Origin: a bacterium
Lineage (GTDB): Bacteria; Patescibacteriota; Microgenomatia; UBA1406; GWC2-37-13
Assembly: GCA_043798165.1 (NCBI GenBank)
Contig: JAZDOY010000034.1
Span: forward strand, 17,778 to 81,777
Length of the DNA: 64,000 bases
Reading direction: 5' to 3'
Shown here: positions 1-64,000 of the stretch, piece by piece
Position numbering within the stretch: the first letter of the stretch is position 1
Layout: each line of letters starts with the position of its first letter
Position numbers and translations under genes: made by a program
The notes under the pieces: generated by a model
What the model was told of the DNA's origin: nothing
Database searches by the model: none
The model's input: the letters and a program-made list of their open reading frames with translations, nothing else

Positions 1-61
1 AATTGGAATAGGCCAAATTCATCTGTCATTCTATATAGATGATCCAATTTGAGAGGCGGCA

Positions 62-1264
62 TCATAACTTGAGTAGATTTATATATTTTTCCGCAACATT
101 ACTCCAAAGCATATAGCGGGTTTTGTTATATGCATTTAAATGCATATGCTCGAGTCTTTTTTTATCATTTAGTAAATCTAATAATGCATTTGTTATTGCG
201 CAAGAATCTTTTATTGGAACCAATCTTCCAATGTCTCCTGTTACCACCTCTTTAGCTTGAGAAAACTGGGTACTTATAACAGCTCGTCCCGTCCCTAATG
301 CATACGAGAACGTACCACTCACCGCTTGATTTGGATTGGTAGAAGGGGAAATATAGAGGTCAGTTGCTTTTAAAAAAGCAAATAAATTGGGTAAACTTAA
401 ATATTGGTCATAAAATTTTACATGTTTCTGGAGGCCCAATTTCTTGACTAGCTTTATGAGTTCTATACGATATTCTTCTCCTTCGTTTCTTCGAATTACA
501 GGATGAGTTTCTCCGAGCACGAGATATAATAGGGATGGATGCTTTTTTATAACCGTAGGCAGCGCATTAATAACATATTCAATACCTTTACCGCGACTAA
601 GGAGTCCAAATGTTGTCAAAATGGTACGCTTTTGTAGCTCTAGCTTTGCCTTATATTTTTTTTGTAACGAAAATTCAGTTGGATGAATGCCGTGTGGAAT
701 AACAAATGTTTTACCAATACTTCTGGGATACATCTGCTCAACCATTTCTTTTGAACGCTCCGTAAGAACAACGAGCGTATCTGCTCGTTTCACAATGTCT
801 TCCGTAACTTCCTTCATCTGGGGAAGGGGGGAAGGGAGGATTGTGTGGAGCGTTACAAGAATAGGTTTTGTACATTGTTGCATAAAATACAAAATCTTAT
901 TTCCTTCTAATCCTCCGAAAATACCATATTCATGTTGTATTATTATTCCTACAACATTCACATCATCGTTTAGTGTTTTTGCAAGTTTTATATATTCCTT
1001 TTTACTATTTTGATCAATTTCCCATGCCACTTCTTTGGGATATTTATATGTATCAAGTGGGGTAAGATTAAAAGCGGCAACTTTGCATTGAATGCGATCT
1101 CCAAGAAATTTTGCGCAATACAAGAGCAAATCCTGAGTAAATGTCGCTATTCCGCATTCACGTGGAGGATATGTACTTAAAAAAACAATAGTAGACTTCT
1201 TTTTCGCGGGTATGATGGTATCAATTATACTCCTTTTAAATGGGTGACTGGTAAGGAGGATCAT
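62..1264 (-). CDS. GT4-family (group 1) glycosyltransferase
   Basis: 400-aa ORF. It has the N-terminal FLSTYPPRECGIATFTQDL motif and a GT-B layout typical of GT4 glycosyl/mannosyltransferases. The exact start is uncertain because it lies very close to the divergent neighbour. Confidence 0.8.
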   Translation of the reverse strand: MILLTSHPFKRSIIDTIIPAKKKSTIVFLSTYPPRECGIATFTQDLLLYCAKFLGDRIQCKVAAFNLTPLDTYKYPKEVAWEIDQNSKKEYIKLAKTLNDDVNVVGIIIQHEYGIFGGLEGNKILYFMQQCTKPILVTLHTILPSPLPQMKEVTEDIVKRADTLVVLTERSKEMVEQMYPRSIGKTFVIPHGIHPTEFSLQKKYKAKLELQKRTILTTFGLLSRGKGIEYVINALPTVIKKHPSLLYLVLGETHPVIRRNEGEEYRIELIKLVKKLGLQKHVKFYDQYLSLPNLFAFLKATDLYISPSTNPNQAVSGTFSYALGTGRAVISTQFSQAKEVVTGDIGRLVPIKDSCAITNALLDLLNDKKRLEHMHLNAYNKTRYMLWSNVAEKYINLLKL

Positions 1265-1288
1265 AAATCAAAATGGTATACTGCTTCC

Positions 1289-1876
1289 ATGGACCATATA
1301 CCAGATAAAATCACGTCTTTTTATAAAGAAACATTTACAGGAATAACCCTTACCAGTCAGAAAATTAAGAATAAAGAATTTGAAAATTGTACTTTTGAAA
1401 AATGCATATTTATAGAGTGTGTATTTGATACCTGTCGATTTATTGACAGCAGTTTTTCTGGATGTTCAATAAGTGCAAATAAACCATACAACTCTCAATT
1501 TATTAATATCTCATTTGAAGATTCTAAGATAATGGGATTTGACTGGACAAAAGCTAAAAGTATTCGTTTACTGTCCTTTAAACGATGCGATATAAGTTAT
1601 TCCAACTTTAGTTACATAAAACTGCCCGATCTTAAAATAGTAGAATGTGCAGCCAAGGAAGTTAACTTCAATGAGGCTGATTTAACAAATGGAATATTTA
1701 CCAAAACCGACTTTTCAAAATCAGTATTTTCCAGTACCAATCTAACAAAAGCTGATTTTAGAAAAGCATTCAATTATTGTATTGATTTTACCTTTAATAC
1801 AGTAAAAAAAGCGAAATTTTCCCTTCCCGAAGCTACTTCATTATTAAGAAGCCTCGACATCGTGCTTAAAGAATAA
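1289..1876 (+). CDS. pentapeptide-repeat protein (Qnr/MfpA-sized)
   Basis: Contiguous pentapeptide repeats are visible (FENCTFEKCIFIECVFDTCRFIDSSFSGC; EADLTNGIFTKTDFSKSVFSSTNLTKADF). The start was moved to ATG 1289 (MDHIPDK) to avoid overlap with the divergent GT4 start. Confidence 0.8.
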   Translation: MDHIPDKITSFYKETFTGITLTSQKIKNKEFENCTFEKCIFIECVFDTCRFIDSSFSGCSISANKPYNSQFINISFEDSKIMGFDWTKAKSIRLLSFKRCDISYSNFSYIKLPDLKIVECAAKEVNFNEADLTNGIFTKTDFSKSVFSSTNLTKADFRKAFNYCIDFTFNTVKKAKFSLPEATSLLRSLDIVLKE

Positions 1877-1940
1877 GCATTTTTGGGTTTTCAGGTATGG
1901 TCAAATAGACCGTTTCCTTGTATAATAGGGAGTTGTGATT

Positions 1941-2019
1941 GGTGACTGTAGCTCAACCTGGTTAGAGCGTCGCCCTGTGGAGGCGAATGTTGCGGGTTCA
2001 ACTCCCGTCAGTCACCCCA
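1941..2019 (+). tRNA. tRNA-His (anticodon GUG), CCA encoded
   Basis: Cloverleaf read by eye. There is an extra 5' G(-1) opposite discriminator C. The acceptor is GTGACTG/CAGTCAC and the D stem is GCTC/GAGC. The anticodon stem is TCGCC/GGCGA with loop CTGTGGA. The T arm is GCGGG-TTCAACT-CCCGT, followed by CCA at 2017-2019. Confidence 0.9.
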
Positions 2020-2084
2020 AAGCAGGTAAAGCTCCCATACAAACTAAAACGAAAAATATTCTCACCTATCGTTCAGGGGGGATG

Positions 2085-2756
2085 TCATGACACAAACTCA
2101 AGTTCGTCGAAGTTATTTATAAAATAATCTGCCCTTAATCTTTCTCGTGATTCGCCGGAAAGAACTCCAATAGATGTCATACCCGCCTGATGGGCAGCTG
2201 ATATCCCGCTCACTGAATCTTCAAAAACAACACATTCAGGAGGCCTCAAATGCAGTCTTTCAGCCGCTGTGAGAAAAATTTCGGGATTTGGCTTTCCTTT
2301 TGTAACTTCATCTCCACAAACGGTTACTTGAAAATAGCCATCAATGTGGAGCGATTTTAAAATAAGATCCATATTAACTTTTGTAGCAGAAGTGGCAACG
2401 GCCAGGCAAATACCATTATCTTTAAAATAGTTGAGCGTGTCGATGAGCCCCTTGATTGGTTTTATTTTTTTTGTATACATATTTCTATACAACTGTTCTT
2501 TTTCACTTCCATATTGTTTAATCAAATCCTTTGAAATAATGCCAAAAACCTCCCGAAGAATTTCATCATTTCTTTTTCCTCCCTGGGTAAGAAGCCGTAA
2601 TATATCCTTTGTTATTCGCAATTGGTGAATATTATAAAACATTTTCCAAGCTTTTTTGTGATACTCCATATTATCAACCATCGTTCCATCTATATCGAAA
2701 ATAGCAGCTTTAATAGTGGTGAGGGGAACTACTACCTTTGAATTTGTTTTTGGCAT
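2085..2756 (-). CDS. HAD-superfamily hydrolase (beta-phosphoglucomutase-like subfamily)
   Basis: Carries HAD motif I (IFDIDGTMVDN), the motif GKPNPEIFL and motif IV (VFEDSVSGISAAHQAGM). Confidence 0.8.
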   Translation of the reverse strand: MPKTNSKVVVPLTTIKAAIFDIDGTMVDNMEYHKKAWKMFYNIHQLRITKDILRLLTQGGKRNDEILREVFGIISKDLIKQYGSEKEQLYRNMYTKKIKPIKGLIDTLNYFKDNGICLAVATSATKVNMDLILKSLHIDGYFQVTVCGDEVTKGKPNPEIFLTAAERLHLRPPECVVFEDSVSGISAAHQAGMTSIGVLSGESRERLRADYFINNFDELEFVS

Positions 2757-2862
2757 TCATTATTATATCAACCGGATTTGCGAATTGTTCATACAGACAC
2801 CCAATCAGAACAACATATTGAGTAATGAAGTTTTTCATTCGGGAATATGATATAACATTTGT

Positions 2863-3288
2863 ATGAAACTGAAACAAATTGAGGAAATTGCCACACGACA
2901 AATACCCCTTTGGCAACCGGCTCTTCTTATCGCTCTTCTTTTTTTAGGCTATTTTGTCGTTCCGCTTATCGCAAAAAATACTCCAATACCTGCAAAAAAA
3001 AGCAAATCAATTGGCTCTACATTGGGAGTAGAAGTCATTAAAAAGCAACTCAATGAAGGAATGAATACCGTTGTAAAGCCAGCGGCAGACCAACTCCAAA
3101 AGGAGGCAGGAGTAGTCCTGGGCCTCGCTCAACAAACAGTTCAACAAACGGTACAAAACATTGCCTCAACTTCGGCAAACCAAGCAAAAGAATTTGTATT
3201 TGACAATACGTTGGGGAAAGTCCTTGAAAACATTAACACCCTTCCCAAAGACCAACAAGACCTCATAAAAAAAGCAATTTGCAAATAA
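2863..3288 (+). CDS. hypothetical membrane-anchored protein
   Basis: 141-aa ORF with one N-terminal hydrophobic helix (ALLIALLFLGYFVVPLI) and a Q-rich soluble part. No recognisable family. Confidence 0.4.
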   Translation: MKLKQIEEIATRQIPLWQPALLIALLFLGYFVVPLIAKNTPIPAKKSKSIGSTLGVEVIKKQLNEGMNTVVKPAADQLQKEAGVVLGLAQQTVQQTVQNIASTSANQAKEFVFDNTLGKVLENINTLPKDQQDLIKKAICK

Positions 3289-3316
3289 CAGGTCGTTTTG
3301 GTATCTTTATACCACT

Positions 3317-3958
3317 ATGGAAATAAAATATCTTTCTCACTCATCTTTTCTCATTAGAACAAAAGATGCGAAAGTGGTCATGGACCCCTTTGATCCTAAA
3401 TTTGTGGGACTGAAGTTTTCCAGACAAGAAGCAGATGTCGTCACCATTTCTCATTCGCATAAAGATCATTCTCACACTGAGCTCATTGAAGGAGCACCAT
3501 TAATTCTCACCTGGCCCGGCCAGTTTGAAAAGAAAGGTGTTCGCATCTGGGGATTTAACTCCTATCACGATAAAGTAGAAGGGAAGGAACGAGGAGAAAA
3601 CGTGATGTATAAAATTGAATCAGAAGGGGTATCAGTTCTTCACTGTGGGGACTTAGGCGTGGTGCCAACAGATGCTCAGATTGACGATATTGGTGATGTA
3701 GATGTTCTTTTAGTCCCCGTTGGAGGAAAATATACAATCACCGCCGATGAAGCACTTCAACTGATAAAAAAGGTTGAACCGGCAATTGTCATCCCAATGC
3801 ATTATGGACGCCCCGATATAGCACTTGAAGGACTCGCTCCTCTTGAAGAATTCTTGAAAAAAATGGGAGGAGAACCAATTGAACCGCTTGATAAACTTGT
3901 GGTAAAAAAAGAAGACTTTGCACTAGATACCGCGATGCGAGTAGTTGTATTGAAATAA
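3317..3958 (+). CDS. MBL-fold metallo-hydrolase (UPF0173-like)
   Basis: Has the HSHKDHSH metal-binding motif. Later His/Asp positions (HCGDLG, PMHYG) are typical of the metallo-beta-lactamase fold. Confidence 0.75.
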   Translation: MEIKYLSHSSFLIRTKDAKVVMDPFDPKFVGLKFSRQEADVVTISHSHKDHSHTELIEGAPLILTWPGQFEKKGVRIWGFNSYHDKVEGKERGENVMYKIESEGVSVLHCGDLGVVPTDAQIDDIGDVDVLLVPVGGKYTITADEALQLIKKVEPAIVIPMHYGRPDIALEGLAPLEEFLKKMGGEPIEPLDKLVVKKEDFALDTAMRVVVLK

Positions 3959-3998
3959 GATTGGATTTTTATTTTATATTTGATATTTATAATCAATT

Positions 3999-5351
3999 AT
4001 GTCCTCGTCCGCTTCGCTAGCTCTGCGTGTCCCCCCACAGGATCTTGATGCAGAAAAATCAGTATTAGGAGCAATTCTCGTTGATTCCTCTGCAATAATC
4101 CTGGTTGCTGAATTCCTTCACATTAGTCATTTCTATGTTCGGAGCCATCAGCTTATCTATTCTGCAATGTTGGAATTATTTGAACAACAACAACCAATTG
4201 ATGTCATTACGCTCAAAAACCAGCTTCAAAAGAATGGGAGCATAAAAGATGCTGGTGGGGCTCCATACCTTTCCGATCTTATTAGCGCCGTACCCACTTC
4301 TGCAAATATTGAAAACTATGCACACATAGTCAAGGATCAATGCACCAAACGAAGACTCATTGAGCTTGCCTCACGCACCGCAGAACAGGCATTTAACGAA
4401 ACGGGAGATATTAAACAAATGTTAGACGAAGTCGAATCAGACATTTTTGCTATTGCACAGTCACAATCTCATCGTGATTTTATCGAATTAAAAGAGATTG
4501 TAGCAAACAGCTTTGAACGACTTGAGGAATTTATGAAGAATGGATCCGGTATGCGAGGAGTGCCAACAGGATTTATAGATCTTGATAACAAACTAGCAGG
4601 AATGCAAGCTTCAAATCTTCTCATATTGGCAGCACGACCTGGTATTGGAAAGACCACCTTTGCACTCAATATAGCCTCAAATGTTGCATTGAAAGCCAAA
4701 AAAGGGGTGGGATTTTTTTCTCTGGAAATGAGCAAGGAAGAGCTTGTTGATCGTTTGCTCGTTGGACAAGCAGACATTGATGCATGGCGACTCAAAACCG
4801 GAAAACTTTCCGATGACGACTACAGACGTCTTACTCAGGCAATGGGGGAGCTATCTGAAGCTCCCATCTATATTGATGATACACCCGGCCTCTCAATTCT
4901 TGAGATGCGTACCAAGGCTCGAAAACTTAAAGCAGAAAAAGACATAAACCTAATCGTTGTTGACTATCTTCAGCTTGCAGATGCGGGTAAGCGTTTTGAA
5001 TCACGTGTACAGGAAGTATCATTTGTCTCTCAAGGCCTGAAAAATCTTGCCCGTGAGCTAAAAATCCCCGTACTTGCACTTTCCCAGTTATCACGAGCAG
5101 TAGAGCAACGAGGAACAAAAAAACCACAACTTGCAGACCTTCGTGAATCTGGCGCCATTGAACAGGATGCGGACGTGGTAATGTTTTTATATTATGAAGA
5201 CGAAAGTGAAGACTTATTGAATGCAAGTAAGCGCATGGTAAAACTCTATATGGCAAAACACCGAAACGGTTCAACAGGTGAAATGGACCTGATGTTTCGT
5301 GGTGATCGCGTAAAATTCTACTCTATCGATAAAAGTACGATTACCGTATAA
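3999..5351 (+). CDS. dnaB: replicative DNA helicase DnaB
   Basis: 450 aa. The N-terminal DnaB domain is present (PPQDLDAEKSVLGAIL). Walker A is ARPGIGKTTFALN and the RecA-like C-terminal motifs are present (DYLQL, SQLSRAVEQR, LRESGAIEQDAD). Confidence 0.95.
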   Translation: MSSSASLALRVPPQDLDAEKSVLGAILVDSSAIILVAEFLHISHFYVRSHQLIYSAMLELFEQQQPIDVITLKNQLQKNGSIKDAGGAPYLSDLISAVPTSANIENYAHIVKDQCTKRRLIELASRTAEQAFNETGDIKQMLDEVESDIFAIAQSQSHRDFIELKEIVANSFERLEEFMKNGSGMRGVPTGFIDLDNKLAGMQASNLLILAARPGIGKTTFALNIASNVALKAKKGVGFFSLEMSKEELVDRLLVGQADIDAWRLKTGKLSDDDYRRLTQAMGELSEAPIYIDDTPGLSILEMRTKARKLKAEKDINLIVVDYLQLADAGKRFESRVQEVSFVSQGLKNLARELKIPVLALSQLSRAVEQRGTKKPQLADLRESGAIEQDADVVMFLYYEDESEDLLNASKRMVKLYMAKHRNGSTGEMDLMFRGDRVKFYSIDKSTITV

Positions 5352-5384
5352 TGTCATTGTTATCATTTCATTTTTTATCCGATT

Positions 5385-5633
5385 ATGCCACGACTTATTG
5401 TTAAAACCGCAAAAGGGCCACTGGAAATCATGCCATCTGAAAAACCAATTCATATTTGCATGTGTGGACTGTCGAAGAATCAACCTTTCTGTGATGGATC
5501 ACATATGGCAACTCTTGATGAAAAAGATGATGAGATATACGAATATGATGAAAAAGGGAAAAGAGTTGAATGTTGCGGAGGAGATAAAGATGGGGAATGT
5601 TGTGGAGGAGAATGTGGGGGAAAAGCCCAATAA
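5385..5633 (+). CDS. CDGSH iron-sulfur domain protein with Cys/Gly-rich C-terminal tail
   Basis: The motif CMCGLSKNQPFCDGSH matches the C-x-C-x2-S-x5-P-x-CDGSH signature. The tail reads ECCGGDKDGECCGGECGG. Confidence 0.75.
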   Translation: MPRLIVKTAKGPLEIMPSEKPIHICMCGLSKNQPFCDGSHMATLDEKDDEIYEYDEKGKRVECCGGDKDGECCGGECGGKAQ

Positions 5634-5654
5634 AAATTTAACGAAATAGATTCC

Positions 5655-5753
5655 GTCACTCGTAATTTCCCCCGTCAGTGCTCCAAAACCTCCAGGTAGC
5701 CTGCTGGCTTGGAGTTTTGTGCGCGCTGCCGGGTACCCTTTACTCGTGCCACC
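5655..5753. other. GC-rich extended imperfect hairpin; candidate small structured RNA or 3'/5' UTR element
   Basis: The intergenic stretch is much more GC-rich than its flanks. The central hairpin is CCAAAACCTCC-AGGT-AGCC/tgct/GGCT-T-GGAGTTTTG (5683-5719). It is extended outward by the pairings CAGTGC/GCGCTG, CCCG/CGGG and GTAA/TTAC. No family was recognised. Confidence 0.25.
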
Positions 5754-5779
5754 TATTTCGTTTGATTGTTTAACTGTCA

Positions 5780-6424
5780 ATGCAAAACAAAAAATATATT
5801 ATTTTCGACTTCGATGGGACGATAGCAGACAGTATTCCCGTTATGTTTACGATCACTCAAGAGATAGCAAAAGAGGCTGGGTACAGCCGCCCGATCACCC
5901 AGGCAGACTGGGATTGGGTGCGAGAACATGAACTTAAGGATATCCTGGGAAAATTCAATATCCCGCTTATCAAAATCCCCTACATCCTTCTTGAGGGGAG
6001 AAATAAAATGAAAAAACAGATGTATTCTGTCCCTCCGTGTAAAGGAATGATCGATGCCTTGAAAAAACTTAAAAAAGATAAATACGAACTTGCTGTTCTG
6101 TCTTCCAGCAGTCGCGATTTGATACAGGAGTTTATCCTCAAAAATGATATCGTATCGCTTTTCGATTTCGTGCATAGCGAGCTCAATCTTTTTGGGAAAG
6201 ATAAAGCACTCCTCTCCCTTCTCAAACAGTTCAAAATGCCCATAGAGCAGTCAATTTATGTGGGAGATGAAATGAGGGATATCGATGCATGCAAAAAAAT
6301 AAAACTTGACTGCATCTCCGTGGGATGGGGATTAAATTCAATCAACGCTCTTCAACAACATGGGGCACAATGGACCGTCACAAAGCCTCAAGATATAATT
6401 GGTCTCCTGAACGTTATTAAATAA
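5780..6424 (+). CDS. HAD-superfamily phosphatase (phosphoglycolate phosphatase-like)
   Basis: Carries motif I (IIFDFDGTIADS), a conserved LSSSS block and the distal motif VGDEMRDIDA. Confidence 0.75.
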   Translation: MQNKKYIIFDFDGTIADSIPVMFTITQEIAKEAGYSRPITQADWDWVREHELKDILGKFNIPLIKIPYILLEGRNKMKKQMYSVPPCKGMIDALKKLKKDKYELAVLSSSSRDLIQEFILKNDIVSLFDFVHSELNLFGKDKALLSLLKQFKMPIEQSIYVGDEMRDIDACKKIKLDCISVGWGLNSINALQQHGAQWTVTKPQDIIGLLNVIK

Positions 6425-6535
6425 CAAATTACAAATTTCAAATAACTAATCAATAACAAATAACCAATTTCAAATTTTTTGTGATTTGTAATTTATGCCT
6501 GATTTGTTATTTGTGATTTGAATTTTGTCATTCGT
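6424..6535. repeat. AT-rich inverted block of short CAAAT-type repeats at a convergent gene junction (probable bidirectional terminator region)
   Basis: Perfect inverted pairs are aaattacaaat (6426-6436) with atttgtaattt (6484-6494), and aataacaaat (6452-6461) with atttgttatt (6502-6511). The right block is translated as the low-complexity C-terminus of ORF 6470-7078. Confidence 0.5.
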
Positions 6536-7078
6536 ATATTTGTATATTTTGTGTACACCTTCTTTTATTCCCTCCTTATATTTTTGAAGACACTTTACTT
6601 GGTAGAAATATGACACAAGATTAAATGTTTCCATCTGTTTAGTGATATTTGCGACAGTCTTTTCGATAAACCATGGAGAGATATAGATGTAAAAAGTAAT
6701 GAGTGAATGGTGGCTAGTAACTAATGATGAATAGTCCATTGAAAACATGTTTGTATTCACAATTTGTATATTTTTTCGATTGGGATGGAAAAAACACCGC
6801 GTGTAAAGAACAAGGAGTAGTACCGGATTAATTTCCACTGCGATAAATTGTGTATTTAGTTTGTTCTGATATGCTTTTTCTGCAGCTTTCAAGATTACAA
6901 TACCATCACCGGCACCCAGGTCGATGACTGTTTGATTGTTGTGTGTGCTTAACGCATCTAGAATGAGTGGTAAGTCTTTTATATTTGAAGGGAAGTAGGG
7001 AATGGGAGAGAATTGGGGGAAGGAGAAGAGGATGACAATGATAAACAAAAAAACAACAAATGCAATAATTAAATACAT
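6470..7078 (-). CDS. class I SAM-dependent methyltransferase with N-terminal membrane anchor
   Basis: Has SAM motif I (VIDLGAGDGIVILKAA) followed by AVEINP, and an N-terminal hydrophobic helix. Confidence 0.65.
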   Translation of the reverse strand: MYLIIAFVVFLFIIVILFSFPQFSPIPYFPSNIKDLPLILDALSTHNNQTVIDLGAGDGIVILKAAEKAYQNKLNTQFIAVEINPVLLLVLYTRCFFHPNRKNIQIVNTNMFSMDYSSLVTSHHSLITFYIYISPWFIEKTVANITKQMETFNLVSYFYQVKCLQKYKEGIKEGVHKIYKYTNDKIQITNNKSGINYKSQKI

Positions 7079-7118
7079 GAAATAATCATATCAAATGTCG
7101 GTGGTATACTATTGCTAT

Positions 7119-8831
7119 ATGAAAAAAAATGTACTAATAACTTTTTTTATGGCGGTCATAATAGTTATATTTTCTCCTCTCGTTTATGCCGAAGTTGTCC
7201 GTAGCTATGACACCCAAATTACCCTTCAAAAGGATGGAAGCATTCAAGTGAAGGAAAAGATAAACTATGACTTTGAAGATGCGTATAAACACGGCATTTA
7301 CCGGGAAATTCCTGTTATAAAAAAGAACAGTGATAATAAAGAATATGAGCTTTCTGTGCAGGTAGAAAGCGTGAAAAATGAACAGGGAACGGCATATAAT
7401 TATTCGGAGTCGCGGGTAAACAACAAACTGCGTATTAAAGTTGGCGATGCAAACAGGACAATTACTGGTCTTCACAGCTACATCATAAGCTATCTTGTTA
7501 GGGGAGCATTAACCTATTATTCAGACCACGACGAACTATATTGGAATAGCACAGGAAACGATTGGGTGATAAATCTTGAAAATGTGAATGCTACCGTACG
7601 CTTTCCTGAAGGAATACCAATGAGTTCGGTGAAGACTATTTGTTATACCGGCACCATCGGAAGTACGGCACAAGAATGCACCGTCAAACCAGAAAACAAC
7701 AGTACTTCTATTACAACTGCGCACCTTGAAGCAGGGAGCGGGCTTACTCTTGTGGTAAGTTTTCCCAAAGGGCTCGTGGCAATCCTTGAACCAAAGCCCT
7801 ACATCGCATTTGAAGATACATGGTATGGGAAGCTCATTTTAGGTGTTTTTTTTACCGTCCTGGGAATACTGGCTTTCATCTGGTATTTTGTTTTGCCCAT
7901 TTATATTCCTGTAAGATGGTATCTTACAGGTCGTGATCCTGCCTCTCAAAACGTACGGGTGTGGTATGATCCACCCAAAACAAAAAAAGGGCGTGAACTT
8001 ACCCCCGCTGAGACAGGAACATTAATTGATGAAACTGCGGATATAAAGGATATTTTTGGGTCTCTTATCCAGCTTGCAGAACGGGGATATCTTTCCATTT
8101 CCGAGGTAAAAAAAGGCGAATTTACGCTTGTTGAGGGAAAACCTGCTGGAGAAGAACTCCTTCCTTTTGAAAAAAAACTATTAAGTTCTATTTTCAAGGA
8201 TAAAAACGAGGTACAAGTGAAAGATATAAAAATTGCAGAAGAATTATCGGATATATCAAAAAAACTTTATGCCCAGGTTGTTCAGGATGAGTTTTTCCCG
8301 GAAAACCCCAATTCTGTACGCACAATGTATTATGCCCTTGCGGGACTGGCCCTGTTTACCGGTAATATTTTCCTGGGGATAATTGCCTTTCTTTTTGGCA
8401 AAAATATGCCCAGAAAAACAGAGTATGGAGCACAACAGGCAAGCATAGCAAAATCACTTAAAACATTTCTTACTTCCCAAGAGCGACAAATAGAATTTCA
8501 AGCGAAGAATCAAACCCGCCTGCCATCGCTAGGCTCAGGCATTAGCGGGCAGGTGATGTTCGAAAAACTATTGCCATACGCAATTGCGTTTGGTGTAGAA
8601 AAAATATGGGTAGAACGGTTTAAAGACATGTCCCTAGCCAACCCAAGTTGGTATACAGGTTATAACAATTCTGCCTTCAACGCGATATATTTTGCCAATA
8701 CCATGCACCGCTCGGTATCAACCTTTACGACAGCAATGACGCCGACTCATTCCAGTTCAGGCTTTTCTTCAGGCTTTAGTGGGGGATTTTCAGGAGGCGG
8801 TGGCGGAGGAGGGGGAGGGGGAAGTTGGTAA
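7119..8831 (+). CDS. DUF2207-like membrane protein with poly-Gly C-terminus
   Basis: The architecture is a signal/TM segment, a beta-rich N-domain, internal TM helices and the terminal tail SSGFSSGFSGGFSGGGGGGGGGGSW. As I recall, this is characteristic of the DUF2207 family. The start was set to MKKNVL. Confidence 0.7.
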   Translation: MKKNVLITFFMAVIIVIFSPLVYAEVVRSYDTQITLQKDGSIQVKEKINYDFEDAYKHGIYREIPVIKKNSDNKEYELSVQVESVKNEQGTAYNYSESRVNNKLRIKVGDANRTITGLHSYIISYLVRGALTYYSDHDELYWNSTGNDWVINLENVNATVRFPEGIPMSSVKTICYTGTIGSTAQECTVKPENNSTSITTAHLEAGSGLTLVVSFPKGLVAILEPKPYIAFEDTWYGKLILGVFFTVLGILAFIWYFVLPIYIPVRWYLTGRDPASQNVRVWYDPPKTKKGRELTPAETGTLIDETADIKDIFGSLIQLAERGYLSISEVKKGEFTLVEGKPAGEELLPFEKKLLSSIFKDKNEVQVKDIKIAEELSDISKKLYAQVVQDEFFPENPNSVRTMYYALAGLALFTGNIFLGIIAFLFGKNMPRKTEYGAQQASIAKSLKTFLTSQERQIEFQAKNQTRLPSLGSGISGQVMFEKLLPYAIAFGVEKIWVERFKDMSLANPSWYTGYNNSAFNAIYFANTMHRSVSTFTTAMTPTHSSSGFSSGFSGGFSGGGGGGGGGGSW

Positions 8832-8834
8832 GTG

Positions 8835-8917
8835 TGCCGGGAGAGGGAGTCGGACCCTCACGAGGTTGCCCTCACTAGTTTTTGAGACTAGCCTGTCTGC
8901 CATTTCAGCACCCCGGC
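8835..8917 (-). tRNA. tRNA-Leu (anticodon CAA), class II with long variable arm
   Basis: The reverse complement folds as a cloverleaf. The acceptor is GCCGGGG/TCCCGGC. The anticodon stem is CTAGT/ACTAG with loop CTCAAAA. The variable arm is GAGG-GCAA-CCTC and the T stem is GAGGG/CCCTC. Caveat: the T-loop reads TCCGACT, with C at the normally invariant U55. No CCA is encoded. Confidence 0.8.
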
Positions 8918-8949
8918 AATTTCAAACTCTTTGAACCTACCTATCTCCA

Positions 8950-9059
8950 TGTCTGCCCCCCTTCAGGGACTAACTGCGTTGAGCCCCCTTCGGGGACTAA
9001 CTCGCTGTAAATCCTCGCTTCGCATCGGAAACAGCGAGTTGAGCATTTCAGCACCCGGC
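8950..9059 (-). pseudogene. duplicated 5' fragment of tRNA-Leu (acceptor + D arm), interrupted by an 87-nt insert
   Basis: On the minus strand, GCCGGGTGCTGAAATG (9059-9044) and GCAGACA (8956-8950) together match the first 24 nt of the adjacent tRNA-Leu at 23 positions, with one G missing. No anticodon, variable or T arm follows. Confidence 0.45.
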
Positions 9060-9093
9060 CATACACGCAATTGAACAGAATAGATTATATAAT

Positions 9094-9723
9094 ATGGAGT
9101 CTATGAAACAAAATCCTTTATTTGTCGGCATTGCAGGGGGAACAGGATCGGGCAAAACAACAGTTGCTCTCAAAATAGCCTCATTTTTCCAAGCAAATTG
9201 CGCATGTATCGCATACGACTGTTATTACAAAGATCAATCTCATCTTGCGATGGATGTTCGCAAGGAAACCAACTATGATCATCCCGACTCACTGGATACA
9301 CCTCTTCTCATTAAGCATTTACAGACACTCAAAATGGGGAAGAAAATTATGGTTCCTACGTATGATTTTTCTCAATATAATAGGTCAAAAAAGGTAACTC
9401 CCACAAGCCCGAAGAAAATCATCATTATCGAAGGAATACTTCTTTTTGAAAATACACTTTTGCGCAATATGATGGATATCAAGCTTTTTATCGATACAGA
9501 CGCAGATATACGCCTTGGACGCAGAATAAGCAGAGATATTCAAGAACGAGGGAGAACTTTAGAATTTTCTCTCAATCAATACCTCACCATGTCACGCCCT
9601 ATGCATCTTGCATTTGTGGAACCTACAAAAAAATATGCAGACATCATTCTGCCTCATGGGGGAGAGAATATTTTGGGAATAGAACTGGTCGTCAGCGCAA
9701 TACAACAATCCCTGAAAAAATAG
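9094..9723 (+). CDS. udk: uridine kinase
   Basis: Has the P-loop GIAGGTGSGKTT and the DCYYKD and NYDHPDSLD motifs typical of Udk. 209 aa. Confidence 0.9.
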   Translation: MESMKQNPLFVGIAGGTGSGKTTVALKIASFFQANCACIAYDCYYKDQSHLAMDVRKETNYDHPDSLDTPLLIKHLQTLKMGKKIMVPTYDFSQYNRSKKVTPTSPKKIIIIEGILLFENTLLRNMMDIKLFIDTDADIRLGRRISRDIQERGRTLEFSLNQYLTMSRPMHLAFVEPTKKYADIILPHGGENILGIELVVSAIQQSLKK

Positions 9724-9805
9724 TTTTGACATTGATGATGCAATCTGGTTAAATATCTTTTTGATGAGGACTAAACAAATTATTAACACTCTTTCAAAGA
9801 AATTT

Positions 9806-9833
9806 CACCGCCTGGAAGGGGCGGTTTTTTTTT
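9806..9833 (+). terminator. rho-independent terminator downstream of udk
   Basis: The stem CACCGCC/GGGCGG flanks a short loop and is followed by a run of nine T. Confidence 0.6.
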
Positions 9834-9837
9834 GCCT

Positions 9838-10785
9838 ATGCGTATGAATTCTCAATCGGCTCTTTCAAACAAATCATATATTTCTATCGATTTGTTGTCG
9901 ACAGAAATAATCGGGGAAATTTTTAAACGCACAGACAAAATGCGCGTAATGTCTTTTGCCCAAACGAGCAAAATTCTCAAAGGAAAACTTATTACACTTC
10001 TTTTTTTCGAACCTTCCTCTCGGACATTTAGCTCGTTTTCTGCAGCTATCAAAAAACTAGGAGGAATGACAATTGAATATCAAAACCCCCTGCAAACATC
10101 CTCTTCAGTAAAAGGTGAGACACTGGAGGACACAATGCGCGTCTTTGAAAACTACTCACATGCCATAGTGATGAGACACTACGAAAAAGGAACGCTCCAA
10201 CGGGCAGCTAATGCCGTATCAATTCCCGTTATAAATGCAGGAGATGGGATTGGAGAGCACCCCACACAGGCTCTTCTTGATGCATACACCATCCTCAAAA
10301 AAACAAAATCTCTCTCTAACCTCACAGGTCTCATGACAGGGGATTTGCTCAATGGGAGGACGGTACATTCGCTATTAAAACTGTTATCTCTCTATAAAAA
10401 TAACACCATCTATCTTCTTTCTCCAAAGCAACTACGACTTGAAAAAAAATTCAAAACGGAAATAGAAAAAAAAGGAGTCCGCTTAATTGAGATTTTTTCC
10501 CAAAAAGATATTCCCGCTTCTGCCGACTTTTGGTATTGGACACGAGTACAAAAAGAACGATTTACCAACAAAAAAGAGTATGAGCAGTTAAAACATAAAT
10601 TTGTCGTGACAAACAAACTTCTCAGCGAAAAAGGGAATAAAAAAATGATTCTCATGCATCCACTCCCCCGAGTGGGAGAAATCGATATCAAAATAGACAC
10701 AGATCCACGAGCAGTATATCTCACAGATCAGGTGAGAAACGGCCTGTATGTCCGCATGGCTTTATTAAGTTTGATTCTTGGATAA
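9838..10785 (+). CDS. pyrB: aspartate carbamoyltransferase catalytic subunit
   Basis: Carries FFEPSSRTFSSF (the STRT motif variant), HPTQALLD and HPLPR. Start ATG 9838 or 9844. Confidence 0.9.
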   Translation: MRMNSQSALSNKSYISIDLLSTEIIGEIFKRTDKMRVMSFAQTSKILKGKLITLLFFEPSSRTFSSFSAAIKKLGGMTIEYQNPLQTSSSVKGETLEDTMRVFENYSHAIVMRHYEKGTLQRAANAVSIPVINAGDGIGEHPTQALLDAYTILKKTKSLSNLTGLMTGDLLNGRTVHSLLKLLSLYKNNTIYLLSPKQLRLEKKFKTEIEKKGVRLIEIFSQKDIPASADFWYWTRVQKERFTNKKEYEQLKHKFVVTNKLLSEKGNKKMILMHPLPRVGEIDIKIDTDPRAVYLTDQVRNGLYVRMALLSLILG

Positions 10786-10786
10786 T

Positions 10787-11818
10787 ATGAGGGGACGATT
10801 AATTTTTCAGGATGGAACAGCCATGGAGGGGGAAAGCTTTGGATTTGAAAGAGCAAAGGCAGGCGAGATAGCTTTTTCAACCAGTATGATGGGTTATCCG
10901 GAAAGCCTCACCGATCCTTCCTATAAGGGACAAATTCTCACTCTCTCCTATCCTCTTGTTGGAAATTATGGTGTTCCGAGAAGGGAGATGTGGGAATCTG
11001 GGAGAATTCAGGTAAGCGGGCTTATTGTTTCTCAATATATAAACACTCCCTCTCATTTTCAGAGTACCATGTCGCTTTCTGAGTGGTTAATAAAGGAGCG
11101 TATTCCTGCACTTGAAATACCAGACACTCGCTTTATCGTGAAAAAAATTCGTTCCGAAGGAGCAATGCTCGTAAAGATTGAATTTGGAGAAAAAATTGAT
11201 TTTGTTGATCCAAATAAAGAAAATCTTGTAGCTCAGATTTCCATCAATTCTGTAGAAACAATTGGAAACGGGAACAAACATGTTGTGGTGCTTGACTGTG
11301 GTGTTAAGGAAAATATAATTCGAGAATTACTTAAACGGAACGTAACCGTTATTCGTGTCCCATGGGACTTTGATTTTATTGAAAAAGGAATACAGTGTGA
11401 CGGAGTGTTAATATCAAATGGGCCCGGAGACCCAAAAATGGCGATTAAAACTGTTGAAATAGTAAAGAAAGCATTGGCAAAAAAAATTCCTCTTTTAGGG
11501 ATTTGCCTTGGCAATCAGATTCTTGCGCTCGCCGGTGGGGGAGACACCTATAAGCTTCCCTTTGGCCATCGAGGTCAAAACCAACCATGTTCACTTGTGG
11601 GAAGTAAGACATGTTATGTCACCACCCAAAATCATGGATTCGCGATCGGAAAAATTCCCGCGGGTTTTAAACCTTGGTTCATCAACTGTAATGACAGAAC
11701 AAATGAGGGAATCATCCATAAAACACTGCCGTTTATGTCCGTACAGTTTCACCCCGAAGCGGCGCCGGGACCCGTGGATACTTCTTGGATTTTTGACCAA
11801 TTTTTGGATATATTATGA
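10787..11818 (+). CDS. carA: carbamoyl-phosphate synthase small (glutaminase) subunit
   Basis: Has the N-terminal CPSase small-chain domain and a class I GATase with the nucleophile elbow GICLGNQ and the distal motif HPE. It is tightly packed after pyrB. Confidence 0.9.
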   Translation: MRGRLIFQDGTAMEGESFGFERAKAGEIAFSTSMMGYPESLTDPSYKGQILTLSYPLVGNYGVPRREMWESGRIQVSGLIVSQYINTPSHFQSTMSLSEWLIKERIPALEIPDTRFIVKKIRSEGAMLVKIEFGEKIDFVDPNKENLVAQISINSVETIGNGNKHVVVLDCGVKENIIRELLKRNVTVIRVPWDFDFIEKGIQCDGVLISNGPGDPKMAIKTVEIVKKALAKKIPLLGICLGNQILALAGGGDTYKLPFGHRGQNQPCSLVGSKTCYVTTQNHGFAIGKIPAGFKPWFINCNDRTNEGIIHKTLPFMSVQFHPEAAPGPVDTSWIFDQFLDIL

Positions 11819-14800
11819 AAAAAAAATATAAAAAAATACTCATATTAGGCTCTGGGGCACTGAAAATAGGGCAAGCAGGGGAGTTTGATTATTCCGGCAG
11901 CCAGGCAATCAAGGTTTTTAAGGAAGAAGGAATAAAAACAGTGCTTATCAACCCCAATATTGCAACCATTCAAACGTCCCATGAACTTGCAGACACCATT
12001 TATTTTCTTCCCGTCACGGCGGAATTTGTGACCGAAGTGATAAAAAAGGAAAAGCCGGATGGATTAGTCCTCTCATTTGGAGGGCAAACTGCACTCAACT
12101 GCGGCATGGAGCTTCATAAAAAAGGGACTTTGAAAAAATTTCATGTAAGCGTTTTAGGGACAGCCGTATCATCCATTATTCTCACTGAAGACAGGGCAAA
12201 GTTTGCTCAACATCTCCATAAAATCGGAGTCGCGACGCCAATAAGCTTTGCCGTCGCAACAGTTGAAGCGGGAATGCAAAAAGCAAAAGAGATAGGGTAT
12301 CCGGTGATGATCCGAGCGGGATTTTCCCTCGGCGGCCAAAAATCTGGAGTTGCATATACGGAAAAAGAATGTGGGGAAATTGCCACGGAGGCGCTTGCAT
12401 TTTCTCCCCAAATACTTATTGAAAAATACCTGCACCACTATAAGGAAATTGAATATGAAGTGGTACGTGACCGGTATGACAACTGTATTACTGTATGTAA
12501 CATGGAAAATATGGATCCGCTGGGTATTCATACGGGAGAGTCGATTGTGGTAGCGCCAAGCCAAACTTTGAGCAACTATGAATATCACGAACTTCGTCGA
12601 CTCTCAATTGAAATGGTACGAAGTCTTGATATCGTGGGAGAATGTAATGTGCAGTTTGCTCTTAACCCCTCGCCTCAGGGAAAGACATTTGAATATTACG
12701 TCATCGAGGTAAATGCACGACTTTCACGTTCTTCCGCTCTTGCCTCAAAGGCAACGGGATATCCCCTAGCTTATGTAGGAGCAAAGCTCATTTTGGGATA
12801 TTCCCTAAACGAAATCAAAAACCAAGTAACCAAAACCACGCAATCGTATTTTGAACCGGCATTGGATTATATTGTTGTGAAGATCCCCCGTTGGGACATG
12901 GACAAATTTAAAGGAACGACGGAAAAAATTGGGAGTGCAATGAAATCTGTCGGTGAAGTTATGGCGATTGGACGAAGTTTTGAAGAAGCTATCCAAAAAG
13001 GAGTTCGGATGCTTGATATCGGAGTAAGTGGTGTTACTGATATGTCTAAAACTCCCGCAGATTTAAACGTAGGAGAACATATTGCTCAGGCAAATTCCAA
13101 ACGGTTATTTTTTCTCATTAAGGCTCTACAACAAGGCATATCAACTAAAAACCTATATAAACTAAGCGGTATTGATCCGTGGTTTTTAGAACGACTTAAA
13201 GTTGTTGTTGAAGCAGAAAATAAGTTGATCAAAAAACCCATATTAGACCGTCAAAACACGACACTATTAAAAAATTTGGGGTTTTCTGATAAACGAATTG
13301 GTGAGATTGTGAGGAAAAAGGAGTTGGAAGTGCGCCGGCTCAGAAAATCATGGGGAATTACCCCCTCCATTTTTCAAATAGACACCCTCGCAGGAGAATT
13401 CCCCGCAAAAACTAACTACCTCTACACAACCTATGGCGGCTCTCACAACGATGTTACTCCTTTAGGAAAGAGGGGAGTGATGGTGCTTGGGAGCGGCCCC
13501 TATCGAATTGGCTCTTCCGTCGAGTTTGACTGGACATGTGTCAACAGCTCACTTGCACTCAAAAAGTACAAGAAACAATCCATTATCGTTAATTGCAATC
13601 CAGAGACAGTTTCCACTGACTATGACATGTCAGACAGACTTTATTTTGAAGAACTCTCATTTGAACGAGTTGCCGATATTTATGAATTTGAAGGATCAGA
13701 TTTCATTATTCTTTCAGTCGGTGGTCAAACACCCAATACCATTGCGCAAAAGGTTCATTCATACGGTATTCCCATTCTGGGAACGAGAGCAGAGGATATA
13801 GATCGTGCAGAAGACCGTAATAAGTTTTCCACTCTTCTTGACAGTCTCACAATCAAGCAGCCTCCTTGGAATAGTTTTGCCGATATGAAAAGTGCCCTTC
13901 TATTTGCGGCTGAGGTGGGATATCCTGTGCTTATTCGTCCCTCATACGTTCTATCAGGAGCTGCAATGAATTTATGTTATAGCAAGCTTGATTTACAGCA
14001 TTTTATCCAAAAGGCAACCGCAATAAACAAAAAACATCCAGTGATGATCTCAAAATTTATTTCTAATGCTCGAGAAATTGAATTTGACGGGGTAGCAGAA
14101 AAGGGTGTGGTAAAGGTATACGCAATAGCTAACCATATTGAACACGCCGGAGTACACTCGGGTGATGCAACAATCGTGTATCCAGCAGAGCGTGTGCGCT
14201 ATCACAGTGGCGCTCGGATGATTGAAATTGCTTCACAGCTCTCTAAAGCTCTCAATATCACCGGTCCATTTAATATACAGTTTATGGTAAAAGACAATAT
14301 CGTTTACGTGATTGAAATGAACCTGCGATCTTCCCGTACATTCCCTTTCATCTCAAAAGTAACTGGAGTTAATTTTGCTGGAGTGCTCGTTGATAGCTTC
14401 TTTGGGAAAGCGAAGACATATACAATACCGTATCCGGACTTTGTTGCAGTTAAAGCTCCCCAATTTTCGTTTTCACGCATGGAAAGCGCGGATCCGGTAC
14501 TTCGTGTTGAGATGTCCTCAACAGGCGAAGTTGCTTGTTTTGGTGAAACAGCTGAGGAAGCGTACCTTAAGAGCCTTATTTCCACTGGTTTCTCACTCAA
14601 AGAAAAATCTGCGCTTATCACGGTTGGAGGAGACGAGAATAAGCTTCGTTTTGCAGAAAGCGTATGGCGCTTAAAAAATATGGGGTTTACGCTCTACGCA
14701 ACACACAATACTCACCTATTTCTCAAGTCAAAAGGAGTGCAGACGAAACTGGTGTCAAAAGTATATGAGGGAAAACGGCCCAACGTTGTGGATGTTATCA

Positions 14801-15024
14801 AAGATCATAAAGTATCTCTCGTGATCAATCTCAGCGAAGATTATCATAATAGTTCCCTCTATAGAAAGGAGGGAACGGATGGATATCTTATTCGCCGCGC
14901 AACCGTTGATAATAATATTCCACTGATCACAGACCTTAATGTTGCCCGCTTTTTTGTGAAAGCGATAGACAAATATGAACTCAAAGATCTCCAAATTAAA
15001 AGTTGGAAAGAATATATAAAATAA
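11815..15024 (+). CDS. carB: carbamoyl-phosphate synthase large subunit
   Basis: 1069 aa with duplicated ATP-grasp halves (EVNARLSRSSALASKATG and EMNLRSSRTFPFISKVTG) and a C-terminal MGS-like domain. It has an ATGA overlap with carA. Confidence 0.97.
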   Translation: MKKKYKKILILGSGALKIGQAGEFDYSGSQAIKVFKEEGIKTVLINPNIATIQTSHELADTIYFLPVTAEFVTEVIKKEKPDGLVLSFGGQTALNCGMELHKKGTLKKFHVSVLGTAVSSIILTEDRAKFAQHLHKIGVATPISFAVATVEAGMQKAKEIGYPVMIRAGFSLGGQKSGVAYTEKECGEIATEALAFSPQILIEKYLHHYKEIEYEVVRDRYDNCITVCNMENMDPLGIHTGESIVVAPSQTLSNYEYHELRRLSIEMVRSLDIVGECNVQFALNPSPQGKTFEYYVIEVNARLSRSSALASKATGYPLAYVGAKLILGYSLNEIKNQVTKTTQSYFEPALDYIVVKIPRWDMDKFKGTTEKIGSAMKSVGEVMAIGRSFEEAIQKGVRMLDIGVSGVTDMSKTPADLNVGEHIAQANSKRLFFLIKALQQGISTKNLYKLSGIDPWFLERLKVVVEAENKLIKKPILDRQNTTLLKNLGFSDKRIGEIVRKKELEVRRLRKSWGITPSIFQIDTLAGEFPAKTNYLYTTYGGSHNDVTPLGKRGVMVLGSGPYRIGSSVEFDWTCVNSSLALKKYKKQSIIVNCNPETVSTDYDMSDRLYFEELSFERVADIYEFEGSDFIILSVGGQTPNTIAQKVHSYGIPILGTRAEDIDRAEDRNKFSTLLDSLTIKQPPWNSFADMKSALLFAAEVGYPVLIRPSYVLSGAAMNLCYSKLDLQHFIQKATAINKKHPVMISKFISNAREIEFDGVAEKGVVKVYAIANHIEHAGVHSGDATIVYPAERVRYHSGARMIEIASQLSKALNITGPFNIQFMVKDNIVYVIEMNLRSSRTFPFISKVTGVNFAGVLVDSFFGKAKTYTIPYPDFVAVKAPQFSFSRMESADPVLRVEMSSTGEVACFGETAEEAYLKSLISTGFSLKEKSALITVGGDENKLRFAESVWRLKNMGFTLYATHNTHLFLKSKGVQTKLVSKVYEGKRPNVVDVIKDHKVSLVINLSEDYHNSSLYRKEGTDGYLIRRATVDNNIPLITDLNVARFFVKAIDKYELKDLQIKSWKEYIK

Positions 15025-15026
15025 AC

Positions 15027-16007
15027 ATGATAACGCTGCCAGGACTCATAGATATGCATGTACATCTGCGTGATCCTGGACAAACAGAAAAAGAAGATTT
15101 TTCGACCGGTACTCAGGCTGCAAGAGCGGGAGGGTTTGCGATTGTGGCTGACATGCCAAATAACACACTTCCTATTTTTACCCATGAACGATTGCAAGAA
15201 AAAATAAAGATGGCAAAAGAAAAAGCCCATTGCACAGTGCTTTTTTATTTTGGCACAATAGGAGACAACTTAAAAGAATTTAAAAAAGTATATTCCTCTG
15301 TTGCCGGACTTAAAGTATATCTGGATAACACCACAGGAGGATATATTCTCAGTACAGAAAAACTTCTTTCAGTCTTTAAGGCGTGGAAATCGAAAAAACC
15401 CATTTTAGTTCACTGCGAAAACGAACATATCAATACACTCATTGATGTGATACGAAAAACAAAGAAACAAACGCATGTCTGCCACATCCATTCACGCGTA
15501 GTGCTTGAGGCTATTATGGCTGCAAAACGGGAAAAGCTCATTATCACCTGTGGTGTGACGCCACACCATTTATTTTTAACGAGTAAAGACGTTAAGCGAC
15601 TAGGGTCATTTGGAATGATGAAACCACCGCTCATGCAAAAGAAAGATGTTTTATATCTGTGGAAGCATCTGGATGATATTGATGTTATTGAGTCTGATCA
15701 CGCACCTCACACAAAAAAGGAAAAAGAATGTACCACGCCACCATTTGGAGTGCCGGGGCTTGAAACAACTCTTCCTCTTCTTCTGACGGCAGTTAGTGAA
15801 GGACGAATGACGATTGAAGACATAAAACGGCTCTGTTATGAGGGGCCTCGTCGTATTTTACATATAGAAGCTATTAATACCGGTACTATTTACATCGATA
15901 TGGGTATTCGTTATACGATTCGTGGAAAAAATATGCACACGAAATGTAAATGGACGCCGTTTGAAGGAAGAATGGTAAAAGGAAAGATAGTGAAGAGAGT
16001 CAATTAA
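15027..16007 (+). CDS. pyrC: dihydroorotase
   Basis: Has the metal motif DMHVHLRDPG and later DHAPH. Its position in the pyr operon supports the call. The start was set at ATG 15027, just after the carB stop. Confidence 0.85.
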   Translation: MITLPGLIDMHVHLRDPGQTEKEDFSTGTQAARAGGFAIVADMPNNTLPIFTHERLQEKIKMAKEKAHCTVLFYFGTIGDNLKEFKKVYSSVAGLKVYLDNTTGGYILSTEKLLSVFKAWKSKKPILVHCENEHINTLIDVIRKTKKQTHVCHIHSRVVLEAIMAAKREKLIITCGVTPHHLFLTSKDVKRLGSFGMMKPPLMQKKDVLYLWKHLDDIDVIESDHAPHTKKEKECTTPPFGVPGLETTLPLLLTAVSEGRMTIEDIKRLCYEGPRRILHIEAINTGTIYIDMGIRYTIRGKNMHTKCKWTPFEGRMVKGKIVKRVN

Positions 16008-16022
16008 TAATTATTTATTTGT

Positions 16023-16934
16023 ATGAAAACAACAGTTTCATTTTGTCATGTTACGTTTCCTACACCATTGATATCTGTATCGGGTGTTGTTGTTGACGTT
16101 CCTCAAATAATCAAACTCGCACACTTAAAAGGAGTTGGAGGAGTTACGACTAAATCGGTGAGTATCTTGCCGCGAGAGGGAAACCCCATTCCCAGAGTTG
16201 CCAGTTTTGGGATAGGCTATATAAATTCTGTTGGACTGCGAAACCCCGGTATCAAAGCAGCTATCTTAGAGATGAAGGAACTAAAAAATGAAATTAAAAA
16301 GCCCATCATTGCATCCATTTTTGCATTTCAAATGATGGAATTTCCCCTATTAGCAAGTGAGATAGCAAAAAGTAAACCAGATTTTATTGAACTCAATTTA
16401 TCTTGTCCCAATGTAGATGATGAAATTGGGAGATCGTTTGCAACCGACCCGCTTCTTTCTGCAATTGCCGTGATGGAGGTAAAAAAAGTGGTAAAGAACA
16501 TTCCTATTATCGCAAAGCTTACACCGAATACGCCAGATTTAAAACGAGTCGCACACGAGGTCGAAGAGGCTGGAGCCGATGCGATATCGGCAATTAATAC
16601 CGTGGGTCCAGGAATAGTTATCGATTTAAAAAGGAGAAAACCTATTTTGGGCAACAGAGTTGGAGGGATTTCTGGTCGAGCAATAAAACCAATCGCACTT
16701 CGGTGCGTCAATGACATCTATAAAACAGTTAATATCCCAATAATTGGCATGGGAGGAATTTCAACAGGCAAGGATGCAATCGAAATGATCATGGCAGGAG
16801 CGACTCTCGTTGGAATAGGATCAGCAATATACCAAGGTGGGCAACAGGTATTTAACGTTATTAACGATGAAATGAAAGAATATCTAAAGGCAGAAAAAAT
16901 AAATTCATTAAAAAAAATTATCGGTATAATTTAA
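16023..16934 (+). CDS. pyrD: dihydroorotate dehydrogenase, class 1
   Basis: Has the class-1 catalytic Cys motif ELNLSCPN and the FMN-binding motifs GGISGRAIKP and GMGGISTGKDA. No pyrK-like gene is adjacent. Confidence 0.9.
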   Translation: MKTTVSFCHVTFPTPLISVSGVVVDVPQIIKLAHLKGVGGVTTKSVSILPREGNPIPRVASFGIGYINSVGLRNPGIKAAILEMKELKNEIKKPIIASIFAFQMMEFPLLASEIAKSKPDFIELNLSCPNVDDEIGRSFATDPLLSAIAVMEVKKVVKNIPIIAKLTPNTPDLKRVAHEVEEAGADAISAINTVGPGIVIDLKRRKPILGNRVGGISGRAIKPIALRCVNDIYKTVNIPIIGMGGISTGKDAIEMIMAGATLVGIGSAIYQGGQQVFNVINDEMKEYLKAEKINSLKKIIGII

Positions 16935-16935
16935 T

Positions 16936-17463
16936 ATGCTGTTTAAACCATTTCTTACTGAAATAAACAAAGTTATGCGAAAAATCGATACTCATGGCGT
17001 TGATACATTTGTTTCTGAAATTAAACAAGCTAAACGGGTATTTGTCATTGGCGTTGGCAGATCTGGATTGGTGGCAAAAAACCTAGCAATGCGATTAACT
17101 CGGATACATAAACAAACATATGTTATTTATGAGACAGTGAATCCAAAAATGAGAAAAGGCGATCTGTTGATCGCCATTTCCGGATCAGGAGAAACGACAG
17201 ATATAATTGACAGTGTAAAAATTTCTCGGATGATGGGGACAAAAGTGCTTGGCCTTACAGCGGATATGCAATCGCCTTTGGCAAAACTAGCTCATTATTG
17301 TATCAATATTCCTGCAAAAATACCCTCACGATTGGCAAGCCACTACCATTTGAGAGAATTGATTGGAGTACCAGAACGTTCAGCAACAAAATCATTATTC
17401 GAGATATGCGCCCTCATATTTGTTGAGGTTGGAGTCAGTAAATTAGATAATATCGAAGAGTAA
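16936..17463 (+). CDS. SIS-domain protein, 6-phospho-3-hexuloisomerase (PHI/HxlB)-like
   Basis: VFVIGVGRSGLVAKNLAMRL and DLLIAISGSGETTD match the single-SIS PHI pattern. 175 aa. Confidence 0.7.
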   Translation: MLFKPFLTEINKVMRKIDTHGVDTFVSEIKQAKRVFVIGVGRSGLVAKNLAMRLTRIHKQTYVIYETVNPKMRKGDLLIAISGSGETTDIIDSVKISRMMGTKVLGLTADMQSPLAKLAHYCINIPAKIPSRLASHYHLRELIGVPERSATKSLFEICALIFVEVGVSKLDNIEE

Positions 17464-17488
17464 GCTATTATAAATTATTATTTAACCT

Positions 17489-18148
17489 ATGATATATAAT
17501 CAAAAAATTGCAGAAAAAACAGCAAAGCTTTTATTAGGAATAAAGGCAGTCACTTTCCGATTTGATCCTCCTTACACATTCACCAGTGGTCTCAAAAGCC
17601 CCATTTATTTAGACAATCGGTTAGTGATGTCACACCCTTCTGTAAGGAGTACAATAGTCAATAGCTATATTTTAGTACTAAAAGAGAAAATCGGATTATC
17701 GAATGTTAACTACGTATCAGCTACGGCAAGTGCGGCTATTCCTCAAGCCTCGTTTGTAGCATATAAATTAAATATACCAATGGTCTTTGTCAGACCAACA
17801 ACAAAAACATATGGCAAGGGAAATAAAGTTGAGGGGTACCTTAAACCGGGAAGCAAGGTGGTAATAATCGAAGATCACATATCAACCGCAGTAAGTGTAT
17901 CCGGTAATGCACAATCAATAAAAGAGCTAAAAGGAAAAATTAAATATTGTATAGCCACAACAACATATGAAACAAAAAAATCTGAAGAATTATTAAAAGA
18001 AAATAACGTAAAATTAATCGTTCTTACAACAGGAAAAATAATTGTTGAGCAGGCATTTAAAAAGGGACTGCTGACTGAAGCACAAAAAAAATCAGTGGAT
18101 CTGTGGTTTCAAGATCCACCGAATTGGGAGAACGTAACTTTGAGGTAA
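17489..18148 (+). CDS. pyrE: orotate phosphoribosyltransferase
   Basis: Has the PRPP-binding loop KVVIIEDHISTAVS. The type I PRTase layout and operon position support the call. Confidence 0.85.
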   Translation: MIYNQKIAEKTAKLLLGIKAVTFRFDPPYTFTSGLKSPIYLDNRLVMSHPSVRSTIVNSYILVLKEKIGLSNVNYVSATASAAIPQASFVAYKLNIPMVFVRPTTKTYGKGNKVEGYLKPGSKVVIIEDHISTAVSVSGNAQSIKELKGKIKYCIATTTYETKKSEELLKENNVKLIVLTTGKIIVEQAFKKGLLTEAQKKSVDLWFQDPPNWENVTLR

Positions 18149-18179
18149 AAAAAATTATCAATTCATTAAATAAACAATA

Positions 18180-19004
18180 ATGAATATCATCGATAAATTA
18201 AATAACAAAATTGAAAAGGTAGATTCTCTTGTCTGTGTGGGGTTGGATAGTGCAATTGAAAAACTCCCATCTCATTTACAAAACGAACGATATCCTCAAT
18301 TTGCATTCAATAAAGCCATTATTGACGCTACAGCGACATTCGTATGTGCTTATAAGCCAAACAGTGCCTTTTATGAAGCGCGAGGAGAGAAGGGGCTTAA
18401 AGAGCTTAAAATGACCTTTGATTATATCCATACCACGTATCCTGGAATTGTGACAATTCTTGATGCAAAACGGGCAGACATTGGCTCAACAAATGAAGGG
18501 TATGTAAAATACATTTTTGATTATTTGGGCGCCGACTGCGTAACACTTCATCCCTATTTAGGAAAAGAGGCACTTGAACCATTTTTACAAAGGGAAGACA
18601 AGGCAAGTATTATTTTGTGCAGAACGTCAAATCCCGGGGCAGGGGAACTACAGGATCTAAAAGTAAAGAACAACCCGTTATATATTCATGTGGCGCGCTT
18701 GGTTTCAAAAACGTGGAACAAAAACAATAATTGCATGCTTGTTGTGGGAGCAACCTATCCTGAAGAAATGAAAAAGGTCCGCGCAACGGTTGGAGATGTG
18801 CCATTTCTTGTACCGGGTATCGGAGCACAAGGAGGGGATGTAGAAAAAACGGTAAAAGCGGGAATGGACGACAGAAAAAGAGGAATGATCATAAACTCCG
18901 CCCGAGGTATTATTTTTGCCTCAAAGGGAGAGGATTTTGCTCAAAGAGCGGGAGAGGAAGCACAAAAACTCAGGGACGAGATAAATAAATATAGACGAAC
19001 ATAA
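18180..19004 (+). CDS. pyrF: orotidine 5'-phosphate decarboxylase, type 2
   Basis: Carries CVGLDS, YKPNSAFYE, DAKRADIGST, CRTSNPG and PGIGAQGG. Confidence 0.9.
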   Translation: MNIIDKLNNKIEKVDSLVCVGLDSAIEKLPSHLQNERYPQFAFNKAIIDATATFVCAYKPNSAFYEARGEKGLKELKMTFDYIHTTYPGIVTILDAKRADIGSTNEGYVKYIFDYLGADCVTLHPYLGKEALEPFLQREDKASIILCRTSNPGAGELQDLKVKNNPLYIHVARLVSKTWNKNNNCMLVVGATYPEEMKKVRATVGDVPFLVPGIGAQGGDVEKTVKAGMDDRKRGMIINSARGIIFASKGEDFAQRAGEEAQKLRDEINKYRRT

Positions 19005-19082
19005 ATATTCATTTTTCCCATTGACACATTTTGAATATGGTATACTTCTGCAAATAAAGACCTTTTTTTGTGAATGGTATAA

Positions 19083-19110
19083 TCCGCCAGGCAGGCGGGT
19101 TTTTATTTTT
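19083..19110 (+). terminator. rho-independent terminator of the pyr operon
   Basis: CCGCC-aggca-GGCGG followed by GTTTTTATTTTT. Confidence 0.65.
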
Positions 19111-19194
19111 GCATAAAATGTGTATTTTGATTTCAAGACAGGTGTAGAACATGGTTTTTTGTGTTTTTATTTGAGATATACGGCTGTATCAAAT

Positions 19195-20070
19195 ATGACC
19201 AACGAAGCGTTACGACAAATTGCAGTGACTCCTCAAATTCCTCATGAATTAAATCCGTTTAGGCCAAGCCCCACCACATTGAAACGGCCAAAATTTATAA
19301 CGAATGGGTCAAAGGGAAAAGCTCCTTACCTACAGGCAATTGGCATCGATATTTGTATAACTGATGGGGAAATTAAAGCGGCTACTGATAGGGCAGAAGA
19401 TAAATATCATGCGCGGCACGGAGACTCAATAATCGGTCCCTATATGACCGATAAAGGAATCCCGTATCCGCTTGTATTGGCTTCTGAAAAAATGAAAGCT
19501 GCCGTGGGTGTTATGCAAAAAAACGCGGACCCTACTCAAGTTAATAATGAATGTCACAGCTCATTTATCACTCATGATGCATGCTACATGTTAAGGTTTG
19601 ATGGCCATGAAGGAGACGAGATAACTATACACAAACCTAAAACTCCCCAGGATATTGAGCGAATAGCAAAACTACTATACTGGGCCAGTACTACACAGAA
19701 GGCACACCTCTATTCTACAGCCGGAACGGTACGGTACGATAGAAACACAAATACCACCGAATTGTACTCAAGTGTGGCGGATCTTGGTATAGTTCAATCA
19801 TTTGATATGGCTCAATTAGTGAAAAATCTTGAAAAAAATCCAGAAATAGCATTAGGCACAATTACCTATAATATAACGGGATTTCTTGTCAAAGAAAAGA
19901 ACACAATCCCTGTAACTGTAACACGATATACTGGAGTAAACCCCGGTACAGACCCCGCTATTTTTGAACCAAATTGGGAAGCAAGACCGGGACAAACCGC
20001 AACTGCGGAGTTTTCTGCTGATACCCCAGAAAACATACAACTCGCCGCATGTGGGCTCATTCACTATTAA
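19195..20070 (+). CDS. hypothetical protein (orphan)
   Basis: The ORF is long and clean. The start was moved to MTNEAL (19195) because the track start overlaps the pyr terminator. No motif was recognised. Confidence 0.5.
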   Translation: MTNEALRQIAVTPQIPHELNPFRPSPTTLKRPKFITNGSKGKAPYLQAIGIDICITDGEIKAATDRAEDKYHARHGDSIIGPYMTDKGIPYPLVLASEKMKAAVGVMQKNADPTQVNNECHSSFITHDACYMLRFDGHEGDEITIHKPKTPQDIERIAKLLYWASTTQKAHLYSTAGTVRYDRNTNTTELYSSVADLGIVQSFDMAQLVKNLEKNPEIALGTITYNITGFLVKEKNTIPVTVTRYTGVNPGTDPAIFEPNWEARPGQTATAEFSADTPENIQLAACGLIHY

Positions 20071-20076
20071 AGACAT

Positions 20077-21183
20077 TTATCTTACCAGGGATTTTACAAG
20101 AGCTAAAATCTTTTCGAATATTACTTCACGGGAAAGAAGTTTTCCGTTCTCTACACATTCAACCATTTTCCAATGTTTATGTTTTTTTGCCAACATAAGA
20201 TACATTTCTTCTGAATTTTTTTGATGATCGAGGCTTTTCTCCGCAATATCCTGTTCGACGCCTTTTTGGAGAGAGCGTTTTCTCATAAGTTCTGCCGCAT
20301 ATTGATAGGGGACATGAAGATATATGACGAGGTTTTCTTTAGGAATTTTATGCACTTTGTATTCCAGTTCATAAATCCACTTCAAAAATTCTCCCCGTTC
20401 CTTTTCTGTTTTGCATTTTGCAGCTTGATGGGCCATGTTGGATGTTGCATAGCGGTTAGCTACAATATAACCTCCTTGTGTTAAAAAATCATCCATTTCC
20501 CGCTTTACAGATGCACGGTCCAGGGCGTATGCAAGGGATGAAAGGTATGGAGATACCTCATCGATTTTTCCAAAATCACCTTTTAAAAATTTTGTTACCG
20601 TCTTACCATGAAACGATTTGTAATACTGAGGGAAGTCCATATATTTAACCGGCATTTTTTGTGATTTAAGGTATTTTACAAGAAGTTCTGCCTGAGTTGT
20701 TTTTCCGGATCCATCTCCTCCATCGATAACAATGAGTTTTCCTTTCCTTTTCTTGATTTTTTCGATATGTTTTATAAAATCACTGAGTTTATTATTGATA
20801 GAGTCTTCGTCATAAAATTCAATAAACAAATTTTCCGATGGATTACCTGCCACCATTGGCGAGATATGATCTTCAAACTTGGTATGTACGAGAGCTAATA
20901 CTGGTTTACCAAGGGAAAGCGCGTACACTATTTCTCCTCCCACTCCGTGGGATGGTTTAGACGTTTCCGCAATAACTAGGTCCGAATCTTCAATGCGTTT
21001 TTGCTGCCGGTCATAAATTTGTTTTGAAGTAAGCTCCTTGTCTTTACTAAGCATTTTTTTGGAAATGATCTGCTGCCCGGAGGTGAGTGTAACCGCATGA
21101 TGCTTGATAAGGTGAATGATGTGGGCGTAAAGCGGAACCAAATCCCCGTTTCCCGAGGTTGATGCAGTAAAATACATTTTCAT
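20077..21183 (-). CDS. fusion protein: DNPH1/nucleoside 2-deoxyribosyltransferase-like N-domain + thymidylate kinase-like C-domain
   Basis: The N-terminal part (MYFTASTSG ... DSDLVIAETSKPSHGVGGEIVYALSLGKPVLAL) parallels the Rcl/DNPH1 pattern YFCGSIRGG ... ADVVVAEVTQPSLGVGYELG. The C-terminal part has the Tmk P-loop IVIDGGDGSGKTTQ, LDRAS and ANRYATSNMAHQ. Confidence 0.7.
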   Translation of the reverse strand: MKMYFTASTSGNGDLVPLYAHIIHLIKHHAVTLTSGQQIISKKMLSKDKELTSKQIYDRQQKRIEDSDLVIAETSKPSHGVGGEIVYALSLGKPVLALVHTKFEDHISPMVAGNPSENLFIEFYDEDSINNKLSDFIKHIEKIKKRKGKLIVIDGGDGSGKTTQAELLVKYLKSQKMPVKYMDFPQYYKSFHGKTVTKFLKGDFGKIDEVSPYLSSLAYALDRASVKREMDDFLTQGGYIVANRYATSNMAHQAAKCKTEKERGEFLKWIYELEYKVHKIPKENLVIYLHVPYQYAAELMRKRSLQKGVEQDIAEKSLDHQKNSEEMYLMLAKKHKHWKMVECVENGKLLSREVIFEKILALVKSLVR

Positions 21184-21202
21184 TGAAGCATTATACCGTA
21201 AA

Positions 21203-23530
21203 CTAAAGAGTTATTACAGCTCCTTCTGAAATCTTTTTTTCTAGCAGGAGTGTGGCTATTTTGTCTTCAATTTCTTGGGTGATGACGTGTTCCAGATTGC
21301 GGGCGCCGAAAGCAGGGTTGTAGTGTTTTTTTATTATCGCAATTAATGTCTCATCCTTTACTGCTATATGAATTTTATACAAGGAATAGATCATGTTATG
21401 AACCGATGTTGTCATCCTTTTTGCCAAATGAAGGAGTGTGTTGTCCGAAATGGGATTGTACACTACCACACCATCAAAACGATTTAAAAATTCGGGAGAA
21501 TACAATTTATTTTTTATGAGATAGTCAATAAACCCGTCATTATATGCAGGTGTTTGAGGGAGGGGGGCGGTCTCATTTGGGGGTGATTGGTCTTCGCTTG
21601 TGATGACATGGTCTATTTTTTTCAGCAATTGATTTTGCTTGTATATGTAATCTGCCCCCGCATTGGATGTTCCAATAATAATCAAATTTTTGCAATCTAC
21701 CCGTTTACCAAATCCGTCTGTAAAATATCCCTCATCTATCACCGTGAGAAATACATTAATAAGATCCGGATGAGCCTTTTCCAACTCGTCAAGCAACAAA
21801 ACCGCATAGGGTTGTTCACGAATGGCTTTTGAAAGGAGGCCTGGAAGGCCCGATTCAAGTGATCCGATGAGCGATTTAATATCTTCTTTTGATTGGTAGA
21901 GCGACATATCAAAACGAGTCAAGTATGATTCGCTTCCAAAGAATATGGTTGACAGAGCTTTTGCTGTTTCAGTTTTTCCTACACCCGTTGGTCCCAGGAA
22001 AAGAAATGTGGCAAGTGGTTTTTTTCGTTTCCCCAGAAGTATAAATGATCTGCGAATAGCAGCAGAAAGCCTCGTAATCGCTTCTGTTTGGAACACAACT
22101 CTCTCCTCAAGAAGATGTTCAAGTGACAGGAGTTTGTTTCGCATCTCATCTGTAAGACGTGTGGGAATGTGGGTTTTTTCGGTGAGGACAGTGTCAACCC
22201 ATTCAGGAAGAATGGTTGTTTTTTGTGATGGGGAACTTTTTTGTGCCTGTGTATATGCATGGGCTGCTGTTTGATCAAGTAGTTCTATTGCCTTTTCTGG
22301 GAAGGGGATGGAGGTAATGTAAAACTCGCTCTTTTCCACAACAGTTTGACCCGTCTCAAAGGGAATAACCAGAGTGTATTTTGATTCAAATTGAGGGATT
22401 ATATGGAGAATGGTCGATAACGCTTCGTCTTTTGAAATTTCTTTTACATCTATTCGTGTAAAAAGACGATTCATTTTTTCATTCGAAAAAATAAATCGTT
22501 GATAAAAAAATGGAGTGGTAATTCCCACAAACTGTATCGTGCTTTCTCGGCCATATTTTTCCAGAGAACTCGTCAAATCAATACGTCCTTCTCCACCTGC
22601 ACAATATCTATCGATGTTTTCAATTAAGAGAATAACGCGTTCTGCTTGCACTGCCTCTCCCAGTAAATCTTCAAAGAATTGTTCACGCTGCTTTGCATCC
22701 GTATAGATGGTAAGAATTTTTTCCATGTTCAATTTAAGGATACGGTTATATGCTAATTGTTTGCCCGTTTGACCTTCATAAATAAGACGCGCCAATGCAT
22801 CAACTACAGTACGTTTTCCTACCCCCTCTTCACCAACAAGAATAATGTTTGCTTCCTGGGATTTACTGAGGACTTCTTGCATCTCCCTCAACTCATTTTT
22901 TCTTCCCACAACATGCCGCGGAGAAGACTGGTATGATGAACTTGTGAGATCTTCCACATAAGAATCAAGTGTTGGTGTATATCCAACCGCCCAATCTCTC
23001 GCAAGGGGAGGGTAGGAAAATAACACCTTTTTATCCCACCACTTCCTTTCCCTCATTTGTCTTTGCCACAATTCTTCAAACCACTCTGTAACTGCACTGT
23101 TATTTTCTGGTTTGAGGCAATGAGAAGCCAAAAACAACTTTTTTTCTTTGTCTTTTATCTCTACATCTGTCGGTCTGAGTGAATACAATCCAATTTGGAC
23201 AGGAAGAATAATGCAGATAAATAAAATAGTTATAATAGGAAGAGATATAACATATCCGACTTCAAAAATAATACAAAAGGAAATAAGAGAAAGCCGCATG
23301 GACGCTCCAATGAAGGAAGACATAAGGTTGAGAAAAAGGCGATTGAAGTATTCTGAAAAAGAAAACCCCCTCGTTTCTTTTTTTACGACAATATGTTTCC
23401 AAGGATAAAAAAGCGTTTGAAGAAGAGGAGTAAAGGAAAAGAAATAGGGAAAGAATAAAATGAGCGCAGAAATAGCCTCAATATAGTCTCTTATGTACTG
23501 TCTCGCCTGCTGCCGTATGTCTTTTTTCAT
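21203..23530 (-). CDS. membrane-anchored double AAA+ ATPase (ClpA/ClpB-like)
   Basis: There are about 130 aa of N-terminal TM helices. D1 Walker A is GEEGVGKRT and D2 Walker A is GPTGVGKTETAKAL, with LLLDELEKAH as Walker B. No ClpB middle domain is evident. Confidence 0.8.
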   Translation of the reverse strand: MKKDIRQQARQYIRDYIEAISALILFFPYFFSFTPLLQTLFYPWKHIVVKKETRGFSFSEYFNRLFLNLMSSFIGASMRLSLISFCIIFEVGYVISLPIITILFICIILPVQIGLYSLRPTDVEIKDKEKKLFLASHCLKPENNSAVTEWFEELWQRQMRERKWWDKKVLFSYPPLARDWAVGYTPTLDSYVEDLTSSSYQSSPRHVVGRKNELREMQEVLSKSQEANIILVGEEGVGKRTVVDALARLIYEGQTGKQLAYNRILKLNMEKILTIYTDAKQREQFFEDLLGEAVQAERVILLIENIDRYCAGGEGRIDLTSSLEKYGRESTIQFVGITTPFFYQRFIFSNEKMNRLFTRIDVKEISKDEALSTILHIIPQFESKYTLVIPFETGQTVVEKSEFYITSIPFPEKAIELLDQTAAHAYTQAQKSSPSQKTTILPEWVDTVLTEKTHIPTRLTDEMRNKLLSLEHLLEERVVFQTEAITRLSAAIRRSFILLGKRKKPLATFLFLGPTGVGKTETAKALSTIFFGSESYLTRFDMSLYQSKEDIKSLIGSLESGLPGLLSKAIREQPYAVLLLDELEKAHPDLINVFLTVIDEGYFTDGFGKRVDCKNLIIIGTSNAGADYIYKQNQLLKKIDHVITSEDQSPPNETAPLPQTPAYNDGFIDYLIKNKLYSPEFLNRFDGVVVYNPISDNTLLHLAKRMTTSVHNMIYSLYKIHIAVKDETLIAIIKKHYNPAFGARNLEHVITQEIEDKIATLLLEKKISEGAVITL

Positions 23531-23588
23531 GTGATTTTATAGGAATATATTCATTATGAAAGAAACAAGCCAAAGAAGCAAGGAGAAT

Positions 23589-24320
23589 TTAAAAAAAAGG
23601 AATGATAAGATCAGTAAAAAATGCCTCAACAATCTTATCTTTAACTTCTTGTTTCAATTTTGCTGGTATCTCAGGAGTGAAACATCTGGAACTTATGCCC
23701 TGACTTATGGCCCATGACTCGAATGGGCCATTTTCTTTCTCTCTTTTTTTATGCCGAGTAGTTGCATACCCGTCAGTAAATTTGTATCCCAAGATGGGGT
23801 CATTTGGGTCGTCTATACCATTAAATAGGCCAACACCATTTTTTATCAACTTCTGTTTAAATTTTGTATATAAAGAAGAAATATCCCGGTTTTCATCATC
23901 AGCAAGTTCATCATACATATAAAACTCTCCGAATTCCCAGTCTTCATGAAAAGAAACAACAAGATCAAATTTATTTGACCCGATAATGCTTATCATTGCT
24001 TTTGATTCGTCAGTGGTGCCGTTTACAATAAATCCTCGATTAACATCCTGTCCCATCTTATTATTTCTGGTTTTTTTTTCAACCGCGCTTGGTGTAACAA
24101 TGGGGACAAAAATAAAACTTGGTAAATTTTTAAGATTCAATTTTATAGACTTGCACACAGACGATATTATTTTATATTCGTCTCCATGCATTCCAGAAGA
24201 GATAAATAATCGGGGATTATTACCATAGACAAAATATTCCAGTGTAGCCTGTCTATGGACGGACACTAAAGAACCAACAGACTGGGAACGAAGTAAATTG
24301 AGAGAATAAAAATCTACCAT
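23589..24320 (-). CDS. M14-family zinc carboxypeptidase/amidase-like protein (MpaA-sized)
   Basis: Has the zinc motif SGMHGDEY (HxxE), the substrate motif DVNRGF and a distal His in SFHED. 243 aa. Confidence 0.7.
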   Translation of the reverse strand: MVDFYSLNLLRSQSVGSLVSVHRQATLEYFVYGNNPRLFISSGMHGDEYKIISSVCKSIKLNLKNLPSFIFVPIVTPSAVEKKTRNNKMGQDVNRGFIVNGTTDESKAMISIIGSNKFDLVVSFHEDWEFGEFYMYDELADDENRDISSLYTKFKQKLIKNGVGLFNGIDDPNDPILGYKFTDGYATTRHKKREKENGPFESWAISQGISSRCFTPEIPAKLKQEVKDKIVEAFFTDLIIPFF

Positions 24321-24334
24321 AATTGGGGACGTGT

Positions 24335-24405
24335 GGACCCGGAGGGATTTGAACCCCCAACATCTTCGATGTAAACGAAGCGCTCTACCGTTGAGCTACG
24401 AGTCC
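24335..24405 (-). tRNA. tRNA-Val (anticodon UAC)
   Basis: The reverse complement reads GGACTCG-TA-GCTC-AACGGTA-GAGC-G-CTTCG-TTTACAT-CGAAG-ATGT-GGGGG-TTCAAAT-CCCTC-CGGGTCC-A. Confidence 0.9.
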
Positions 24406-24445
24406 TGATGGGCCCTCCTTCGCTAAAGCTACGGCGGGGCACAGG

Positions 24446-24517
24446 TGGGCGTGGAAAGAATCGAACTTTCGCTCTGTTCTTTATCAGAGAACTGTTTTAC
24501 CATTAAACTACGCGCCC
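24446..24517 (-). tRNA. tRNA-Ile (anticodon GAU)
   Basis: In the reverse complement, the acceptor is GGGCGCG/CACGCCC with one C-A mismatch. The anticodon stem is GTTCT/AGAAC with loop CTGATAA. The T arm is GAAAG-TTCGATT-CTTTC. Confidence 0.88.
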
Positions 24518-24626
24518 TTACCCGTTACCAGCAAAGACAAGTCAAATTATATCAGACCAAGGCCATGTTCGTAAACATTAATTTCCATTAAGCAGGTAGT
24601 AATCGAACAGTAACAGGTAGTTAGTT

Positions 24627-26042
24627 TTAATCTTTAATTGTCCCTTTTAAAGTAGTATCGATGATCTTTCGTAATTCTTGGATGTGTTTTCTTGTTTTTG
24701 CAATAAGAACAACGACAAGAATATGTACGTTTAACATATCCGGATTAGCAAATATAATTCCTGAGTGTTTTTCATGGGAGTAGAGATGATCAGCAAAAAG
24801 AGAAAGACATTTTTGATAGGTGATGGTATGATTTTTTTTAAGAATGATATCTTCAATAAGAGTGTGGTAACTACTGCCATATTGTTCACCAAGAAGCGCA
24901 AGACAAAGCTCATGAAGGTGGGTCCCCCCATTTCTTCTGAGGTTTGCCTCCACTGCATAGATTTCATTATGTTTGCTTCGAATTAAATCAATATCAAACA
25001 CACCTCTATACCCATATTCAGCAAGCTTTTTTCCAAATGTTACGCCCGCATCAAACGTTTTTTTTATTGCGAGATCTGTCATGAGCTCCGGGTATACATA
25101 TATACCGCGGTATGTACACTTATCATTTGCCATAATTTGGTCACACGCGTATGACCCGGACACTTCTCCTTTTGGATTAATATATATTTCAAGACTGGGG
25201 GAGATGCTTTCCGCCTTTTCATTTGCAGGAATCATTTTTTCTATAATGATGATGGGCTCGTTCCACATGTTGTCCTTCAATAAATTCCTCATATATGCGT
25301 CAAACCTTTTTTTGTCATCGGGGAGCATCATGTGATCGACGAGTATTATTCCAATACCCTGCACCCCAGAGTTATATTTAATCACAAACGATTCCCCATG
25401 TTGTTTAAACCACCACGCCGCGTCAATTAACTCCTTTTTATTTTGAGTAATAAACCCCTCCGGGATTTGTACATAGGGAGGGTTATCTGCCTGTGATATG
25501 TGCCATAAATGACGAAACCCCCGCTTTGTATTGAAATAATTAAGAATAAATTGTTTATTTTCTGGTATTGTTTCAGGCGTTTTAAAATGAAGTTCTTTTG
25601 TCTGTAAAAAATGTATTAATTTTTGAAATTGAGGAGTATAACGGTAGGGAATAAGAGATACTCCCGGATTATTCTTAATTACTCGTATGATTTCATTGCG
25701 TAAACTTTTATTGATCCTACAATCTTCTGAGATCGAGTGAGATGGTTTATTGGGACATATATTGAACACATTCTTCCACCCCATAAGAGTTTTTATGTGT
25801 TTAAAATGCGGTCTATGTATGGGGGATGAAGTGATAATAATTTTGTTATCCTTTCCGTAAAGAAGTGCACGGTTGCTGTCTAGCGTATCGTACTTTTTCC
25901 AAAAATCACACTCTTCCTTAGACTTAAGAGAATCATAGCTTTTATAATATCCTTCTAAAATATTAGAGATATAAACTGTTTCTATGTTCTTTTTTGTATT
26001 GGGGGGCTCATCTTCGGACGCATTTTTTTCGTTTTTTTTCAT
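24627..26042 (-). CDS. ATP-grasp ligase paralog 1 (PGM1-like peptide-ligase type, tentative)
   Basis: Has FVIKYNSGVQGIGI (ATP Lys plus Gly loop), the hinge IIIEKMI, and GYRGVFDIDLI...YAVEANLRRNGGTH (the D/E-x-N Mg triad). Confidence 0.7.
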   Translation of the reverse strand: MKKNEKNASEDEPPNTKKNIETVYISNILEGYYKSYDSLKSKEECDFWKKYDTLDSNRALLYGKDNKIIITSSPIHRPHFKHIKTLMGWKNVFNICPNKPSHSISEDCRINKSLRNEIIRVIKNNPGVSLIPYRYTPQFQKLIHFLQTKELHFKTPETIPENKQFILNYFNTKRGFRHLWHISQADNPPYVQIPEGFITQNKKELIDAAWWFKQHGESFVIKYNSGVQGIGIILVDHMMLPDDKKRFDAYMRNLLKDNMWNEPIIIIEKMIPANEKAESISPSLEIYINPKGEVSGSYACDQIMANDKCTYRGIYVYPELMTDLAIKKTFDAGVTFGKKLAEYGYRGVFDIDLIRSKHNEIYAVEANLRRNGGTHLHELCLALLGEQYGSSYHTLIEDIILKKNHTITYQKCLSLFADHLYSHEKHSGIIFANPDMLNVHILVVVLIAKTRKHIQELRKIIDTTLKGTIKD

Positions 26043-26058
26043 GTGTATCAGAACATTA

Positions 26059-27405
26059 TTACTGATTATTTCTATTTGTCAATATCTTTTTTATTATTTT
26101 GTGTAAAGAAAGGGTTTTTTTCTTGTTTTTTTCCACAAGAATATAGGAAAATCCTCCATTCTTAATTACCGACTCAGAATTTATAATAAGACCGGTTTTT
26201 GTTTTTTTACTAAATAAATAAGGGATAAAAAGTTGTTTAATAGCAGAAAATGAAGGTGTAAGCCGGGCGGGCAGATCCATATAGCTACTCAACACATATC
26301 TTTGAGAAAAAAAATATTTTCCAACAATCTTTTTAACCATATAATAAGTATCGGTTCCTCCTGTTGTACGCGTGTTTGATTCGTTTGCATATATTTTTTT
26401 TCCATCGTTGATCATATCGATATCAAACCGCCCTCGATATCCCGCATTTCTATATGTTTTAGCGATCTTCATAGTGATGGCTATTACATCTTTTTTTACT
26501 TTTTTTGTGAATACATCGCGGTGCATTTCCATGCCATAGAATTCGCCCTCTGGAGTTACGATCATGTTGCAATAGTAGGGAAGCTCAATTTTCCCATTTT
26601 GATGAATAAAACATTCTATGCTGGGGTAGGGACTCTTTTTTTCTTTACTGGTATTAATATACGTTTCTAAAATGAGCGGATGTTTTTTAAGATAGGTTTC
26701 TTTATCAAATACTCTTTGTAATTCTATTCGAAGTCTTTCTTTGGTTTTTATTTTATTTTTTCTAAATATATGAACGCCTTGTCCTGCGTTACCTTTATCT
26801 GTTTTGAGAACAATACCGGGTGAAGTTCCAAAAAGAAAAAGGGCATTTTTTTGTGCAGCTTTATAATCGAGCTCAATGCTTCCTGTGGGCATAAGAGGAG
26901 CAAATGATGCACGAAAACCACTTTTGCTCCCGTAATGTGCCACCGTCCACAGATCTTTTTCTGCCGGTGCTTCGGGGATAAAAACAACTACTCCCGCTTT
27001 TTCAAACCTTTTTTTAAGGTCAAATACTTTTTGAGTCATTGCGTATGCATAGAGCGTTAATGATCCTGCTTTTATTGCTCCAGAGAGGATAACTGAAAAT
27101 ATATCTTCGTCATAAGCGATATTGTCGCACATGAAGGGTGTTATTGCCTTTGGGGTTAAGACGGTACACTGAGTGCCGCTCAGTTTTTCAAAATATTCTT
27201 TGAAAGTAAGACCGATACTGATTGGAGAAATAAGGGTAAAAGAAGAAAGAAAAGTATTGACAAATAAAGAACAATCTGCAAACCGATTTGAATCATGAAT
27301 TAATTGCTTTTGATCACTTTTTTTAAACGAAGAAATAAAATCCCACTCGTCTTCAATCGAATTATAAATATAGACAGAAAATGTACCGATTCTTTTTTTA
27401 CTCAT
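26059..27405 (-). CDS. ATP-grasp ligase paralog 2
   Basis: Has IVLKTDKGNAGQGVHIF, the hinge LILETYI, and GYRGRFDIDMI...YANESNTRTTGGTD. The N-terminal motif VYIYNSIEDEWDFIS is shared with paralog 3. Confidence 0.7.
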   Translation of the reverse strand: MSKKRIGTFSVYIYNSIEDEWDFISSFKKSDQKQLIHDSNRFADCSLFVNTFLSSFTLISPISIGLTFKEYFEKLSGTQCTVLTPKAITPFMCDNIAYDEDIFSVILSGAIKAGSLTLYAYAMTQKVFDLKKRFEKAGVVVFIPEAPAEKDLWTVAHYGSKSGFRASFAPLMPTGSIELDYKAAQKNALFLFGTSPGIVLKTDKGNAGQGVHIFRKNKIKTKERLRIELQRVFDKETYLKKHPLILETYINTSKEKKSPYPSIECFIHQNGKIELPYYCNMIVTPEGEFYGMEMHRDVFTKKVKKDVIAITMKIAKTYRNAGYRGRFDIDMINDGKKIYANESNTRTTGGTDTYYMVKKIVGKYFFSQRYVLSSYMDLPARLTPSFSAIKQLFIPYLFSKKTKTGLIINSESVIKNGGFSYILVEKNKKKTLSLHKIIKKILTNRNNQ

Positions 27406-28840
27406 TTTGAAGGAGGCGTTTCATCTCTGTTTCTATTTGATACGCTCTTTTTTTGGTATTTCCAAAAATATTATAAATAAGCTCTCCTTGCTTGATGATA
27501 TTTTCTGATGTGATCATGACCCCCTCCTTTGTTTTTTTATTATAAAGAATCGGTTCTAGGATTTTTTCTATTTTAAAGAAAGTGGGGCGCGAAATACTAG
27601 ATAATTTATATTTTGTTCTGCTAATAACATATGAATCTGAAAAGAAATCTTTACCAATAAGTTCGAGAGCCACCTTGAATACGTCAGTTCCACCGGTATT
27701 TCGCGTGTTTGATTCGTTTACAAATACCTGATTATATTTCGTAGCTATCATATCGATGTCAAAATGTCCACGATATCCTGCAGCAGCATAGCGTTCTGCA
27801 ATATAATACCCCGTGTCAATAATACGGGCAGCAAGTCGTTCACTTAACACATCTTCATGCATATCAATGCCATGAAACGCGCCCTCCTTTGTTACCAACA
27901 TAAGACAATAATAAAGCATGTCTATCTTTCCATTTTTATTTATTCTAAACTCAATGTTGGGAAAACTGCTTCCATTATTGACATCGACATTAATGAGGTC
28001 CTCAATGATAATTGGGTATCTATCCCAATAATCATTTTTATTGAGAATGGTATAAATAGCCTTCTCGCATTCTTTATATACCTTTGGTAAATCGCCGTTT
28101 CGAAATATCAAAACACCATTACCACTACTTCCTTTATTTGTTTTAATTACCACTCCATTATCATTAATATATCTATTTGCAGCAATTTTTGCGGCATCAA
28201 GTTTTCCGACACAAATTACTCCCTCCGGCATAATAAAATCTGGTTCAAGAGCAGTGCTTTGTTGGGCAAGCTGACGAATACCAGATTTACTTCCGTAAAA
28301 ATTTACGGTCCACGCGCAATCAACCTCAGGCGCTTCTGGAGTAACCACATTGATTTTTCTCTCTTTCAGTTTTTCTTTTAAATCAAGGAACTGTGGGGAA
28401 GTTGCATAACTAACGAGGGTAACCCTCTTATATTTTCTCGCTTTTTTTAAAAATCTATTAAACAAAACTTTGTCATTGTAAAAATCTTTACAAATAAGAT
28501 GACAGCCAACTTTTGGAACCAGAATATCAATTTTTGTTGCACCAACTAATCGTTGAAAATATTTTTTGAATTCTGAAGAAATTGGCTTTGGTGAGATATA
28601 AGTAAATTCATTTTCGTCTGCATTTGCAAATAAATAACACTCCGCAGAACTATTACAACCTTCAATTTCTTTTTTTCGTTCTTCTTTATCTGAAATAGTT
28701 GTGATAAATGACCACTCATCCTCAACAACATTATAGATGTATACTACGAGTTCATTGTGGTTTTTTTTCCTCTTCAAGTTTCTTATTCTGGACGCAAGCT
28801 GTCCATTCATTTTTGAAGTGTCAATATTTTCCTCTTTCAT
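27398..28840 (-). CDS. ATP-grasp ligase paralog 3
   Basis: Has VVIKTNKGSSGNGVLIF, the hinge IIIEDLI, and GYRGHFDIDMI...FVNESNTRNTGGTD. It overlaps the next paralog by 8 nt. Confidence 0.7.
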   Translation of the reverse strand: MKEENIDTSKMNGQLASRIRNLKRKKNHNELVVYIYNVVEDEWSFITTISDKEERKKEIEGCNSSAECYLFANADENEFTYISPKPISSEFKKYFQRLVGATKIDILVPKVGCHLICKDFYNDKVLFNRFLKKARKYKRVTLVSYATSPQFLDLKEKLKERKINVVTPEAPEVDCAWTVNFYGSKSGIRQLAQQSTALEPDFIMPEGVICVGKLDAAKIAANRYINDNGVVIKTNKGSSGNGVLIFRNGDLPKVYKECEKAIYTILNKNDYWDRYPIIIEDLINVDVNNGSSFPNIEFRINKNGKIDMLYYCLMLVTKEGAFHGIDMHEDVLSERLAARIIDTGYYIAERYAAAGYRGHFDIDMIATKYNQVFVNESNTRNTGGTDVFKVALELIGKDFFSDSYVISRTKYKLSSISRPTFFKIEKILEPILYNKKTKEGVMITSENIIKQGELIYNIFGNTKKRAYQIETEMKRLLQNE

Positions 28841-28852
28841 TTTTATATAGGT

Positions 28853-28882
28853 ACATTATGATTATTTTCCTCCATTTGTCAA
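28853..28882 (-). promoter_or_regulatory. candidate sigma70-type promoter of the ATP-grasp operon
   Basis: The minus strand reads TTGACA, an 18-nt spacer, then TAATGT. The -10 ends 12 nt before the ATG at 28840. Confidence 0.4.
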
Positions 28883-28904
28883 TAGTAATATTTTTATTCA
28901 CCCC

Positions 28905-28933
28905 TTGACTCTGTTTTTTGGAAGAGGTAATAT
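28905..28933 (+). promoter_or_regulatory. candidate sigma70-type promoter of pepA (near-leaderless)
   Basis: TTGACT, a 17-nt spacer, then TAATAT. The -10 ends 9 nt before the ATG at 28943, and no Shine-Dalgarno sequence lies between them. Confidence 0.45.
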
Positions 28934-28942
28934 AGTTTCACT

Positions 28943-30409
28943 ATGACACCACGGATACGTATACATGAAATATATGTAAACCCCACATCCTTCCACATCT
29001 TCTTTTCACACAGCGGAAAAAATACATTCGCAGATCTCCCCCCAGAGCTTCAAAAACGCATTCAATTTAAAGCGGAAAAAGATGATTTTTCTGGAAAAAA
29101 AAGTGAACTTATCCATATAGAAACTGTTTCAGAAAAAGGGATAGAGCATGTAGTCGTTATTGGTATGGAGGAGGAATCAACGCATGATTTGAAAGTAATT
29201 CGAAGGCAAACGAGCAAGGCCGTTGAGCTTGCCAGAAAAGTTAAGGCACAGGAAATAACGGTGCATGTAAAAACACACACAAAAAAAATACAGGCAATAG
29301 TAGAAGGCATTTATTTGGGTGATTATTCATTTGATACTTTTAAAAGTAAAGAATCTCAAAAAAAACATCCCCACATTATAGATGTATATTTGCTAACTCC
29401 TGAAACTGAAGAAACAAAAAAATCTGTTTCACACGGAATTAAAACGGCTACTGCAGTCCTTTTGACGAAAGACTTAGTCAATACTCCTGCCTCGCATTTA
29501 CATCCAGAAACTCTTGTGGTGCAGGCGAAAGAAATTGAAAAAAAATCGGAGGGGGCAGTCACAGTCACAGTCCTCCAAGAAACAGAATGTAAAAAGGAAG
29601 GGATGGGTGCATTCTTGGGCGTTGCGCAGGGGAGTGAACGAAAGCCTGCATTCATTATCCTTCACTATAAAGGAAGTGGACAGAAAAAATTTGCTTTTGT
29701 TGGTAAATCAATCACTTTTGATTCAGGAGGCCTTTCCCTCAAACCAAGTGAGGGGATGATGGATATGAAAATTGATATGGCGGGGGGGGCTGCGGTACTT
29801 GGAGTATTTGACTATTTAGCATCTCAAAAACCTCACATATCCGCTTTTTCCGACGTTTATGGAGTTTTACCAGCCTGTGAAAATATGCCGTCAGGAAAAG
29901 CAATGAAACCAGGAGATATTGTCACGGCATTAAATGGAAAAACGATAGAGGTATTAAATACAGATGCGGAAGGAAGATTGGCTCTCGCAGACGCACTCGT
30001 ATATGCAGAAACAAAGCTCAAGGCTGATTATATTATCGATATGGCCACACTCACAGGAGCGTGTATGGTAGCTCTTGGCCCAGACCTTGCCGGGTTATTT
30101 TGTAACAATGATATATTTGAAAAACAATATAGTATTTCCGCGCATCTTACCAACGACGATTACTGGAGAATGCCACTCCATAGTGAATATCTGTCTCAGA
30201 TGAAAAGCACACTTGCGGATTTAAAAAATATCGGCGGAGGAAGATACGGGGGAGCAATAACAGCTGCACTATTTTTAAAAGAATTTGTAAAAAAAGCAAA
30301 ATGGATGCATATTGATATTGCGGGACCTGCTCATACGGATAAAAAAGGGGCATCGGGATGGGGAGTTTTATCAGTTATATATTTTCTCGAACAATTTACA
30401 AAAGTATGA
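28943..30409 (+). CDS. pepA: leucyl aminopeptidase (M17)
   Basis: Has the M17 signature NTDAEGRLALADAL and the metal ligand blocks VGKSITFDSGG and DMAGGAA. Confidence 0.92.
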   Translation: MTPRIRIHEIYVNPTSFHIFFSHSGKNTFADLPPELQKRIQFKAEKDDFSGKKSELIHIETVSEKGIEHVVVIGMEEESTHDLKVIRRQTSKAVELARKVKAQEITVHVKTHTKKIQAIVEGIYLGDYSFDTFKSKESQKKHPHIIDVYLLTPETEETKKSVSHGIKTATAVLLTKDLVNTPASHLHPETLVVQAKEIEKKSEGAVTVTVLQETECKKEGMGAFLGVAQGSERKPAFIILHYKGSGQKKFAFVGKSITFDSGGLSLKPSEGMMDMKIDMAGGAAVLGVFDYLASQKPHISAFSDVYGVLPACENMPSGKAMKPGDIVTALNGKTIEVLNTDAEGRLALADALVYAETKLKADYIIDMATLTGACMVALGPDLAGLFCNNDIFEKQYSISAHLTNDDYWRMPLHSEYLSQMKSTLADLKNIGGGRYGGAITAALFLKEFVKKAKWMHIDIAGPAHTDKKGASGWGVLSVIYFLEQFTKV

Positions 30410-31470
30410 AGACATCAAAACTCATGCAAACGGACGGCATCATCAAAGCAGCGCCTGACGAAATACTCTCTTCAGTGTTAAGTCGATTGCCGAGCTCTCA
30501 CTCAGCGGCGTTTATCTTCGATAAGGATCAAAAGTATCTTGGCATTATTAACCCATATTATTCTGTAATCAAGTCTTCTCACCCTTCAAATATAAAGATA
30601 GAACATTGCCTGTTTCATGCGCCTCATATAAAAATGCAACATACCGCTGGAAAAATTGCAGAAATGATGATCCAGTCAAAAGTACACTACCTTCCCGTAT
30701 TCGATGATCAAGATAAATTTATCGGTATGGTGTCGGCACGAAATATGCTAAGAACGTATGAATCTCACAATGTTTTTACCGTTCGATTAAGTGACATGAT
30801 ACATGCGAAAAAACGACCCCTCATTGTAGTCCAGGAAGAAGAAACAATTGGTCAGGCATTGCATTTATTTAAGGAAACAAAGCTTTCAAAGTTGGTGGTT
30901 GTCAATAAGGAAGGGCGACTGAAGGGGGTTCTTAGTTATTATGATCTTATTTCCTTCCTGATTGCTCCAAAGAAAAAAGAACGAGGTGCACTTAATACGG
31001 ATAAATCCTCGCTCCAAACAAAACGGGTAAAACACTATCTTAAATCATATGTTCTCACCTTAAGCCCCAACGATTTTGCACGAGATGCCCTTCATCTAAT
31101 TTTAGAGAAAAAAATTGGCAGCATCATTGTTGTTGATACAAACGGCAAACCTATCGATATCCTTACAACGCGAGATTTGCTTGGACTCCTTATTTATGAA
31201 CCAACAGTGGCAAAAATGGAGATGTCTACTCAAAACCTTTCGCTCAAAAGTTCTATCATCACAAAAGGATTTTTTGAACGGCTTAAAGAACGATTGACGA
31301 AAAAAAAAGATATTTCAAAAGCAAAATTATTTGTAAAAGAAGAAAAGGATGGAAATTTATTTAAAGTTGTACTTTCACTTATTCCTAAAAAAGGGCAGCC
31401 AAAAGTAGTTGTAGAAGAGGGAAGAAATCTTGAAGGAGTGCTGAAGAAAGTAAAAACTGAACAAAATTAA
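30406..31470 (+). CDS. CBS-domain protein (two CBS pairs) with HPF/RaiA-like C-terminal domain (tentative)
   Basis: CBS-type repeats are present (HYLPVFDDQDKFIGMVSARNML, KLVVVNKEGRLKGVLSYYDLI, SIIVVDTNGKPIDILTTRDLL). The last 85 aa or so follow a beta-alpha-beta-beta-beta-alpha pattern resembling ribosome hibernation factors. The start ATG 30406 overlaps the pepA stop (ATGA). Confidence 0.75.
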   Translation: MKTSKLMQTDGIIKAAPDEILSSVLSRLPSSHSAAFIFDKDQKYLGIINPYYSVIKSSHPSNIKIEHCLFHAPHIKMQHTAGKIAEMMIQSKVHYLPVFDDQDKFIGMVSARNMLRTYESHNVFTVRLSDMIHAKKRPLIVVQEEETIGQALHLFKETKLSKLVVVNKEGRLKGVLSYYDLISFLIAPKKKERGALNTDKSSLQTKRVKHYLKSYVLTLSPNDFARDALHLILEKKIGSIIVVDTNGKPIDILTTRDLLGLLIYEPTVAKMEMSTQNLSLKSSIITKGFFERLKERLTKKKDISKAKLFVKEEKDGNLFKVVLSLIPKKGQPKVVVEEGRNLEGVLKKVKTEQN

Positions 31471-31497
31471 TTACTAGAAACGCATTACAACGCAATT

Positions 31498-33225
31498 GTG
31501 TTTGAAAAAAGTAAAATAGTGTTGGTTGGCATTCTTTTTTTAGGTCTTTTTTTTCGTTTATATGGAAATAATTGGGATCAAGGGTGGCACCTTCATCCGG
31601 ACGAACGGTTTCTCACGATGGTTGGAGTAGACGTAAAAATCCCTTCCTCCATAGAAGAGTACCTTAACCCGTCTACCTCATCATTTAATCCGGTCAATAA
31701 GGGGCACTCATTTTACGTTTATGGAACATTTCCTGTCCTTCTTAATAAGCTTTTTGCTCAATATCTTTACAACGACACCTATGATTTATTTAATTTGCAG
31801 GGGAGAGTGTTGTCGGGCATAGCTGATTTCTTTGTGATAATAATTATCTATAAATTAATAGAATTAGTAGAAAAAAAATTAAAATTCCCTTATTCGATAA
31901 AATATTTTAGTGCCTTTTTTTATGCAATAGCAGTTCTTCCTATACAGCTTTCACATTTTTTTGCAGTGGATACATTTCTCAATTTTTTTTGTTGGTTAAG
32001 TTTATATTACGCAATTAAAACAGTTATACAAAAGAAAAAAACATTACTGTTTAATGTGTGTATGTCGGGGGTGTTTTTTGGGCTTGCATTGGCATGCAAA
32101 ATAAGTGCAATTTACGTTGCTCCACTCATTGGAGTCTTTATCTTGCTCGGGATGTATCGGGTCATCCTCGTGAAGACGGGGATCCAGTCTAAAATTTTCA
32201 ATTTGAATAAGGATATTAGAGGTTGGATTCCCGCCTGCGCAGGAATAACAATTTTCCTATTTTCCTGTTACTTCGCTCTTCGACTTGGGTCTCCCTATTA
32301 TTTTGAGACAAACACCGTTTTTAACCCCCAATTAAGCAGTGTTTTTGTCAATAATCTTCAAACATTAAAATCATTTGAAAACCCTCAGGCTCTTTTTCCT
32401 CCCGCAATCCAATGGCTTTCAAAATCATTTGATTTCCCTATAAAAAACGTAATCTTCTTCGGAGTTGGAGTATGTTATTTTTTGCTTTCACTTATTGGAT
32501 TGTTTTCGTTATTAAAAAAAAGAAATATATTTGTAACGATATGTATTCTTTGGGTGGGACTATTTTTCACATCCCAATCCATCCAATTTGCAAAAACAAT
32601 GCGCTATCTCATTTTTTTCTATCCGTTCCTGGCAATGTTTGCCGCGGTTGGAATGGTATTTATTATTGATAAAACAAAAAAAATATCAAAAAAATTTAGT
32701 TATTTCTCATTTGTCATTTGTTTATTATCTGTGCTTATTTGGCCCGTTGCCTTCATGTCTATCTATACGAAAGACCATTCCCGAGTAACTGCCTCCCGAT
32801 GGATATATAATACTATTCCATCCGGAAGTACAATTCTCACCGAATATTGGGATGACGCGCTTCCCCTCACTGTAGAAAATTCAGCAAGTAAAGAATACAA
32901 CAGAGTCGAAGTACACATTTTTGATCCTGATACAAAAGAAAAATGGCTAACGATAAATAATCAATTAAAAAATGCCAATTATTATATTATGTCATCCAAC
33001 AGGGGATGGGGGAGCATCATGGAAGTTCCAGAAAAATATCCACTCTCCTCACAATTCTATAGAAATATGTTCGCCAACAAACAAGGATACATCTTAGTAA
33101 GTAAATTTGTCTCGTATCCCTCATTACGCTATTTGGGCATTCCTCTTGATTTCCCGGACCAATGGGCAGAAGAGGCATTTACTGTGTACGACCATCCAGA
33201 AATAATGATATTTAAGAAGAGTTAA
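31498..33225 (+). CDS. polytopic membrane protein, GT-C-like glycosyltransferase (ArnT/PMT/DUF2298-like)
   Basis: 575 aa with more than 10 hydrophobic helices. It has the early motif NWDQGWHLHPDERF and a C-terminal soluble domain. It is adjacent to glycosylation genes. Confidence 0.55.
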   Translation: MFEKSKIVLVGILFLGLFFRLYGNNWDQGWHLHPDERFLTMVGVDVKIPSSIEEYLNPSTSSFNPVNKGHSFYVYGTFPVLLNKLFAQYLYNDTYDLFNLQGRVLSGIADFFVIIIIYKLIELVEKKLKFPYSIKYFSAFFYAIAVLPIQLSHFFAVDTFLNFFCWLSLYYAIKTVIQKKKTLLFNVCMSGVFFGLALACKISAIYVAPLIGVFILLGMYRVILVKTGIQSKIFNLNKDIRGWIPACAGITIFLFSCYFALRLGSPYYFETNTVFNPQLSSVFVNNLQTLKSFENPQALFPPAIQWLSKSFDFPIKNVIFFGVGVCYFLLSLIGLFSLLKKRNIFVTICILWVGLFFTSQSIQFAKTMRYLIFFYPFLAMFAAVGMVFIIDKTKKISKKFSYFSFVICLLSVLIWPVAFMSIYTKDHSRVTASRWIYNTIPSGSTILTEYWDDALPLTVENSASKEYNRVEVHIFDPDTKEKWLTINNQLKNANYYIMSSNRGWGSIMEVPEKYPLSSQFYRNMFANKQGYILVSKFVSYPSLRYLGIPLDFPDQWAEEAFTVYDHPEIMIFKKS

Positions 33226-34009
33226 CTTTTTTTAGTACAAAAAAACAAGCGGAAGGGTTTCTTTTGTCTTCCGCAATGAGCTTTTTGATTTCATTTATCT
33301 CACCTTGTAAAACAAAGGGAAACACCCTCCATTTCTTAAATAATATATATGTAAACAATGAAAAAACGGAGAGAAAATGATGCAATTCAATTTTGTGTGC
33401 CGCTTTTTCATACAGATAGTCCACAGATTCAACCACATCAAATCCCGCGTTGCTAAATAGATATATCCATTCCTTTTTCGAAAGAAGTGAATCATGATGC
33501 TGCATTTTATTAAACCAATTGACATATTTTTTTCCAAATATTTTTCCTCCAAATAAATTATTACTCCAGCTAGTACACATAACTGTCGTCATAATAAGTC
33601 CATCATTTTTTGTTACTCGATACATTTCTCGCATACTTTTCGCAATGTGAGGAACATGTTCAAATACACAATTTGAAACAATGGTCCCAAATGTTTTTGA
33701 AGCAAACGGAATGACATGTCCATCATATTTTGTTATTTGTATATATACTTGTGTTTTAAGTGATTCTCCAATTCTGCTTGAGGGAAGGTCAATCCCTACA
33801 TCAATGAACTTTTTTCTATAAAATGTACTTGCAAAAAATCCATCACCACATCCAAAGTCCAGAATAGGTCCCCTCATCTTATTTATTCGTTCATAAAACA
33901 ACAGCGCTTCCTGTGGTCGTAGATACGCATAAAAATATGGTCGTTCTCTCAAATATCTTTTTATTATTGATGTAATTGTATTCATTATTGACGATATATT
34001 ACTTGGCAA
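33212..34009 (-). CDS. class I SAM-dependent methyltransferase
   Basis: Has motif I (ILDFGCGDGFFA) and a post-I acidic residue (IDVGIDL). It is of the Methyltransf_11 type. Confidence 0.8.
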   Translation of the reverse strand: MPSNISSIMNTITSIIKRYLRERPYFYAYLRPQEALLFYERINKMRGPILDFGCGDGFFASTFYRKKFIDVGIDLPSSRIGESLKTQVYIQITKYDGHVIPFASKTFGTIVSNCVFEHVPHIAKSMREMYRVTKNDGLIMTTVMCTSWSNNLFGGKIFGKKYVNWFNKMQHHDSLLSKKEWIYLFSNAGFDVVESVDYLYEKAAHKIELHHFLSVFSLFTYILFKKWRVFPFVLQGEINEIKKLIAEDKRNPSACFFVLKKVNSS

Positions 34010-35166
34010 ATAATAGAGTAAATACTATCATACGTTTTTTGAGGATTAAATATATTTTTTGCTTGGTTGATCAAATATTGGTTTGAATAGAGTGCCTTAT
34101 TTTTGAGAATGTGTTTAATAGCCGTAGTAATTTCCATTGCATTATTCGGTGTCGTGATAACGCCCATTTTTGTCAGCTGAAGGGGGATTTTTACTCCTGG
34201 AAGACGAGACACTATGACGGGTGTTCCCTGGAGCATCGCTTCAACCTGAACCATTCCAAATGCCTCAGTTTTATTAATTGAAGGAAGAACAAGAAGGTCA
34301 ATTCCACTATAAAAAGCACTCAATTGTTCCTCGGATAAAGTGCCTAAGAAAACATGGGGTATCTTTTTTTCTTCAAGAAGATTTCGTATTTTTGTATAAT
34401 ATGACTCTTCGCCAATAACATTTTTTCCAGTAGGACCTGCAAAAATAAGGATAATATTCTTAAGCGTACTGGCACTCTTTATAAGTACTTCAATTCCTTT
34501 TTCAGTTGAAATCCTTCCGCAAAAACCTATTAAATATGTATGCTCATTTCTTAATTTAGTCAGTTTCTTTTTAAACGATACATCTGGTATGGCGGTATTC
34601 ACCAAAGGAAATACTTCATGCATCTTATACCAGAACAATGTATACGGCCACTTCCGTTCATAGTAATCTTTTGTCTCTACAATAATTTTATCTGCAAGAA
34701 GAAGTTGTAAGAAAACGCCACAGTTGAGGACGAAATTGATAACACTATTGATGAGTGAAAAGGGGAGGGCTACTTCACAGTGTAAAAATGTAATAATAGG
34801 TTTCTTTTTACACTTTGCGATAAGCGCTAAACCAACTCCCTCAATACTTGGAAGATTGATTATGACTATATCTGTTTTGATTACCTCCCTCCAAAAATAG
34901 AAAAGGGATATCGGAGAGATAAAACCCTTTGAAATGCGAAGCCAAAAAGGCATTCTATATATAATACAGCGATCATTTATTGTTTCTTCGGTTGCCAAAT
35001 TTTCATCATATTGAAACGTGAGACAAGAAGTATTACACAATAATGTATGTTTACATAACAGCCTGTATGGATACTGTGTTATTCCTGAAATGTAAGGATA
35101 AAAATAGGGAGAAAAAAAGAGTACCTTACATGATTTCTGTTGCATATTACTGCTTATTTTATCCAT
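33985..35166 (-). CDS. GT4-family glycosyltransferase
   Basis: Has the C-terminal GT-B motif PSINKTEAFGMVQVEAMLQGTPVIVS (E-x7-E type). Confidence 0.8.
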   Translation of the reverse strand: MDKISSNMQQKSCKVLFFSPYFYPYISGITQYPYRLLCKHTLLCNTSCLTFQYDENLATEETINDRCIIYRMPFWLRISKGFISPISLFYFWREVIKTDIVIINLPSIEGVGLALIAKCKKKPIITFLHCEVALPFSLINSVINFVLNCGVFLQLLLADKIIVETKDYYERKWPYTLFWYKMHEVFPLVNTAIPDVSFKKKLTKLRNEHTYLIGFCGRISTEKGIEVLIKSASTLKNIILIFAGPTGKNVIGEESYYTKIRNLLEEKKIPHVFLGTLSEEQLSAFYSGIDLLVLPSINKTEAFGMVQVEAMLQGTPVIVSRLPGVKIPLQLTKMGVITTPNNAMEITTAIKHILKNKALYSNQYLINQAKNIFNPQKTYDSIYSIICQVIYRQ

Positions 35167-35762
35167 GTTTTCATCATGAGTATTGCGGATGCCAGGTTTG
35201 GAAATTTTTTAGGAAACTCTGTTCCTTTGTCGACAATGTTATATATCCAGAGAATTTCTGCGGGGGTGTTTTTGGAAAGGTGATCAACAATGTCGAAATT
35301 GTCCTCAACGTACATGTCCAAACGAAGTTCTTTTATCATTCGCTCCTTAAATAGATGTGGTTCTTCATCTTTACTATTGTGAAATACGCCCTTAAATGTC
35401 TTTTCTAATTTATTTTTCTTTACCCATCGTTCAACACTTTTACCGAGAAAACCATAACGGGCCGTAATAAGATATGCCTCTATTTTTCCTTGTTTAACAA
35501 GATCGGTAATTTCATGAATACCGGGCGCATTATAAATGCTGGATTTATGGACAAGCCGCCAAAATAATTTTTCATGAGGTGTCTTTGGATAATAAAATTT
35601 CAATTTTTTTTTGTGAAGAAAAATTTGTTTTATAAATGAAATGATGGGACGGACAATGCGAGCAGGGTTGTATAAAAGGACACCATCCATATCAAACCCA
35701 ACACGAAGGGGAGAGGATTGTTTGGTCATGAGTGATATTGTACTATAAATAACACTGTACAA
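35154..35762 (-). CDS. HAD-like phosphatase (nucleotidase-like), tentative
   Basis: Has motif I (VGFDMDGVLLYNP), ITAR, and the distal acidic motif YVEDNFDIV. Confidence 0.5.
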   Translation of the reverse strand: MYSVIYSTISLMTKQSSPLRVGFDMDGVLLYNPARIVRPIISFIKQIFLHKKKLKFYYPKTPHEKLFWRLVHKSSIYNAPGIHEITDLVKQGKIEAYLITARYGFLGKSVERWVKKNKLEKTFKGVFHNSKDEEPHLFKERMIKELRLDMYVEDNFDIVDHLSKNTPAEILWIYNIVDKGTEFPKKFPNLASAILMMKTWIK

Positions 35763-35850
35763 GATATAACTTTACCCTCGTTAGTGATTAAACAGTCCAT
35801 TAAAATATATTAACTTATTGGATATTTATTAACCTATAGTATATAATACT

Positions 35851-36726
35851 GTGGTGGAAATATACGCAGATTCAGCCATTTCTCTTGCGCGCCACAAAGC
35901 GCACCCTACAAGACCCGTAAAGCTTCTTGCCATGGCTGCCTTTATGCTTGCTGCCGGTTGCACCGGTCGTGCTCCTTCCAGTGGGGCAATACATGTCCCA
36001 CCTCCGCTTCCCGTAGCATCAGCTGATATATCGCCCGTACTCCCCACACTTGTGCAGGGAACCTCTCTGAGGACTGAAGCTGATATACACATGCTTAATA
36101 CCACAATACCGGGGATTGATTTAACATATTCGGGAAATGAGCGTGTTACAAAAATAAGATCCATCCCGGATCCAACAGAACGGATATTAAAGGCAATCGG
36201 TTTTTTAGATGTTGAGAATTCCGTCCGTTATAGTACTGATGTACAAGGAGTATATGTATGCAATGTCTATGCACTAGATCTTCTGAGGCTTGTTCTTGGT
36301 AATCATGATATCGGATCAAGCTACTCACAAAAAACAGGGATGCCCTCAGTGAGGGGGCCAAACGATCCAGCCCTATCAAACGACTATTTATTTCTACATG
36401 CGAACAACCTTGACAAATGGATGCAAACATACGGAGTGAAATATGGCTGGCGAAAAGCTAATACCCAAGAAGAGTTAAGAAGAATACTTGCTACAAACGC
36501 AATCGGTTTGGGAGTAAGTTCGCAGGACTACATAACAAAGCAGGAGAGAGGTTTTACCGGTCATTCTTTTGTTATAACCAATGATCAAAAATCTTTTGGC
36601 GTATCTCAGGCAACACGCAACGTCCGTTTTGAAGGATGGCCCTTCAATTCGACAGGTCCCAAGGTATACCCTGAAGCCAACGTATTCAGTTTTTGGGTTC
36701 ACACTCTTCCTCCTCCAACACGCTAA
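35851..36726 (+). CDS. putative lipoprotein, unknown function
   Basis: The N-terminus ends in the lipobox-like sequence LAAGC. The Pro/Ala-rich linker is encoded by locally GC-rich DNA. The C-domain has a Cys ... His pair (VCNVYALD ... GHSFVITND) that could indicate a papain-like fold. Start uncertain. Confidence 0.5.
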   Translation: MVEIYADSAISLARHKAHPTRPVKLLAMAAFMLAAGCTGRAPSSGAIHVPPPLPVASADISPVLPTLVQGTSLRTEADIHMLNTTIPGIDLTYSGNERVTKIRSIPDPTERILKAIGFLDVENSVRYSTDVQGVYVCNVYALDLLRLVLGNHDIGSSYSQKTGMPSVRGPNDPALSNDYLFLHANNLDKWMQTYGVKYGWRKANTQEELRRILATNAIGLGVSSQDYITKQERGFTGHSFVITNDQKSFGVSQATRNVRFEGWPFNSTGPKVYPEANVFSFWVHTLPPPTR

Positions 36727-36791
36727 AAAAATGATAAGACTACAGATATCGGCATCTTTAAGTTTCCAGTTTCAACTGCTATACTTAGCAT

Positions 36792-37640
36792 ATGTTACCT
36801 CTCTTTGCACAGCTTGGTTCGCTTTCTCTCTATACCTACGGCGTTTTTTTAATGCTTGGTTTTTTTTGGGCATGTTTTTTTATCTGGAAACATATCCGTA
36901 TTTCAAAATTCGAAGAAGAAAATGCGTTTGATATTACCTTTATATCTTTTGGCGGTGCACTCGTTATTGGAAGAATTATATATTGTTTGATGCATTTTCA
37001 GGAATTCGGATTGAATATTCTAAAATATCTTTTGGCAAATGGATATCCAGGAATATCATCTGTAGGCATGCTTCTTGGTGGGGTAGGCACTATGTATTGG
37101 GCGTGTCGAGTACGAAAAATAAAATTTCAAGAATTTAGTGACTATATAGCACCGTCACTTTTTGTTTTTGCGATGGCGGCAGAATTAGGAGCTTTTATTG
37201 CAGGGACTGAGCCTGGCATTGTCTGGAAGTGGTTTCGACATCCTGTTGCGTTCTATAAAGCAACTCTTCTTGGCGTGGGGACCTATCTTTCATTCCATAT
37301 GTTTTATAACGTTCGAAAAGAAAAAATTGAAAAAGGTGCACCATTATTCTTCTTTTTGGGGTCTTATTCGTTCGTATATGTAGTGTTCCAATTTCTTAGG
37401 GATAAGCGCTCCCTAATAACCGAAAGTCCCATAGAAACAGGAGCCCTTTTTATTTTGCTCTTGACATCTTGTTTTTATTTTGTGTATTATTTCAGAGTTT
37501 TAATTGGGCAGCGTTGTAGGGACTTTATTAATTCGAAAATGAACTATGTCAAAACAATTGTCAAATACGTTTCTCACAAAACAGAAAAACATCATAGAGG
37601 AGGAGCAGAAAAAACTACAACTCTTAATAGTAAATCTTAA
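36792..37640 (+). CDS. lgt: prolipoprotein diacylglyceryl transferase-like
   Basis: Polytopic protein. The N-terminal sequence LYTYGVFLMLGFFWA and the FRHPVAFYKA block resemble the Lgt motifs (RHPSQLYE). It lies next to a lipoprotein gene. Confidence 0.6.
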   Translation: MLPLFAQLGSLSLYTYGVFLMLGFFWACFFIWKHIRISKFEEENAFDITFISFGGALVIGRIIYCLMHFQEFGLNILKYLLANGYPGISSVGMLLGGVGTMYWACRVRKIKFQEFSDYIAPSLFVFAMAAELGAFIAGTEPGIVWKWFRHPVAFYKATLLGVGTYLSFHMFYNVRKEKIEKGAPLFFFLGSYSFVYVVFQFLRDKRSLITESPIETGALFILLLTSCFYFVYYFRVLIGQRCRDFINSKMNYVKTIVKYVSHKTEKHHRGGAEKTTTLNSKS

Positions 37641-37911
37641 AGAAGAAGATCCATTTTCAGACCCAGATCATGCATCTGACAATGCTGCTGTGGATACAGA
37701 TGTTCGAGAACAGGTAGGACACGACACAGTCGAAGCGGAAATAAAAGATGCAACTAAAAGAATGGAAGAACTAAAAGTTGCATTTGATCTTCTCAAGAAG
37801 GGAAAATACGGCGTTTGCGAACGCTGTAATAAAGACATTCCTCAAGCTCGTTTAGAGCTTGTGCCGGAGGCACGCTATTGCATTGATTGTAAAAAGGCGC
37901 TAAGCAGATAA
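37546..37911 (+). CDS. DksA/TraR-family C4 zinc-finger protein
   Basis: Has a coiled-coil region plus CERCNKDIPQARLELVPEARYCIDC. The annotated start overlaps the lgt-like ORF by 95 nt, so either the start or the lgt end is uncertain. Confidence 0.75.
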   Translation: MSKQLSNTFLTKQKNIIEEEQKKLQLLIVNLKEEDPFSDPDHASDNAAVDTDVREQVGHDTVEAEIKDATKRMEELKVAFDLLKKGKYGVCERCNKDIPQARLELVPEARYCIDCKKALSR

Positions 37912-38015
37912 AGGCCCCGTTTATTATTGTTACTCTTCGATATTGCCTCTTATGGGTAGTTATTGTCTTATAAAAAGCAGCACATGGGGAGTTTATCCGC
38001 TATACTAAAAGATAT

Positions 38016-39743
38016 ATGGGCGAATTGCCGGCATCACTTTTTTTTAATGCATCAATGTTCCTTTTGGTTCCCCTCATAATTGCATATATATTTAAGAGGA
38101 ATAAAATTTCACCTATTGTAGGCTATATGCTGGGTGGGATAATCCTTTCAAATTTTTTTGGAAAATTTACCAATCGTGAAGCTCTCGATAGTTTTGCCTA
38201 TTTCGGCATTTTACTCCTCATGTTTACGGTGGGTCTTGAAACGCAGTTTGACCGTATGATCGCACTTAAGAGATATATTTTTTTGGGGGGATTATTACAA
38301 TTGACACTCTCTGCACTTTTTGTTGGAATCGTAAGTACTTTTTTTGGTTTTAATTTTGTCCAGTGTCTTTTGATCGGTATCGCTCTTTCTTCCTCCTCAA
38401 CTACTATCGTTGCAAAGATCATTCAGGACAAAGGGGAGGAGGGGAGCTTTGTGGGGGAGATGGCCATAGGTATTCTCATGTTTCAGGATCTGGCATTTAT
38501 TCCTTTTATGGCAATTTTCAACTCTCTCACAGGTCAAAATCACAGTGTGTTTCAGGTCGTACAGAAAATCATAATTGACCTTCTCTATGCAAGTTTCATA
38601 TTATTATTTTCCTACTATATGGGGAAACGAATTGCCCCCTATATATTTAATAAATTTGCACTCCTTTCTCGAGAGCTGCTTAATATATTTATTATTCTCT
38701 CGATTTTCGTGGTCGCCTATCTCTCCACACTTTTACACATATCACCCTTTATCAGTATCTTTGTTGCCGGCGTCATTGTGGCACAAACTGCCGAACACTA
38801 CCACATTTTTTCTCAAATACGTCCATTTCGAGATATATTATCCGTCATATTCTTTATTTATATTGGAATGAATATTAACCTTAGAGTCCTCTTTCCCGCT
38901 CTTTTTCCCATGCTTCTTTTTGCTGTCATTGTAATGGTAATCAAAGCTTTTACCATCTTTTTTATATTTACCTCTTTTAAATTTCATTCAAAATTGTCAA
39001 CATACCTCTCACTTTTTCTGTTCCAAATTGATGAGGATGCATTTATTCTCATGTCTGTTGCCTATGCAAACAAACTCTTCACACAGCAGCAATATGTGTT
39101 TGTTATCTCTACCGTACTTATCAGCCTTCTCTTTACTCCCACGTTGATTGCAAAAAAAGAAAAAGTATATAAAGCATTCTGGCATTTCGTTGCCCGTTTT
39201 CTTCCATTTGTTCATACTTATGTAACAAAACGAATTGACCGTGACAAATCCTCCATCGATGCACTGGACATAAAAAACCATATAATCCTGTGTGGATATG
39301 GCCGTATCGGTTCTCATGTAGGACGGGCCCTTCTCTTAGCTGATATCCCATTTGTAGCAATCGATTATAATTTTGCCACGGTTGAAAAAGCAAAAAAACT
39401 AGGGGTAAATATTATTTATGGTGACCCAACCGATATTGATATGCTTGATTATGCAGAAGCAGAGAGTGCAACAGCAATTGTCCTGGCTTTGCCGGATAGA
39501 TTTGCTCAGGAAAGCATAGTCATGAACGCAAAAAGACTCAACAAAAATATTGTCGTCATGAGTCGCGTTCATCGAATTGTCGACCACAAAAGAATGAAAG
39601 ATTTAGGAGTGCACGTTGTAATTCAACCAGAATTTGAAGCATCGCTTTCAATTATAAAAAAGATTATGATGTTAAAAAGAATCAGCAAAGATGACATCAT
39701 AAAACACATTGCATATTTCAAGAAAGAGCACGAAGGAATATGA
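38016..39743 (+). CDS. Kef-type cation:proton antiporter (CPA2) with C-terminal RCK/TrkA-N domain
   Basis: Has about 12 TM helices followed by the Rossmann motif IILCGYGRIGSHVG. Confidence 0.85.
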   Translation: MGELPASLFFNASMFLLVPLIIAYIFKRNKISPIVGYMLGGIILSNFFGKFTNREALDSFAYFGILLLMFTVGLETQFDRMIALKRYIFLGGLLQLTLSALFVGIVSTFFGFNFVQCLLIGIALSSSSTTIVAKIIQDKGEEGSFVGEMAIGILMFQDLAFIPFMAIFNSLTGQNHSVFQVVQKIIIDLLYASFILLFSYYMGKRIAPYIFNKFALLSRELLNIFIILSIFVVAYLSTLLHISPFISIFVAGVIVAQTAEHYHIFSQIRPFRDILSVIFFIYIGMNINLRVLFPALFPMLLFAVIVMVIKAFTIFFIFTSFKFHSKLSTYLSLFLFQIDEDAFILMSVAYANKLFTQQQYVFVISTVLISLLFTPTLIAKKEKVYKAFWHFVARFLPFVHTYVTKRIDRDKSSIDALDIKNHIILCGYGRIGSHVGRALLLADIPFVAIDYNFATVEKAKKLGVNIIYGDPTDIDMLDYAEAESATAIVLALPDRFAQESIVMNAKRLNKNIVVMSRVHRIVDHKRMKDLGVHVVIQPEFEASLSIIKKIMMLKRISKDDIIKHIAYFKKEHEGI

Positions 39744-40639
39744 ACACGATCCATCATAAGACAGTGCTAAAGATTGGCATTTTGCTTTGCGGAGTTGTTC
39801 TTCTTATCATTATTTTACGCCACTTATTTACGTCGGCCTTTTTTGTGAAAGAAGATAGGATAAACATTCTTTTATATTCTTCAGAACCTATCTACTTTTC
39901 CATAGAGCGAGGTGGAGAGGTGCACTACGCAACAACATTTAATGCTGATAGCCGAACAGCTGTGCCTGGAGGGTATGGGGTATATAGAATGGGGGCACTT
40001 GGCAAACTTGTCACGCTCGAAAAGAATCCAGAACTCTTAAAAAGAACTTTTTCTCGTATCACGGGGTCAATGATAGATTATTATTTTTATCCAAAAAGCG
40101 AAGCTATCTATTATGGATCCGATGAGAAGGTGAGATTCCCGTCTTTAAGCGACCTTTTTATATGTGAATCAAACGCTAATTTTTTTGATCGTTTATATAT
40201 TTATTTTCAGTTTGTGGGAAAACATCTGAGCGATTTTGAAGAAATACATATAAATAAAATCCAAACAGGGGAAACGGTCCTTTTGTCTGATGTGACATTT
40301 GCAAGACAGTATTTGGGGTATTTTTATCACAAATCTCTTCGAAAAGAGAATAAAACGGTCCAATTACTCTATACAAACTCATATATCGCTGCAAAAAATA
40401 TGAGCAGAGTTATTGATGGCGAGGGAATACGGGTAGTGGACATTGACGTGACAGAAGACTCAAAAACGAAAGAAGAATACAAAAAAACGGAATGTGTTGT
40501 GAAAGAAAATACCAATAACAATTTTTCTCTTACTGCAGAAGAGATAGCACATTTTTTTCATTGTATACTTAAAAAAGGAAAAGGACGTGTATCAGATATT
40601 GTAATTGAGATGGGAAAAAGGGAAGGGGAATGGGAATAA
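39740..40639 (+). CDS. membrane-anchored protein, degenerate LytR-CpsA-Psr (LCP)-like, tentative
   Basis: Has an N-terminal TM helix. INILLYSS ... DSRTAVPGGYGVYRMGALGKL loosely follows the LCP core pattern. Confidence 0.35.
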   Translation: MNTIHHKTVLKIGILLCGVVLLIIILRHLFTSAFFVKEDRINILLYSSEPIYFSIERGGEVHYATTFNADSRTAVPGGYGVYRMGALGKLVTLEKNPELLKRTFSRITGSMIDYYFYPKSEAIYYGSDEKVRFPSLSDLFICESNANFFDRLYIYFQFVGKHLSDFEEIHINKIQTGETVLLSDVTFARQYLGYFYHKSLRKENKTVQLLYTNSYIAAKNMSRVIDGEGIRVVDIDVTEDSKTKEEYKKTECVVKENTNNNFSLTAEEIAHFFHCILKKGKGRVSDIVIEMGKREGEWE

Positions 40640-40839
40640 CACCTATGAACAGCATCATTATCATCACACTATTTTTTATTTCGCTCATATTAGCTCTTCG
40701 TTCAATGAAAGACTTTCATGTTCCGGAAGAGATACAACGGATCATTAATAATAAAAAATATAAAGGCAGAATTGTTTTTTTTAAGAATAAGAAAGTGAAA
40801 CATTACTCCTCATCTTCTTCATCTAAGTCCTCTGGTTGA
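40630..40839 (+). CDS. small membrane protein, hypothetical
   Basis: 69-aa ORF with one TM helix (IIIITLFFISLILAL). Its 3' end overlaps the convergent gene, so support is weak. Confidence 0.3.
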   Translation: MGITPMNSIIIITLFFISLILALRSMKDFHVPEEIQRIINNKKYKGRIVFFKNKKVKHYSSSSSSKSSG

Positions 40840-41639
40840 ATATCGAGGAGTTCCTCTTTTTCCTCGGTTTGTTCTGCAACCATTTTTTCCCAATCGTTAA
40901 GTGAATTATCCTCTTCATCATCTCCTGCCGTTTCCTCTGCATGCTCAGATGCAAGATTTTGTGTGGGATCACCAATTTGCTCAATATTTTTTTGAAGATT
41001 TATCGGGAATGAAATATGGTGGTTTACTGCGCGACCCTTTTTATCCTCTCTAATAAATACGATAACTTTCGTAAAATTAACCTCTTTGATAAAGGCGGTA
41101 TATGTACTTTTTGCTTTAATAAACAAAATAAGACGTTTTGAAATATCATCTGCCAATGTGCCCACATATTCATCAGATTCTGTACGGATTTCAACTCTTC
41201 TTTTTTTTATCTTTAGTTGTACTTGCTGGCCGATGGAAAGACGTGCTAATATCTGCTTTTGTCCCAAATTTGTTAATGATGTCATTTTTGTTTTACCAAA
41301 TGATTCAATGAAAAGATGTGGATCAAAAGCGGTTTTTGTTTGAGGCTTAGTTTTGCCCTGTTCCAATATCTCAATTTTCTCTAGGTATTGGTGCGCAACA
41401 CTACTTTTTGATTGGAGACGGAGGGCTTTATGATAATGTTTTTTTGAAAGCTCATAATCTCCTGTTTGGAGATAGGAGAATGCAATGCGAAGAAGCGCCT
41501 GAATATTTTTTCGGTCGAGCCCAAGAATCTTTGAGTTAAGCTCAATTGCCAAAGCCCAATTTGCTTGAATTGCTGCGTCTATCGCTTGTGTTTCGAGTGT
41601 GTCAATTTCTTCCATAGGGCAAAGCACCGGTAATACCAA
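40803..41639 (-). CDS. TPR-repeat protein with acidic C-terminal tail
   Basis: Has N-terminal TPR-like helices (AIELNSKILGLDRKNIQALLRIAFSYLQTGDYELSKKHYHKAL) and an Asp/Glu-rich C-terminus. The start is probably the internal ATG (MEEIDTLE). Confidence 0.55.
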   Translation of the reverse strand: MVLPVLCPMEEIDTLETQAIDAAIQANWALAIELNSKILGLDRKNIQALLRIAFSYLQTGDYELSKKHYHKALRLQSKSSVAHQYLEKIEILEQGKTKPQTKTAFDPHLFIESFGKTKMTSLTNLGQKQILARLSIGQQVQLKIKKRRVEIRTESDEYVGTLADDISKRLILFIKAKSTYTAFIKEVNFTKVIVFIREDKKGRAVNHHISFPINLQKNIEQIGDPTQNLASEHAEETAGDDEEDNSLNDWEKMVAEQTEEKEELLDIQPEDLDEEDEE

Positions 41640-41656
41640 TACGAATACATAACATG

Positions 41657-41694
41657 TTTCGTATCACTAAGAAATGGCTTCTTAGAATACGAAA
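41657..41694. promoter_or_regulatory. 38-nt palindrome (TTTCGTAT...ATACGAAA) in divergent intergenic region
   Basis: The palindrome is TTTCGTAT-ca-CTAAGAA-atggc-TTCTTAG-a-ATACGAAA. A third ATACGAA copy at 41639-41645 can pair alternatively with the shared TTCGTAT arm. Confidence 0.4.
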
Positions 41695-41831
41695 CAGTAT
41701 ACACAACAAATTTGGAAATGCAAAGGTCTAACGACACCTAAGTTGTATGGAGCATTGTGACAAGAACAAAGTGTAATAAGAAGTGTGCAATATGGTTTTT
41801 TTATGAAAGGTAAAGTATAATCAGGGCACAT

Positions 41832-42551
41832 ATGTCAGGACATTCCAAATGGGCAAATATAAAAAATAAAAAAGCTGCAAATGACAAAGTAAAGGGAGTT
41901 GCATTTGCAAAGCTCACCCGAATCATTACTTTATCTGTGATAGAAGGTGGAGGAATAGTAAATCCTGATGCCAACTTCAAACTCCGTCTTGCAATTGATA
42001 AAGCGCGTGCTGCAAACATGCCAAAGGAAAATATTCAACGGGCCATAGAAAAGGGGCACGGGCCAGACTCATCAAAACTAAAAGAAGCAATATATGAAGC
42101 TTTTGGACCACACGGAGCAGTATATATTATTCAATGCGCAACGGATAATCCCACACGAACACATAACGAAGTACGGGGAGTCGTGGAAAAGAGGGGAGGC
42201 AAGATGGGGAATCAGGGCTCTGTTGGGTATCTTTTTCAAAAATGTGCAGTAATGCAATTTGATTTATCAAAATCTTCAGAAGACGTGATATTTAATTTTG
42301 GTCAAGCCCTAAAGGCGTACGATATTGACGAAGAAGGGGAAACTATTACAGTATATTTTCCCTTTGATCAATTCGGGAGAGCAAAAGCTACACTTGGAGA
42401 AACCCTTCATCCAAAAGTGTTTGACATTGAGTATAAACCATTGAGTAAAATTCAAGTTTCTTCTGAAGCTGAAGCAAAACATATTATAGAGCTCGCGGAA
42501 GCCATAGAAGAACTCGATGATGTTCATAATGTCTTTAGCAATCTTGAGTAA
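41832..42551 (+). CDS. yebC: YebC/PmpR-family transcriptional regulator
   Basis: Has the diagnostic N-terminus MSGHSKWANIKNKKAANDKVKG. 239 aa. Confidence 0.92.
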   Translation: MSGHSKWANIKNKKAANDKVKGVAFAKLTRIITLSVIEGGGIVNPDANFKLRLAIDKARAANMPKENIQRAIEKGHGPDSSKLKEAIYEAFGPHGAVYIIQCATDNPTRTHNEVRGVVEKRGGKMGNQGSVGYLFQKCAVMQFDLSKSSEDVIFNFGQALKAYDIDEEGETITVYFPFDQFGRAKATLGETLHPKVFDIEYKPLSKIQVSSEAEAKHIIELAEAIEELDDVHNVFSNLE

Positions 42552-42556
42552 TTACT

Positions 42557-43327
42557 ATGCTGATAGAAAAACGCATTCGCTTCGTTATCTCAACTGTCAG
42601 CCTTACACTCCTTCTTCTTGTTTCTACATTTTTCTTTTTTGATAAAGCTGTTTTTTTTCTTCCGTTACTTATCCTTGCAAGCTATTGCGCCACATTTTTC
42701 TCACTTTTTGAAGGGATAGAAAAAATAGAATGGTATATGTTGTTTCTCATGCCCGTATTGCTCTCTGTTGCCATGTATTTGTTTTATTTTCTGTTTCCGG
42801 TACGATGGTTGACCCGCATACCCTTTATCCTCATTTATGGCATTAGCATGTATGCAATGCTTCTTTCATCAAATATTTTTAACGTCGGGGTGGAAAAAAA
42901 TCTTCAGCTCTATAGAGCTGGCTTTTCGGTAAATTACTTCATACAGACAATGGTGTTTTTCTTATTAGGAAATGTTCTGGCATCTTTCCATTGGGGCTTC
43001 TTGGCAAACACGCTTGTATTTAGTCTCCTTTCAGGAGCAATGTCTCTTCAGTTGTACTGGAGTATTAAACTTGACATGCATATCCGAAAAGAAGTATTAA
43101 ATCATGCCTGGCTCACCGCGCTCATTGTGGGTGAGGGAAGTTTGCTGTTGTCTTTTTTACCTCTTCAGGAGTCCATGTTCGCCCTGGTCATTGCAGTGCT
43201 ATATTACTGCGTTGCTGGGCTTACACACCTTCATCTTGATGAGCGATTATTCAAGCACAGTGTGAGAGAATATGCAACGATCCTGATTGTCATTCTTGTA
43301 ATCCTTTTTCTTTCCATAAGTTGGTAA
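42557..43327 (+). CDS. polytopic membrane protein, hypothetical
   Basis: 256 aa with about 7 hydrophobic helices. It follows yebC by 5 nt. No family was recognised. Confidence 0.5.
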   Translation: MLIEKRIRFVISTVSLTLLLLVSTFFFFDKAVFFLPLLILASYCATFFSLFEGIEKIEWYMLFLMPVLLSVAMYLFYFLFPVRWLTRIPFILIYGISMYAMLLSSNIFNVGVEKNLQLYRAGFSVNYFIQTMVFFLLGNVLASFHWGFLANTLVFSLLSGAMSLQLYWSIKLDMHIRKEVLNHAWLTALIVGEGSLLLSFLPLQESMFALVIAVLYYCVAGLTHLHLDERLFKHSVREYATILIVILVILFLSISW

Positions 43328-43392
43328 AATACACACACCGCTTCATAAGACACAAAGCACAGAGCCCAGGCTAGGGGAGAGGGGAGGAAAAA

Positions 43393-43490
43393 ATACGAAC
43401 GTGAATAATAGACCTATAGTATTTATATCCCATAGTATCCTATAATAATTAATTTACTATAGGACTTTATTTTAACGTTCGTATGTTTTT
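43393..43490 (+). terminator. very long hairpin followed by T-run (possible terminator of the yebC operon, or first helix of a larger structured element)
   Basis: ATACGAACGT-gaataatag-ACCTATAGTA (43393-43421) pairs with TACTATAGG-actttatttta-ACGTTCGTAT (43455-43484). GTTTTT follows, and an A-run precedes the hairpin. Confidence 0.4.
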
Positions 43491-44354
43491 CGACAGATAC
43501 TCCGTTGGACCTCATTTGGTGAGGACCTCTCCCTTCAGGGGAGAATGTGGATAACTTCTTCACACTTAGCCTCATATCTTCTTCTCTAGAGCGATACATC
43601 AATCTAAATAAATGTTATATATTGATATAGTTTGAGGGCAAAAACAGCCTCAAAAACGCAATATTAGATTGATACAATGCTCTAAACATGAGATACTCCC
43701 CGGGGTATTGTGGTGTCGCGTGATAAAGATCACACTACCGTAAGTGATATCCAAAAATAGCCTTGAAAGTGGTAATTTAGAGCAACATTATGTGCTAAAT
43801 CATACACCATATAGCCACGTTATGTCGTATTTATCTATTGATTGAAAGTGGTCAAGTATCCACAACCAATAGCAACTATATGTTCGCGCGATGATACAAG
43901 AACATGTGATATGTAAGTATGTGAAGAGAAGAAGCGGATCTCCGTTCCCCTGAAAGAAAGATACACACACTTATTTCTTGTTCAGCCGACTGGCAGACTT
44001 GTGACACAAATTCCCGCAGAGAGAAGGATATATACAACGTCGTATAATGTATCTTTTACGACGTCAGCCAGGCTCAAAAGAGGGGGGTTGGGTAAAATAA
44101 ACAAATGAAGAATAAACAAATTATTTGTTTATTTGATTATTATTTTATTTATTTATTTCTTTATTTCCCCTCTCAATTCCCCTCTTAATTTGTTTCCTCG
44201 TTTTTCCCGTTTCGGCGTAAAGAAATAATTCCCGCAAATAACCGCATTAGAGCGCAATGACAGTCTATTTAATTATTTGATTATTATTCACTTGATTCCC
44301 TACCCCTCATCCCTTCTTGTGAGGTGTGTGGCTGGGGGTATATAATGTATATCT

Positions 44355-45179
44355 ATGCTTACCACCCTTGAGGAAACTGCACGAGTCGCCGGAGCAATTG
44401 TCCTCTCTTACTTTCATAAGGAGTCTCACATAACACATAAAACGTCACACAACGATCTTGTTACCGCCGCTGATATTGCAAGCCAACAGTGTATTCATGA
44501 CACCATTACGAAAAAATTGGTCCAAAAAGGAATTTCAGAAAATGAAATTGGTTTTATCAGTGAAGAGAATCTTTCAACGCGCAACGCAACACATATGTTT
44601 GTCATTGACCCACTCGATGGAACAAATAATTTTGCCTCAGGCCTTGATTATTTTGCAGTCTCTATTGCGTACTTTAATAAGGGAGTCCTTACAGACAGCG
44701 TTATCTATTGGCCGGTTCGGGACACAATGTATTCTGCATCAAAAGGAAAAGGTGCGTATAAAAAAGACGCACACGGTAAAAAAGTAAAACTGACGGTAAA
44801 GGATGATCTTTTGGAAAATTCCGTCATATTGACGTACATTTCATCTCATAAGGAATACCACCAGAAACAAATGGTGTTTATCGAAAAAATTCTTGTTCGC
44901 GTAAGAGGTTTGAGATTATATGGCTCGGCATGCATTGATCTTGTCCACCTTGCTGACGGAGAAAATACCGTGCATATCGTTTTTTATGCACACATATATC
45001 TATGGGACTTTGCTGCGGCATATTTGATTATTGATGAAAGTGGAGGCGTATGTACAGATCTTTCCGGGAAAGTCATAACTCTTGACGTAACTTCTTCCAA
45101 ACGCGAGTATGAACTCTTAGCTGCACACCCAAACGTGATAAAAGAACTCAAAAAATACCTTCCACAACCTTTTATATAA
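44355..45179 (+). CDS. suhB: inositol monophosphatase-family protein (SuhB-like)
   Basis: Has the IMPase motifs FISEE, VIDPLDGTNNF and WDFAAAYLII. Confidence 0.85.
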   Translation: MLTTLEETARVAGAIVLSYFHKESHITHKTSHNDLVTAADIASQQCIHDTITKKLVQKGISENEIGFISEENLSTRNATHMFVIDPLDGTNNFASGLDYFAVSIAYFNKGVLTDSVIYWPVRDTMYSASKGKGAYKKDAHGKKVKLTVKDDLLENSVILTYISSHKEYHQKQMVFIEKILVRVRGLRLYGSACIDLVHLADGENTVHIVFYAHIYLWDFAAAYLIIDESGGVCTDLSGKVITLDVTSSKREYELLAAHPNVIKELKKYLPQPFI

Positions 45180-45389
45180 ACTCTCACATAATAACCTAAG
45201 GAGACGTAATTGCTTCAATCTCCAGAGTAACAAGGAATAGTTTGTGAAAAGTATTGACAAGATAACACAGAATGTATTAAATGAATGTATACGAGTTATT
45301 ATTAGTTATTTTGGATATGTATATATATGATTGTTGTTTTCGGTAATTCTTTTACATTATTAACAATTAACACATGGAGGTAGCATAAT

Positions 45390-46514
45390 ATGAAAAACGA
45401 AAAATTTTGTATAAGCAAAAACATTGCGGTTATTTTTTCCGTGTCGCTTCTTTTATTGGCGGTGGTTTTGTTTGCAGGTTATATGAACAAACAAAATTAC
45501 TCAACAACAAGCAAAGCTGCATCATGTAATTGGGACGCAAATACCCTGACGATGTGTAGTGGCGGTATGCCTATTGGAGGTTGTTCTCCATTAAACAACA
45601 AACAATATATTTGTAACGTTAATCCAGTCACATGTAAGGGTGAGTGGCAAGTGGATACAAATTATAGATGTTTAGGCAATAAATACTCATCCTACCTATC
45701 AGGCAATGGTGCGGATCGTGACAAAATAATATTTGCCAGATGTATTGCGGAGGACACTCGTGCATACGTGTTGGCAAATGTGGGCAAAAAATCTACCACA
45801 TCAAAAATTGATGAAAGTTTGAGTAAAGAATCTGCTCAAGAAGCAGCCACAGTTAAAAAAGCATATGAAAACTTTAAGTCCTGCCAAGACATTGATCCAA
45901 TTTCAGGAATTCCAGCGTCTGAAACAGATAAATGTACTGTTGCTGGGGTAGATTATCCAATTGGATATTGTAGTGGCGGTACGGACGGCGCACAATGGGT
46001 CTGTAAACCAAATGGAAACAACTATGCTTTATGGTCAAAGGATGGGTCAAATGCATGTAATTTAGTAAAAACCAATGAAATAAAAAGTAACTGCATGGCT
46101 GCGGGCATGGAGCAAAAAGCAAGTGCTACAGAAAAAACATATCCCCCATGCATGACCAAAAAAGACGCAACATTTGTCGTACAGGGACATTTTAATAGAG
46201 GTGGTTCATCAGGAGCATATAAAATTCAACTGGTAGTTACTCCCAACTATCCTGAGAGTTTATTACCAATGAAGATACTTGCTAAAACAGGTGAAGTAGT
46301 TGTTATTCCCAGTACTGATATGAATGATGCACAAGAGGCAACGGCAGGTTCACTTGGAAGTATCTTTGCCTCTTTGAGAATGAAAATCTGGGAAGGCGCA
46401 ACAAAAGATAATTTCACTTGCACGGTGCGGGTAACGGATGCTATTACCGGCGGAGATGTAGCGGTAAAAACAATCGAGAAGTGTGATCCAAACAAAGTAA
46501 ACACAACACCGTAA
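45390..46514 (+). CDS. secreted/membrane-anchored Cys-rich protein with internal repeat, hypothetical
   Basis: Has an N-terminal signal/anchor (IAVIFSVSLLLLAVVLFAG). Two related Cys-rich modules are present (MCSGGMPIGGCSPLNNKQYICN; CTVAGVDYPIGYCSGGTDGAQWVCK). A good SD sequence (GGAGG) lies upstream. Confidence 0.55.
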   Translation: MKNEKFCISKNIAVIFSVSLLLLAVVLFAGYMNKQNYSTTSKAASCNWDANTLTMCSGGMPIGGCSPLNNKQYICNVNPVTCKGEWQVDTNYRCLGNKYSSYLSGNGADRDKIIFARCIAEDTRAYVLANVGKKSTTSKIDESLSKESAQEAATVKKAYENFKSCQDIDPISGIPASETDKCTVAGVDYPIGYCSGGTDGAQWVCKPNGNNYALWSKDGSNACNLVKTNEIKSNCMAAGMEQKASATEKTYPPCMTKKDATFVVQGHFNRGGSSGAYKIQLVVTPNYPESLLPMKILAKTGEVVVIPSTDMNDAQEATAGSLGSIFASLRMKIWEGATKDNFTCTVRVTDAITGGDVAVKTIEKCDPNKVNTTP

Positions 46515-46540
46515 AGGTTCTATTTGTTCAAAGATCAATT

Positions 46541-46572
46541 AAAAAAACCTCGGGGATACCCGAGGTTTTTTT
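46541..46572. terminator. bidirectional rho-independent terminator
   Basis: AAAAAA-ACCTCGGG-gata-CCCGAGGT-TTTTTT lies between convergent genes. Confidence 0.75.
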
Positions 46573-46573
46573 G

Positions 46574-48016
46574 TTAGGAAGAAAACAATTGATTTTTGAG
46601 TCTATCCATTGTCTGTGGGGAGCGTTTTAGGATTTGTTCCAGCGAAACAACGCCCAATGAAAATCTCATGTGGTTGTGTTGATCTCCAAACACAGATCCC
46701 GGTACGCCAAAAATACCCAAATCCTTTGCTACGTTGACAAGTGCAGATATACCTTCCTGTAGTTCGATATAGAGGTAGAGCGGATTATCCATTTCGATGG
46801 TTCCGTCCCCTTCTTCATGAAAGCCGGGGATAGAAAGGCTCTCAAGGTTCTTGAAGTATTTGTGTGTGGGGTCAAGGTCACGCAACACTTCAAGAAGTGC
46901 ATATTGCCGAGTACGAAGAAGAAGTGTGTAGTCTGCCAGTACGCCAGGTGTTACAACCTTATTTAATACTTGAAACCACACATCGGTTTTCCAACCAAAT
47001 GACGAATAATTACGAATAGTATCATTTTGAAATGCCGTTTGGAGCGATTTGTTTTCTGGAATAATGGCTGCTCCAAAACGTAATGCAGGCTCTGCAAAAT
47101 GTTTTGATTCAGAAAGGGCAAATATCGACTGGGAATATGCGCCTGTCTCCTTGATTACCCGGAGAAGCTCACCTGATCGTTTCTGAGGGATCATCGCCAT
47201 GTATGCCATGTCGAATATAAAAATCACATCGGGATTTTTTTGTTTAAGAAGAGTTAATACTTCACGCAAATTCTGTGGTTCATATGACTTAGCTGTTGGG
47301 TTTTCTGCAGGAGTAAGTAATACAATGTCCGGCGTGTGACCGCCCTCTGCAAAATAACGTTTGATTGCATAACCGTTGATTTGTTGCCCGGGCATATCAC
47401 CCGTTTTAACCAGTTCAACCTTCAGGCCATGATCGGTTGCACAGCTTGTTGCCATAGGGAAACACACTTCAGGAGACAACAAAGTACCGTCTCTTCCTCG
47501 TATCATGGTATGGAGCGCACGAAATGTACGGGCAAGGGCCCCCATCCCTCCATCAGTGAGCCACACATCGTCAATGGATGTTGTCTCAATTCCCATAGCG
47601 GACCCTTCCATCCGTATAAGTTCTCTACTTTCTGCAGTGCCTCGCGCTTGCGAATCATACCCAAAAATATTTATTCCCCTCTTTTTATAGTCCAGCAATA
47701 ATTCTCTTTCGATACGTTGCCCTTCCAGAAATAATTCAGAGGATGCATCAAGAAGAAGATCCGACTCAAGATGTCCGAATCGTTTTTTCTCTATGTGGTC
47801 TTGGGATGAAAGGCGTGGATCGATGTCTCCAATGGTCCCTGCCATAATAAAATCATCAGGGTTCAGCTTTTCACGCACAAGGGCAGACTTAATTTCATTT
47901 GCCGCATGGCTAATGCCCCGAAGCGCATTTGGAAATTCTCCCGTCGCAAGTTTATGAATTGTACTGTCAACGATTGTCGATACAATTTGTTTTCCTTGCT
48001 CAATGGGTGTTGCCAT
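46574..48016 (-). CDS. PLP-dependent aminotransferase, class I/II fold
   Basis: Has PAENPTAKSY (NPTG-like), FDMAYMAM, and the PLP-Lys block SESKHFAEPALRFGAAI. Confidence 0.7.
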   Translation of the reverse strand: MATPIEQGKQIVSTIVDSTIHKLATGEFPNALRGISHAANEIKSALVREKLNPDDFIMAGTIGDIDPRLSSQDHIEKKRFGHLESDLLLDASSELFLEGQRIERELLLDYKKRGINIFGYDSQARGTAESRELIRMEGSAMGIETTSIDDVWLTDGGMGALARTFRALHTMIRGRDGTLLSPEVCFPMATSCATDHGLKVELVKTGDMPGQQINGYAIKRYFAEGGHTPDIVLLTPAENPTAKSYEPQNLREVLTLLKQKNPDVIFIFDMAYMAMIPQKRSGELLRVIKETGAYSQSIFALSESKHFAEPALRFGAAIIPENKSLQTAFQNDTIRNYSSFGWKTDVWFQVLNKVVTPGVLADYTLLLRTRQYALLEVLRDLDPTHKYFKNLESLSIPGFHEEGDGTIEMDNPLYLYIELQEGISALVNVAKDLGIFGVPGSVFGDQHNHMRFSLGVVSLEQILKRSPQTMDRLKNQLFSS

Positions 48017-48669
48017 TAATTGAGCTTTTGTAATAATTGTGAAAGATTTTGCGCTGTCATGCTGTCCAATTTTTCTCCGTCTAAATAAAAAGTGGGCGTC
48101 GAGTTTATTCCAAGCTTCTCCCCAATTGATAAATCATTCTGAATGAGGCCTTGCAAAGACCCATCCTTCATATCTGCAATAAATTTATTAGTATCAAGTT
48201 TGAGATCTTTTGCAACTATAAGGAGGTAGGAATCAAGATCTTTTATGCTCTCAAGTTCCACTTGGTCAGCAAAGAATCGTTTGGCAATATCTTCAAACTT
48301 ACCCTGGCGTGCAGCTGCCTCCGCAGCATATGCGAGAGAAAAAGCATGTTCGTGTATCTGATAGAGGGGAAAATATCGGAATACAAATGCCACCTTTTTG
48401 GTAACCGGAAAAGTGGGACTTGAAGTGGCTTCAAAGGAGGTAAGATATTCATGAAACACTTTACACGTCGGACACTGAAAATCACTAAAGACGGTAAGTG
48501 TATGAGCTCCTTCCCCATTCCACAAAGTGCGTTCTTTTGGTCTTTCTGTTTTTATTGATGCGATAAGAGCCTCATCTGGTCCCGCGCCGAGAAGTTTATA
48601 TACGCCATACAATCCGCCAAAAAGTACAACAACTGCAAGGGTTAAAAATATAATTTGATTTTTATTCAT
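48016..48669 (-). CDS. DsbA-family thiol:disulfide oxidoreductase, membrane-anchored
   Basis: Has an N-terminal TM helix and the thioredoxin active site FSDFQCPTCKVFH. Its stop overlaps the start of the aminotransferase by 1 nt. Confidence 0.8.
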   Translation of the reverse strand: MNKNQIIFLTLAVVVLFGGLYGVYKLLGAGPDEALIASIKTERPKERTLWNGEGAHTLTVFSDFQCPTCKVFHEYLTSFEATSSPTFPVTKKVAFVFRYFPLYQIHEHAFSLAYAAEAAARQGKFEDIAKRFFADQVELESIKDLDSYLLIVAKDLKLDTNKFIADMKDGSLQGLIQNDLSIGEKLGINSTPTFYLDGEKLDSMTAQNLSQLLQKLN

Positions 48670-49632
48670 AGATCATGAGTATATACCATCAATTATATAA
48701 AATCTACAAAGCCGATAAAATAATGATGAAAGATAGGACACATACCATATAAATAGTGTCTTGCGAGAAACATAAACACTAAAAAAAAGAAGTGAGAAAA
48801 AACTCATATAAGAGCAGTATAAATATAACAAGTATAGACTGCCCTTACAAGCTAATTCAATAAAAATATGTGATTTATCACATCCATTTTATAGGTAAAC
48901 TTATAGTTTTAGAGGCGTCAACCTTAATGTATATAGGTAGATAAAAATTCAAAATAACTTGTCCTGACAGCCTAGAAGAAAACAAAGCGGCAACTAGCAG
49001 TCACTAAGGTGGTTTGCTAACCATACTATAGGACAAACATACACACTCCATATACACAACAACCGTTCCCCTCCTCTCTGATTGTATGATCCTATTCTTT
49101 TCATGGTAAAGCATATAATTGCACAATGCAAGAAGTATTTACATACTGTAAACTACAATACACCAACAATTGAAATGTTTTCCATAAATAGTGTGTCAAT
49201 GTAATATAGCTATATAGAGCATATAGACAAGAGAAGATAAATTTCCATTCTTTCTTAGAAAGAAACAATTATTATTAATTTCTTTCCATCTTTGGATAAC
49301 GTGCAATAGTAGTGACCCATCGATAAGCGGTATTATAAATAGTTTGGAACGGATGAAGTTAAATACCCCAACATTGATTGAAATAAAAGTTAAGAAATCT
49401 TTCACTCGTTTTCATTCTCTCCTTACTTATATCTATGTCAAATAGTATGCAGATAGACACATTATAAAGTAATGGGGCCGAGTGAGAGAAACAGTGATAT
49501 AGTACTTGAAAAATTCACAAGAAAACTAAAGAGACACCGTTCTCCCACTCTCTCTTAGCATATATGAAAAATGTAAATGCAAAGTCAACAAGCAATAACC
49601 AAATAAAGATTGTCACAAAGCCCTAAATAAAA

Positions 49633-50661
49633 TCAATACTCTGCAGAATAAGAATCAATGAGGTAAGATCCCTGAAGGAAAAGTTGTATCCGATTTTTGT
49701 ACGAAGAAACAACCGATCCACACGACTCAAAATCTACTCCATTATTTGAAAGAGAATAGGCAACTTTATTGCCCTGTACTTCTGCCTTGATAAAGACATA
49801 CAAGTCATCTTTTCCAGAAGCTGTTTGCAAAACCTTTGTTGTGGGTGCATTGTTATTTTTATACAAAATGCATTCATTCATGTGCTTTCCCGTCAGTTTC
49901 AAAGAAGTGGTATTTAACGATAATCGTATTTCTTTGGCATGTTCAGGGATGAGAGAAATTATGACAGATCCTCTCCGCAAGAAAGAAGGGGTAGTGAGGG
50001 TGTAGCTTTCCAGTTCAGGGGACGTGGAGAATAAGTAGGTCCGATCCCCTATTGTCCGCAAGCTCAGCGATTGATTGTGTGTAGAAAAAATATCCGAACC
50101 ATAAATGGTAGTGTTTTCTATCCAAAAGCGATCAAGATTAATCTCGGCAATCGCTTGCGGCTTAGATTTAATTGAAAATGATCTACTTGTAATTTTTTTC
50201 CAGTTAGGTATTGCCACTGGGATACGATTCCATCCGACATGCATCAAAGAAGTAAATGTATATTCCATTTTTTGATCCTTTTCTCCAATGAGATTAAGAG
50301 TGAATGATACAAGCGATGAAAGATTTTGTTTGCCAGGGACATACACACTCAAATACCCATCAACATAACCCGGTGGAAGTATTGTGACCTGATCGCTCTG
50401 AATGCTGTTTTCTTTTCCATACCAGGAGCTGAGTGTAATACTTGTCTTTCCTTCCAAAACACGTTCAGAATCATATGAATAATTTCCCTGCCACTTTTCA
50501 CTTTCTTCAAAACCTGAAAGCTCAATCGTTTTATTATTGCTGTAGTGTTTTGAAAAATCGATGGAAATAAATTGTTTTCGTTGTTCAAGAACAAATATAC
50601 ATATCGCAAGGACGAAAAGGAGGATTCCCACCTGAAATAGTATTTTCTTGTAACGGTTCAT
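49633..50661 (-). CDS. membrane-anchored extracytoplasmic protein, hypothetical
   Basis: Long ORF. The start was set to MNRYKKILFQVGILLFVLAICIFVL (basic N-terminus plus TM helix). A beta-rich extracellular part is predicted by composition only. Confidence 0.5.
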   Translation of the reverse strand: MNRYKKILFQVGILLFVLAICIFVLEQRKQFISIDFSKHYSNNKTIELSGFEESEKWQGNYSYDSERVLEGKTSITLSSWYGKENSIQSDQVTILPPGYVDGYLSVYVPGKQNLSSLVSFTLNLIGEKDQKMEYTFTSLMHVGWNRIPVAIPNWKKITSRSFSIKSKPQAIAEINLDRFWIENTTIYGSDIFSTHNQSLSLRTIGDRTYLFSTSPELESYTLTTPSFLRRGSVIISLIPEHAKEIRLSLNTTSLKLTGKHMNECILYKNNNAPTTKVLQTASGKDDLYVFIKAEVQGNKVAYSLSNNGVDFESCGSVVSSYKNRIQLFLQGSYLIDSYSAEY

Positions 50662-50878
50662 ACCCCTAACTGTAGCATAGAAAAAAAAGAAAATCAAAGC
50701 TAATAGATGTTGTCCCCCTCGTTTTTTCACGTCTATTAACGAGAAAAATATTTTTGATGAAACCAAAATATATATGAGAATTCATAACTCATTTTTGCAT
50801 TAAATTTCCTCAGCCCACAATGACAGCGAAACGATAATGTGTAATAATGTACATATATACAAATTACCAATATACAAT

Positions 50879-51217
50879 ATGAACAGAAACGGAAATGGGA
50901 TGGTGATAGGAATTTTAGTAGCGGTGTTAATCCTCGGTATGCTGGGATACCTCGGCACACTTCTTCTTCATCCAGCACCAACAAAAACAATAACACCAAC
51001 TCCTGCGGTAAACAGAGGAGACATAGATAGAAGCGGATCTGCAGATGATGGAGATCGAATGATGATACGAAAACAAATGGGGTGTGTTCAAGGCCAACCC
51101 TGTTGGAATAGTGTTGTGGGAAAGACAAAAGATGGCGATAATCCACTCTATGTTTTTGACCTTGACCTTAATAAAGATGGGTCAATTACTCAAGCCGATA
51201 TTGATCTTGTAAAATAA
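50879..51217 (+). CDS. small membrane-anchored protein with dockerin-like double Ca-binding repeat
   Basis: Has a TM helix (MVIGILVAVLILGMLGYLG) followed by two EF-hand-like loops, GDIDRSGSADDGDRMMI and DLDLNKDGSITQADIDL. The spacing is as in type I dockerins. Confidence 0.45.
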   Translation: MNRNGNGMVIGILVAVLILGMLGYLGTLLLHPAPTKTITPTPAVNRGDIDRSGSADDGDRMMIRKQMGCVQGQPCWNSVVGKTKDGDNPLYVFDLDLNKDGSITQADIDLVK

Positions 51218-51254
51218 CAGAACCATTTACCAGCAGCCATGATGATATTGTATT

Positions 51255-52109
51255 TTATGTGATAATGAATTGGTACAACTTTCGATCCTTTCCTCCCAGA
51301 TCGTACTTGTATCGCTCATTTCCTCGAAGGAAATCCAGTCGTTTTTTCCCATTGGCAATCGCATCTTTGATAAGATATGCAAAAAGCAAGAATCCAGCAC
51401 TATATTGTTTATACCCTGGATCATATCCTGAATTATAGAGTAACAATTCTTCATCATTCTCAAAATAATAGACAACTGCAGCTGGCGTATGTTCTATCTC
51501 TAAAAAAGCAAGCTTCGTATGCCACGAAGGAATTGGCAATGTATACAAATCATAAAAAAATGATTTCATTTTTTCAGACATAAACTGTTTTTTTGAAACA
51601 TCAGATAGTCTGTGCAATTTTACAAACTCCTCAAATGCGTTTAAATTTGTTCTATCGGCATATTGAACCGCATACGGCACAGAGCCGAGCCGTTTTAATT
51701 TTCGTTTTAACTCTTTTCGATCAGTACGTTCAAGCGATTTAAGATATTGTTCCCAAGAATTTGGCAGCATAATAAACGGAGATACTGCCTGCTGTAGTGG
51801 TGCCGCAGATGAGATGTGGGAGAGAATTTGGAATAAGGGTGAATCCTCCCGAACATAGTCAAATTGCACAGAGGTTGCTCCATGCATTTTTTTAAGATTG
51901 TCACAATATTCTTTCACCCTCTCTTTGGACGGGGAGGGTATATCGCCAAAATCAGTAAGTTCCTGTCCGTTGAGGACTGGTTTCATCCCTATAAACACCG
52001 CTCGCTTGTCGGACAAGAGTTCAAAAAAGTCCTCAACCAATTGTGAGGTGTTGGGAATAAAATGACGGACAAATAAACCCCTATATTCTTGTGATTGAAA
52101 AGGATGCAT
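51255..52109 (-). CDS. GNAT-fold acetyltransferase, CelD/BioF2-like
   Basis: The C-terminal block LDFLRGNERYKYDLGG and the overall length match the CelD/FemAB-like GNAT family as I recall it. Confidence 0.6.
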   Translation of the reverse strand: MHPFQSQEYRGLFVRHFIPNTSQLVEDFFELLSDKRAVFIGMKPVLNGQELTDFGDIPSPSKERVKEYCDNLKKMHGATSVQFDYVREDSPLFQILSHISSAAPLQQAVSPFIMLPNSWEQYLKSLERTDRKELKRKLKRLGSVPYAVQYADRTNLNAFEEFVKLHRLSDVSKKQFMSEKMKSFFYDLYTLPIPSWHTKLAFLEIEHTPAAVVYYFENDEELLLYNSGYDPGYKQYSAGFLLFAYLIKDAIANGKKRLDFLRGNERYKYDLGGKDRKLYQFIIT

Positions 52110-52115
52110 ACGATA

Positions 52116-52622
52116 TCATTCAATCTTGACCGGTGTATAAGTTCGTAATGTCAGTTCCTTATCCAGCAAATATAAAGATGTTTTATCGTCTCCCACCATT
52201 TTGATTTTTTCTATTAAGATTGTTGCGTTTGCTTCTTCTTCTACCTGTTCCTTTATATACCATGTGACAAACAATTCCGTCGCATACTCTTTTTCCTCTT
52301 TTGCGTGTTCATATATTTTTTTTATTCGTGCAGTAATGTGTTGTTCATGGGAGAGTGTAGCTTTTGCAATATCGAGTAAGGTTCCAAACGACCCTGCAGG
52401 CTTAGCAAGGGCAAGTAATTCTACCTTTTCTCCCTGGGCAACAAGATGATTGTAAAATCCCATTGCATGATCCACTTCTTCTTTTGCTTGAACAGTAAAC
52501 CAGCTCGCAAACCCAAACAAATTTTTTGAGGAACAATATGCCGCCATGGACAAATATAGGTATGCAGAAAAAAACTCTTCTTGGATTTGTTTATTTAGTT
52601 CTGAGACAACGGTGTTATCCAT
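52116..52622 (-). CDS. ftnA: ferritin (non-haem)
   Basis: 168 aa. It has the ferroxidase-centre pattern LNKQIQEEFFSAYLYLSMA ... EEVDHA ... SHEQHIT. Confidence 0.85.
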   Translation of the reverse strand: MDNTVVSELNKQIQEEFFSAYLYLSMAAYCSSKNLFGFASWFTVQAKEEVDHAMGFYNHLVAQGEKVELLALAKPAGSFGTLLDIAKATLSHEQHITARIKKIYEHAKEEKEYATELFVTWYIKEQVEEEANATILIEKIKMVGDDKTSLYLLDKELTLRTYTPVKIE

Positions 52623-52689
52623 AATAAGAAAAATAATAAACTAATAATAATTACATTATAAAACTATTACAAAATTAATACAAGTTAAA

Positions 52690-53415
52690 TTATAAGGTTC
52701 TTATTTTTTCGTATGCTTCTATAGTTCCAATGTCGTAGTAGTATCCTGTGCCAATATTGAAAGCATATACGGGAGTCTGCTGAATTGCCCACGCAATAAA
52801 ATTCCCCGGGCCGTCTGAATCATTTTTTTGCAGGTAGGAGGAGATAAGAGGTATTTTTTGATGAGGAATAATGTAGAATGGAATTGCCATTAAAGTAGAA
52901 AACGGAGTGGCTGGTTTTTCTGCAAACCGAGTAAGTTTATTTTTTTCAACCTTCATGCATCCAAGCTTATTTCGGATACGTTCAATATCTTTTCCGTCAT
53001 ACACTGCTGTTGTTACATTCTTAAATTGTTTATAAAAACGGATAAAATCTTGCAGTTTTAGAGATGTATAGGTATCGCTTGCAAGAACAAGAATATCGTC
53101 ATCAACTTTTTCTTTTGAAAGAACAAAATGCAGATCTTTGATCGCTCCATTTTTTTGTGATTCATTTGTGACACAATTGTTCCAAACATGAATGTCTATT
53201 TCAGGAAATGCATTGCGTACATGTTTTTGAAAGAGCGGATAAAATTTGTTGTTTGTGACGATGGTAACAACGGTGACTTCTTTCTGTTTTGCAACATCTT
53301 CAATTAAATAGTCCAGAAGAGCCTTCCCTTGTATCGGAAGAAGCGCTTTGGGAAGGTCACGTGTAAGCGGATAGAGTCGTGTAGCAAAGCCCGCTGCAAG
53401 AATAATACAATGCAT
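52690..53415 (-). CDS. sugar-phosphate nucleotidyltransferase
   Basis: Has the N-terminal motif ILAAGFATRLYPLTRDLPKALLPI (GxGxR...K). Confidence 0.8.
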   Translation of the reverse strand: MHCIILAAGFATRLYPLTRDLPKALLPIQGKALLDYLIEDVAKQKEVTVVTIVTNNKFYPLFQKHVRNAFPEIDIHVWNNCVTNESQKNGAIKDLHFVLSKEKVDDDILVLASDTYTSLKLQDFIRFYKQFKNVTTAVYDGKDIERIRNKLGCMKVEKNKLTRFAEKPATPFSTLMAIPFYIIPHQKIPLISSYLQKNDSDGPGNFIAWAIQQTPVYAFNIGTGYYYDIGTIEAYEKIRTL

Positions 53416-53437
53416 AAGACATTATATATAATTAGGT

Positions 53438-53893
53438 ATGATAAAAAAAATTCTCCTCACTCCAGAGGGGTTAAAAGAAAAGGAACAAGAACGGAATAAT
53501 CTGAAAACAACTCGAGTAGAAGCAGTGAAGGAATTACAAACTGCACGAAATATGGGAGATCTATCTGAAAATGGAGCCTATAAAGCTGCACGTTTTCGTC
53601 TTTCAGGTATTGACCGGAGGTTGTGCTATATTGAGGGAGTGTTAAAAAGAGTGGTGGTTGTCGAAAAAAGGACCGATGGATGGGTAGGGATTGGGTCTCA
53701 TATTATGGTGAACGACGGCGTAACTGATTTAGAATTAACAGTAGTCGATAGTCATGAGTCAGACTTTATGAAAGGGAAAATTTCCCTTTATTCTCCTATT
53801 GGGAGGGCATTAATAGGGAGAAAAGCGGGAGAAAAAGTGGAAGTGATTACAATAAAGGGAAAGGTAAGTTATACAGTTATACAGGTACAATAA
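53438..53893 (+). CDS. greA: transcription elongation factor GreA
   Basis: Has the motif GDLSENGAYKAAR and a C-terminal globular domain with ISLYSPIGRALIGRKAGE. Confidence 0.9.
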   Translation: MIKKILLTPEGLKEKEQERNNLKTTRVEAVKELQTARNMGDLSENGAYKAARFRLSGIDRRLCYIEGVLKRVVVVEKRTDGWVGIGSHIMVNDGVTDLELTVVDSHESDFMKGKISLYSPIGRALIGRKAGEKVEVITIKGKVSYTVIQVQ

Positions 53894-53900
53894 CAAACCC

Positions 53901-54012
53901 TAAACTCTAAATCATAAACTCTACACAAATCCTAAATAAAAACTTTTAAATCCCAAAGTATGCTGCTTAGAATTTAGAATTTTGTGTCAATTTGGTTAGG
54001 ATTTAGAGTTTA
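53901..54012. repeat. long AT-rich inverted repeat at convergent junction (probable bidirectional terminator)
   Basis: TAAACTCTAAATC (53901-53913) is perfectly complementary to GATTTAGAGTTTA (54000-54012). The inner pair is ACACAAA (53933-53939) with TTTGTGT (53981-53987). The right arm overlaps the last codons of ORF 53996-54721. Confidence 0.5.
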
Positions 54013-54721
54013 ATATTTTTGATTTCAGCATAAGATATTTTCGTCTTTTTTCCTCTGGAAACCGTTCAATTGCATAACGAAACATTGTTCGTGGCATTGT
54101 TTTGCCAAATTTATTAAGAAATTCATCCTCCTCTTTTTGACCTCCCCTCTTTCCTATTTCCCGCAGCATCCACCCCACTGCCTTTTGGATAAGATCGTGT
54201 TTATCATGCACAAGAATTTTTGCAATTGCAAGAGCTCGGTCAAACTTTCCCCTTTTTATATCTGCAAATGTTGCCAACATTGCAATACGTTTTTTCCATA
54301 AAGAAGCAGATTTGGCGAATATGTACAACGTCGTTATATCTTTATCTGCTAAATAATCCCCTACTATATGAGGCGCAGAAAGATCTATTAAATCCCAATT
54401 ATTTACACACTTTGTATTATGGATATATAGGTCATAAATAACCTTCTTTTGTGTTTTTCCTCCCTTCCTATACTGTTCTATAAGGATGAATAAAGCCATG
54501 AGTCGATATTCATGAATAGGGCTTTGAAGAAGCTTAGTAACGTCGTTTAAGGCAAGAGATACAAATTGCTTTGCAATTTTTCTTTGAATTGGTACCATAA
54601 TGCCTAGAAATACATCTCCTTCGGCATACTCTCCCTTCCCCGTCTTGAAAAACCGCTGAAGGGCCTTTGCTTTTTCAGGATTGGCGTGAGATTGAATTAA
54701 CAAACACAAATCCCTATACAC
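53996..54721 (-). CDS. DNA alkylation repair protein (AlkD/HEAT-repeat type)
   Basis: The length and motifs (NPEKAKALQRFFKTGKGEYAEGDVFLG, NNWDLIDLSA, WKKRIAML) are typical of the DNA_alkylation family. Confidence 0.75.
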   Translation of the reverse strand: MYRDLCLLIQSHANPEKAKALQRFFKTGKGEYAEGDVFLGIMVPIQRKIAKQFVSLALNDVTKLLQSPIHEYRLMALFILIEQYRKGGKTQKKVIYDLYIHNTKCVNNWDLIDLSAPHIVGDYLADKDITTLYIFAKSASLWKKRIAMLATFADIKRGKFDRALAIAKILVHDKHDLIQKAVGWMLREIGKRGGQKEEDEFLNKFGKTMPRTMFRYAIERFPEEKRRKYLMLKSKILNSKS

Positions 54722-54739
54722 AAATGTATATTAATTTTA

Positions 54740-55441
54740 TTAAGGATGAATAATGGTTCCTGTAAATTTTTTACCTTCAATTATTTTATCAATATTTGCA
54801 TGATTTTTGCCGTTAGCAACAATCACGGTTAATCCCAATTCTTTTGCAAGTTTGGTTGCGATTGGATCAAAAGGGAGGTTGAGTCCGGGAGTCCATTTGT
54901 CACCCACAATTTTTTCCATCTCAGTCCAAGTAATATCCTTTATTATTTTTGCATCCTTGCTCATATTGGGATCTTTGTCGTAGACATAATCTATATTGGA
55001 GAGATTAATAATAAGCTTCCCTCCATAATCTCTTGCTAGAACAACAGCATCATAGTCGGTTGACCAGCCTGGTTTCCATCCCGCACCAATGGCTAAAGGT
55101 TGTATCCAATTTTCCAGTTTATGATCATAATTTTCTATTATTCGTGGATGTGCAATATCATATAACATTGTTCGTAGCAAATGTGCATTGACTCTGGTAA
55201 TGTGAATAGCCAACCAATCGAGATCATCATTGGAGATGCCCTTAGTAACGGAAGTTGCAGCATCCCGATAATGCCGCATAATGTTTCCTCCTCCCACAAC
55301 AAGTAAAAACCGTCTCCCTTTCTTTACTTCTTTTCTGATAAAAGAATTAAACGATACTAAAAAACTATGATCTATCCCTCCGTTGGGGACAATTAATGAT
55401 CCGCCAACCGAGATTATGATTATTTTTTCTTTAGAAAACAT
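54740..55441 (-). CDS. pyrH: amino-acid-kinase fold protein, archaeal-type UMP kinase-like
   Basis: Carries IIISVGGSLIVP, VVGGGN and STDYDAVVLA. The start was set to MFSKEK. The pyrH assignment is tentative. Confidence 0.65.
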   Translation of the reverse strand: MFSKEKIIIISVGGSLIVPNGGIDHSFLVSFNSFIRKEVKKGRRFLLVVGGGNIMRHYRDAATSVTKGISNDDLDWLAIHITRVNAHLLRTMLYDIAHPRIIENYDHKLENWIQPLAIGAGWKPGWSTDYDAVVLARDYGGKLIINLSNIDYVYDKDPNMSKDAKIIKDITWTEMEKIVGDKWTPGLNLPFDPIATKLAKELGLTVIVANGKNHANIDKIIEGKKFTGTIIHP

Positions 55442-55721
55442 AATAATAGATAAAAAAAAATCGAGGCTGAACCTCGAGTCTAATAACAACTACACCTTTG
55501 AATAAATTCGTGGGCTAAATTCATATCTTTGCGACACATATTTTTTTAGATACACAATTATATAGATTTTTATTCTCGGAAACAACAACAAAAAAATGGT
55601 CAATTATTAATATTTAATATTTCCATGCCTTTTTGTTTCAAGAAAGCTATACCGCATAGAATACTGTTGCATATAAATACAGTACATTCAATATACAAAG
55701 AGGAAGTATTGTGGTATAATA

Positions 55722-55730
55722 CATATTTGA
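55722..55730 (+). promoter_or_regulatory. extended -10 element (TGgTATAAT) upstream of the HIT/SAHH-like operon
   Basis: The sequence tgGTATAAT is at 55722-55730, 78 nt upstream of the ATG at 55808. No clear -35 was found. Confidence 0.35.
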
Positions 55731-55807
55731 TACATATCTAATACATATGGAAGATAGTGAAACAACAGGTTGTTGGATTTTATAGTTTAAATTAATAAAT
55801 TTAAAAT

Positions 55808-56578
55808 ATGAGTAAACCACAGGGTTGTAATTTTTGTTTAATACCTCAAGAAAAAACTACAGAATCCTTTAAAAAACTGCATGGGGATTTGCTCCATACT
55901 CTCAATATCCCCGGTGTCCCAAATACATTTACTGTTTTACAGGATGTTGTTCCAATTGCAGAACTTGGGGCTCATATTTTATTGATGCCAAATCTCCATG
56001 ATATCTCACTGGCTTCTGTTGCCGATAAAGAAGGCATGTTGGTAGCAAAAGATGCGATTGTTGAAGCCCTACAAAAACATTTTCCTGATAACCCAATTTT
56101 TACCTTTGAACATGGTCCTGGTTTTATCCAGGGGGAATCTATTGCATGTGGCGGGTGTCATATGGATCATGCGCATGGCCATATTATGGTTTTACCAAAA
56201 AAAACATCTTTTGACATGATACAACAACGAATGGAGGAAATTTTAATCCTTAATGGTTGGAAAAATCCGAGATCACATGCAGTAGAATCGATACATATTT
56301 TTACTGACTCCGTTAGCTTTGCTGGAATGCAGCCATATTTGCACATCGGTATGATTTTTCCTGAAGGAAAAACAATATCATACACATATGTTCAAAAATC
56401 AAAATCTTTTAATGTTCCTTCCCAGTTACTGCGGCTCGTTGTTGCAGACGTTGTATACGATCAAAAAGATCCAACATATTGGCATTGGAGAGATGTTGAA
56501 AGTGGATTAACCTCTCCTGACAGAATGCATGAATTAAAAACTAATGTGACCGCTTTTAGAAAGCTTACAGGATTTTAA
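55808..56578 (+). CDS. HIT-superfamily (histidine triad) protein with C-terminal extension
   Basis: Has an N-terminal CNFC, the block AHILLMPNLH, and the histidine triad HAHGHIMVLP. Confidence 0.65.
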   Translation: MSKPQGCNFCLIPQEKTTESFKKLHGDLLHTLNIPGVPNTFTVLQDVVPIAELGAHILLMPNLHDISLASVADKEGMLVAKDAIVEALQKHFPDNPIFTFEHGPGFIQGESIACGGCHMDHAHGHIMVLPKKTSFDMIQQRMEEILILNGWKNPRSHAVESIHIFTDSVSFAGMQPYLHIGMIFPEGKTISYTYVQKSKSFNVPSQLLRLVVADVVYDQKDPTYWHWRDVESGLTSPDRMHELKTNVTAFRKLTGF

Positions 56579-56597
56579 GTGTGTTAAAGTTATACTT

Positions 56598-57890
56598 ATG
56601 AAGTACAAAACGAGAAAAAAAGATCCCGTTGACATCTCGAAACAAAATGATATCCCAGCTTCCCTCCCCGCGCTCACCTATCTTAGTCATCTCTACAACC
56701 TTGAGAAAATACGTCCATTTGATGGTTTGAAGATTTTAGCTGTACAACACCTTCTTGGTTCAACGATTCCCTTTTTTGAAATGCTTGAAAAGGGAGGAGT
56801 GAAGCCACAGGATGTTTATATTGTGGGCAAAGCATATTCATCACATCCAAAAGTTGTAAAGTTGTTGCAAGCTAAGGGATACAATGTCACGTTTGATGAA
56901 GTTTTTGACCATATTGATAATCTGCCATATGACACCACGTTAGAGAAACATATTATTTCTACAGCTAAAAACTTACTCGATAATTTGGGGAAAAAAAGAG
57001 GATTAATAATTGATGATGGAGGAAAAGCAATTCGACTTTTACACCAATTATATCCACAATTAGCAGATAGATTTACCGGTGTAGAACAAACAAGTAGAGG
57101 TGCCCGTTTAGTAAGCACAATTGATCTGAAGTGTCCAATAGTAAATGTTGCCCGAAGTGATGCAAAAACCATCAATGAATCACCCATGATTGCAAAATCA
57201 ATGGTGGATGAATTTGTTACCTCCTTAATAAGATGGGATGCAAGCGGTGTCTTCAAAGCAAAAGGTAATAATATGCTTTTATTAGGCTATGGTTATATTG
57301 GAGAGCAAGTAGCAAAAAAGATGAAAAATTATGACTTCAATGTTACCGTTTATGATCCAGATAGTAATAAATTAAAGAAAGCGATGGATGATGGATATGT
57401 AACAGTTTCAATCAGAGCAAATGCATATGACAAAGCACATATTATTGTTGGAGCATCGGGTACACAAGTGATTCCACATGAAGAATACAATGCTCTTGCC
57501 AAAGGCACATTACTAGTCAACATGGCATCGACAGACACTGAATTTAGTGCGTGGAATTTAAGACCACAAGGAAAAATCGTTGATCAATGTATACTGCCTA
57601 GTGATAAACAATATCTAAGCACTTATATGCCATTGCCGTGGCGTTCTTTATACAAAATTCAGTTATCTCAAACCTATTTTTATCTGGCAAATGGAGGATT
57701 TCCGAGCGACTTTTCCGGAAAAATAAATCCCATTCCATCAGAAGATATTCAACTTACTTCAGCGCTGCTACTAGGAGGAGCCATTCAATCGACACAAGCG
57801 CGCAAACCACTGTTTTATGATTTAGACTTGGATCTACAAAATAACGTTATTTCCGAATATAACAGATTAAAAAGTGTGAGAACGAAATAG
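56598..57890 (+). CDS. divergent S-adenosyl-L-homocysteine hydrolase-family protein
   Basis: Blocks align with SAHH. DDGGKAI aligns with DDGGD. GVEQTSRGARL aligns with GxSEETTTGVxRL. PIVNVARSDAKT aligns with PAINVNDSVTKS. The NAD Rossmann motif is LLLGYGYIGEQVA. Confidence 0.65.
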   Translation: MKYKTRKKDPVDISKQNDIPASLPALTYLSHLYNLEKIRPFDGLKILAVQHLLGSTIPFFEMLEKGGVKPQDVYIVGKAYSSHPKVVKLLQAKGYNVTFDEVFDHIDNLPYDTTLEKHIISTAKNLLDNLGKKRGLIIDDGGKAIRLLHQLYPQLADRFTGVEQTSRGARLVSTIDLKCPIVNVARSDAKTINESPMIAKSMVDEFVTSLIRWDASGVFKAKGNNMLLLGYGYIGEQVAKKMKNYDFNVTVYDPDSNKLKKAMDDGYVTVSIRANAYDKAHIIVGASGTQVIPHEEYNALAKGTLLVNMASTDTEFSAWNLRPQGKIVDQCILPSDKQYLSTYMPLPWRSLYKIQLSQTYFYLANGGFPSDFSGKINPIPSEDIQLTSALLLGGAIQSTQARKPLFYDLDLDLQNNVISEYNRLKSVRTK

Positions 57891-57894
57891 AATT

Positions 57895-58383
57895 TTATGA
57901 AAAATGACGACGAAACTCTTGATATGCTAATACGGCCTCTCTTACATTTGCGTCTTGAATTGCAGTTAATGCTTCTTGGGGAAGTACCCATTTATACGCA
58001 TCTTGCTCTTGTTCCCCCTCCTCATGTTTACCTAAAACAATTTTTTGATCATCTGGGCAAGAACAGTAAAAATTAACCCCAAAATGTGGTTTTTTATCAA
58101 CTCCGTGTTCAAAATAAAATGTTCGATAAGGGGCAATAACATCCACCCGGAGACCAACCTCTTCCTCTACCTCCCTTTTCAGTGCCTCAATCATATCTGT
58201 TTCTCCTTGGTTAATCCTTCCCGTAACAAGTTCCCATTCCCCCGGTCTATGAATGTGGTGAATGGAGCGTCTTGTTATTAATATTTCACCACGAGAATTT
58301 TCTATAATTGCAGAAACCGCAACATTAAATAGCCCTACTTCTGGTTTCAGTATTCCTGATTTATATAGAGCTTCTGGTTTCAT
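57895..58383 (-). CDS. NUDIX hydrolase
   Basis: Has the Nudix box GRINQGETDMIEALKREVEEEVGL. The start was set to the internal MKPEAL to reduce overlap with sufU. Confidence 0.8.
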   Translation of the reverse strand: MKPEALYKSGILKPEVGLFNVAVSAIIENSRGEILITRRSIHHIHRPGEWELVTGRINQGETDMIEALKREVEEEVGLRVDVIAPYRTFYFEHGVDKKPHFGVNFYCSCPDDQKIVLGKHEEGEQEQDAYKWVLPQEALTAIQDANVREAVLAYQEFRRHFS

Positions 58384-58747
58384 ATGCTTGAATTCCTTTT
58401 TGTATCGCCTTGTAGGGAAGTAACGCACACTTTGTTCTTCCTGAAATATAATTTGGCGGGAGAAGCGATAAAAACGCCTCTTCAGTAATTTTTTTTATTT
58501 CATCAATGTGTTTACCTTTAATACTGTCAAAAAAAATAGATGAAGCGGCTTTTGCGATAACACAACTATAACTTGTAAATAAAAGATTTGAGATTGTTGA
58601 ATTTGATAAGACAACTGTCAGATGAATCTTGTCACCGCAGAGTGGATTTAGCTCTTCAATATCAATGTCTGGAGAAGAAAGAGCACCATAATTACGAGGT
58701 AGTTTCCAATGATCCATTATGATATCGCTATATAATTTATTACTCAT
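58361..58747 (-). CDS. sufU: SufU/IscU-type Fe-S cluster scaffold or sulfur acceptor
   Basis: Has NPLCGDKIHL, and later Cys residues in SYSCVIAKA and GRTKCALL. It lies directly downstream of sufS. Confidence 0.8.
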   Translation of the reverse strand: MSNKLYSDIIMDHWKLPRNYGALSSPDIDIEELNPLCGDKIHLTVVLSNSTISNLLFTSYSCVIAKAASSIFFDSIKGKHIDEIKKITEEAFLSLLPPNYISGRTKCALLPYKAIQKGIQAYETRSSI

Positions 58748-58750
58748 ATC

Positions 58751-59989
58751 TTATACACGTAACATTTTTTTTGCATTAATAAGCTTTTTAAATAGCGTGG
58801 TAAGATCGCTTTCTTCATTGTAGATATAACATGATGCTCTTGTTGTTGCAAATGTTCCTAAAATACTCATTAGTGTTTGTGCACAGTGATTTCCGGAGCG
58901 AACACAAATTCCGGATTGATCTAAGATTTGCGCAATATCATGTGGATGTATGCCATTAATGGCAAAAGAAAATATTGCTAAACGATTATCTTCAGTTTTT
59001 GGACCATAAAGAGTAAAATCTTTTTCTTGTTGAAACAGTTTTAAACCATGCTTGACAAGTTTTTTGTCATGATTTTCAACTGCGTCCATTCCTATTGATT
59101 CCAAATATGATATAGCTGCACCTAAGCCAACTACAGCTTCAAGTTTTCCAGTTCCTACCTCAAACTTATCCGGAACATCCGCAAAATCAGTTTTCTCTTT
59201 CGTTACCTTACCTACCATGTGACTACCAACAAAAAGTGGATCCATAACTTCCAACAATTCTTTTTTTGCCCATAATACCCCAACACCACTGGGACCAAGC
59301 ATTTTATGAGACGAAAATGCTAAAAAATCACAATTCAACATTTGAACATCAATCTTCATATGTGGAACCGTTTGTGCTGCATCAACAAGTACCTTTGCCT
59401 GTATTCCCTCTTTTTTCAAAAATGCAACAATTTCTCCTATGGGGTTTATGGTTCCAAGCACATTAGATCCATGTACGATGCTTACAAGTTTTACTTTCTT
59501 AAGATCGATATTTGCCGAAAGAAGAGCCTGGTAATCAAGTCGATAATCTTGGTCAAGGGGTAAAAAATAAAGCACTATCCCTATTTCATCACGAAGACGT
59601 TGCCAAGGAATGACATTTGCATGGTGTTCCATGTCAGTAATAACAACGACATCTCCCTTTTGGAGAAACTTTTTTGCCCACCCTGTGGCAACTAAATTTA
59701 TTGCCTCATTGGTGTTTCCGGTAAAAACAATCTCAGATGAAGAAGAGGCGTTAAGAAATTTTGCCACCTTTGTTCGGACATCTTCATAAGCTGTAGTTGC
59801 TTCGTCTGCAAGTTTATAAATCCCACGATGGATATTAGCATTGGTCGTCTCATAGAATCTGCTTACGGCATCTATTACCGTTTTAGGTTTTTGACTTGTT
59901 GCTCCGGTATCCAAATAAATGAAAGGTCCATTTTTCTTGCGATTAGCAAAAATTGGAAAGTCTTTTTGTATATTCTTTGCGTTGAGCAT
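58751..59989 (-). CDS. sufS: cysteine desulfurase, SufS type
   Basis: Has the PLP Lys block FSSHKMLGPSGVGVL and the catalytic Cys loop VRSGNHCAQ. Confidence 0.92.
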   Translation of the reverse strand: MLNAKNIQKDFPIFANRKKNGPFIYLDTGATSQKPKTVIDAVSRFYETTNANIHRGIYKLADEATTAYEDVRTKVAKFLNASSSSEIVFTGNTNEAINLVATGWAKKFLQKGDVVVITDMEHHANVIPWQRLRDEIGIVLYFLPLDQDYRLDYQALLSANIDLKKVKLVSIVHGSNVLGTINPIGEIVAFLKKEGIQAKVLVDAAQTVPHMKIDVQMLNCDFLAFSSHKMLGPSGVGVLWAKKELLEVMDPLFVGSHMVGKVTKEKTDFADVPDKFEVGTGKLEAVVGLGAAISYLESIGMDAVENHDKKLVKHGLKLFQQEKDFTLYGPKTEDNRLAIFSFAINGIHPHDIAQILDQSGICVRSGNHCAQTLMSILGTFATTRASCYIYNEESDLTTLFKKLINAKKMLRV

Positions 59990-60180
59990 AGTTATATATC
60001 AACTACTTCAGCATATTATTAATGTTGAGCAACTCTATTATTATAACAAAAAAACATATAAATAACCAGCGCAAATACATATCCGGTATAGCTTTTATAA
60101 AGCCATGTTTGAGGTTGTTTTAAGAGAGATCAGTCATCTATATAATGTCAACGCCTCTATTTCATTTTTATTGAACATAA

Positions 60181-60915
60181 TCACACTGCCTTTAAGTGAG
60201 TTCCCCTTATCCTTCCAGTGTCCAAATAGTATTTTAAATTTCCTAATTCTTCACCATTAAGACACACGAAATCTATTTTAGCAGACATAGCCGCTTTTGC
60301 AGCTACTGGATCTACTGGAAAATTAAGACCGGGAGAATATTTTAAAGTATCAAAAATTTCAAAAAACCGTTGCCAAGTCATGTTTTTAATTGGTCGTGAC
60401 AAATCTGGCGTACCGTCCTGACATGGCCAAAAAAGGAAAGAAGTTTTACTGAGGTTAATTACCACACCAATCTGTTGTTCTTCAGCGATTTTAACAGCCA
60501 CGAAATCAGTAGTATGACCAGGACCATCCCCCGCAGTCACCCACACCCGATGATTTTTTTTACACTTTGACATATCCCGTCGCGATCTTACATATTTTGC
60601 ATCAACATCTGCCTCTACCAATCGTGCGGCGACTTCTCGTGCATTAACACGTGTTTGTTCAATAGCCAACCTATCTAAGGCGTCGTCATTGGTTACGCCT
60701 TGAGATATGGCAAGAGTTATGGCGGCTCGAGCCAAAAGACCTCCTCCGCAAACAACAAATGCTGCAGAATCAGGAAGTCTAGAACATTCTTTAAGAAGGG
60801 AGGCAAATTCACCAAGAAAGGGAGTATTAAAAGTAATGGGACCTGTACCACTTTGTCTGTCTATTATTGATCCCCCGACACTTAACACCATTCGTGGAGG
60901 TCCCTCTGCTTTCAT
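60181..60915 (-). CDS. second amino-acid-kinase fold paralog (UMP kinase-like), function unknown
   Basis: It aligns block by block with ORF 54740-55441. The matched blocks are SVGGS, VCGGG/VVGGG, NDDALDRLAIEQTRVNA/NDDLDWLAIHITRVNA, TTDFVAV/STDYDAV and SPGLNFPVDPVAAK/TPGLNLPFDPIATK. The start may be the MVLSVGG Met at 60891. Confidence 0.65.
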   Translation of the reverse strand: MKAEGPPRMVLSVGGSIIDRQSGTGPITFNTPFLGEFASLLKECSRLPDSAAFVVCGGGLLARAAITLAISQGVTNDDALDRLAIEQTRVNAREVAARLVEADVDAKYVRSRRDMSKCKKNHRVWVTAGDGPGHTTDFVAVKIAEEQQIGVVINLSKTSFLFWPCQDGTPDLSRPIKNMTWQRFFEIFDTLKYSPGLNFPVDPVAAKAAMSAKIDFVCLNGEELGNLKYYLDTGRIRGTHLKAV

Positions 60916-61016
60916 ATGTGTACATGAGGCATAAATAACGAAGACAGGAAATTATCAATTAAATTCATTCTATATCGGAGTATATCATGGAAGAAGGAGA
61001 AAATCAACAATTCCCG

Positions 61017-62453
61017 TTATTTTGCTTCAATTGTTCTTCTGCGCACCTGATTTCCTATTTGACGTAAGTCAGTAAGTAATCTGAGCTCGTTTTGAAGGGG
61101 AACCGCACTAATTTGACTTATTGGGTAATAATCTTTTGCTCCCCGACCAACTAACGTATCTGTGTCATCTCTGAGCTCATATTTTAGCAGTTCTTCTGCC
61201 GTTCTCCCCCCCGCGATCAACCTGTTCCAATCTGTTGTTCCCGGATAGGGTCGATATTTATAAGCTGATACAGTAAGCTTCCCCCCTTGTTGTTCGGCTA
61301 AGGCATGAATTTCCTGTGCAAAGGATAGTGTCCGTTTCATTTCCTCTTCCGTTTCGTTTGGAAATCCCAACATGAAGTAAGCCAAAACATCTATTTTCCG
61401 AGAAATGAGCCGAACAATTGAAGTTCTCACCTGCTCCATAGTTATGTGTTTATTTATTTCTTTTAATGCTGCATCAGATCCTCTTTCTACTCCCATAAAA
61501 ATTTTTGAGGCGCCGCTTAAGGCTAAAATATCCAAAACGTCTTCAGAAAGATTTTGGATTATATTTGCTCGGCCATTTGCCCTCCAACTAAATCCTGTTT
61601 CTTTGCTGATACCCCGCCTCATCAATTCCTCAAAAATCCCCCTGATTCTTTTTTCCGATATTAGCGCAAGATCATCTTCAAATTTAATGTCACGGACTCC
61701 CTCTTTGTATAATTCTTCTATTTCTTCAACAATTGACTGAGGAGATCTTTGCCTCACCTTGTTTCCCCGTCCTTGTCTTGCCCCGGCGCAAAATGTACAA
61801 TCCATAGGGCATGATCGCGATCCAAGCACACATGCGCGAACAACACCATCCTTCCCAACAAAGGGATGATTAGGCACATATCTTCTATCGAGGCGTAATG
61901 TATCCAAGTCTGCCACGATCCATTCAGGGCTTATTGTATTGTCAGGGTTGTGAACAATTTGATCTCCTTCTCTATATGAGAGGCCTGGGATCTGTTTTTT
62001 TGGTATATCCTGTAGTAAAGCTGCAACCTTCTTCTCACCCTCTCCCCTTACTAATACACTGTTCTTAAATGTAGGATGACGTAACACGTCTTCAGGAAGA
62101 GTTGTTGCATGGGGACCTCCGATCATGATTTTTATAGACGGATCAATAAGATCAACTAACTGTCTTGTGAGATCCGCATTGGCAGTGAATATGTTGATTC
62201 CGCACCATTTGGGCTTGATTCTATTTACCTCTCGTGCTATGGCTTCAATTGAGGCCTGGTCAGCTTCACCGTCGGTGACGGCAACGCGTTTACCAATAGA
62301 GTGAGCATAAGAAGCGATGTAGCTCAAACCAAGTGGCACATGATACGCTTGTTCATGTGATTGCCCCTCCGTATCGGAGTAGGGGTATAGAGGCGTGTTT
62401 ATTAAAACAAGCTCAGGATTTTCATCTCCACAAAATCGTAATTGATTTGACAT
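61017..62453 (-). CDS. B12-binding-domain radical SAM enzyme (class B-like)
   Basis: Has an N-terminal Rossmann-like cobalamin-binding-type domain followed by the radical SAM cluster motif CPMDCTFCAG (CxxxCxxC). 478 aa. Confidence 0.8.
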   Translation of the reverse strand: MSNQLRFCGDENPELVLINTPLYPYSDTEGQSHEQAYHVPLGLSYIASYAHSIGKRVAVTDGEADQASIEAIAREVNRIKPKWCGINIFTANADLTRQLVDLIDPSIKIMIGGPHATTLPEDVLRHPTFKNSVLVRGEGEKKVAALLQDIPKKQIPGLSYREGDQIVHNPDNTISPEWIVADLDTLRLDRRYVPNHPFVGKDGVVRACVLGSRSCPMDCTFCAGARQGRGNKVRQRSPQSIVEEIEELYKEGVRDIKFEDDLALISEKRIRGIFEELMRRGISKETGFSWRANGRANIIQNLSEDVLDILALSGASKIFMGVERGSDAALKEINKHITMEQVRTSIVRLISRKIDVLAYFMLGFPNETEEEMKRTLSFAQEIHALAEQQGGKLTVSAYKYRPYPGTTDWNRLIAGGRTAEELLKYELRDDTDTLVGRGAKDYYPISQISAVPLQNELRLLTDLRQIGNQVRRRTIEAK

Positions 62454-62480
62454 ATGTTAAAACAACAGCATTAATATGCT

Positions 62481-62513
62481 AATTATCAATATAAATTATT
62501 GATATTGATAATT
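62481..62513. promoter_or_regulatory. operator-like perfect 12-bp inverted repeat in divergent promoter region
   Basis: AATTATCAATAT (62481-62492) and ATATTGATAATT (62502-62513) form the repeat. The half-site AATTATCAAT recurs at 60950-60959, upstream of the kinase-like gene. Confidence 0.45.
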
Positions 62514-62601
62514 CATATATAATGCCTTATAATAATAACTATTATATCATAATATACATATAAAATATATATGTATTTATCGATAAAGCTAAAAAAAGTA
62601 T

Positions 62602-63519
62602 ATGGCACTATTATCAGAAATCACGCGACCAGATTTGCTTACGAGTATCGTAACTGACGCCAGAATAATGGCAAACAGGCAGCATGTTATTGATCCCGAA
62701 AAAGCGTGTGCAGTAAGATCATTGGTTGATTCCCGTTTTATTCAACCTTGGAAAGAGGCCAAACGAAGATTACCGTATCTAGAGCATATGCAACTGGGAA
62801 TTTACGGCTCATTTGTGTATGGAGACCCATCTGTTGTTCCCCATGACATTGATTTGGCTGTAGGTGTTTCTGACGAATTGTTGCCACACCTACCAGAAAT
62901 ATTGGACAGGTTAGAGAACGAAGGACCTTCATATATGAGGTTATCCATGGGTGATAAAGACTTGGTAGTTACAACCTTACAAAATCCACAACCGGCGGAA
63001 ATACATCTTGCTGATACTGCAGAAGCAGCGGTGGATAGCACGTTCTATCACTTAAAGTGGATGAGAAATTCAGACATAATTGCAGCTTCAAGTATTGAAG
63101 CGCCAAACTATGACTATTTCAAATATGTTAGACCGTCATATTATGAAGGTATGCATAATGAAATGGTCACTCCAACGAAGTTGCTTGACGGAACGTTATT
63201 CAAGGGTCCCATAACAAAGGAGGACGTTAGTTCCACCGTTCAAAGAATTGTCTATCCACGTCATTATTGGGAGAAAGACGGACGTGTCCATATTGCAGTA
63301 CCTCGCCTTTACCATTCGCTTGTAGCAGCCACATCCACCATGGAGGGGGAAACGATATGGGACGAAGCTCAGAGGCGCACAGTAGCAAGTATGGCGCATC
63401 TACTTAAAACTTACTACGGCATTCATGATAGAGACTCTATTTTTATTGCCTTTCAAAGAGCAATGATAAAGATGTATCCGGATAAATATCTAGCAAAGCT
63501 TTACAGTCAACTGCCATAA
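62602..63519 (+). CDS. Pol-beta-superfamily nucleotidyltransferase-like protein, function unknown
   Basis: GIYGSFVYGD ... HDIDLAV fits the G-S ... D-x-D minimal NTase motif. The remaining 200 aa or so are unrecognised. Confidence 0.5.
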   Translation: MALLSEITRPDLLTSIVTDARIMANRQHVIDPEKACAVRSLVDSRFIQPWKEAKRRLPYLEHMQLGIYGSFVYGDPSVVPHDIDLAVGVSDELLPHLPEILDRLENEGPSYMRLSMGDKDLVVTTLQNPQPAEIHLADTAEAAVDSTFYHLKWMRNSDIIAASSIEAPNYDYFKYVRPSYYEGMHNEMVTPTKLLDGTLFKGPITKEDVSSTVQRIVYPRHYWEKDGRVHIAVPRLYHSLVAATSTMEGETIWDEAQRRTVASMAHLLKTYYGIHDRDSIFIAFQRAMIKMYPDKYLAKLYSQLP

Positions 63520-63646
63520 CTTCAGAACATAAGCCTCACTGTTCTTTTTTCCAATGTGTGGCAGTATGAGTGTAAATGAACAAGGTAAGCAGAAAATAAA
63601 TAACTTTATGGTAGAATGAACTCAACAAAATTCTTGTGTTTTAAAT

Positions 63647-63763
63647 ATGTGCACCATCTGGGACGATGTTAGAACCTATTTAACCTCTCAAATCGATCCT
63701 AAAGAAAAAGCTAATCTTATAGCCTCTATCTCCCATCTTAAACAAAAGGAGGGAAAGCCATGA
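63647..63763 (+). CDS. 38-aa mini-ORF translationally coupled to downstream PLD-like gene (speculative)
   Basis: The ATG is at 63647 and the stop TGA at 63761-63763 overlaps the next ATG (ATGA). An extended -10 element, TGgTAGAAT, lies at 63609-63617. Confidence 0.3.
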   Translation: MCTIWDDVRTYLTSQIDPKEKANLIASISHLKQKEGKP

Positions 63764-64000
63764 ACTGGTTCAAAAGATCGAACGATTCTAGCAATATATC
63801 CTCAGACTTAGTAACTTCTATTTTATATGATGAGGTAACTTTTTACAATCAGTTTATCCTGGATTTAACGGCTGTTTCTAGCGAAGTTATTATCGAAAGT
63901 CCTTTCATTTCAAGCAATAGAATGAGAAGACTTCGACCTATTTTTGAAAAATTGATAAACAAGGGAATAAAAGTCTTTATTATGACCCGCGATCCTAAAG
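63760..64000 (+). CDS. partial ORF (5' end), PLD/Nuc-superfamily-like N-terminus (tentative)
   Basis: The frame is open to the window end. SEVIIESPFISSNRMRRLRPIFEKLINKGIKVFIMTRDP resembles the start of PLD-like nuclease domains. The HxK motif would lie beyond the window and is not seen. Confidence 0.4.
   Translation, partial: MNWFKRSNDSSNISSDLVTSILYDEVTFYNQFILDLTAVSSEVIIESPFISSNRMRRLRPIFEKLINKGIKVFIMTRDPK

Follow-up and report, generated by a model that had tools for sequence, protein, structure and literature searches.

Among the described ATP-grasp ligases, those closest to the three genes reported here (ligA, ligB and ligC) are PGM1, the pheganomycin peptide ligase (PDB 3wvq/3wvr), a Streptomyces 'ATP-grasp peptide ligase' (8ynd), BesA, an L-propargylglycine-L-glutamate ligase (PDB 8yi6), and LdmS, an L-Asp-L-Met ligase (PDB 7r8p). 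Two other ATP-grasp ligases are related to the trio by context and analogy only: Ddl (D-alanine-D-alanine ligase), and Aslfm, the D-aspartate ligase of Enterococcus faecium, which provides the precedent of an ATP-grasp enzyme that puts a side-branch residue on a peptidoglycan precursor. The trio lies in a 64-kb window (the whole stretch of DNA that was analysed) from Candidatus Roizmanbacteria, an uncultured, ultra-small bacterium, and proteins of its family are annotated everywhere as 'hypothetical protein'.

The window proteins share with PGM1 and 8ynd a three-domain architecture that matches over the full length (TM 0.70-0.83), profile similarity over the catalytic core and C-terminal domain (E 3e-16 and 2e-14), and the motif GYRG...D.D...E.N.R..G.T. 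They differ in being only 13-18% identical and below all Pfam cut-offs, in lacking a precursor-peptide gene or biosynthetic-cluster context at their locus, and in belonging to the conserved core genes of a CPR lineage as opposed to actinomycete secondary metabolism. With BesA and LdmS they share a structural clade and stand-alone amino-acid-ligase chemistry, and with LdmS also a metallopeptidase gene next door, but nothing at the locus connects it with the metabolism of alkyne or sulphur amino acids. The likeness to Ddl is one of position (the conserved partners of ligA are Ddl-like, and ligC sits in the slot of one of them, Ddl1), whereas the trio has neither a Ddl family match nor a top Ddl structural match; the likeness to Aslfm is a functional analogy only.

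A further comparison concerns a 243-aa neighbour of the trio, which equals in size the MpaA (murein tripeptide amidase)/AstE-AspA branch of M14 enzymes and carries the same HxxE...NR...H...E set together with a C-terminal FTPE motif. Its matches are weak but consistent (AstE_AspA_cat in Pfam; MpaA and the unnamed metallopeptidases 3ieh and 3b2y in the PDB). It scores only marginally (AstE_AspA_cat 25.4 bits vs a cut-off of 25, Peptidase_M14 below cut-off, NCBIfam MpaA 27.8 vs 157), and it is not conserved alongside the ligases.

Layout of the locus and class of the ligases

The features of the locus are as follows:

21203-23530, minus strand: ClpB-like double-AAA+ protein, a conserved syntenic neighbour
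23589-24320, minus strand: M14-fold zinc amidase/carboxypeptidase, MpaA/AstE-like by motifs and weak family matches (243-aa open reading frame)
24333-24405, minus strand: tRNA-Val(TAC), a syntenic neighbour
24444-24517, minus strand: tRNA-Ile(GAT), syntenic, downstream of the ligase cassette
24627-26042, minus strand: ligC, divergent ligA paralogue (471-aa open reading frame)
26059-27405, minus strand: ligB, ligA paralogue in the variable second slot (448-aa open reading frame)
27398-28840, minus strand: ligA, PGM1/BesA-type ATP-grasp ligase (480-aa open reading frame)
28855-28882, minus strand: promoter-like site TTGACA-16-CATAAT (consensus match 11/12)
28943-30409, plus strand: pepA, M17 leucyl aminopeptidase by Pfam and NCBIfam matches, divergent from ligA

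These coordinates bear out the layout given in the initial annotation, with three consecutive minus-strand reading frames (ligB start and ligA stop overlapping by 8 nt, ligB and ligC 16 nt apart), Ile and Val tRNA genes on the same strand, a 243-aa frame with HGDE, NRGF and FHED motifs (H45-G-D-E48, N94-R95-G-F and F-H125-E-D), and a divergent pepA sharing a promoter region of about 100 bp (102 bp) with ligA. The promoter-like site lies inside this region, about 14 nt 5' of the ligA ATG, and the trio is probably co-transcribed from it; tRNA-Ile(GAT) has a promoter-like site of its own at 24575-24546.

Sequence identity to ligA is 39% for ligB and 26% for ligC. The complete ATP-grasp motifs noted earlier are present in all three and invariant in a 30-sequence family alignment (in ligA numbering, K233, G237/G240/G242, E280, D361/D363, E376, N378, R380, G383 and T385), such that every paralogue preserves the catalytic Lys, the Gly loop, the Mg ligands and the Arg; the roles described for the Arg and acidic residue of LdmS match those in the trio (PMC9486568). 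The N-terminal block V(Y/V)IYN..EDEW attributed to two of the three proteins is indeed common to ligA and ligB (VYIYN..EDEW).

Pfam searches left all three proteins below every cut-off, with a weak match to an IQCH-like ATP-grasp family, and the NCBIfam equivalogs for BesA and LdmS scored far below theirs (about 28 vs 475 and 27 vs 750). Searched against the PDB, the family profile matched PGM1 (3.4e-16), 8ynd (1.8e-14), BesA (2.9e-10) and LdmS (9e-5), and the ligC profile was closest to BesA (5.7e-10); Pfam PreAtp-grasp matches 10 of the 30 family members and PGM1_C matches 5. AF2 models of ligA (pLDDT 86.7) and ligC (pLDDT 91.7) both retrieved 8ynd, PGM1 and BesA at full length with Foldseek (ligA at E 1e-21 to 1e-23 and TM 0.70-0.83, ligC at TM 0.72-0.83), and these best PDB matches span about 470 columns and leave PurK, PurD and biotin carboxylase far behind, at a sequence identity to PGM1 of only 13-18%. 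No Ddl family match was found for any of the three (Pfam, NCBIfam), with Ddl structures falling outside the top Foldseek matches of ligA and ligC, and none to RimK or TTL families (Pfam, NCBIfam and family-member searches). The profile and structural matches support the earlier suggestion of PGM1-type enzymes distinct from Ddl, RimK, CarB and PurK, and the assignment of all three as ATP-grasp amide ligases of the PGM1/BesA structural type is solid; their architecture consists of a pre-ATP-grasp domain, an ATP-grasp core and a PGM1-like C-terminal domain. A distant cyanobacterial homologue adjoins a radical-SAM gene.

A ligase cassette with constant and variable members

The comparison covered 86 loci, which are phylogenetically related, so that the counts given here are not independent events. 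They reveal a Microgenomates-specific, vertically inherited cassette, made up of two to five genes for ATP-grasp ligases, with ligA as the constant and most conserved member: its orthologues are 50-94% identical across Microgenomates, its clade accounts for 79 of the 106 non-redundant family sequences drawn from the loci, and in relatives that have ligA at 88-92% identity, pepA reaches only 63-79% and the ClpB-like gene 66-73%. Members of the ligB clade are limited to 12 loci (elsewhere the second slot holds other paralogue types or none), and ligB identity is 43-68% in genomes with ligA at 79-92%. Homologues of ligC number 85, from Roizmanbacteria, WWE3 and others. The cassette comprises a ligA core, a variable paralogue (here ligB) that may follow it, a last slot filled by Ddl1 or ligC, and a second, more divergent Ddl-like gene (Ddl2) as an optional member.

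The initial annotation missed a conserved Ddl-like partner, which is absent from the window. A Ddl-like ATP-grasp gene lies within 7 kb in 54/86 loci, mostly adjacent, whether upstream, downstream or on both sides, and the flanking context is of at least five kinds; viewed from Ddl1, which keeps the DdlB residues H63, R255, E270 and N272, ligA adjoins in all cases with a flank present and a Ddl1 identity of 62% or more. LigC occupies the slot filled by Ddl1 in most relatives, and the two are never together at the loci examined (Ddl1 in 0/9 ligC loci, ligC in 0 of about 130 Ddl1 loci). Loci with the same flanks differ in this last slot alone (Ddl1 in L057 vs ligC in L065 and L093), and none of the contigs with ligC, including ones of 1.14 Mb and 291 kb, holds any of the top-120 Ddl1 homologues. 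Some lineages have a Ddl2-Ddl1 tandem without ligA.

The bracket formed by the M14 gene and pepA is not conserved in this comparison. The M14-like gene, which begins 12 nt past tRNA-Val, is a lineage-specific accessory neighbour found in two loci only (the window and L012, at 47% identity), and pepA (Pfam Peptidase_M17 394 bits; NCBIfam leucyl aminopeptidase 451 vs 432) adjoins the cassette in 19/86 loci, all within one syntenic Roizmanbacteria subclade. In 42 loci the ClpB-like gene borders the cassette, on one side or the other, with no functional connection implied. Some peptidase (M17, C45, C39-like, M14 or S66) nevertheless often lies beside the ligases, which keeps a ligase-plus-peptidase theme tenable.

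A possible role in wall-peptide synthesis

We hypothesize, with a probability of roughly 40%, that the trio are PGM1/BesA-type ligases of a vertically inherited, Microgenomates-specific cassette that builds a cell-wall-type peptide. A wall role is proposed because the cassette is tied to Ddl-type genes, whose adjacency in relatives hints at cell-wall peptide synthesis, and is sporadically joined by peptidases of the murein-peptide type. Wall-flavoured neighbours are an MpaA-like M14 (the window and L012), S66 LdcA (L093), YkuD and Amidase_3 (L005), and GlmS and an LCP protein. CPR envelopes are regarded as Gram-positive-like, and nearly all Microgenomates have a sortase (PMC6744442).

The three proteins are predicted to be cytoplasmic, stand-alone ligases with intact catalytic residues. 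Family membership strongly supports a chemistry in which Mg-ATP would phosphorylate an amino-acid or peptide carboxylate, held by the invariant Arg of E-x-N-x-R-x-x-G-G-T, to an acyl-phosphate; another amino acid or peptide would then attack this through its amine to form a peptide or isopeptide bond. Gene context suggests that the pathway may make or lengthen, step by step, a short cell-wall peptide that contains D-amino acids, acting either at the stem terminus or, by analogy with the enterococcal D-aspartate ligase, at a side branch or cross-bridge; in the window genome ligC would stand in for Ddl1. Counting against a wall role, the characterised relatives PGM1, BesA and LdmS work in secondary or amino-acid metabolism, the window contains no Ddl-like gene across its 64 kb and no Mur gene among the reading frames scanned, some lineages, as noted, carry the Ddl2-Ddl1 tandem but not ligA, and more distant Microgenomates (Gottesman-/Pacebacteria-type), with ligA at 50-54% identity, mostly lack a Ddl within 7 kb of ligA and show generic housekeeping genes around it.

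It is conceivable, though we consider it unlikely, that the trio instead resemble L-amino-acid ligases and make a free cytoplasmic di- or oligopeptide unrelated to the wall (a metabolite, osmolyte, storage form or signal), which neighbouring peptidases such as pepA and the M14 enzyme would turn over, as proposed for LdmS and HmrA in Staphylococcus aureus. The dipeptide ligases BesA and LdmS are among the closest characterised relatives, the LdmS gene shares its operon with one for a metallopeptidase (PMC9486568), the cassette frequently has some kind of peptidase at its flank, and the locus has no precursor or carrier gene; yet such a product leaves unexplained the recurrent, rearrangement-resistant Ddl linkage and the mutual exclusivity of ligC and Ddl1, the flanking peptidases belong to no consistent family, pepA adjoins in one syntenic subclade only, and ligA is so highly conserved that a core product seems likelier than an accessory one.

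Protein tailing of the RimK/TTL kind, in which residues added to a protein C-terminus or side chains are trimmed by the M14 and M17 enzymes, appears improbable. ATP-grasp chemistry would allow it, an M14-type carboxypeptidase beside ligases recalls the TTL/CCP pairing, and the IQCH-like match points the same way, but the trio matches no RimK/TTL family, its structural neighbours are small-molecule or peptide ligases, the M14 gene is confined to its two loci, and no conserved candidate target gene is adjacent.

Very improbable, too, is a RiPP-like natural-product pathway in which the ligases extend the N-terminus of short ribosomal peptides, as PGM1 does in joining a non-proteinogenic acid to such peptides (PMC8939145). 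PGM1 and 8ynd are the best matches in both sequence and structure, but at the low identity given above; a search for short reading frames in and beside the cluster, where intergenic gaps are at most 110 nt, found no precursor or free small reading frame, consistent with the initial annotation, and the neighbours are housekeeping genes with no tailoring, export or immunity genes among them. The gene is moreover core and highly conserved, not patchy.

Composition and inheritance

The trio had been taken for an acquired island on its tRNA flank and on estimates of 25-30% GC against 40-55% elsewhere. These estimates were wrong: the genes of the window average 38.2% GC (sd 2.9), and those of the trio have 34.1%, 34.1% and 35.9% (z -0.8 to -1.4). 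Their codon usage is nearer the window average than that of most window genes, and the trio is typical of the window. The locus has no integrase, and no att-like direct repeats were found. A block of PMT-CBS-pepA / ligases-tRNA-Ile-tRNA-Val-ClpB-like-Tmk is syntenic in many Roizmanbacteria, and 26 related loci carry the Ile-GAT/Val-TAC pair no more than 600 nt from the cassette, in one orientation or the other.

A horizontally acquired, tRNA-targeted island of trio and M14 gene, to which the adjoining tRNA genes, the GC content slightly under the window mean and the variation of the second and third cassette slots between close relatives might point, is rejected as extremely unlikely, given a GC deviation within about 1.4 sd, ordinary codon usage, the lack of integrase and att-like repeats, a tRNA pair and flanks in the same order in dozens of related species, and a ligA that is the most conserved gene of its neighbourhood. 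The trio is vertically inherited, as shown by its typical composition, the conserved synteny that includes the tRNA pair, and the greater conservation of ligA than of pepA and the ClpB-like gene.

Enzyme class of the ligase trio

The core of the locus consists of three consecutive minus-strand genes, here called ligA, ligB and ligC, and ORF calls confirmed the positions and sizes given for the cluster in the initial annotation.

Layout of the locus in the window
23589-24320, minus strand: M14-like ORF, 243 aa, starting 12 nt past tRNA-Val
24333-24405, minus strand: tRNA-Val(TAC)
24444-24517, minus strand: tRNA-Ile(GAT)
24627-26042, minus strand: ligC, 471 aa, after a 16-nt gap from ligB
26059-27405, minus strand: ligB, 448 aa, overlapping ligA by 8 nt
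27398-28840, minus strand: ligA, 480 aa
28943-30409, plus strand: pepA (M17 aminopeptidase), divergent, 102 bp from ligA

The paralogues have diverged considerably (ligA and ligB are 39% identical, ligA and ligC 26%). A putative strong promoter lies 14 nt 5' of the ligA ATG, and a second such candidate site precedes tRNA-Ile. The product of pepA matches Pfam Peptidase_M17 at 394 bits. Mechanical ORF calling gives a CBS-domain gene a 52-nt overlap with the end of pepA (30358-30409); the true start of that gene is probably further downstream, since the overlap in relatives is only 4 nt.

No Pfam model reaches its cut-off on any of the three ligases, and NCBIfam yields only far-sub-threshold matches, to LdmS, BesA and PRK06524; the scores are 28.2 against an equivalog cut-off of 475 for LdmS and 27.1 against 750 for BesA. 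All database homologues are labelled 'hypothetical protein'. Because these matches are sub-threshold and single-sequence searches of the PDB gave weak matches, a family profile and structure prediction were required. The family profile recovered four solved structures: PGM1 (PDB 3wvq, E = 3.4e-16), a Streptomyces 'ATP-grasp peptide ligase' (8ynd, 1.8e-14), BesA (8yi6, 2.9e-10) and LdmS (7r8p, 9e-5). AlphaFold (AF2) models of ligA and ligC (pLDDT 86.7 and 91.7) match hundreds of ATP-grasp structures in Foldseek at E < 1e-13, and thus have the ATP-grasp fold; the best matches are again PGM1, 8ynd and BesA, over about 470 aligned columns (TM 0.70-0.83, E of about 1e-21 to 1e-23), followed by LdmS and then by generic ATP-grasp enzymes (PurK, PurD and biotin carboxylase) at about 1e-14. 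The structural likeness to PGM1, 8ynd and BesA is thus full length, and the profile agrees with it. Among 30 family members, 10 match Pfam PreAtp-grasp (PF18604) and five match PGM1_C (PF18105) at E <= 0.01; the window's own three proteins match neither model at E < 0.1.

In an alignment of those 30 sequences, which takes in all three window paralogues, the invariant residues (ligA numbering) are K233, the G237/G240/G242 loop, E280, D361/D363, E376, N378, R380, G383 and T385. The ATP-grasp motifs first quoted for these genes are thus real, and the Lys and Gly loop, Mg ligands and catalytic Arg align with the motifs of PGM1, 8ynd and BesA; given this invariance, all three paralogues look catalytically competent. 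In LdmS the counterparts of the E-x-N-x-R segment are the acidic residue that binds Mg and the catalytic Arg, the latter serving to anchor the carboxylate substrate and to stabilise the acyl-phosphate (PMC9486568). A resemblance to PGM1 had initially been proposed, with Ddl, RimK, CarB and PurK set aside; the family profile, Foldseek and the Pfam matches of relatives support the former, and membership in all four other families is excluded. The HMM searches proposed as a check gave no match to the Ddl or RimK families (for Ddl, neither Dala_Dala_lig_C nor the NCBIfam Ddl models match ligA, ligB or ligC). The PADLOC defence models match neither the ligases nor the M14-like protein. The trio consists of three intact PGM1/BesA-type ATP-grasp ligases, and we hold this class assignment with high confidence. 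From what is known of the family, the enzymes are predicted to join the carboxylate and amine of amino acids or peptides via an acyl-phosphate.

Within the candidate phyla radiation (CPR), the Microgenomates form a large branch that is uncultured. To our knowledge, earlier examples of this ligase family were confined to natural-product pathways of actinomycetes and a single dipeptide ligase of Staphylococcus. Literature searches found no account of the family or its cassette, nor of such ATP-grasp ligases in CPR; the graspetide ligases described from CPR (PMC8939145) belong to a different ATP-grasp branch. The family forms a subfamily of its own, still unannotated, within a known kind of enzyme; its setting is unusual, as a CPR-lineage core gene coupled to Ddl-like genes and subject to cassette-like turnover of paralogues. 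Looked up by cluster membership, distant relatives are almost all nameless, one being a cyanobacterial 'hypothetical protein'. In Synechococcus sp. PCC 7336 a distant member (WP_017324101.1) is flanked by a radical-SAM gene on one side and an unannotated gene of 441 aa on the other (6423-10683 of its compared locus, L092), which points to small biosynthetic clusters as the setting of the family outside CPR.

A Microgenomates cassette with Ddl-like partners

Comparison with related loci from other genomes and metagenomes (numbered with the prefix L) identifies the trio as part of a cassette specific to Microgenomates, to which Ddl-like (D-alanine-D-alanine-ligase-like) ATP-grasp genes are the conserved partners. 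Such a gene, recognised by Pfam Dala_Dala_lig_C, occurs in 54 of 86 loci, mostly adjoining ligA directly, and is of two types: Ddl1, scoring 165-179 bits against the NCBIfam Ddl subfamily (cut-off 243), keeps the DdlB residues H63, R255, E270 and N272 with Y216 changed to W; Ddl2 is more divergent (96-121 bits against the same cut-off). A tblastn search of the 64-kb window with Ddl-like, C45 and alternative paralogue proteins found no Ddl and no C45 gene. Clustering of 106 non-redundant family proteins gave a ligA clade of 79, a ligB clade of 12, a ligC clade of 8, and three further second-slot types of 4, 2 and 1 proteins. The following architectures occur, with differing flanks and orientations.

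Cassette architectures
Ddl2-ligA-Ddl1
ligA-Ddl2-Ddl1
ligA-Ddl1
ligA-ligB-Ddl1
Ddl2-ligA-ligB-ligC
ligA-ligB-ligC (window, L007, L014)

The plan is that of a constant core (ligA), a variable second slot, and a last slot holding Ddl1 or ligC. In distant lineages, where ligA is 50-54% identical, it usually lies among unrelated housekeeping genes. The tandem arrangement of two unlike Ddl-like genes is widespread among CPR genomes, with or without ligA (L129-L158 from metagenomes, L057, L058, L059, L103 and L125); one copy has the DdlB catalytic residues save Y216 to W, and the other is much more divergent. Some Roizmanbacteria (L019, 6962-13318, and L099) have ligA in duplicate; the copies share 76% and 71% identity with that of the window, and ligB and a C45 gene lie between them.

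Ddl1 is absent from all nine ligC loci (window, L007, L008, L011, L014, L017, L025, L065 and L093), four of which have Ddl2 alone, and ligC from roughly 130 Ddl1-bearing loci. L057 (Ddl2-ligA-Ddl1) shares its flanks with L065 and L093 (Ddl2-ligA with ligC), and only this slot differs. None of the best 120 Ddl1 homologues (>= 60% identical) lies on a ligC-bearing contig, even where such a contig is 1.14 Mb or 291 kb long, and many of them sit on ligA contigs; a metagenome scan also found no Ddl1 together with ligC, neither search being exhaustive. The mutual exclusion of ligC and Ddl1 is suggestive, the comparison being one of contigs and of phylogenetically related loci.

Proposed role in wall-peptide synthesis

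We hypothesize that the cassette makes a short cell-wall-type peptide and that ligC stands in for Ddl1, both steps being read from gene context; for the whole statement, wall role included, we estimate a probability of about 0.4. ATP-grasp ligases that build D-amino-acid cross-links provide a precedent (PMC2922099), and CPR envelopes are considered Gram-positive-like, with sortase near-universal in Microgenomates (PMC6744442). Since the peptidoglycan pathways of Microgenomates are reportedly complete in essence (PMC7143001), ligA would be an addition to the Mur ligases and not a replacement. Among 20 further ORFs of the window searched against Pfam, none matched as a Mur gene or any other gene for peptidoglycan synthesis. 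Neighbours of a cell-wall flavour across the loci include MpaA-like M14, LdcA, YkuD, Amidase_3, GlmS and an LCP protein. The fullest form of the proposal seems doubtful: ligC as a non-orthologous replacement of the canonical D-Ala-D-Ala ligase in some Microgenomates, supplying a possibly altered stem dipeptide, and ligA as a lineage-wide wall-peptide ligase adding a conserved side-branch or stem residue.

Synthesis of free di- or oligopeptides, as by LdmS and BesA, both of which the family resembles in profile and structure, is a possible but less probable role. Tailing of proteins is improbable, as there are no RimK or TTL family matches and no conserved target gene adjoins the cassette. RiPP extension of the PGM1 kind, to which the closest structural likeness would point, has marginally poorer prospects still: the neighbours are housekeeping genes, and a scan of the intergenic gaps (<= 110 nt) for a precursor peptide found no free ORF >= 20 aa, in keeping with the initial remark that no precursor gene was visible. 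An Rfam search found no riboswitch or T-box that might reveal a ligand.

D-cycloserine targets Ddl, which is an essential enzyme. If the wall reading is true, part of the Microgenomates peptidoglycan peptide is built by this natural-product-type ligase family, which may have displaced Ddl in some genomes; such displacement would bear on CPR wall composition, on the antibiotic sensitivity of epibiont versus host, and on how easily ATP-grasp ligases swap roles. Even without a pathway, ligA is useful: it belongs to the core genes of a major lineage, is highly conserved and wholly unannotated, has been modelled with confidence, and lends itself to clear and inexpensive biochemistry.

Vertical inheritance and the neighbouring genes

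The best homologues of the trio are from Candidatus Roizmanbacteria (ligA 91% identical), and a protein from an NCBI MAG (locus tag V1922_03715) matches the window's ligC at 100% identity. Scanning one genome per GTDB species gave 79 loci, all in Microgenomates-type CPR (Roizman-, Gottesman-, Chisholm-, Pace- and Wirthbacteria); a representative library held 313 family clusters at E < 1e-30 and 1889 at E < 1e-3. Many Roizmanbacteria keep the order PMT-like-CBS-pepA / ligases-tRNA-Ile-tRNA-Val-ClpB-like-Tmk/Ndt, and 26 loci have the Ile-GAT/Val-TAC tRNA pair, oriented either way, <= 600 nt from the ligases. The best-conserved gene of the neighbourhood is ligA (88-92% identity, against 63-79% for pepA and 66-73% for the ClpB-like gene).

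The trio is vertically inherited. An acquired island had been proposed from the tRNA flank and an apparent GC contrast, which proved mistaken: the GC content of the trio is 34.1-35.9%, where genes of the window average 38.2% (sd 2.9), and in codon usage it lies closer to the window average than most genes do, so that both are typical of the window. A repeat search for att sites found only paralogous motif-coding stretches, and no integrase is present among the neighbours; with composition, conserved synteny and the conservation of ligA also against it, we reject the island as very improbable.

The bracketing of the trio by an M14 gene and pepA is likewise not conserved: an M14-like gene occurs elsewhere only in L012 (47% identity), and pepA adjoins the cassette in 19 of 86 loci, all in one syntenic subclade. 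The translated M14-like ORF, aligned to 3ieh and 3b2y, has H45/E48, N94-R95, H125 and a C-terminal FTPE motif, apparently supplying the zinc ligands, N-R pair and catalytic Glu of M14-fold peptidases; it scores 25.4 against a cut-off of 25 for AstE_AspA_cat, 13 against 21.6 for Peptidase_M14 and 27.8 against 157 for MpaA. The peptidase family beside the cassette varies (M17 in 19 loci, C45 in 7, C39-like in 3, M14 in 2 and S66/LdcA in 1). In its seven loci the C45 gene, an Ntn-hydrolase/acyltransferase, adjoins ligA, and a cluster related to the C39-like type sits beside Ddl in three Pacebacteria-type loci.

In separate lineages the cassette adjoins stable-RNA genes whose identity differs by lineage (tRNA-Gly-TCC with 5S rRNA, tRNA-Ile-TAT, or 16S rRNA), at L057 9473-9706, L065 9744-10799, L093 3768-3884 and 7523-7593, and L003 13302-14810; such genes also lie just after ligA in L068, L074, L077 and L078. 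This adjacency may reflect merely a shared place in a conserved housekeeping region. Many 'binchicken' and SRP co-assembly MAGs titled 'uncultured Gammaproteobacteria' or 'Pseudomonadales' (L012, L014, L017, L022, L025 and others) show typical Roizmanbacteria/Microgenomates gene order, and L055, titled 'Bathyarchaeia archaeon', has Ddl, YkuD and Amidase_3. Such titles are apparently placeholders or misassignments. A perfect-looking inverted duplication in L040 (7710 bp), with Ddl1-ligA-ClpB-like mirrored, is most likely an assembly artefact.

Other genes of the window
1244-1876, plus strand: low-GC (31%) pentapeptide-repeat protein
58751-59989, minus strand: class-V aminotransferase
61017-62453, minus strand: B12-binding radical-SAM protein
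39740-40639, 45390-46514, 49633-50766 and 62602-63519: among several ORFs of 300-370 aa without a Pfam match
21203-23530, minus strand: ClpB-like protein, 775 aa, with two AAA+ modules
20077-21183, minus strand: 368-aa fusion of a nucleoside 2-deoxyribosyltransferase domain and thymidylate kinase

In the ClpB-like protein a hydrophobic N-terminal region replaces the Clp N-domain; its gene flanks the cassette in 42 loci, and its matches to the PADLOC DolB and PDC-M37B models probably arise from generic AAA+ similarity. The fusion gene lies beside the ClpB-like gene in 37 related loci and may represent a nucleotide-salvage specialisation of these reduced genomes.

Follow-up and report, generated by a model that had tools for sequence, protein, structure and literature searches.

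A conserved, gene-free DNA element with a dif-like site that probably marks the replication terminus in a lineage of uncultured bacteria

The 64-kb stretch of DNA analysed here (the window) contains a region at positions 43328-44354 that is overlapped by no open reading frame of 60 or more amino acids, the longest one having 59, and that is rich in inverted repeats. An earlier note on the sequence had described both properties and had proposed a large structured RNA or a replication or regulatory element, which raises the question of whether the region functions as RNA or as DNA. The individual repeats listed in that note were located in the sequence. These include the arms of a first helix (43388-43405 with 43472-43489 and 43410-43421 with 43455-43463), the arms of a second helix (43580-43607 with 43664-43691; 75% complementarity), two copies of the direct repeat TTGAAAGTGGT at 43763 and 43842 and the hairpin ACGTCGTA...TACGACGT at 44037-44064, as well as a G-rich box, two C-rich boxes and an A/T tract whose positions are given below. 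Folding energies, given below, show that the inverted repeats are in excess of chance. The statement that intergenic gaps are otherwise usually shorter than 150 bp holds, except that a further gap, at 48670-49632, measures about 960 bp.

The element of about 1 kb was found as a single copy per contig in about 35 related loci of uncultured bacteria (designated L plus a number), nearly always directly after yebC and a gene encoding a DUF5656 membrane protein. The upstream gene order in these loci is Kef-p299-TPR-yebC-DUF5656, with the genes pointing into the element, and the downstream neighbour is variable, being suhB in either orientation, a hydrolase gene, p374 or an aminotransferase gene. 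The conserved blocks of the element are 100% identical, whereas whole elements share only 50-65% identity; the flanking proteins of the same loci share 55-90%. Two long contigs of the clade, Ga0453684_0000008 (1,200,052 bp) and Ga0453684_0000009 (1,139,914 bp), carry the element near 999 kb and near 944 kb, respectively, and 657 homologues of DUF5656 imply that over 100 homologous loci exist. The genome bins of this lineage carry conflicting labels, namely Microgenomates/Roizmanbacteria, Patescibacteria and Gammaproteobacteria. A coding origin, including that of a decayed pseudogene, was rejected, since no open reading frame is present here in L001, L002, L003 and L006 (threshold of 80 amino acids) and since the conservation consists of contiguous blocks without codon periodicity, as judged by eye. 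A literature search yielded nothing on DUF5656 or on structured RNAs in these candidate phyla.

The comparison of the homologues resolved the element into the following features, of which the 28-mer at 44037-44064 is central to the argument:

43373-43386, plus strand: G-rich box GGGGAGAGGGGAG, a tandem pair of AGGGGAG that forms the element's left edge and is directed towards the 28-mer
43395-43482, no strand: repeat block, corresponding to the first helix of the earlier note
43395-43403: ACGAACGTG, start of the repeat block
43413-43421, 43429-43437 and 43439-43447: CCTATAGTA followed by two close copies in the same direction
43455-43463: inverted copy TACTATAGG in the repeat block
43475-43482: ACGTTCGT, end of the repeat block
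43530-43543, plus strand: pyrimidine/purine hairpin CTCCC-TTCA-GGGGAG, containing the third AGGGGAG (43537-43543)
43546-43554, minus strand: TGTGGATAA, the reverse complement of the DnaA-box consensus TTATCCACA, as a single conserved copy
43566-43799, no strand: three modules, in each of which the 24-bp quasi-palindrome TTTAG-N14-CTAAA comes after a word similar to (T)TAGCCTCAAAA (M1 at 43585-43609, M2 at 43663-43686, M3 at 43776-43799)
43622-43634: TTGATATAGTTTG, between modules
43693-43708: palindrome ATACTCCCCGGGGTAT, between modules
43710-43738: optional hairpin, between modules
43923-43951, no strand: purine-rich block GAAGAGAAGAAGCGGATCTCCGTTCCCCT, conserved in homologues
44008-44027, no strand: AAATTCCCGCA and then GAGAGAAGG, directly upstream of the 28-mer
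44037-44064, no strand: candidate dif-like site ACGTCGTATAA-TGTATC-TTTTACGACGT with 11-bp inverted arms and a 6-bp centre
44076-44087: AAAAGAGGGGGG, ahead of the A/T tract
44093-44166: A/T tract of 74 bp, conserved in composition
44167-44174 and 44179-44186: C-rich boxes CCCCTCTC and CCCCTCTT, 3' of the A/T tract (repeats I2 and I16 in 44076-44186)
44226-44346, plus strand: distal part with TAATTCCCGCAAATAACCGCATTAGAGCG (44226-44254), a C-rich box and the promoter-like TTGTGA-N18-TATAAT (44317-44346) before suhB

The G-rich box is kept in most homologues, 640-720 nt upstream of the 28-mer, and G-rich words on opposite strands face one another across the A/T tract. The sequence of the hairpin at 43530-43543 is variable across the homologues. 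The word AATTCCCGCA is repeated at 44227-44236 (repeat family D13), and exact copies of CCTATAGTA are also present at two further intergenic sites of the window, 35833 and 49024. The pairing of M1 with M2 corresponds to the second helix of the earlier note; in L003, L009, L023 and L033 the AGCCTC core is found in reverse complement, reading GAGGCT or a word close to it, and the last of these loci contains extra modules (five scored, six by eye). The distal part was placed outside the core because it is absent in L001 and L006 and only partially present in L013.

The element is located at a switch in the polarity of the heptamer AGGGGAG. This word occurs 17 times in the window versus 4.5 +/- 1.9 expected copies, i.e. 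about once per 3.6 kb, with all 15 copies to the left on the plus strand and both copies to the right on the minus strand. Among 3158 heptamers it ranked first in a split scan, which put the split at 43537, and the change point of the hexamer AGGGGA was placed within 43537-43946 (permutation p = 0.00025); the copy at 43537-43543 is the final one on the plus strand ahead of the flip. In the related loci, counted with the element excluded, the plus-to-minus ratio was 47:0 to its left and 0:11 to its right; the polarity is not an effect of the coding strand, since ten of these copies run antisense to the local gene. An unbiased ranking of heptamers in 158 kb of flanking sequence from 15 loci likewise put AGGGGAG at the top (52:1, p = 6e-15), and the prediction held in loci fetched later, with 16:0 to the left and 1:8 to the right. 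The first minus-strand copies are situated 178-236 nt past the 28-mer in L031, L033 and L034, and plus-strand words also occur just to its right (one AGGGGAG in L033, AGAGGGG in most loci); strictly, the convergence point of the words is the A/T tract.

The orientation of the genes likewise converges at this point: on the left 74 kb are transcribed from the plus strand versus 33 kb from the minus strand, and on the right 27 kb versus 45 kb. A polar word of the KOPS type is expected to be over-represented, to be skewed by at least 90% near dif and to occur at least once per 40 kb (PMC3384302), and AGGGGAG shows these properties locally, with 100% polarity in the 64-kb window and a ratio of 52:1 in related flanks of up to about 10 kb. 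Words of this type are also recognised by the gamma domain of FtsK, and their skew extends over the genome from the origin to dif. No replication signal was obtained from the third-position GC skew, and GC skew in general provided no usable signal for locating origin or terminus, as the bulk skew tracks the gene strand. The convergence of the polarity places the locus on the terminus side and not at the origin. Besides gene orientation, this choice is based on the resemblance to known purine-rich motifs of leading strands and on the fact that the 64 kb contain no dnaA, dnaN or parAB.

The second line of evidence is provided by the 28-mer, which is intergenic, occurs once per contig and is located at the flip of AGGGGAG polarity and gene orientation. 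Judged from its sequence, its layout is that of a tyrosine-recombinase core site. It is identical in 23 of the 25 loci recovered first, the remaining two differing in the central hexamer only. The distant loci retain the outer arms and show changes at the inner A/T bases and in the centre, with the exception of one outer-arm base that is changed in L031 and L033. Ten of the 11 arm positions are complementary, and in L030 the arms are perfect (11/11). A matrix built from 23 published dif sites was run over all 28-mers of the window and ranked the site first, at a low score of 12.6 bits that lies at the bottom of the range of the training sites (11.5-33 bits); the next match scored 11.4 bits. 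In distant loci, the site is not the top match of this matrix. In the main clade, and only there, the site reads ATAATGTAT, like dif. By a published criterion, positions 7-12 of a dif site form more than four complementary pairs with positions 17-22 (PMC3025954); by eye, four pairs were counted in the main clade and five in L030. The XerD-binding arm is the best-conserved part of dif (PMC2731167); its canonical form TTATGTTAAAT is missing from the 28-mer, in which the right arm is TTTTACGACGT. Two other observations on the site were discarded: its TATAAT as a promoter -10 element, since the distant loci have TAAATT or TAAAAT at this place, and a 17-nt partial copy in L010, which lies inside a DNA-alkylation-repair gene and is probably due to chance.

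These data are best explained by a conserved cis-acting DNA locus that contains a non-canonical dif-like site and lies where the two replichores meet, i.e. at the replication terminus, and we assign a probability of about 0.58 to this reading. Accordingly, the earlier proposal pointed in the right direction with its replication or regulatory part, as the element is positioned at the switch of heptamer and gene polarity and contains an 11-6-11 site; its RNA part was not supported, with no Rfam match and next to no covariation. In the proposed mechanism, AGGGGAG would serve as a word of the KOPS/SRS type, or as a Chi-like leading-strand word, that steers an FtsK-type translocase to the locus, and the 28-mer would be the place where a Xer-type recombinase resolves chromosome dimers. 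The mirrored arms and the lack of a canonical XerD arm suggest that this enzyme is probably single or atypical. The CCTATAGTA repeats, the three modules of TAGCCTCAAAA and TTTAG-N14-CTAAA and the lone DnaA box would represent putative sites for terminus-associated proteins, candidates being accessory, fork-arrest or terminus-anchoring factors. All of these blocks are sequence words that occur in both orientations and in differing numbers of copies.

Among the alternatives, the one that survives best regards the element as a dense regulatory stretch of promoters, operators and small RNA(s), in which the conserved words would be bound by transcription factors and have no part in replication. Exact CCTATAGTA, a word containing TATAGT, is repeated only in intergenic DNA (4 copies versus 0.23 expected), and the second conserved gap at 48670-49632 has CCTATAGTA, ATACYCC and TTAGCC words in common with the element. 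Promoter-like sequences were detected as well, namely TTGATA-17-GATACT (43669-43697) and the above-mentioned TTGTGA-18-TATAAT, but six such sites compare with 4.6 +/- 2.4 expected. A consistently regulated gene is lacking, since the gene upstream terminates at the element and different genes follow downstream, and the polarity switch and the 11-6-11 site are left unexplained. The regulatory reading could apply to part of the element; as an account of the whole, it is unlikely.

Ranking next, and also unlikely, is a large structured non-coding RNA of about 0.7-1 kb on the plus strand, in which the blocks would be loops and junctions and the inverted repeats helices. Such an RNA would be in line with the strong block-wise conservation, with the lack of open reading frames throughout the clade and with a folding energy in excess of that of shuffled sequences: the gain over mononucleotide shuffles was 25-59 kcal/mol in 22 of 23 homologues and 14-16 kcal/mol in L027. 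Moreover, in place of the palindrome at 43693-43708, L027, L032 and L033 have hairpins that differ from it in length and sequence, optional hairpin inserts are present in some relatives, including a GC hairpin of L033 inserted within a TAGCC/CTCAAAA word, and a few double changes were noted (CCCCT/AGGGG; the module-2 word versus distal TGAGGCT). The excess folding energy, however, is equal on both strands and thus carries no G-U signature; raw energies favour the plus strand in 18 of 23 sequences, a preference that is gone when each strand is compared with its own shuffles. A search of Rfam 15 assigned no family to the region, giving nothing at the gathering threshold and only chance-level matches of microRNA type with E-values up to 10, and ARAGORN detected neither tRNA nor tmRNA there.

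Across 17 diverse homologues, RNAalifold predicted just 12-15 pairs per 300-nt segment, nearly all of them invariant, with covariation terms close to zero (-0.04, +0.06 and -0.63). The named helices and the pairings within and between modules showed pairing at or below that of shuffled partners, and the inner module arms are merely 2-3/4 complementary in about half of the cases. In the repeat block the motifs are invariant among homologues and compensatory changes are absent; in L001 and L030 the outer arms of the first helix are direct and not inverted repeats, L027 lacks the 3' half of this helix, and motifs elsewhere occur as reverse complements. The two long-range pairings suggested before (43555-43578 with 43908-43934, and the G-rich box near 43370 with the C-rich sequence at 44167-44195) are not kept as pairs in relatives; both join purine-rich to pyrimidine-rich tracts that are pairable in many registers. 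An unbiased covariation search over all column pairs mostly returned purine/pyrimidine tracts, and its best case, the module-2 word versus distal TGAGGCT, proved to be a single quasi-palindromic word, TTTTAGCCTCAAAA, in changing orientation. A conserved terminator was not found, and promoter-like sites are at chance level. The known large RNAs OLE, GOLLD, ROOL and raiA resemble the element in size, in forming a conserved region free of open reading frames and in their many hairpins, and OLE adjoins a membrane-protein gene, but these RNAs show abundant covariation and have Rfam models, both of which the element lacks. Most likely, therefore, the region is not an RNA gene.

A chromosomal origin, with a DnaA box, iteron-like repeats and an A/T unwinding element clamped by G/C runs, has a consensus DnaA box at a fixed place in its favour, together with the many repeated motifs in both orientations, the position at a polarity switch and the 74-bp A/T tract conserved in composition, a trait that is not origin-specific. 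The one common variant of the DnaA box, TGTGTATAA, present in L012, L013, L017 and L018, differs at a position that is degenerate in the relaxed consensus TTWTNCACA. However, there is one conserved box per element and no cluster of several, a second near-match occurring elsewhere in a few elements. AGGGGAG words and gene orientation converge on the locus, with the upstream genes directed into it, whereas both would diverge from an origin, and dnaA, dnaN, gyrB, parAB and rpmH are all absent from the 64-kb window. An origin at this place is thus very improbable. The relic of an integrated mobile element kept by chance, for instance a gene-less element using Xer, would account for the resemblance of the 28-mer to a recombinase core site, for the similar G-rich boxes at 43368-43386 and 44070-44087 that bracket about 700 bp and for the variable genes on the right, but it is the least credible reading, as the element keeps its position and diverges in step with the host genes down to 55% protein identity, there is no integrase nearby (the extra genes in L001 and L002 encode alpha/beta hydrolases), a second full site is absent and the viral contig collection gave no matches. 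A likeness to parS, CIRCE and Noc sites was dropped, as only short cores are in common.

The reading as a replication terminus with a dif-like site was compared with known systems of dimer resolution and of replication termini. With XerCD/dif and FtsK/KOPS of Escherichia coli, most Proteobacteria and Firmicutes, the locus shares a single non-coding 28-bp site of the 11-6-11 type and converging, skewed G-rich words, and in the main clade the left arm and centre ..CGTATAATGTAT.. read like dif GGTGCGCATAATGTATATTATGTTAAAT. It differs in that the right arm TTTTACGACGT mirrors the left one, whereas dif has the XerD arm TTATGTTAAAT, and in that the polar word is the heptamer AGGGGAG with about one copy per 3.6 kb. 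Canonical dif occurs once per chromosome, in genomes that also encode the cognate Xer recombinase(s) and FtsK, with a G+C content well under that of the chromosome; the 28-mer has 10 G+C in 28 positions (36%), which is not clearly lower than the approximately 38% of the window. Published dif sites have variable surroundings (PMC2731167), and a conserved flank of about 800 bp is for this reason not explained by dif alone. The XerS/difSL system of streptococci and lactococci and the XerH/difH system of Helicobacter and Campylobacter likewise depart from canonical dif, and the guiding motif GAAGAAG of L. lactis is also a purine heptamer (PMC3384302). In these systems the recombinase gene usually adjoins the site (PMC2731167), whereas here neither xer nor ftsK was found among the larger open reading frames scanned in the 64-kb window, nor a recombinase gene among the called genes of the related loci. 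The difH consensus TGAAAAC...TTTTCA is unrelated to the sequences of the element.

Plasmid-borne cer and psi sites, which are independent of FtsK, consist of a core and an accessory sequence of about 160-190 bp to which PepA binds together with ArgR or ArcA. The element is similar in that a core site continues on one side into a long conserved stretch, which is protein-binding in cer and psi and putatively so here, but it is chromosomal, has a conserved flank of about 650 bp and lies among KOPS-like words; the presence of a PepA-family gene at 28943-30409 is probably coincidental. Binding-site arrays at termini include the RTP/Ter inverted repeats and XerD-binding sites (XDS) of Bacillus subtilis, the MatP/matS system and ZapT of Caulobacter. 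These arrays resemble the element in having short, repeated and partly palindromic sites, some of them orientation-sensitive, but no similarity to Ter, matS or XDS was detected, and all sites of the element are packed within 1 kb. No homologue of Tus, RTP or MatP was identified, the Pfam matches of the neighbours including no recognised Tus or RTP family. A fork trap of the Tus-Ter or RTP-Ter type has asymmetric sites that oppose each other across the terminus, together with a cognate terminator protein; in the element, the 24-bp modules and the TAGCCTCAAAA words occur in both orientations, inconsistently across clades.

The presence of a dif-like site within about 800 bp of near-invariant, repeat-built sequence suggests additional functions at the terminus. 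As a tentative and rather doubtful extension of the terminus reading, the whole locus would be a compact, hitherto undescribed type of "terminus centre", which may comprise a non-canonical dimer-resolution site, converging translocase-guiding heptamers, an A/T tract clamped by G/C runs and oriented arrays of putative binding sites, these being the CCTATAGTA repeats and the modules of TAGCCTCAAAA and TTTAG-N14-CTAAA, and whose terminus-specific protein could act in fork arrest, in terminus anchoring or as a recombination accessory factor. If so, the lineage would set its terminus by one multi-protein DNA element, much like an origin. The locus also illustrates that dense nested inverted repeats combined with strong conservation can mimic a structured RNA, here without covariation. 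Should the terminus reading be true, the replication terminus and the likely dimer-resolution site would be located for a poorly known lineage of uncultured bacteria, and AGGGGAG would be a candidate word of chromosome polarity that can be used to orient and check assemblies.

The region between positions 43328 and 44354 had been singled out in an earlier note for its lack of open reading frames and its nested repeats, and both observations were confirmed: no ORF of at least 60 aa overlaps it, and all inverted and direct repeats were found again at the same or nearby positions. Since folding of the element and its homologs is 14-59 kcal/mol better than that of shuffled sequences, the repeats exceed chance expectation. 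The element is flanked on the left by a gene for a 256-aa membrane protein (42557-43327; DUF5656/PF18900 in precomputed Pfam data) and on the right by an inositol-monophosphatase (suhB-like) gene (44355-45179).

Scanning genomes with the suhB-like protein as query yielded seven related genome bins sharing the gene order yebC, DUF5656 gene and ORF-free gap of ~1 kb. A metagenome scan with the most conserved 28-mer of the element added 18 loci, the same scan of a viral collection returned 0 loci, and look-ups of DUF5656 homologs provided ten further loci, of which seven belong to relatives sharing only 55-64% identity with the window in the DUF5656 protein. The left neighbourhood is constant (Kef-type exchanger, 299-aa protein, TPR protein, yebC and DUF5656 gene), whereas the right neighbour is variable, being suhB in either orientation, an alpha/beta hydrolase, an aminotransferase or a 374-aa protein. 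The overall identity between elements is 50-65%, yet they contain invariant stretches of 9-45 nt, and the following blocks are present in every recovered locus, in most of them in the same order.

Conserved blocks of the element
44037-44064, 28-mer ACGTCGTATAA-TGTATC-TTTTACGACGT, at the polarity switch
CCTATAGTA repeats with ACGnnCGTGAATAA flanks
DnaA-box consensus, one conserved copy per element
Three or more modules, each TAGCCTCAAAA plus TTTAG-N14-CTAAA
Palindrome ATACTCC..GGAGTAT
AAATTCCCGCA, two copies
A/T tract clamped by G- and C-runs

One distant relative has an expanded element (L033:6620-8030), in which the DnaA box is displaced, extra modules bring their number to five or six, the TAGCC/CTCAAAA word of two modules is interrupted by a GC-rich hairpin (CTGCCTCCCGGCAGGCAGG), and suhB is positioned between the DUF5656 gene and the element. 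The source organism is uncultured, and the bins sharing the locus (L001-L007) are labelled inconsistently as Gammaproteobacteria, Microgenomates, Roizmanbacteria or Patescibacteria. Genes for de novo pyrimidine synthesis are likewise present in the window (pyrB, carAB, pyrC, pyrD and pyrF at 9.8-19 kb), a pathway that is unusual for candidate-phyla-radiation bacteria.

A screen of all 6- to 8-mers for words that change strand around the element singled out the heptamer AGGGGAG. It occurs 17 times in the window (4.5 +/- 1.9 expected), an about fourfold over-representation, with 15 of 15 copies to the left of position 43544 on the plus strand and both copies to the right on the minus strand.

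Copies of AGGGGAG in the window
Plus strand: 5994, 7500, 11877, 13471, 23004, 29628, 31799, 34761, 35707, 38432, 38440, 42192, 43373, 43380, 43537
Minus strand: 54142, 62042

Inside the element, two tandem copies constitute the left-hand G-rich box and a third is located at 43537. When the split point was left free, AGGGGAG came out on top of 3158 heptamers, split at 43537, and for the hexamer AGGGGA the change of sign fell between 43537 and 43946 (permutation p = 0.00025). Taken by itself, the window does not decide the matter, because a perfect split at a different position was also seen for two other heptamers. Outside the element, the counts in the related loci were 47:0 to its left and 0:11 to its right; since ten of these copies are antisense to the local gene, the polarity is not a coding-strand effect. 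An unbiased ranking of all heptamers in 158 kb of flanks from 15 loci placed AGGGGAG first (52:1, p = 6e-15), followed by variants overlapping it. In loci fetched after the hypothesis was formed, the left side gave 16:0 and the right side 1:8, and in L031, L033 and L034 the first minus-strand copies lie 178-236 nt past the 28-mer. KOPS/SRS sequences have a published signature, shared by Chi sites, of over-represented purine-rich words with nearly all copies on a single strand and a flip at dif. AGGGGAG agrees locally with the published KOPS prediction criteria (PMC3384302) and is a candidate for a KOPS- or Chi-like chromosome-polarity word of this lineage.

Gene orientation likewise converges on the element (74 kb plus vs 33 kb minus on the left, 27 kb plus vs 45 kb minus on the right), and we consider it probable, at roughly 75%, that the locus marks a replichore junction. 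The terminus side is favoured over the origin because the AGGGGAG polarity converges rather than diverges, because genes are preferentially co-oriented with replication and here converge, and because dnaA, dnaN and parAB were not found in the 64-kb window. An oriC is further argued against by the single DnaA box conserved per element. Third-position GC skew gave no signal for a terminus or an origin. Two contigs from one sample, L028 (Ga0453684_0000008, 1.20 Mb) and L036 (Ga0453684_0000009, 1.14 Mb), carry the element at ~999 kb and ~944 kb, respectively, in both cases at 0.83 of their length. The similar fractions suggest that the break or start point is common to both contigs, which may represent near-complete genomes usable for a whole-chromosome polarity test.

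The 28-mer at the polarity switch occurs once per contig and is laid out like a tyrosine-recombinase core site, as an 11-6-11 inverted repeat. It is identical in 23 of the 25 first-recovered loci, L001 and L006 differing in the central hexamer only. Distant loci retain the outer 8 bp of both arms, except for a single outer-arm change in L031 and L033 (ACATCGTA). Variation falls on the inner A/T bases and the centre, which read TAAAT-TGTATC in L027, L031, L033 and L034; L030 has TAAAA-TGGAGC in combination with perfect arms. In its left arm and centre, the main-clade site resembles E. coli dif (GGTGCGCATAATGTATATTATGTTAAAT). With a weight matrix built from 23 published dif sites, the 28-mer scored highest among all 28-mers of the window on both strands, by a small margin (12.6 vs 11.4 bits) and at the bottom of the range of real sites; in distant loci the site was not the top match. 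Canonical XerCD dif sites possess a conserved XerD arm, whereas this arm is absent here and the two arms mirror each other, and the 28-mer is therefore termed dif-like. Judged by its sequence, it is possibly served by a single or atypical Xer recombinase, and the odds that it is the dimer-resolution site appear to be even. In L010, 17 nt within a DNA-alkylation-repair gene (L010:12415-12431, 8.9 kb away from the real site) match its left half plus upstream bases exactly (ACAACGTCGTATAATGT). This match is probably due to chance, but half-sites are also the traces that Xer-using integrative elements leave behind.

The proposal of a large structured RNA was not supported and is retained as a minority alternative, because a few of its features resemble those of an RNA: L027, L032 and L033 have hairpins of different length and sequence in place of the palindrome at 43693-43708, optional hairpin inserts occur in some relatives, and a GC hairpin is inserted within a motif in L033. 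However, the element matched no Rfam family, ARAGORN found nothing, no terminator was detected in it, and its promoter-like sites are not above chance. RNAalifold, applied to three consecutive segments of ~300 nt with 17 diverse homologs each, predicted 12, 15 and 14 pairs, nearly all of them invariant inverted repeats, with covariation terms of -0.04, +0.06 and -0.63 kcal/mol. Explicit tests of helix 2 (43587-43684, module 1 with module 2), of hairpins within modules and of module 2 with module 3 gave pairing in 73-79% of cells, equal to or below the 75-80% obtained with 3' partners shuffled among sequences, and no excess of covariation over shuffles. The modules are copies of one quasi-palindromic word and therefore pair, not through co-evolving partners. 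Helix 1 (43393-43484) does not persist as a helix among the homologs: in L001 and L030 its outer arms ACGnnCGT run in the same direction, as direct repeats, and its 3' half is absent in L027. Moreover, the TTTTAGCCTCAAAA word is reverse-complemented in some modules of L003, L009, L023 (near variant) and L033, and the excess folding energy is alike on both strands (-36 vs -40 kcal/mol).

The use of the blocks as words in either orientation and variable number suits protein-binding DNA; by analogy, the binders might be recombination accessory, fork-arrest or terminus-anchoring proteins. Exact CCTATAGTA occurs four times in the window (0.23 expected), always intergenic and preceded by an A/T-rich stretch ending AC or ACC, and may be a specific promoter element or transcription-factor site.

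Exact CCTATAGTA outside the element
35833-35841, plus strand
49024-49032, minus strand

Since one of these copies lies in a second conserved gap, part of the element may serve ordinary transcriptional signalling. This second gap, ORF-free over ~960 bp (48670-49632, minus-strand orientation) between a DsbA-like gene and a 377-aa gene, qualifies the statement that intergenic gaps in the window are usually under 150 bp, which otherwise holds. Its core of ~300 nt, conserved in relatives (L002:10336-10942, L006:11510-12138, L010:6652-7160 and L003:10468-10778), comprises ACCTATAGTA followed by the hairpin TTAGCAGAC..GTCTGCTAA, has the words ATACYCC and TTAGCC in common with the main element and produced no Rfam match when E-values as high as 1 were admitted. 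The gap may represent a small RNA that lacks annotation or a further regulatory locus. Just 5' of suhB, a promoter-like TTGTGA-N18-TATAAT is present within 44300-44346, and CTCTTTTGAGGCT upstream of suhB in relatives resembles a boxA element; in enterobacteria, suhB is autoregulated via boxA and Nus factors.

With respect to the proposed replication or regulatory element, the replication part is thus supported in modified form by the switch in AGGGGAG and gene orientation, as a probable terminus junction rather than an origin: a conserved locus with a non-canonical dif-like site and KOPS-like words. Published dif sites sit in variable surroundings (PMC2731167), whereas the unusual feature of this locus is the ~800 bp of near-invariant, repeat-built sequence around the dif-like site.

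Follow-up and report, generated by a model that had tools for sequence, protein, structure and literature searches.

A phage- and plasmid-carried clade of cobalamin-type radical SAM enzymes, with a member beside a UMP-kinase duplicate in a patescibacterial genome

Genes and features at the locus

We analysed a window of 64,000 nucleotides (the whole stretch of DNA under study) from a member of the Patescibacteriota whose genome, judged by eye from its gene content, looks small and reduced. Near the end of the window the minus strand carries a gene for a cobalamin-type radical SAM enzyme of class-B architecture (478 aa; 61017–62453), followed 101 nt downstream by a gene for a 244-aa protein of the amino-acid-kinase fold (60181–60915). 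On the plus strand lie a 305-aa ORFan (62602–63519), a 38-codon open reading frame (63647–63763), and the N-terminal 80 aa of a small single-HKD, PLD/Nuc-like protein, cut by the window edge (63760–64000). An earlier note, made from the letters alone, had reported these open reading frames and their motifs, and all were present.

The co-directional run on the minus strand continues below the kinase-fold gene. The next gene encodes a SufS-like cysteine desulfurase (58751–59989; PF00266, E = 4.6e-130), followed by a NifU/SufU-like Fe-S scaffold protein (58361–58747; PF01592, E = 1.5e-20) and, as the last member, a NUDIX hydrolase (57895–58428; PF00293, E = 1.7e-20) that overlaps the end of sufU. 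Between 62453 and 59990 this strand showed no terminator-like site. The SufS-like gene is a plausible supplier of Fe-S clusters, and it may simply be housekeeping.

The two ORFs at the window edge were examined against a 162-aa full-length homologue of the second (locus L043). The PLD-like ORF was 61% identical to this protein over 62 aa, and the homologue matched PF13091 (E = 1.3e-10) and carries HRKLAIID...GSLN (HxKx4D), which supports the proposed PLD/Nuc-like assignment. Weak PADLOC matches were to the PLD-bearing MkoB and MkoC. The earlier note had also paired this ORF with the mini-ORF as a module. The signals behind that pairing are present: the stop codon of the 38-aa ORF and the ATG at 63760 share the sequence ATGA, and a TGgTAGAAT element precedes the mini-ORF by about 30 nt. 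However, the mini-ORF was not conserved upstream of the L043 homologue. It also had no PADLOC match, and we found no evidence for it as a gene.

The divergent promoter region contains an imperfect 47-bp palindrome (62474–62520; 23 nt, 83% complementary) with perfect 12-nt arms at 62481–62492 and 62502–62513. It is a candidate operator. With spacers of up to 20 nt allowed, the 64 kb contain just three different perfect inverted repeats whose arms reach 12 nt or more, this one included, compared with 0.1 expected from local-composition shuffles; the repeat described earlier is thus both real and rare. The sequence in this region that best resembles a sigma-70 promoter (TTGATA-17-TATAAT, 62505–62533, plus strand; identified by consensus match only, at 11 of 12 positions) faces the 305-aa ORF, and its -35 element falls within the right arm of the palindrome.

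A copy of the half-site AATTATCAAT does recur in the gap between the radical SAM and kinase genes (60950–60959, plus strand), as had been noted, but this recurrence was indistinguishable from chance. The 10-mer occurs four times in the window (1.17 expected), and two of the four are the palindrome arms themselves. An exact 10-mer common to both intergenic regions appeared in 33 of 300 shuffles, and such a match also arose with 30 of 136 other genuine AT-rich segments of 101 nt taken from the same sequence.

The 305-aa protein contains the motif GIYGSFVYGDPSVVPHDIDL, and its GS-x11-DxD motif spans residues 69–84. Searches of 5.8 billion and of 1.84 billion sequences returned only the protein itself, and the whole protein had no Pfam, NCBIfam, PADLOC or PDB match. 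An 83-aa fragment gave PF18765 at E = 0.1, and the AF2 model had a pLDDT of 38.4. The claim of a Pol-beta nucleotidyltransferase therefore stands at the level of the motif and not at that of a protein family; judged by this motif, the ORFan is possibly a minimal nucleotidyltransferase.

These observations bear on the model offered in the earlier note, in which the radical SAM gene, the kinase-fold gene and the nucleotidyltransferase-like gene form one regulon under an unseen repressor acting at AATTATCAAT in both intergenic regions. The palindrome, rarer than chance, coincides in part with a strong promoter-like site, the 305-aa ORF does contain GS...DxD, and nucleotidyltransferase-like genes adjoin relatives of the radical SAM enzyme at L010 (PF01909, E = 6.7e-7) and, weakly, at L001 (E = 0.064). 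Against this, the third half-site is no more than expected by chance, the ORFan has neither a significant family match nor a confident model, small genomes and archaea commonly encode minimal nucleotidyltransferases, and L010 was placed outside the kinase-linked clade in a neighbour-joining (NJ) tree. The trio was syntenic in no relative, an outcome that the earlier note itself had named as refuting: the 305-aa protein has no homologues, the only close relatives of the kinase-fold protein stand in tandem with PyrH without a radical SAM gene, and none of the radical SAM enzyme's relatives is encoded beside a protein of the amino-acid-kinase fold. We consider the three-gene regulon improbable. 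The 305-aa ORFan and the palindrome make up a local, lineage-specific promoter and regulatory unit whose connection to the enzyme pair is unproven.

Architecture and clade of the radical SAM enzyme

The 478-aa protein exceeded the Pfam cut-offs for PF02310 (55.9 bits, cut-off 32.1) and PF04055 (75.4 bits), in agreement with the cobalamin-binding-type N-terminal domain originally assigned to it. The cluster motif CxxxCxxC within CPMDCTFCAG corresponds to C215/C219/C222. The nearest folds to its AF2 model (pLDDT 88.7), all full-length matches, were MgmA, TsrM, OxsB and AprD4. Because AprD4, a close structural relative, binds no cobalamin (PMC12931638), the use of cobalamin by the window enzyme is not certain. 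PADLOC gave no pVip match, and the fold matches were B12-type enzymes, with viperin absent from the top 50; the enzyme is not viperin-like, as had been proposed.

One explanation is that this is an ordinary class-B radical SAM methyltransferase with a non-nucleotide substrate (a peptide or RiPP, a lipid, or a cofactor), near which nucleotide genes are incidental. Its best NCBIfam and PDB sequence matches (BchE, HpnJ, the RiPP enzyme ApyD and the protein methylase MgmA) point in that direction, but the enzyme reached no NCBIfam equivalog cut-off, with best scores of about 119 bits compared with family cut-offs of 481–750. We saw neither precursor peptide genes nor lipid genes. Moreover, nucleotide-enzyme neighbours of its relatives recur across phyla with non-homologous kinases, and we regard a non-nucleotide substrate as very unlikely.

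The enzyme belongs to a widespread, uncharacterised clade that is carried by phages and plasmids. Membership was based on a score gap (top relatives 269–240 bits, next ≤177) and on an NJ tree, in which the window enzyme and P0003 are sisters within the kinase-linked clade. The clade has 557 relatives in species-representative genomes. Within it the window enzyme forms a long basal branch and has only about one quarter of the clade-specific conserved positions in common with the others.

Gene neighbourhoods and mobility of the clade

Most family members lie in a tight cassette of the radical SAM gene, a kinase gene of the dTMP-kinase-like (Tmk-like) or Cmk-like type and a NUDIX gene, sometimes with CYTH and an NDK-domain protein, and the cassette also encodes an enzyme that cleaves N-glycosidic bonds, which can be AlkA-like (an HhH-GPD glycosylase), UDG-like or deoxyribosyltransferase-like. 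In the 80 closest species-representative genomes, an adjacent Tmk-like gene was found in 67, an AlkA-like glycosylase gene in 71 and a NUDIX gene in 44. The Tmk-like neighbour passed the dTMP-kinase equivalog cut-off (108.3 bits, cut-off 83.25). The AlkA-like family had structure matches to AlkA and 3-methyladenine glycosylase, and in an alignment made by eye its members have an aspartate where the catalytic residue of AlkA lies.

In other branches the neighbours are either Cmk-like, CYTH, NUDIX and NDK genes or genes of the UDG-like type. The gene orders varied: AlkA-like, radical SAM, Tmk-like and NUDIX (L004); radical SAM and then Cmk-like, with NUDIX nearby (L002); deoxyribosyltransferase-like, radical SAM, CYTH, Cmk-like and NUDIX (L009), followed in L043 by an NDK-domain protein; radical SAM, UDG and Tmk-like (L011); and Tmk-like, radical SAM and UDG-like (L077). 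A pyrimidine-NMP kinase adjoins the radical SAM enzyme in all inspected branches besides L038 and L001, and at L001, the sister locus of the window enzyme, no NMP kinase was adjacent. The earlier note had suggested from the logic of its genes that a radical SAM enzyme and a nucleotide kinase act here on nucleotides. The near-constant pyrimidine-NMP kinases, together with NUDIX, CYTH, NDK and N-glycosidase-type genes, support this logic with evidence that was new to it.

The full cassette makes up gp35–gp38 of the temperate Streptomyces phage SF3, adjoining the integrase, and was found in ten IMG/VR viral contigs (nine besides SF3). The radical SAM gene also occurs on 12 actinomycete plasmids (Streptomyces or Kitasatospora), and inspection of the annotation of one of these plasmids confirmed that it has the full cassette. 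At L012 the gene is flanked by BilC/BilD on one side and JetA/JetB on the other, and at L077 a HamB-like helicase gene adjoins it. Strong defence-model matches were limited to about 8 of 97 large flanking ORFs, and the embedding of the family in defence islands is anecdotal. PDC-M51A/B, a PADLOC candidate that pairs a P-loop kinase and a radical SAM enzyme, is analogous to the cassette.

Could the family instead act on DNA, as a post-replicative base hypermodification or repair cassette of which the window copy is a remnant? The phage-borne cassette on SF3, the aspartate of its AlkA-like protein (aligned by eye) and the UDG-like genes of other branches are consistent with this, and there is a precedent in phage thymidine hypermodification, in which a P-loop kinase acts on DNA (5-HMUDK) alongside an HhH glycosylase-fold transferase (aGPT-Pplase) and a radical SAM isomerase (PMC8989533). 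However, that radical SAM enzyme is SPL-like, whereas the window family is B12-type. The kinases belong to bona fide NMP-kinase families, as seen in the Tmk-like score above, in the Cmk-like genes and in the amino-acid-kinase-fold UMP kinase of the window, and the accompanying NUDIX, CYTH and NDK proteins all act on free nucleotides. In addition, no glycosylase-type gene adjoins the window enzyme. We therefore view action on DNA as rather unlikely.

The kinase paralog and the proposed pyrimidine chemistry

The 244-aa protein (PF00696) is a fast-evolving duplicate of an archaeal-type UMP kinase. Its parent copy is the housekeeping PyrH of the window (54740–55441, minus strand), which scored 175.8 bits against TIGR02076 (cut-off 158.05), compared with 102.7 bits for the duplicate. 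The two proteins align end to end at 31% identity, and the relationship described in the earlier note, along with our assignment of parent and diverged copy, is well supported. The best PDB matches of the paralog were uridylate kinases. It keeps the GGS, GGG, R63 and GHTTD motifs, and all 34 invariant columns of a seven-sequence amino-acid-kinase alignment (the paralog clade, two more distant relatives and PyrH) are present in it.

Adjacency to the radical SAM gene could be coincidental, the paralog being a PyrH duplicate that is specific to its lineage and has a housekeeping or salvage role in a reduced genome (for example, as a CMP/dCMP or other NMP kinase), next to which the radical SAM gene landed, to work alone or with unseen partners. 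The only close paralog relatives (L005, L006 and L008) form a tandem with PyrH that follows an HD-domain gene, with no radical SAM gene in view, a metagenome scan gave no further close copies, and the pairing was seen in this one genome only. There is also a promoter-like site in the gap between the two genes. The GC content of the paralog is raised, but its relatives show the same and third codon positions are not affected, so this does not amount to a signal of transfer shared with the radical SAM gene.

Other observations weigh against coincidence. A pyrimidine-NMP kinase adjoins the enzyme in nearly all of its relatives, as described above. The window has no P-loop kinase nearby, yet it has exactly one kinase, at the canonical downstream position. 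The paralog also evolves much faster than PyrH, its relatives being 57% identical when PyrH in the same genomes is 88–90% identical (PyrH of L005 and L008), which is unusual for a housekeeping enzyme. We judge coincidental adjacency to be unlikely, although it is the most serious of the alternatives. The paralog occupies the position of the Tmk-like or Cmk-like kinase of relatives, that is, it is a non-homologous replacement by an unrelated UMP-kinase duplicate.

Our favoured reading, a tentative one, is that this large and horizontally mobile radical SAM family acts on pyrimidine nucleotides and that in the window the UMP-kinase duplicate at the kinase position, although of a different fold, does the same kind of job. 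We infer substrate and reaction from gene neighbourhood only, in a family with no characterised member. In the proposed pathway NUDIX (or CYTH) would convert a pyrimidine (d)NTP to the monophosphate; the NUDIX hydrolase of the window is a candidate counterpart of the NUDIX in relatives (44 of 80 loci, and L004, L009 and L043). The 5'-deoxyadenosyl radical of the radical SAM enzyme would then abstract a hydrogen atom, and the nucleotide would be altered by cobalamin-mediated methyl transfer, or by a rearrangement or dehydration. The dedicated kinase, in the window putatively the paralog, followed by NDK, would raise the altered monophosphate to the triphosphate. This nucleotide may poison or mark replicating DNA or RNA, and the most likely role of the family is to modify a pyrimidine nucleotide by radical chemistry, in the service of phage conflict or of DNA modification.

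The radical SAM enzyme and its relatives

The open reading frames that the earlier note had described at this end of the window were all present: 60181–60915 and 61017–62453 on the minus strand, and 62602–63519 and 63647–63763 on the plus strand, the last with its ATGA overlap. We regard the observation as largely real. The gene at 61017–62453 encodes a 478-aa radical SAM protein with the motif CPMDCTFCAG. In Pfam, this protein matched the B12-binding family PF02310 (55.9 bits, cut-off 32.1) and Radical_SAM PF04055 (75.4 bits), and its cysteines C215-x3-C219-x2-C222 were invariant in an alignment of 69 homologues. An AF2 model built on 69 homologues (pLDDT 88.7) had full-length fold matches to MgmA, TsrM, OxsB, AprD4 and CysS. 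The protein thus carries the CxxxCxxC motif of class B enzymes in a TIM-barrel domain, and an N-terminal Rossmann-type B12-binding domain is indicated both by PF02310 and by the full-length matches to TsrM, OxsB and MgmA. These domain and model matches point to a class B architecture, with cobalamin use predicted; AprD4 has the same architecture and dehydrates a diol without binding cobalamin (PMC12931638). No curated family was found for the window enzyme, its top NCBIfam scores being ~119 bits versus cut-offs of 481–750.

The nearest sequence relatives (33–36% identity) formed a distinct set at 269–240 bits, and the remainder scored at most 177 bits. Against an uncharacterised, kinase-linked clade of radical SAM proteins, the window enzyme showed 32–36% identity (E = 1e-73 to 1e-89). 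An NJ tree placed it within this clade on a long basal branch, sister to P0003, the radical SAM protein of locus L001, and about a quarter of the clade-specific conserved positions were also found in it. The score gap, the identity of 32–36% and the NJ tree all assign the enzyme to the clade of the gene cassette seen in Streptomyces phage SF3 (gp35–38).

The locus scan for relatives used search patterns from a five-sequence alignment and, with one genome per species, returned 557 radical SAM relatives. The 80 closest genomes were mostly those of Streptomyces and other actinomycetes, with others from Bradyrhizobium, Chloroflexota, Saccharibacteria and Levybacteria. A Tmk-like gene was directly adjacent to the radical SAM gene in 67 of these 80, an AlkA-like gene was directly adjacent in 71 (upstream in nearly every case), and a NUDIX gene lay just past the kinase in 44. 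The Tmk-like protein of the relatives scored 108.3 bits, above the dTMP-kinase equivalog cut-off of 83.25, and the structure matches of the upstream protein family were to AlkA and to 3-methyladenine glycosylase. A full-text search with the word combinations tried found no description of this cassette in the literature.

Gene content varied among the loci of relatives. At L002, the radical SAM gene is followed by a Cmk-like kinase, with a NUDIX gene nearby; L004 has HhH-GPD, radical SAM, Tmk-like and NUDIX genes; L011 has radical SAM, UDG and Tmk-like genes; and L077 (Bradyrhizobium acaciae) has Tmk-like, radical SAM and UDG-like genes, the match of the last lying below cut-off (PF03167, E = 0.0026). 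Two Levybacteria loci, L009 and L043, carry a deoxyribosyltransferase-like gene (PF05014, E = 0.02) followed by radical SAM, CYTH, Cmk-like and NUDIX genes, and at L043 (5273–13194) the cassette is followed by a gene for a 431-aa NDK-domain fusion protein (PF00334, E = 4e-15) and then by a PLDc_2 homologue. The suggestion that a radical SAM enzyme with a nucleotide kinase means nucleotide chemistry, with a touch of defence, was considerably strengthened at the level of the family.

The sister locus of the window enzyme (L001, 637–13205) has a different and richer gene context, with PNP_UDP_1, an NAD-dependent epimerase, a shikimate-DH-like protein, an NTase-like 238-aa protein and a 344-aa protein, and also a second radical SAM enzyme (413 aa), an HSP70-like protein, an ABC transporter and two NUDIX genes. 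The whole has the look of a small cluster for nucleoside modification. In a Saccharibacteria MAG (L038, 1481–3723), an AlkA-like gene precedes the radical SAM gene at 51% GC without a kinase. Because Saccharibacteria live on actinomycetes, this copy may be a host-to-symbiont transfer.

The kinase duplicate and its surroundings in the window

The gene at 60181–60915 (minus strand) encodes a 244-aa amino-acid-kinase-fold protein (PF00696, AA_kinase), which is a diverged paralog of the PyrH encoded at 54740–55441. On the NCBIfam model of archaeal-type UMP kinase, TIGR02076 (cut-off 158.05 bits), the gene at 54740–55441 scored 175.8 bits and the paralog 102.7 bits; because only the former reaches the cut-off, the housekeeping kinase is the gene at 54740 and not that at 60181. 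The two proteins were 31% identical. The paralog nevertheless resembles archaeal-type PyrH (TIGR02076) in having the same fold and all of the invariant motifs: it keeps 34 invariant columns of a seven-sequence alignment that included PyrH (GGS, GGG, Arg63, GHTTD), its GGS, GGG, Arg and (S/T)TD motifs are those of the amino-acid-kinase fold, and its top PDB matches were uridylate kinases. It also has two clade-specific insertions.

Close relatives of the paralog were found on three contigs only, at 57% identity, whereas the PyrH proteins there were 88–90% identical to the window PyrH. On these contigs the paralog directly precedes PyrH as its tandem partner, an HD-domain gene and a gene for a small P-loop protein come before the pair, and no radical SAM gene was in view near it. 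This speaks against a functional link between the paralog and the radical SAM enzyme. The tandem arrangement and the gap between 57% and 88–90% identity indicate that the paralog is an older, fast-evolving, lineage-specific duplicate that in the window now lies behind the radical SAM gene. Two of these loci (L005, 608–5428; L008, 895–2487) have genes for GFO/IDH/MocA, SDR, a 202-aa P-loop protein (weak dNK/AAA matches) and an HD-domain protein preceding the tandem.

Along the minus strand of the window, a 101-nt gap separates the radical SAM gene from the paralog and one of 191 nt separates the paralog from sufS, after which sufU and NUDIX follow. A weak promoter-like site was found within the 101-nt gap, and no terminator-like site was found on the minus strand ahead of sufS. 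From this order, the paralog is the sole nearby kinase at the position that a Tmk-like or Cmk-like kinase holds in the relatives, although its fold differs. The NUDIX ORF and sufU share 68 nt at the 3' end of sufU (58361–58428), or 23 nt if the NUDIX ORF starts at the internal ATG at 58383, an overlap consistent with translational coupling within one transcript.

Compared with the SF3-type cassette, the window has the same radical SAM clade and, immediately after that gene and in its orientation, a kinase; a NUDIX gene further downstream may correspond to that of the cassette. It differs in that the P-loop dTMP-kinase-like neighbour is absent and an amino-acid-kinase-fold kinase stands in its place; tblastn of the window found no Tmk or Cmk homologue. 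No AlkA-like (HhH-GPD) gene lies directly upstream of the enzyme, where a divergent ORFan is found instead, and the NUDIX gene, while on the same strand as the radical SAM gene, has sufS and sufU between it and the kinase, at a distance of 1.75 kb. Our preferred reading of the window is a divergent, kinase-swapped member of a mobile, uncharacterised family of B12-type radical SAM nucleotide modules. On a more tentative reading, the need for a dedicated NMP kinase appears to have been strong enough for the recruitment of three unrelated ones: Tmk-like, Cmk-like and a UMP-kinase duplicate of the amino-acid-kinase fold.

We considered recent horizontal transfer of the three genes at the end of the window from their GC content, 0.42–0.43 versus 0.383 (sd 0.03) on average over the window, and found no usable signal, as third-position GC was within 1 sd. 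The high GC of the paralog was likewise rejected as a transfer signal, since its relatives show raised GC too.

Other genes near PyrH were noted. An AlkD-like DNA alkylation repair glycosylase is encoded directly downstream of PyrH (53996–54721, minus strand; PF08713, E = 2e-59); it drew attention since DNA glycosylases, though with other folds, recur in the cassettes of the radical SAM relatives, and its link to the radical SAM gene is probably incidental. Between PyrH and the NUDIX gene, near the radical SAM gene, lie two co-directional orphan genes (55808–57890, plus strand), both singletons at 90% identity and both nucleotide or SAH-related enzymes by their resemblances. The first (256 aa) has a HIT-like HxHxH motif (HMDHAHGHIMVLP) by eye and no family match, and the second (430 aa) is very divergent and S-adenosylhomocysteine-hydrolase-like (TIGR00936, 71.9 bits vs cut-off 497.6).

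The divergent 305-aa ORFan (62602–63519, plus strand) had been called a Pol-beta nucleotidyltransferase. The GS...DxD motif behind that call stood: residues 66–87 (GIYGSFVYGDPSVVPHDIDLAV) fit the pattern hG[GS]-x9-13-Dh[DE]h as GS-x11-DxD. The family assignment did not, as neither a significant profile match nor an NTase fold was obtained. The ORFan had no Pfam match, and its sole profile signal was PF18765 on an 83-aa fragment (E = 0.1, 13.2 bits vs cut-off 26.9). In a word-indexed search, the ORFan was its own single match among 5.8 billion proteins; an exhaustive HMMER search over 1.84 billion representatives returned itself and one marginal match (E = 9e-4); and no match was found in PDB, NCBIfam or PADLOC, or by BLAST against all neighbour proteins. 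An hhalign comparison showed no relation to the AlkA-like family (probability 0.2%). Its single-sequence AF2 model was unusable (pLDDT 38.4), and for this reason no fold search was run. With the motif and the fragment at E = 0.1 as its basis, 'nucleotidyltransferase' is a motif-level guess. NTase-like genes stand beside two radical SAM relatives, at L010 (PF01909, E = 6.7e-7) and, weakly, at L001; in the NJ tree, L010 falls outside the kinase-linked clade. Minimal NTase-like genes are common in archaea and small genomes.

The region between the ORFan and the radical SAM gene contains an inverted repeat with perfect 12-nt arms (62481–62492 and 62502–62513), which form the core of a 23-nt, 83% palindrome at 62474–62520. 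Three distinct perfect inverted repeats of such size occur in the 64 kb versus 0.1 expected from local-composition shuffles, and the right arm of this one overlaps the region's best promoter-like site (TTGATA-17-TATAAT, 62505–62533). The rarity of the palindrome and its overlap with a promoter make it a plausible candidate for a local operator. The wider claim, that the radical SAM gene, the paralog and the ORFan form one regulon through a half-site repeated at 60950, was not supported. The 10-mer in question (AATTATCAAT) occurs four times in the window versus 1.17 expected, and two of these copies are the palindrome arms. An exact 10-mer common to both intergenic regions arose in 33 of 300 shuffles and in 30 of 136 other real AT-rich windows; a shared operator was therefore rejected, with both the 10-mer and a 16-of-20 match at chance level, and the copy at 60950 gives no ground for co-regulation. 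The window has just two further perfect inverted repeats of 12 nt or more, at 44095–44134 and 46541–46572. The latter (AAAAAACCTCGGG...CCCGAGGTTTTTT) stands between convergent genes and resembles a bidirectional intrinsic terminator.

Lastly, the 38-aa mini-ORF (63647–63763, plus strand) overlaps by its stop, as ATGA, the ATG at 63760 of a truncated ORF, of which 80 residues are in view before the window edge. The truncated ORF had no Pfam match, and was 61% identical to a 162-aa Levybacteria protein from L043 that matches PF13091 (E = 1.3e-10) and carries HRKLAIID...GSLN. The corresponding HxKx4D...GSxN stretch of the truncated ORF would lie beyond base 64000. On the strength of this 61% identity, the earlier PLD/Nuc assignment is probably right. 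The PLD fragment had no informative match among plasmids or in PDB, where the matches were repeat-protein artefacts. The mini-ORF was not conserved upstream of the L043 homologue and has no support as a gene. The homologue lies ~1.5 kb past the end of the L043 cassette, a second co-occurrence that is perhaps meaningful; beyond it are small ORFs that by eye resemble BrnT/BrnA and RelE/ParE toxin-antitoxin pairs.

Carriage by mobile elements and links to defence

The radical SAM systems are carried by a temperate phage, by plasmids and in some defence islands, and are distributed over Actinomycetota, Bradyrhizobium, Chloroflexota and CPR bacteria (Saccharibacteria, Levybacteria). In the temperate Streptomyces phage SF3 (L103, 6169–9542), the complete four-gene cassette of AlkA-like, B12 radical SAM, thymidylate kinase and NUDIX genes corresponds to gp35–gp38, right beside the integrase gp39. 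The SF3 cassette lies between regulatory and lysis genes on one side and the integrase on the other, a placement typical of accessory genes (morons). Ten IMG/VR viral contigs carried the full cassette. The radical SAM gene was found on 12 Streptomyces or Kitasatospora plasmids, and the full cassette was present on the single plasmid whose annotation was checked.

In a Spartobacteria MAG (L012, 4034–10888), the radical SAM gene has a Bil system (BilC, BilD) on one side and Wadjet (JetA, JetB) on the other; a UDG-family gene (PF03167, E = 1e-10) is convergent to it. At L077 (625–7871), the Tmk-like, radical SAM and UDG-like genes have as neighbours a HamB-like helicase (100 bits) and its partner of 292 aa. 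Across 64 loci, defence models were strongly matched by ~8 of 97 large flanking ORFs, which we treated as anecdotal. Because the flanks lacked strong enrichment in defence genes, we rate a defence role of the family as suggestive only.

PDC-M51, a PADLOC defence candidate, is likewise a two-gene pair, of a radical SAM protein (A) and a P-loop kinase (B). In PADLOC, the window enzyme matched M51A (E = 1.4e-11, 41.9 bits) and Tmk-like proteins of the relatives matched M51B (E = 2e-11 and 3e-11), whereas the window kinase had no match to M51B, and strong matches to both M51A and M51B, which define the system, were not found. Scores this low (~42 bits) denote relatedness, not membership. No published test of PDC-M51 was found in the literature searched.

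Viperin and the pVips reportedly occur with CMPK2-type kinases. Their logic, which the present family would share, is that of a mobile, defence-linked system in which a radical SAM enzyme modifies a pyrimidine nucleotide and the pathway is supplied by an NMP kinase encoded next to it; they differ in having no B12 domain and in belonging to another radical SAM subfamily. The judgement that the window enzyme is not viperin-like was borne out, as no pVip model in PADLOC matched it (E up to 0.1), a B12 domain is present and viperin was absent from the top 50 folds.

Possible nucleotide chemistry and its significance

The neighbours of the radical SAM genes are enzymes of free nucleotides, namely three kinds of NMP kinase, NUDIX, CYTH, NDK and cutters of N-glycosidic bonds, which argues for a pyrimidine (deoxy)nucleoside phosphate as substrate or product. 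In the most economical scheme, NUDIX or CYTH would turn an NTP into an NMP, the radical SAM enzyme would alter the NMP, and the dedicated kinase together with NDK would rebuild the triphosphate; the glycosylase-type protein would then either remove the altered base from the DNA of the cell itself or act on target DNA.

Modification might instead take place on DNA after replication. This alternative has a precedent in phage thymidine hypermodification, where a P-loop kinase (5-HMUDK), an HhH-fold transferase (aGPT-Pplase) and a radical SAM isomerase are found (PMC8989533); kinase, HhH glycosylase-fold protein and radical SAM enzyme also occur together in the cassette form of the present family. 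However, those enzymes act on 5-hmdU already in DNA, and their radical SAM enzyme is SPL-like and has no B12 domain (PMC8989533). The phage pathway is also without NUDIX, CYTH and NDK, and the window is without an HhH protein. The identities of the NMP kinases, together with NUDIX, CYTH and NDK, suit free nucleotides better than DNA. A second alternative, a folate-independent radical-SAM thymidylate synthase converting dUMP to dTMP, was raised by the Tmk, UDG and NUDIX neighbours; we set it aside because the Cmk-like and UMP-kinase-like variants and the carriage by phage and plasmids fit an accessory role better.

Returning to action on free nucleotides, the oxetanocin-A pair OxsB/OxsA offers an analogy: a B12 radical SAM enzyme and an HD phosphohydrolase that reportedly work on dAMP, dADP and dATP. 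OxsB would resemble the clade as a B12-type radical SAM enzyme acting on a free deoxynucleotide with a phosphate-handling partner; its plasmid-borne genes and its product, an antiviral nucleoside analogue, would be further points of likeness. OxsB was among the top matches of the window enzyme (structural E = 3e-18, profile E = 4e-12). In contrast to the window enzyme, it has 744 aa and extra domains, and the structural alignment gives only 16–18% identity; OxsB is paired with an HD hydrolase rather than with a kinase and NUDIX, its substrate is a purine, and orthology is not implied. Class B enzymes usually methylate unactivated carbons, and OxsB contracts a deoxyribose ring. One possibility is that the C5 substituent of a dUMP/dTMP-type substrate undergoes cobalamin-mediated methylation to yield 5-alkyl-dUMP; another, by analogy, is a sugar dehydration or rearrangement like those of viperin, AprD4 or OxsB.

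We tentatively propose, while thinking it somewhat likelier to be wrong than right, that an undescribed mobile class of B12-type radical SAM systems produces an altered pyrimidine nucleotide, which would serve in conflict between phage and host or mark DNA. Few enzymes are listed as makers of nucleotide antimetabolites or DNA hypermodifications (viperin, OxsB and the thymidylate-synthase-like enzymes of phages), and a cobalamin-type radical SAM branch would join them if the proposal is true. Culturable, tractable members of the family already exist in gp35–38 of Streptomyces phage SF3 and on Streptomyces plasmids. The window is a natural experiment in which the P-loop kinase is replaced by a UMP-kinase duplicate of the amino-acid-kinase fold, which hints at the chemical class of the substrate, and it would, if the proposal is true, show neofunctionalisation of PyrH. 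For annotation, the family shows that genes called 'dTMP kinase' and 'radical SAM protein' in hundreds of actinomycete genomes are parts of a single accessory cassette and not of core metabolism.
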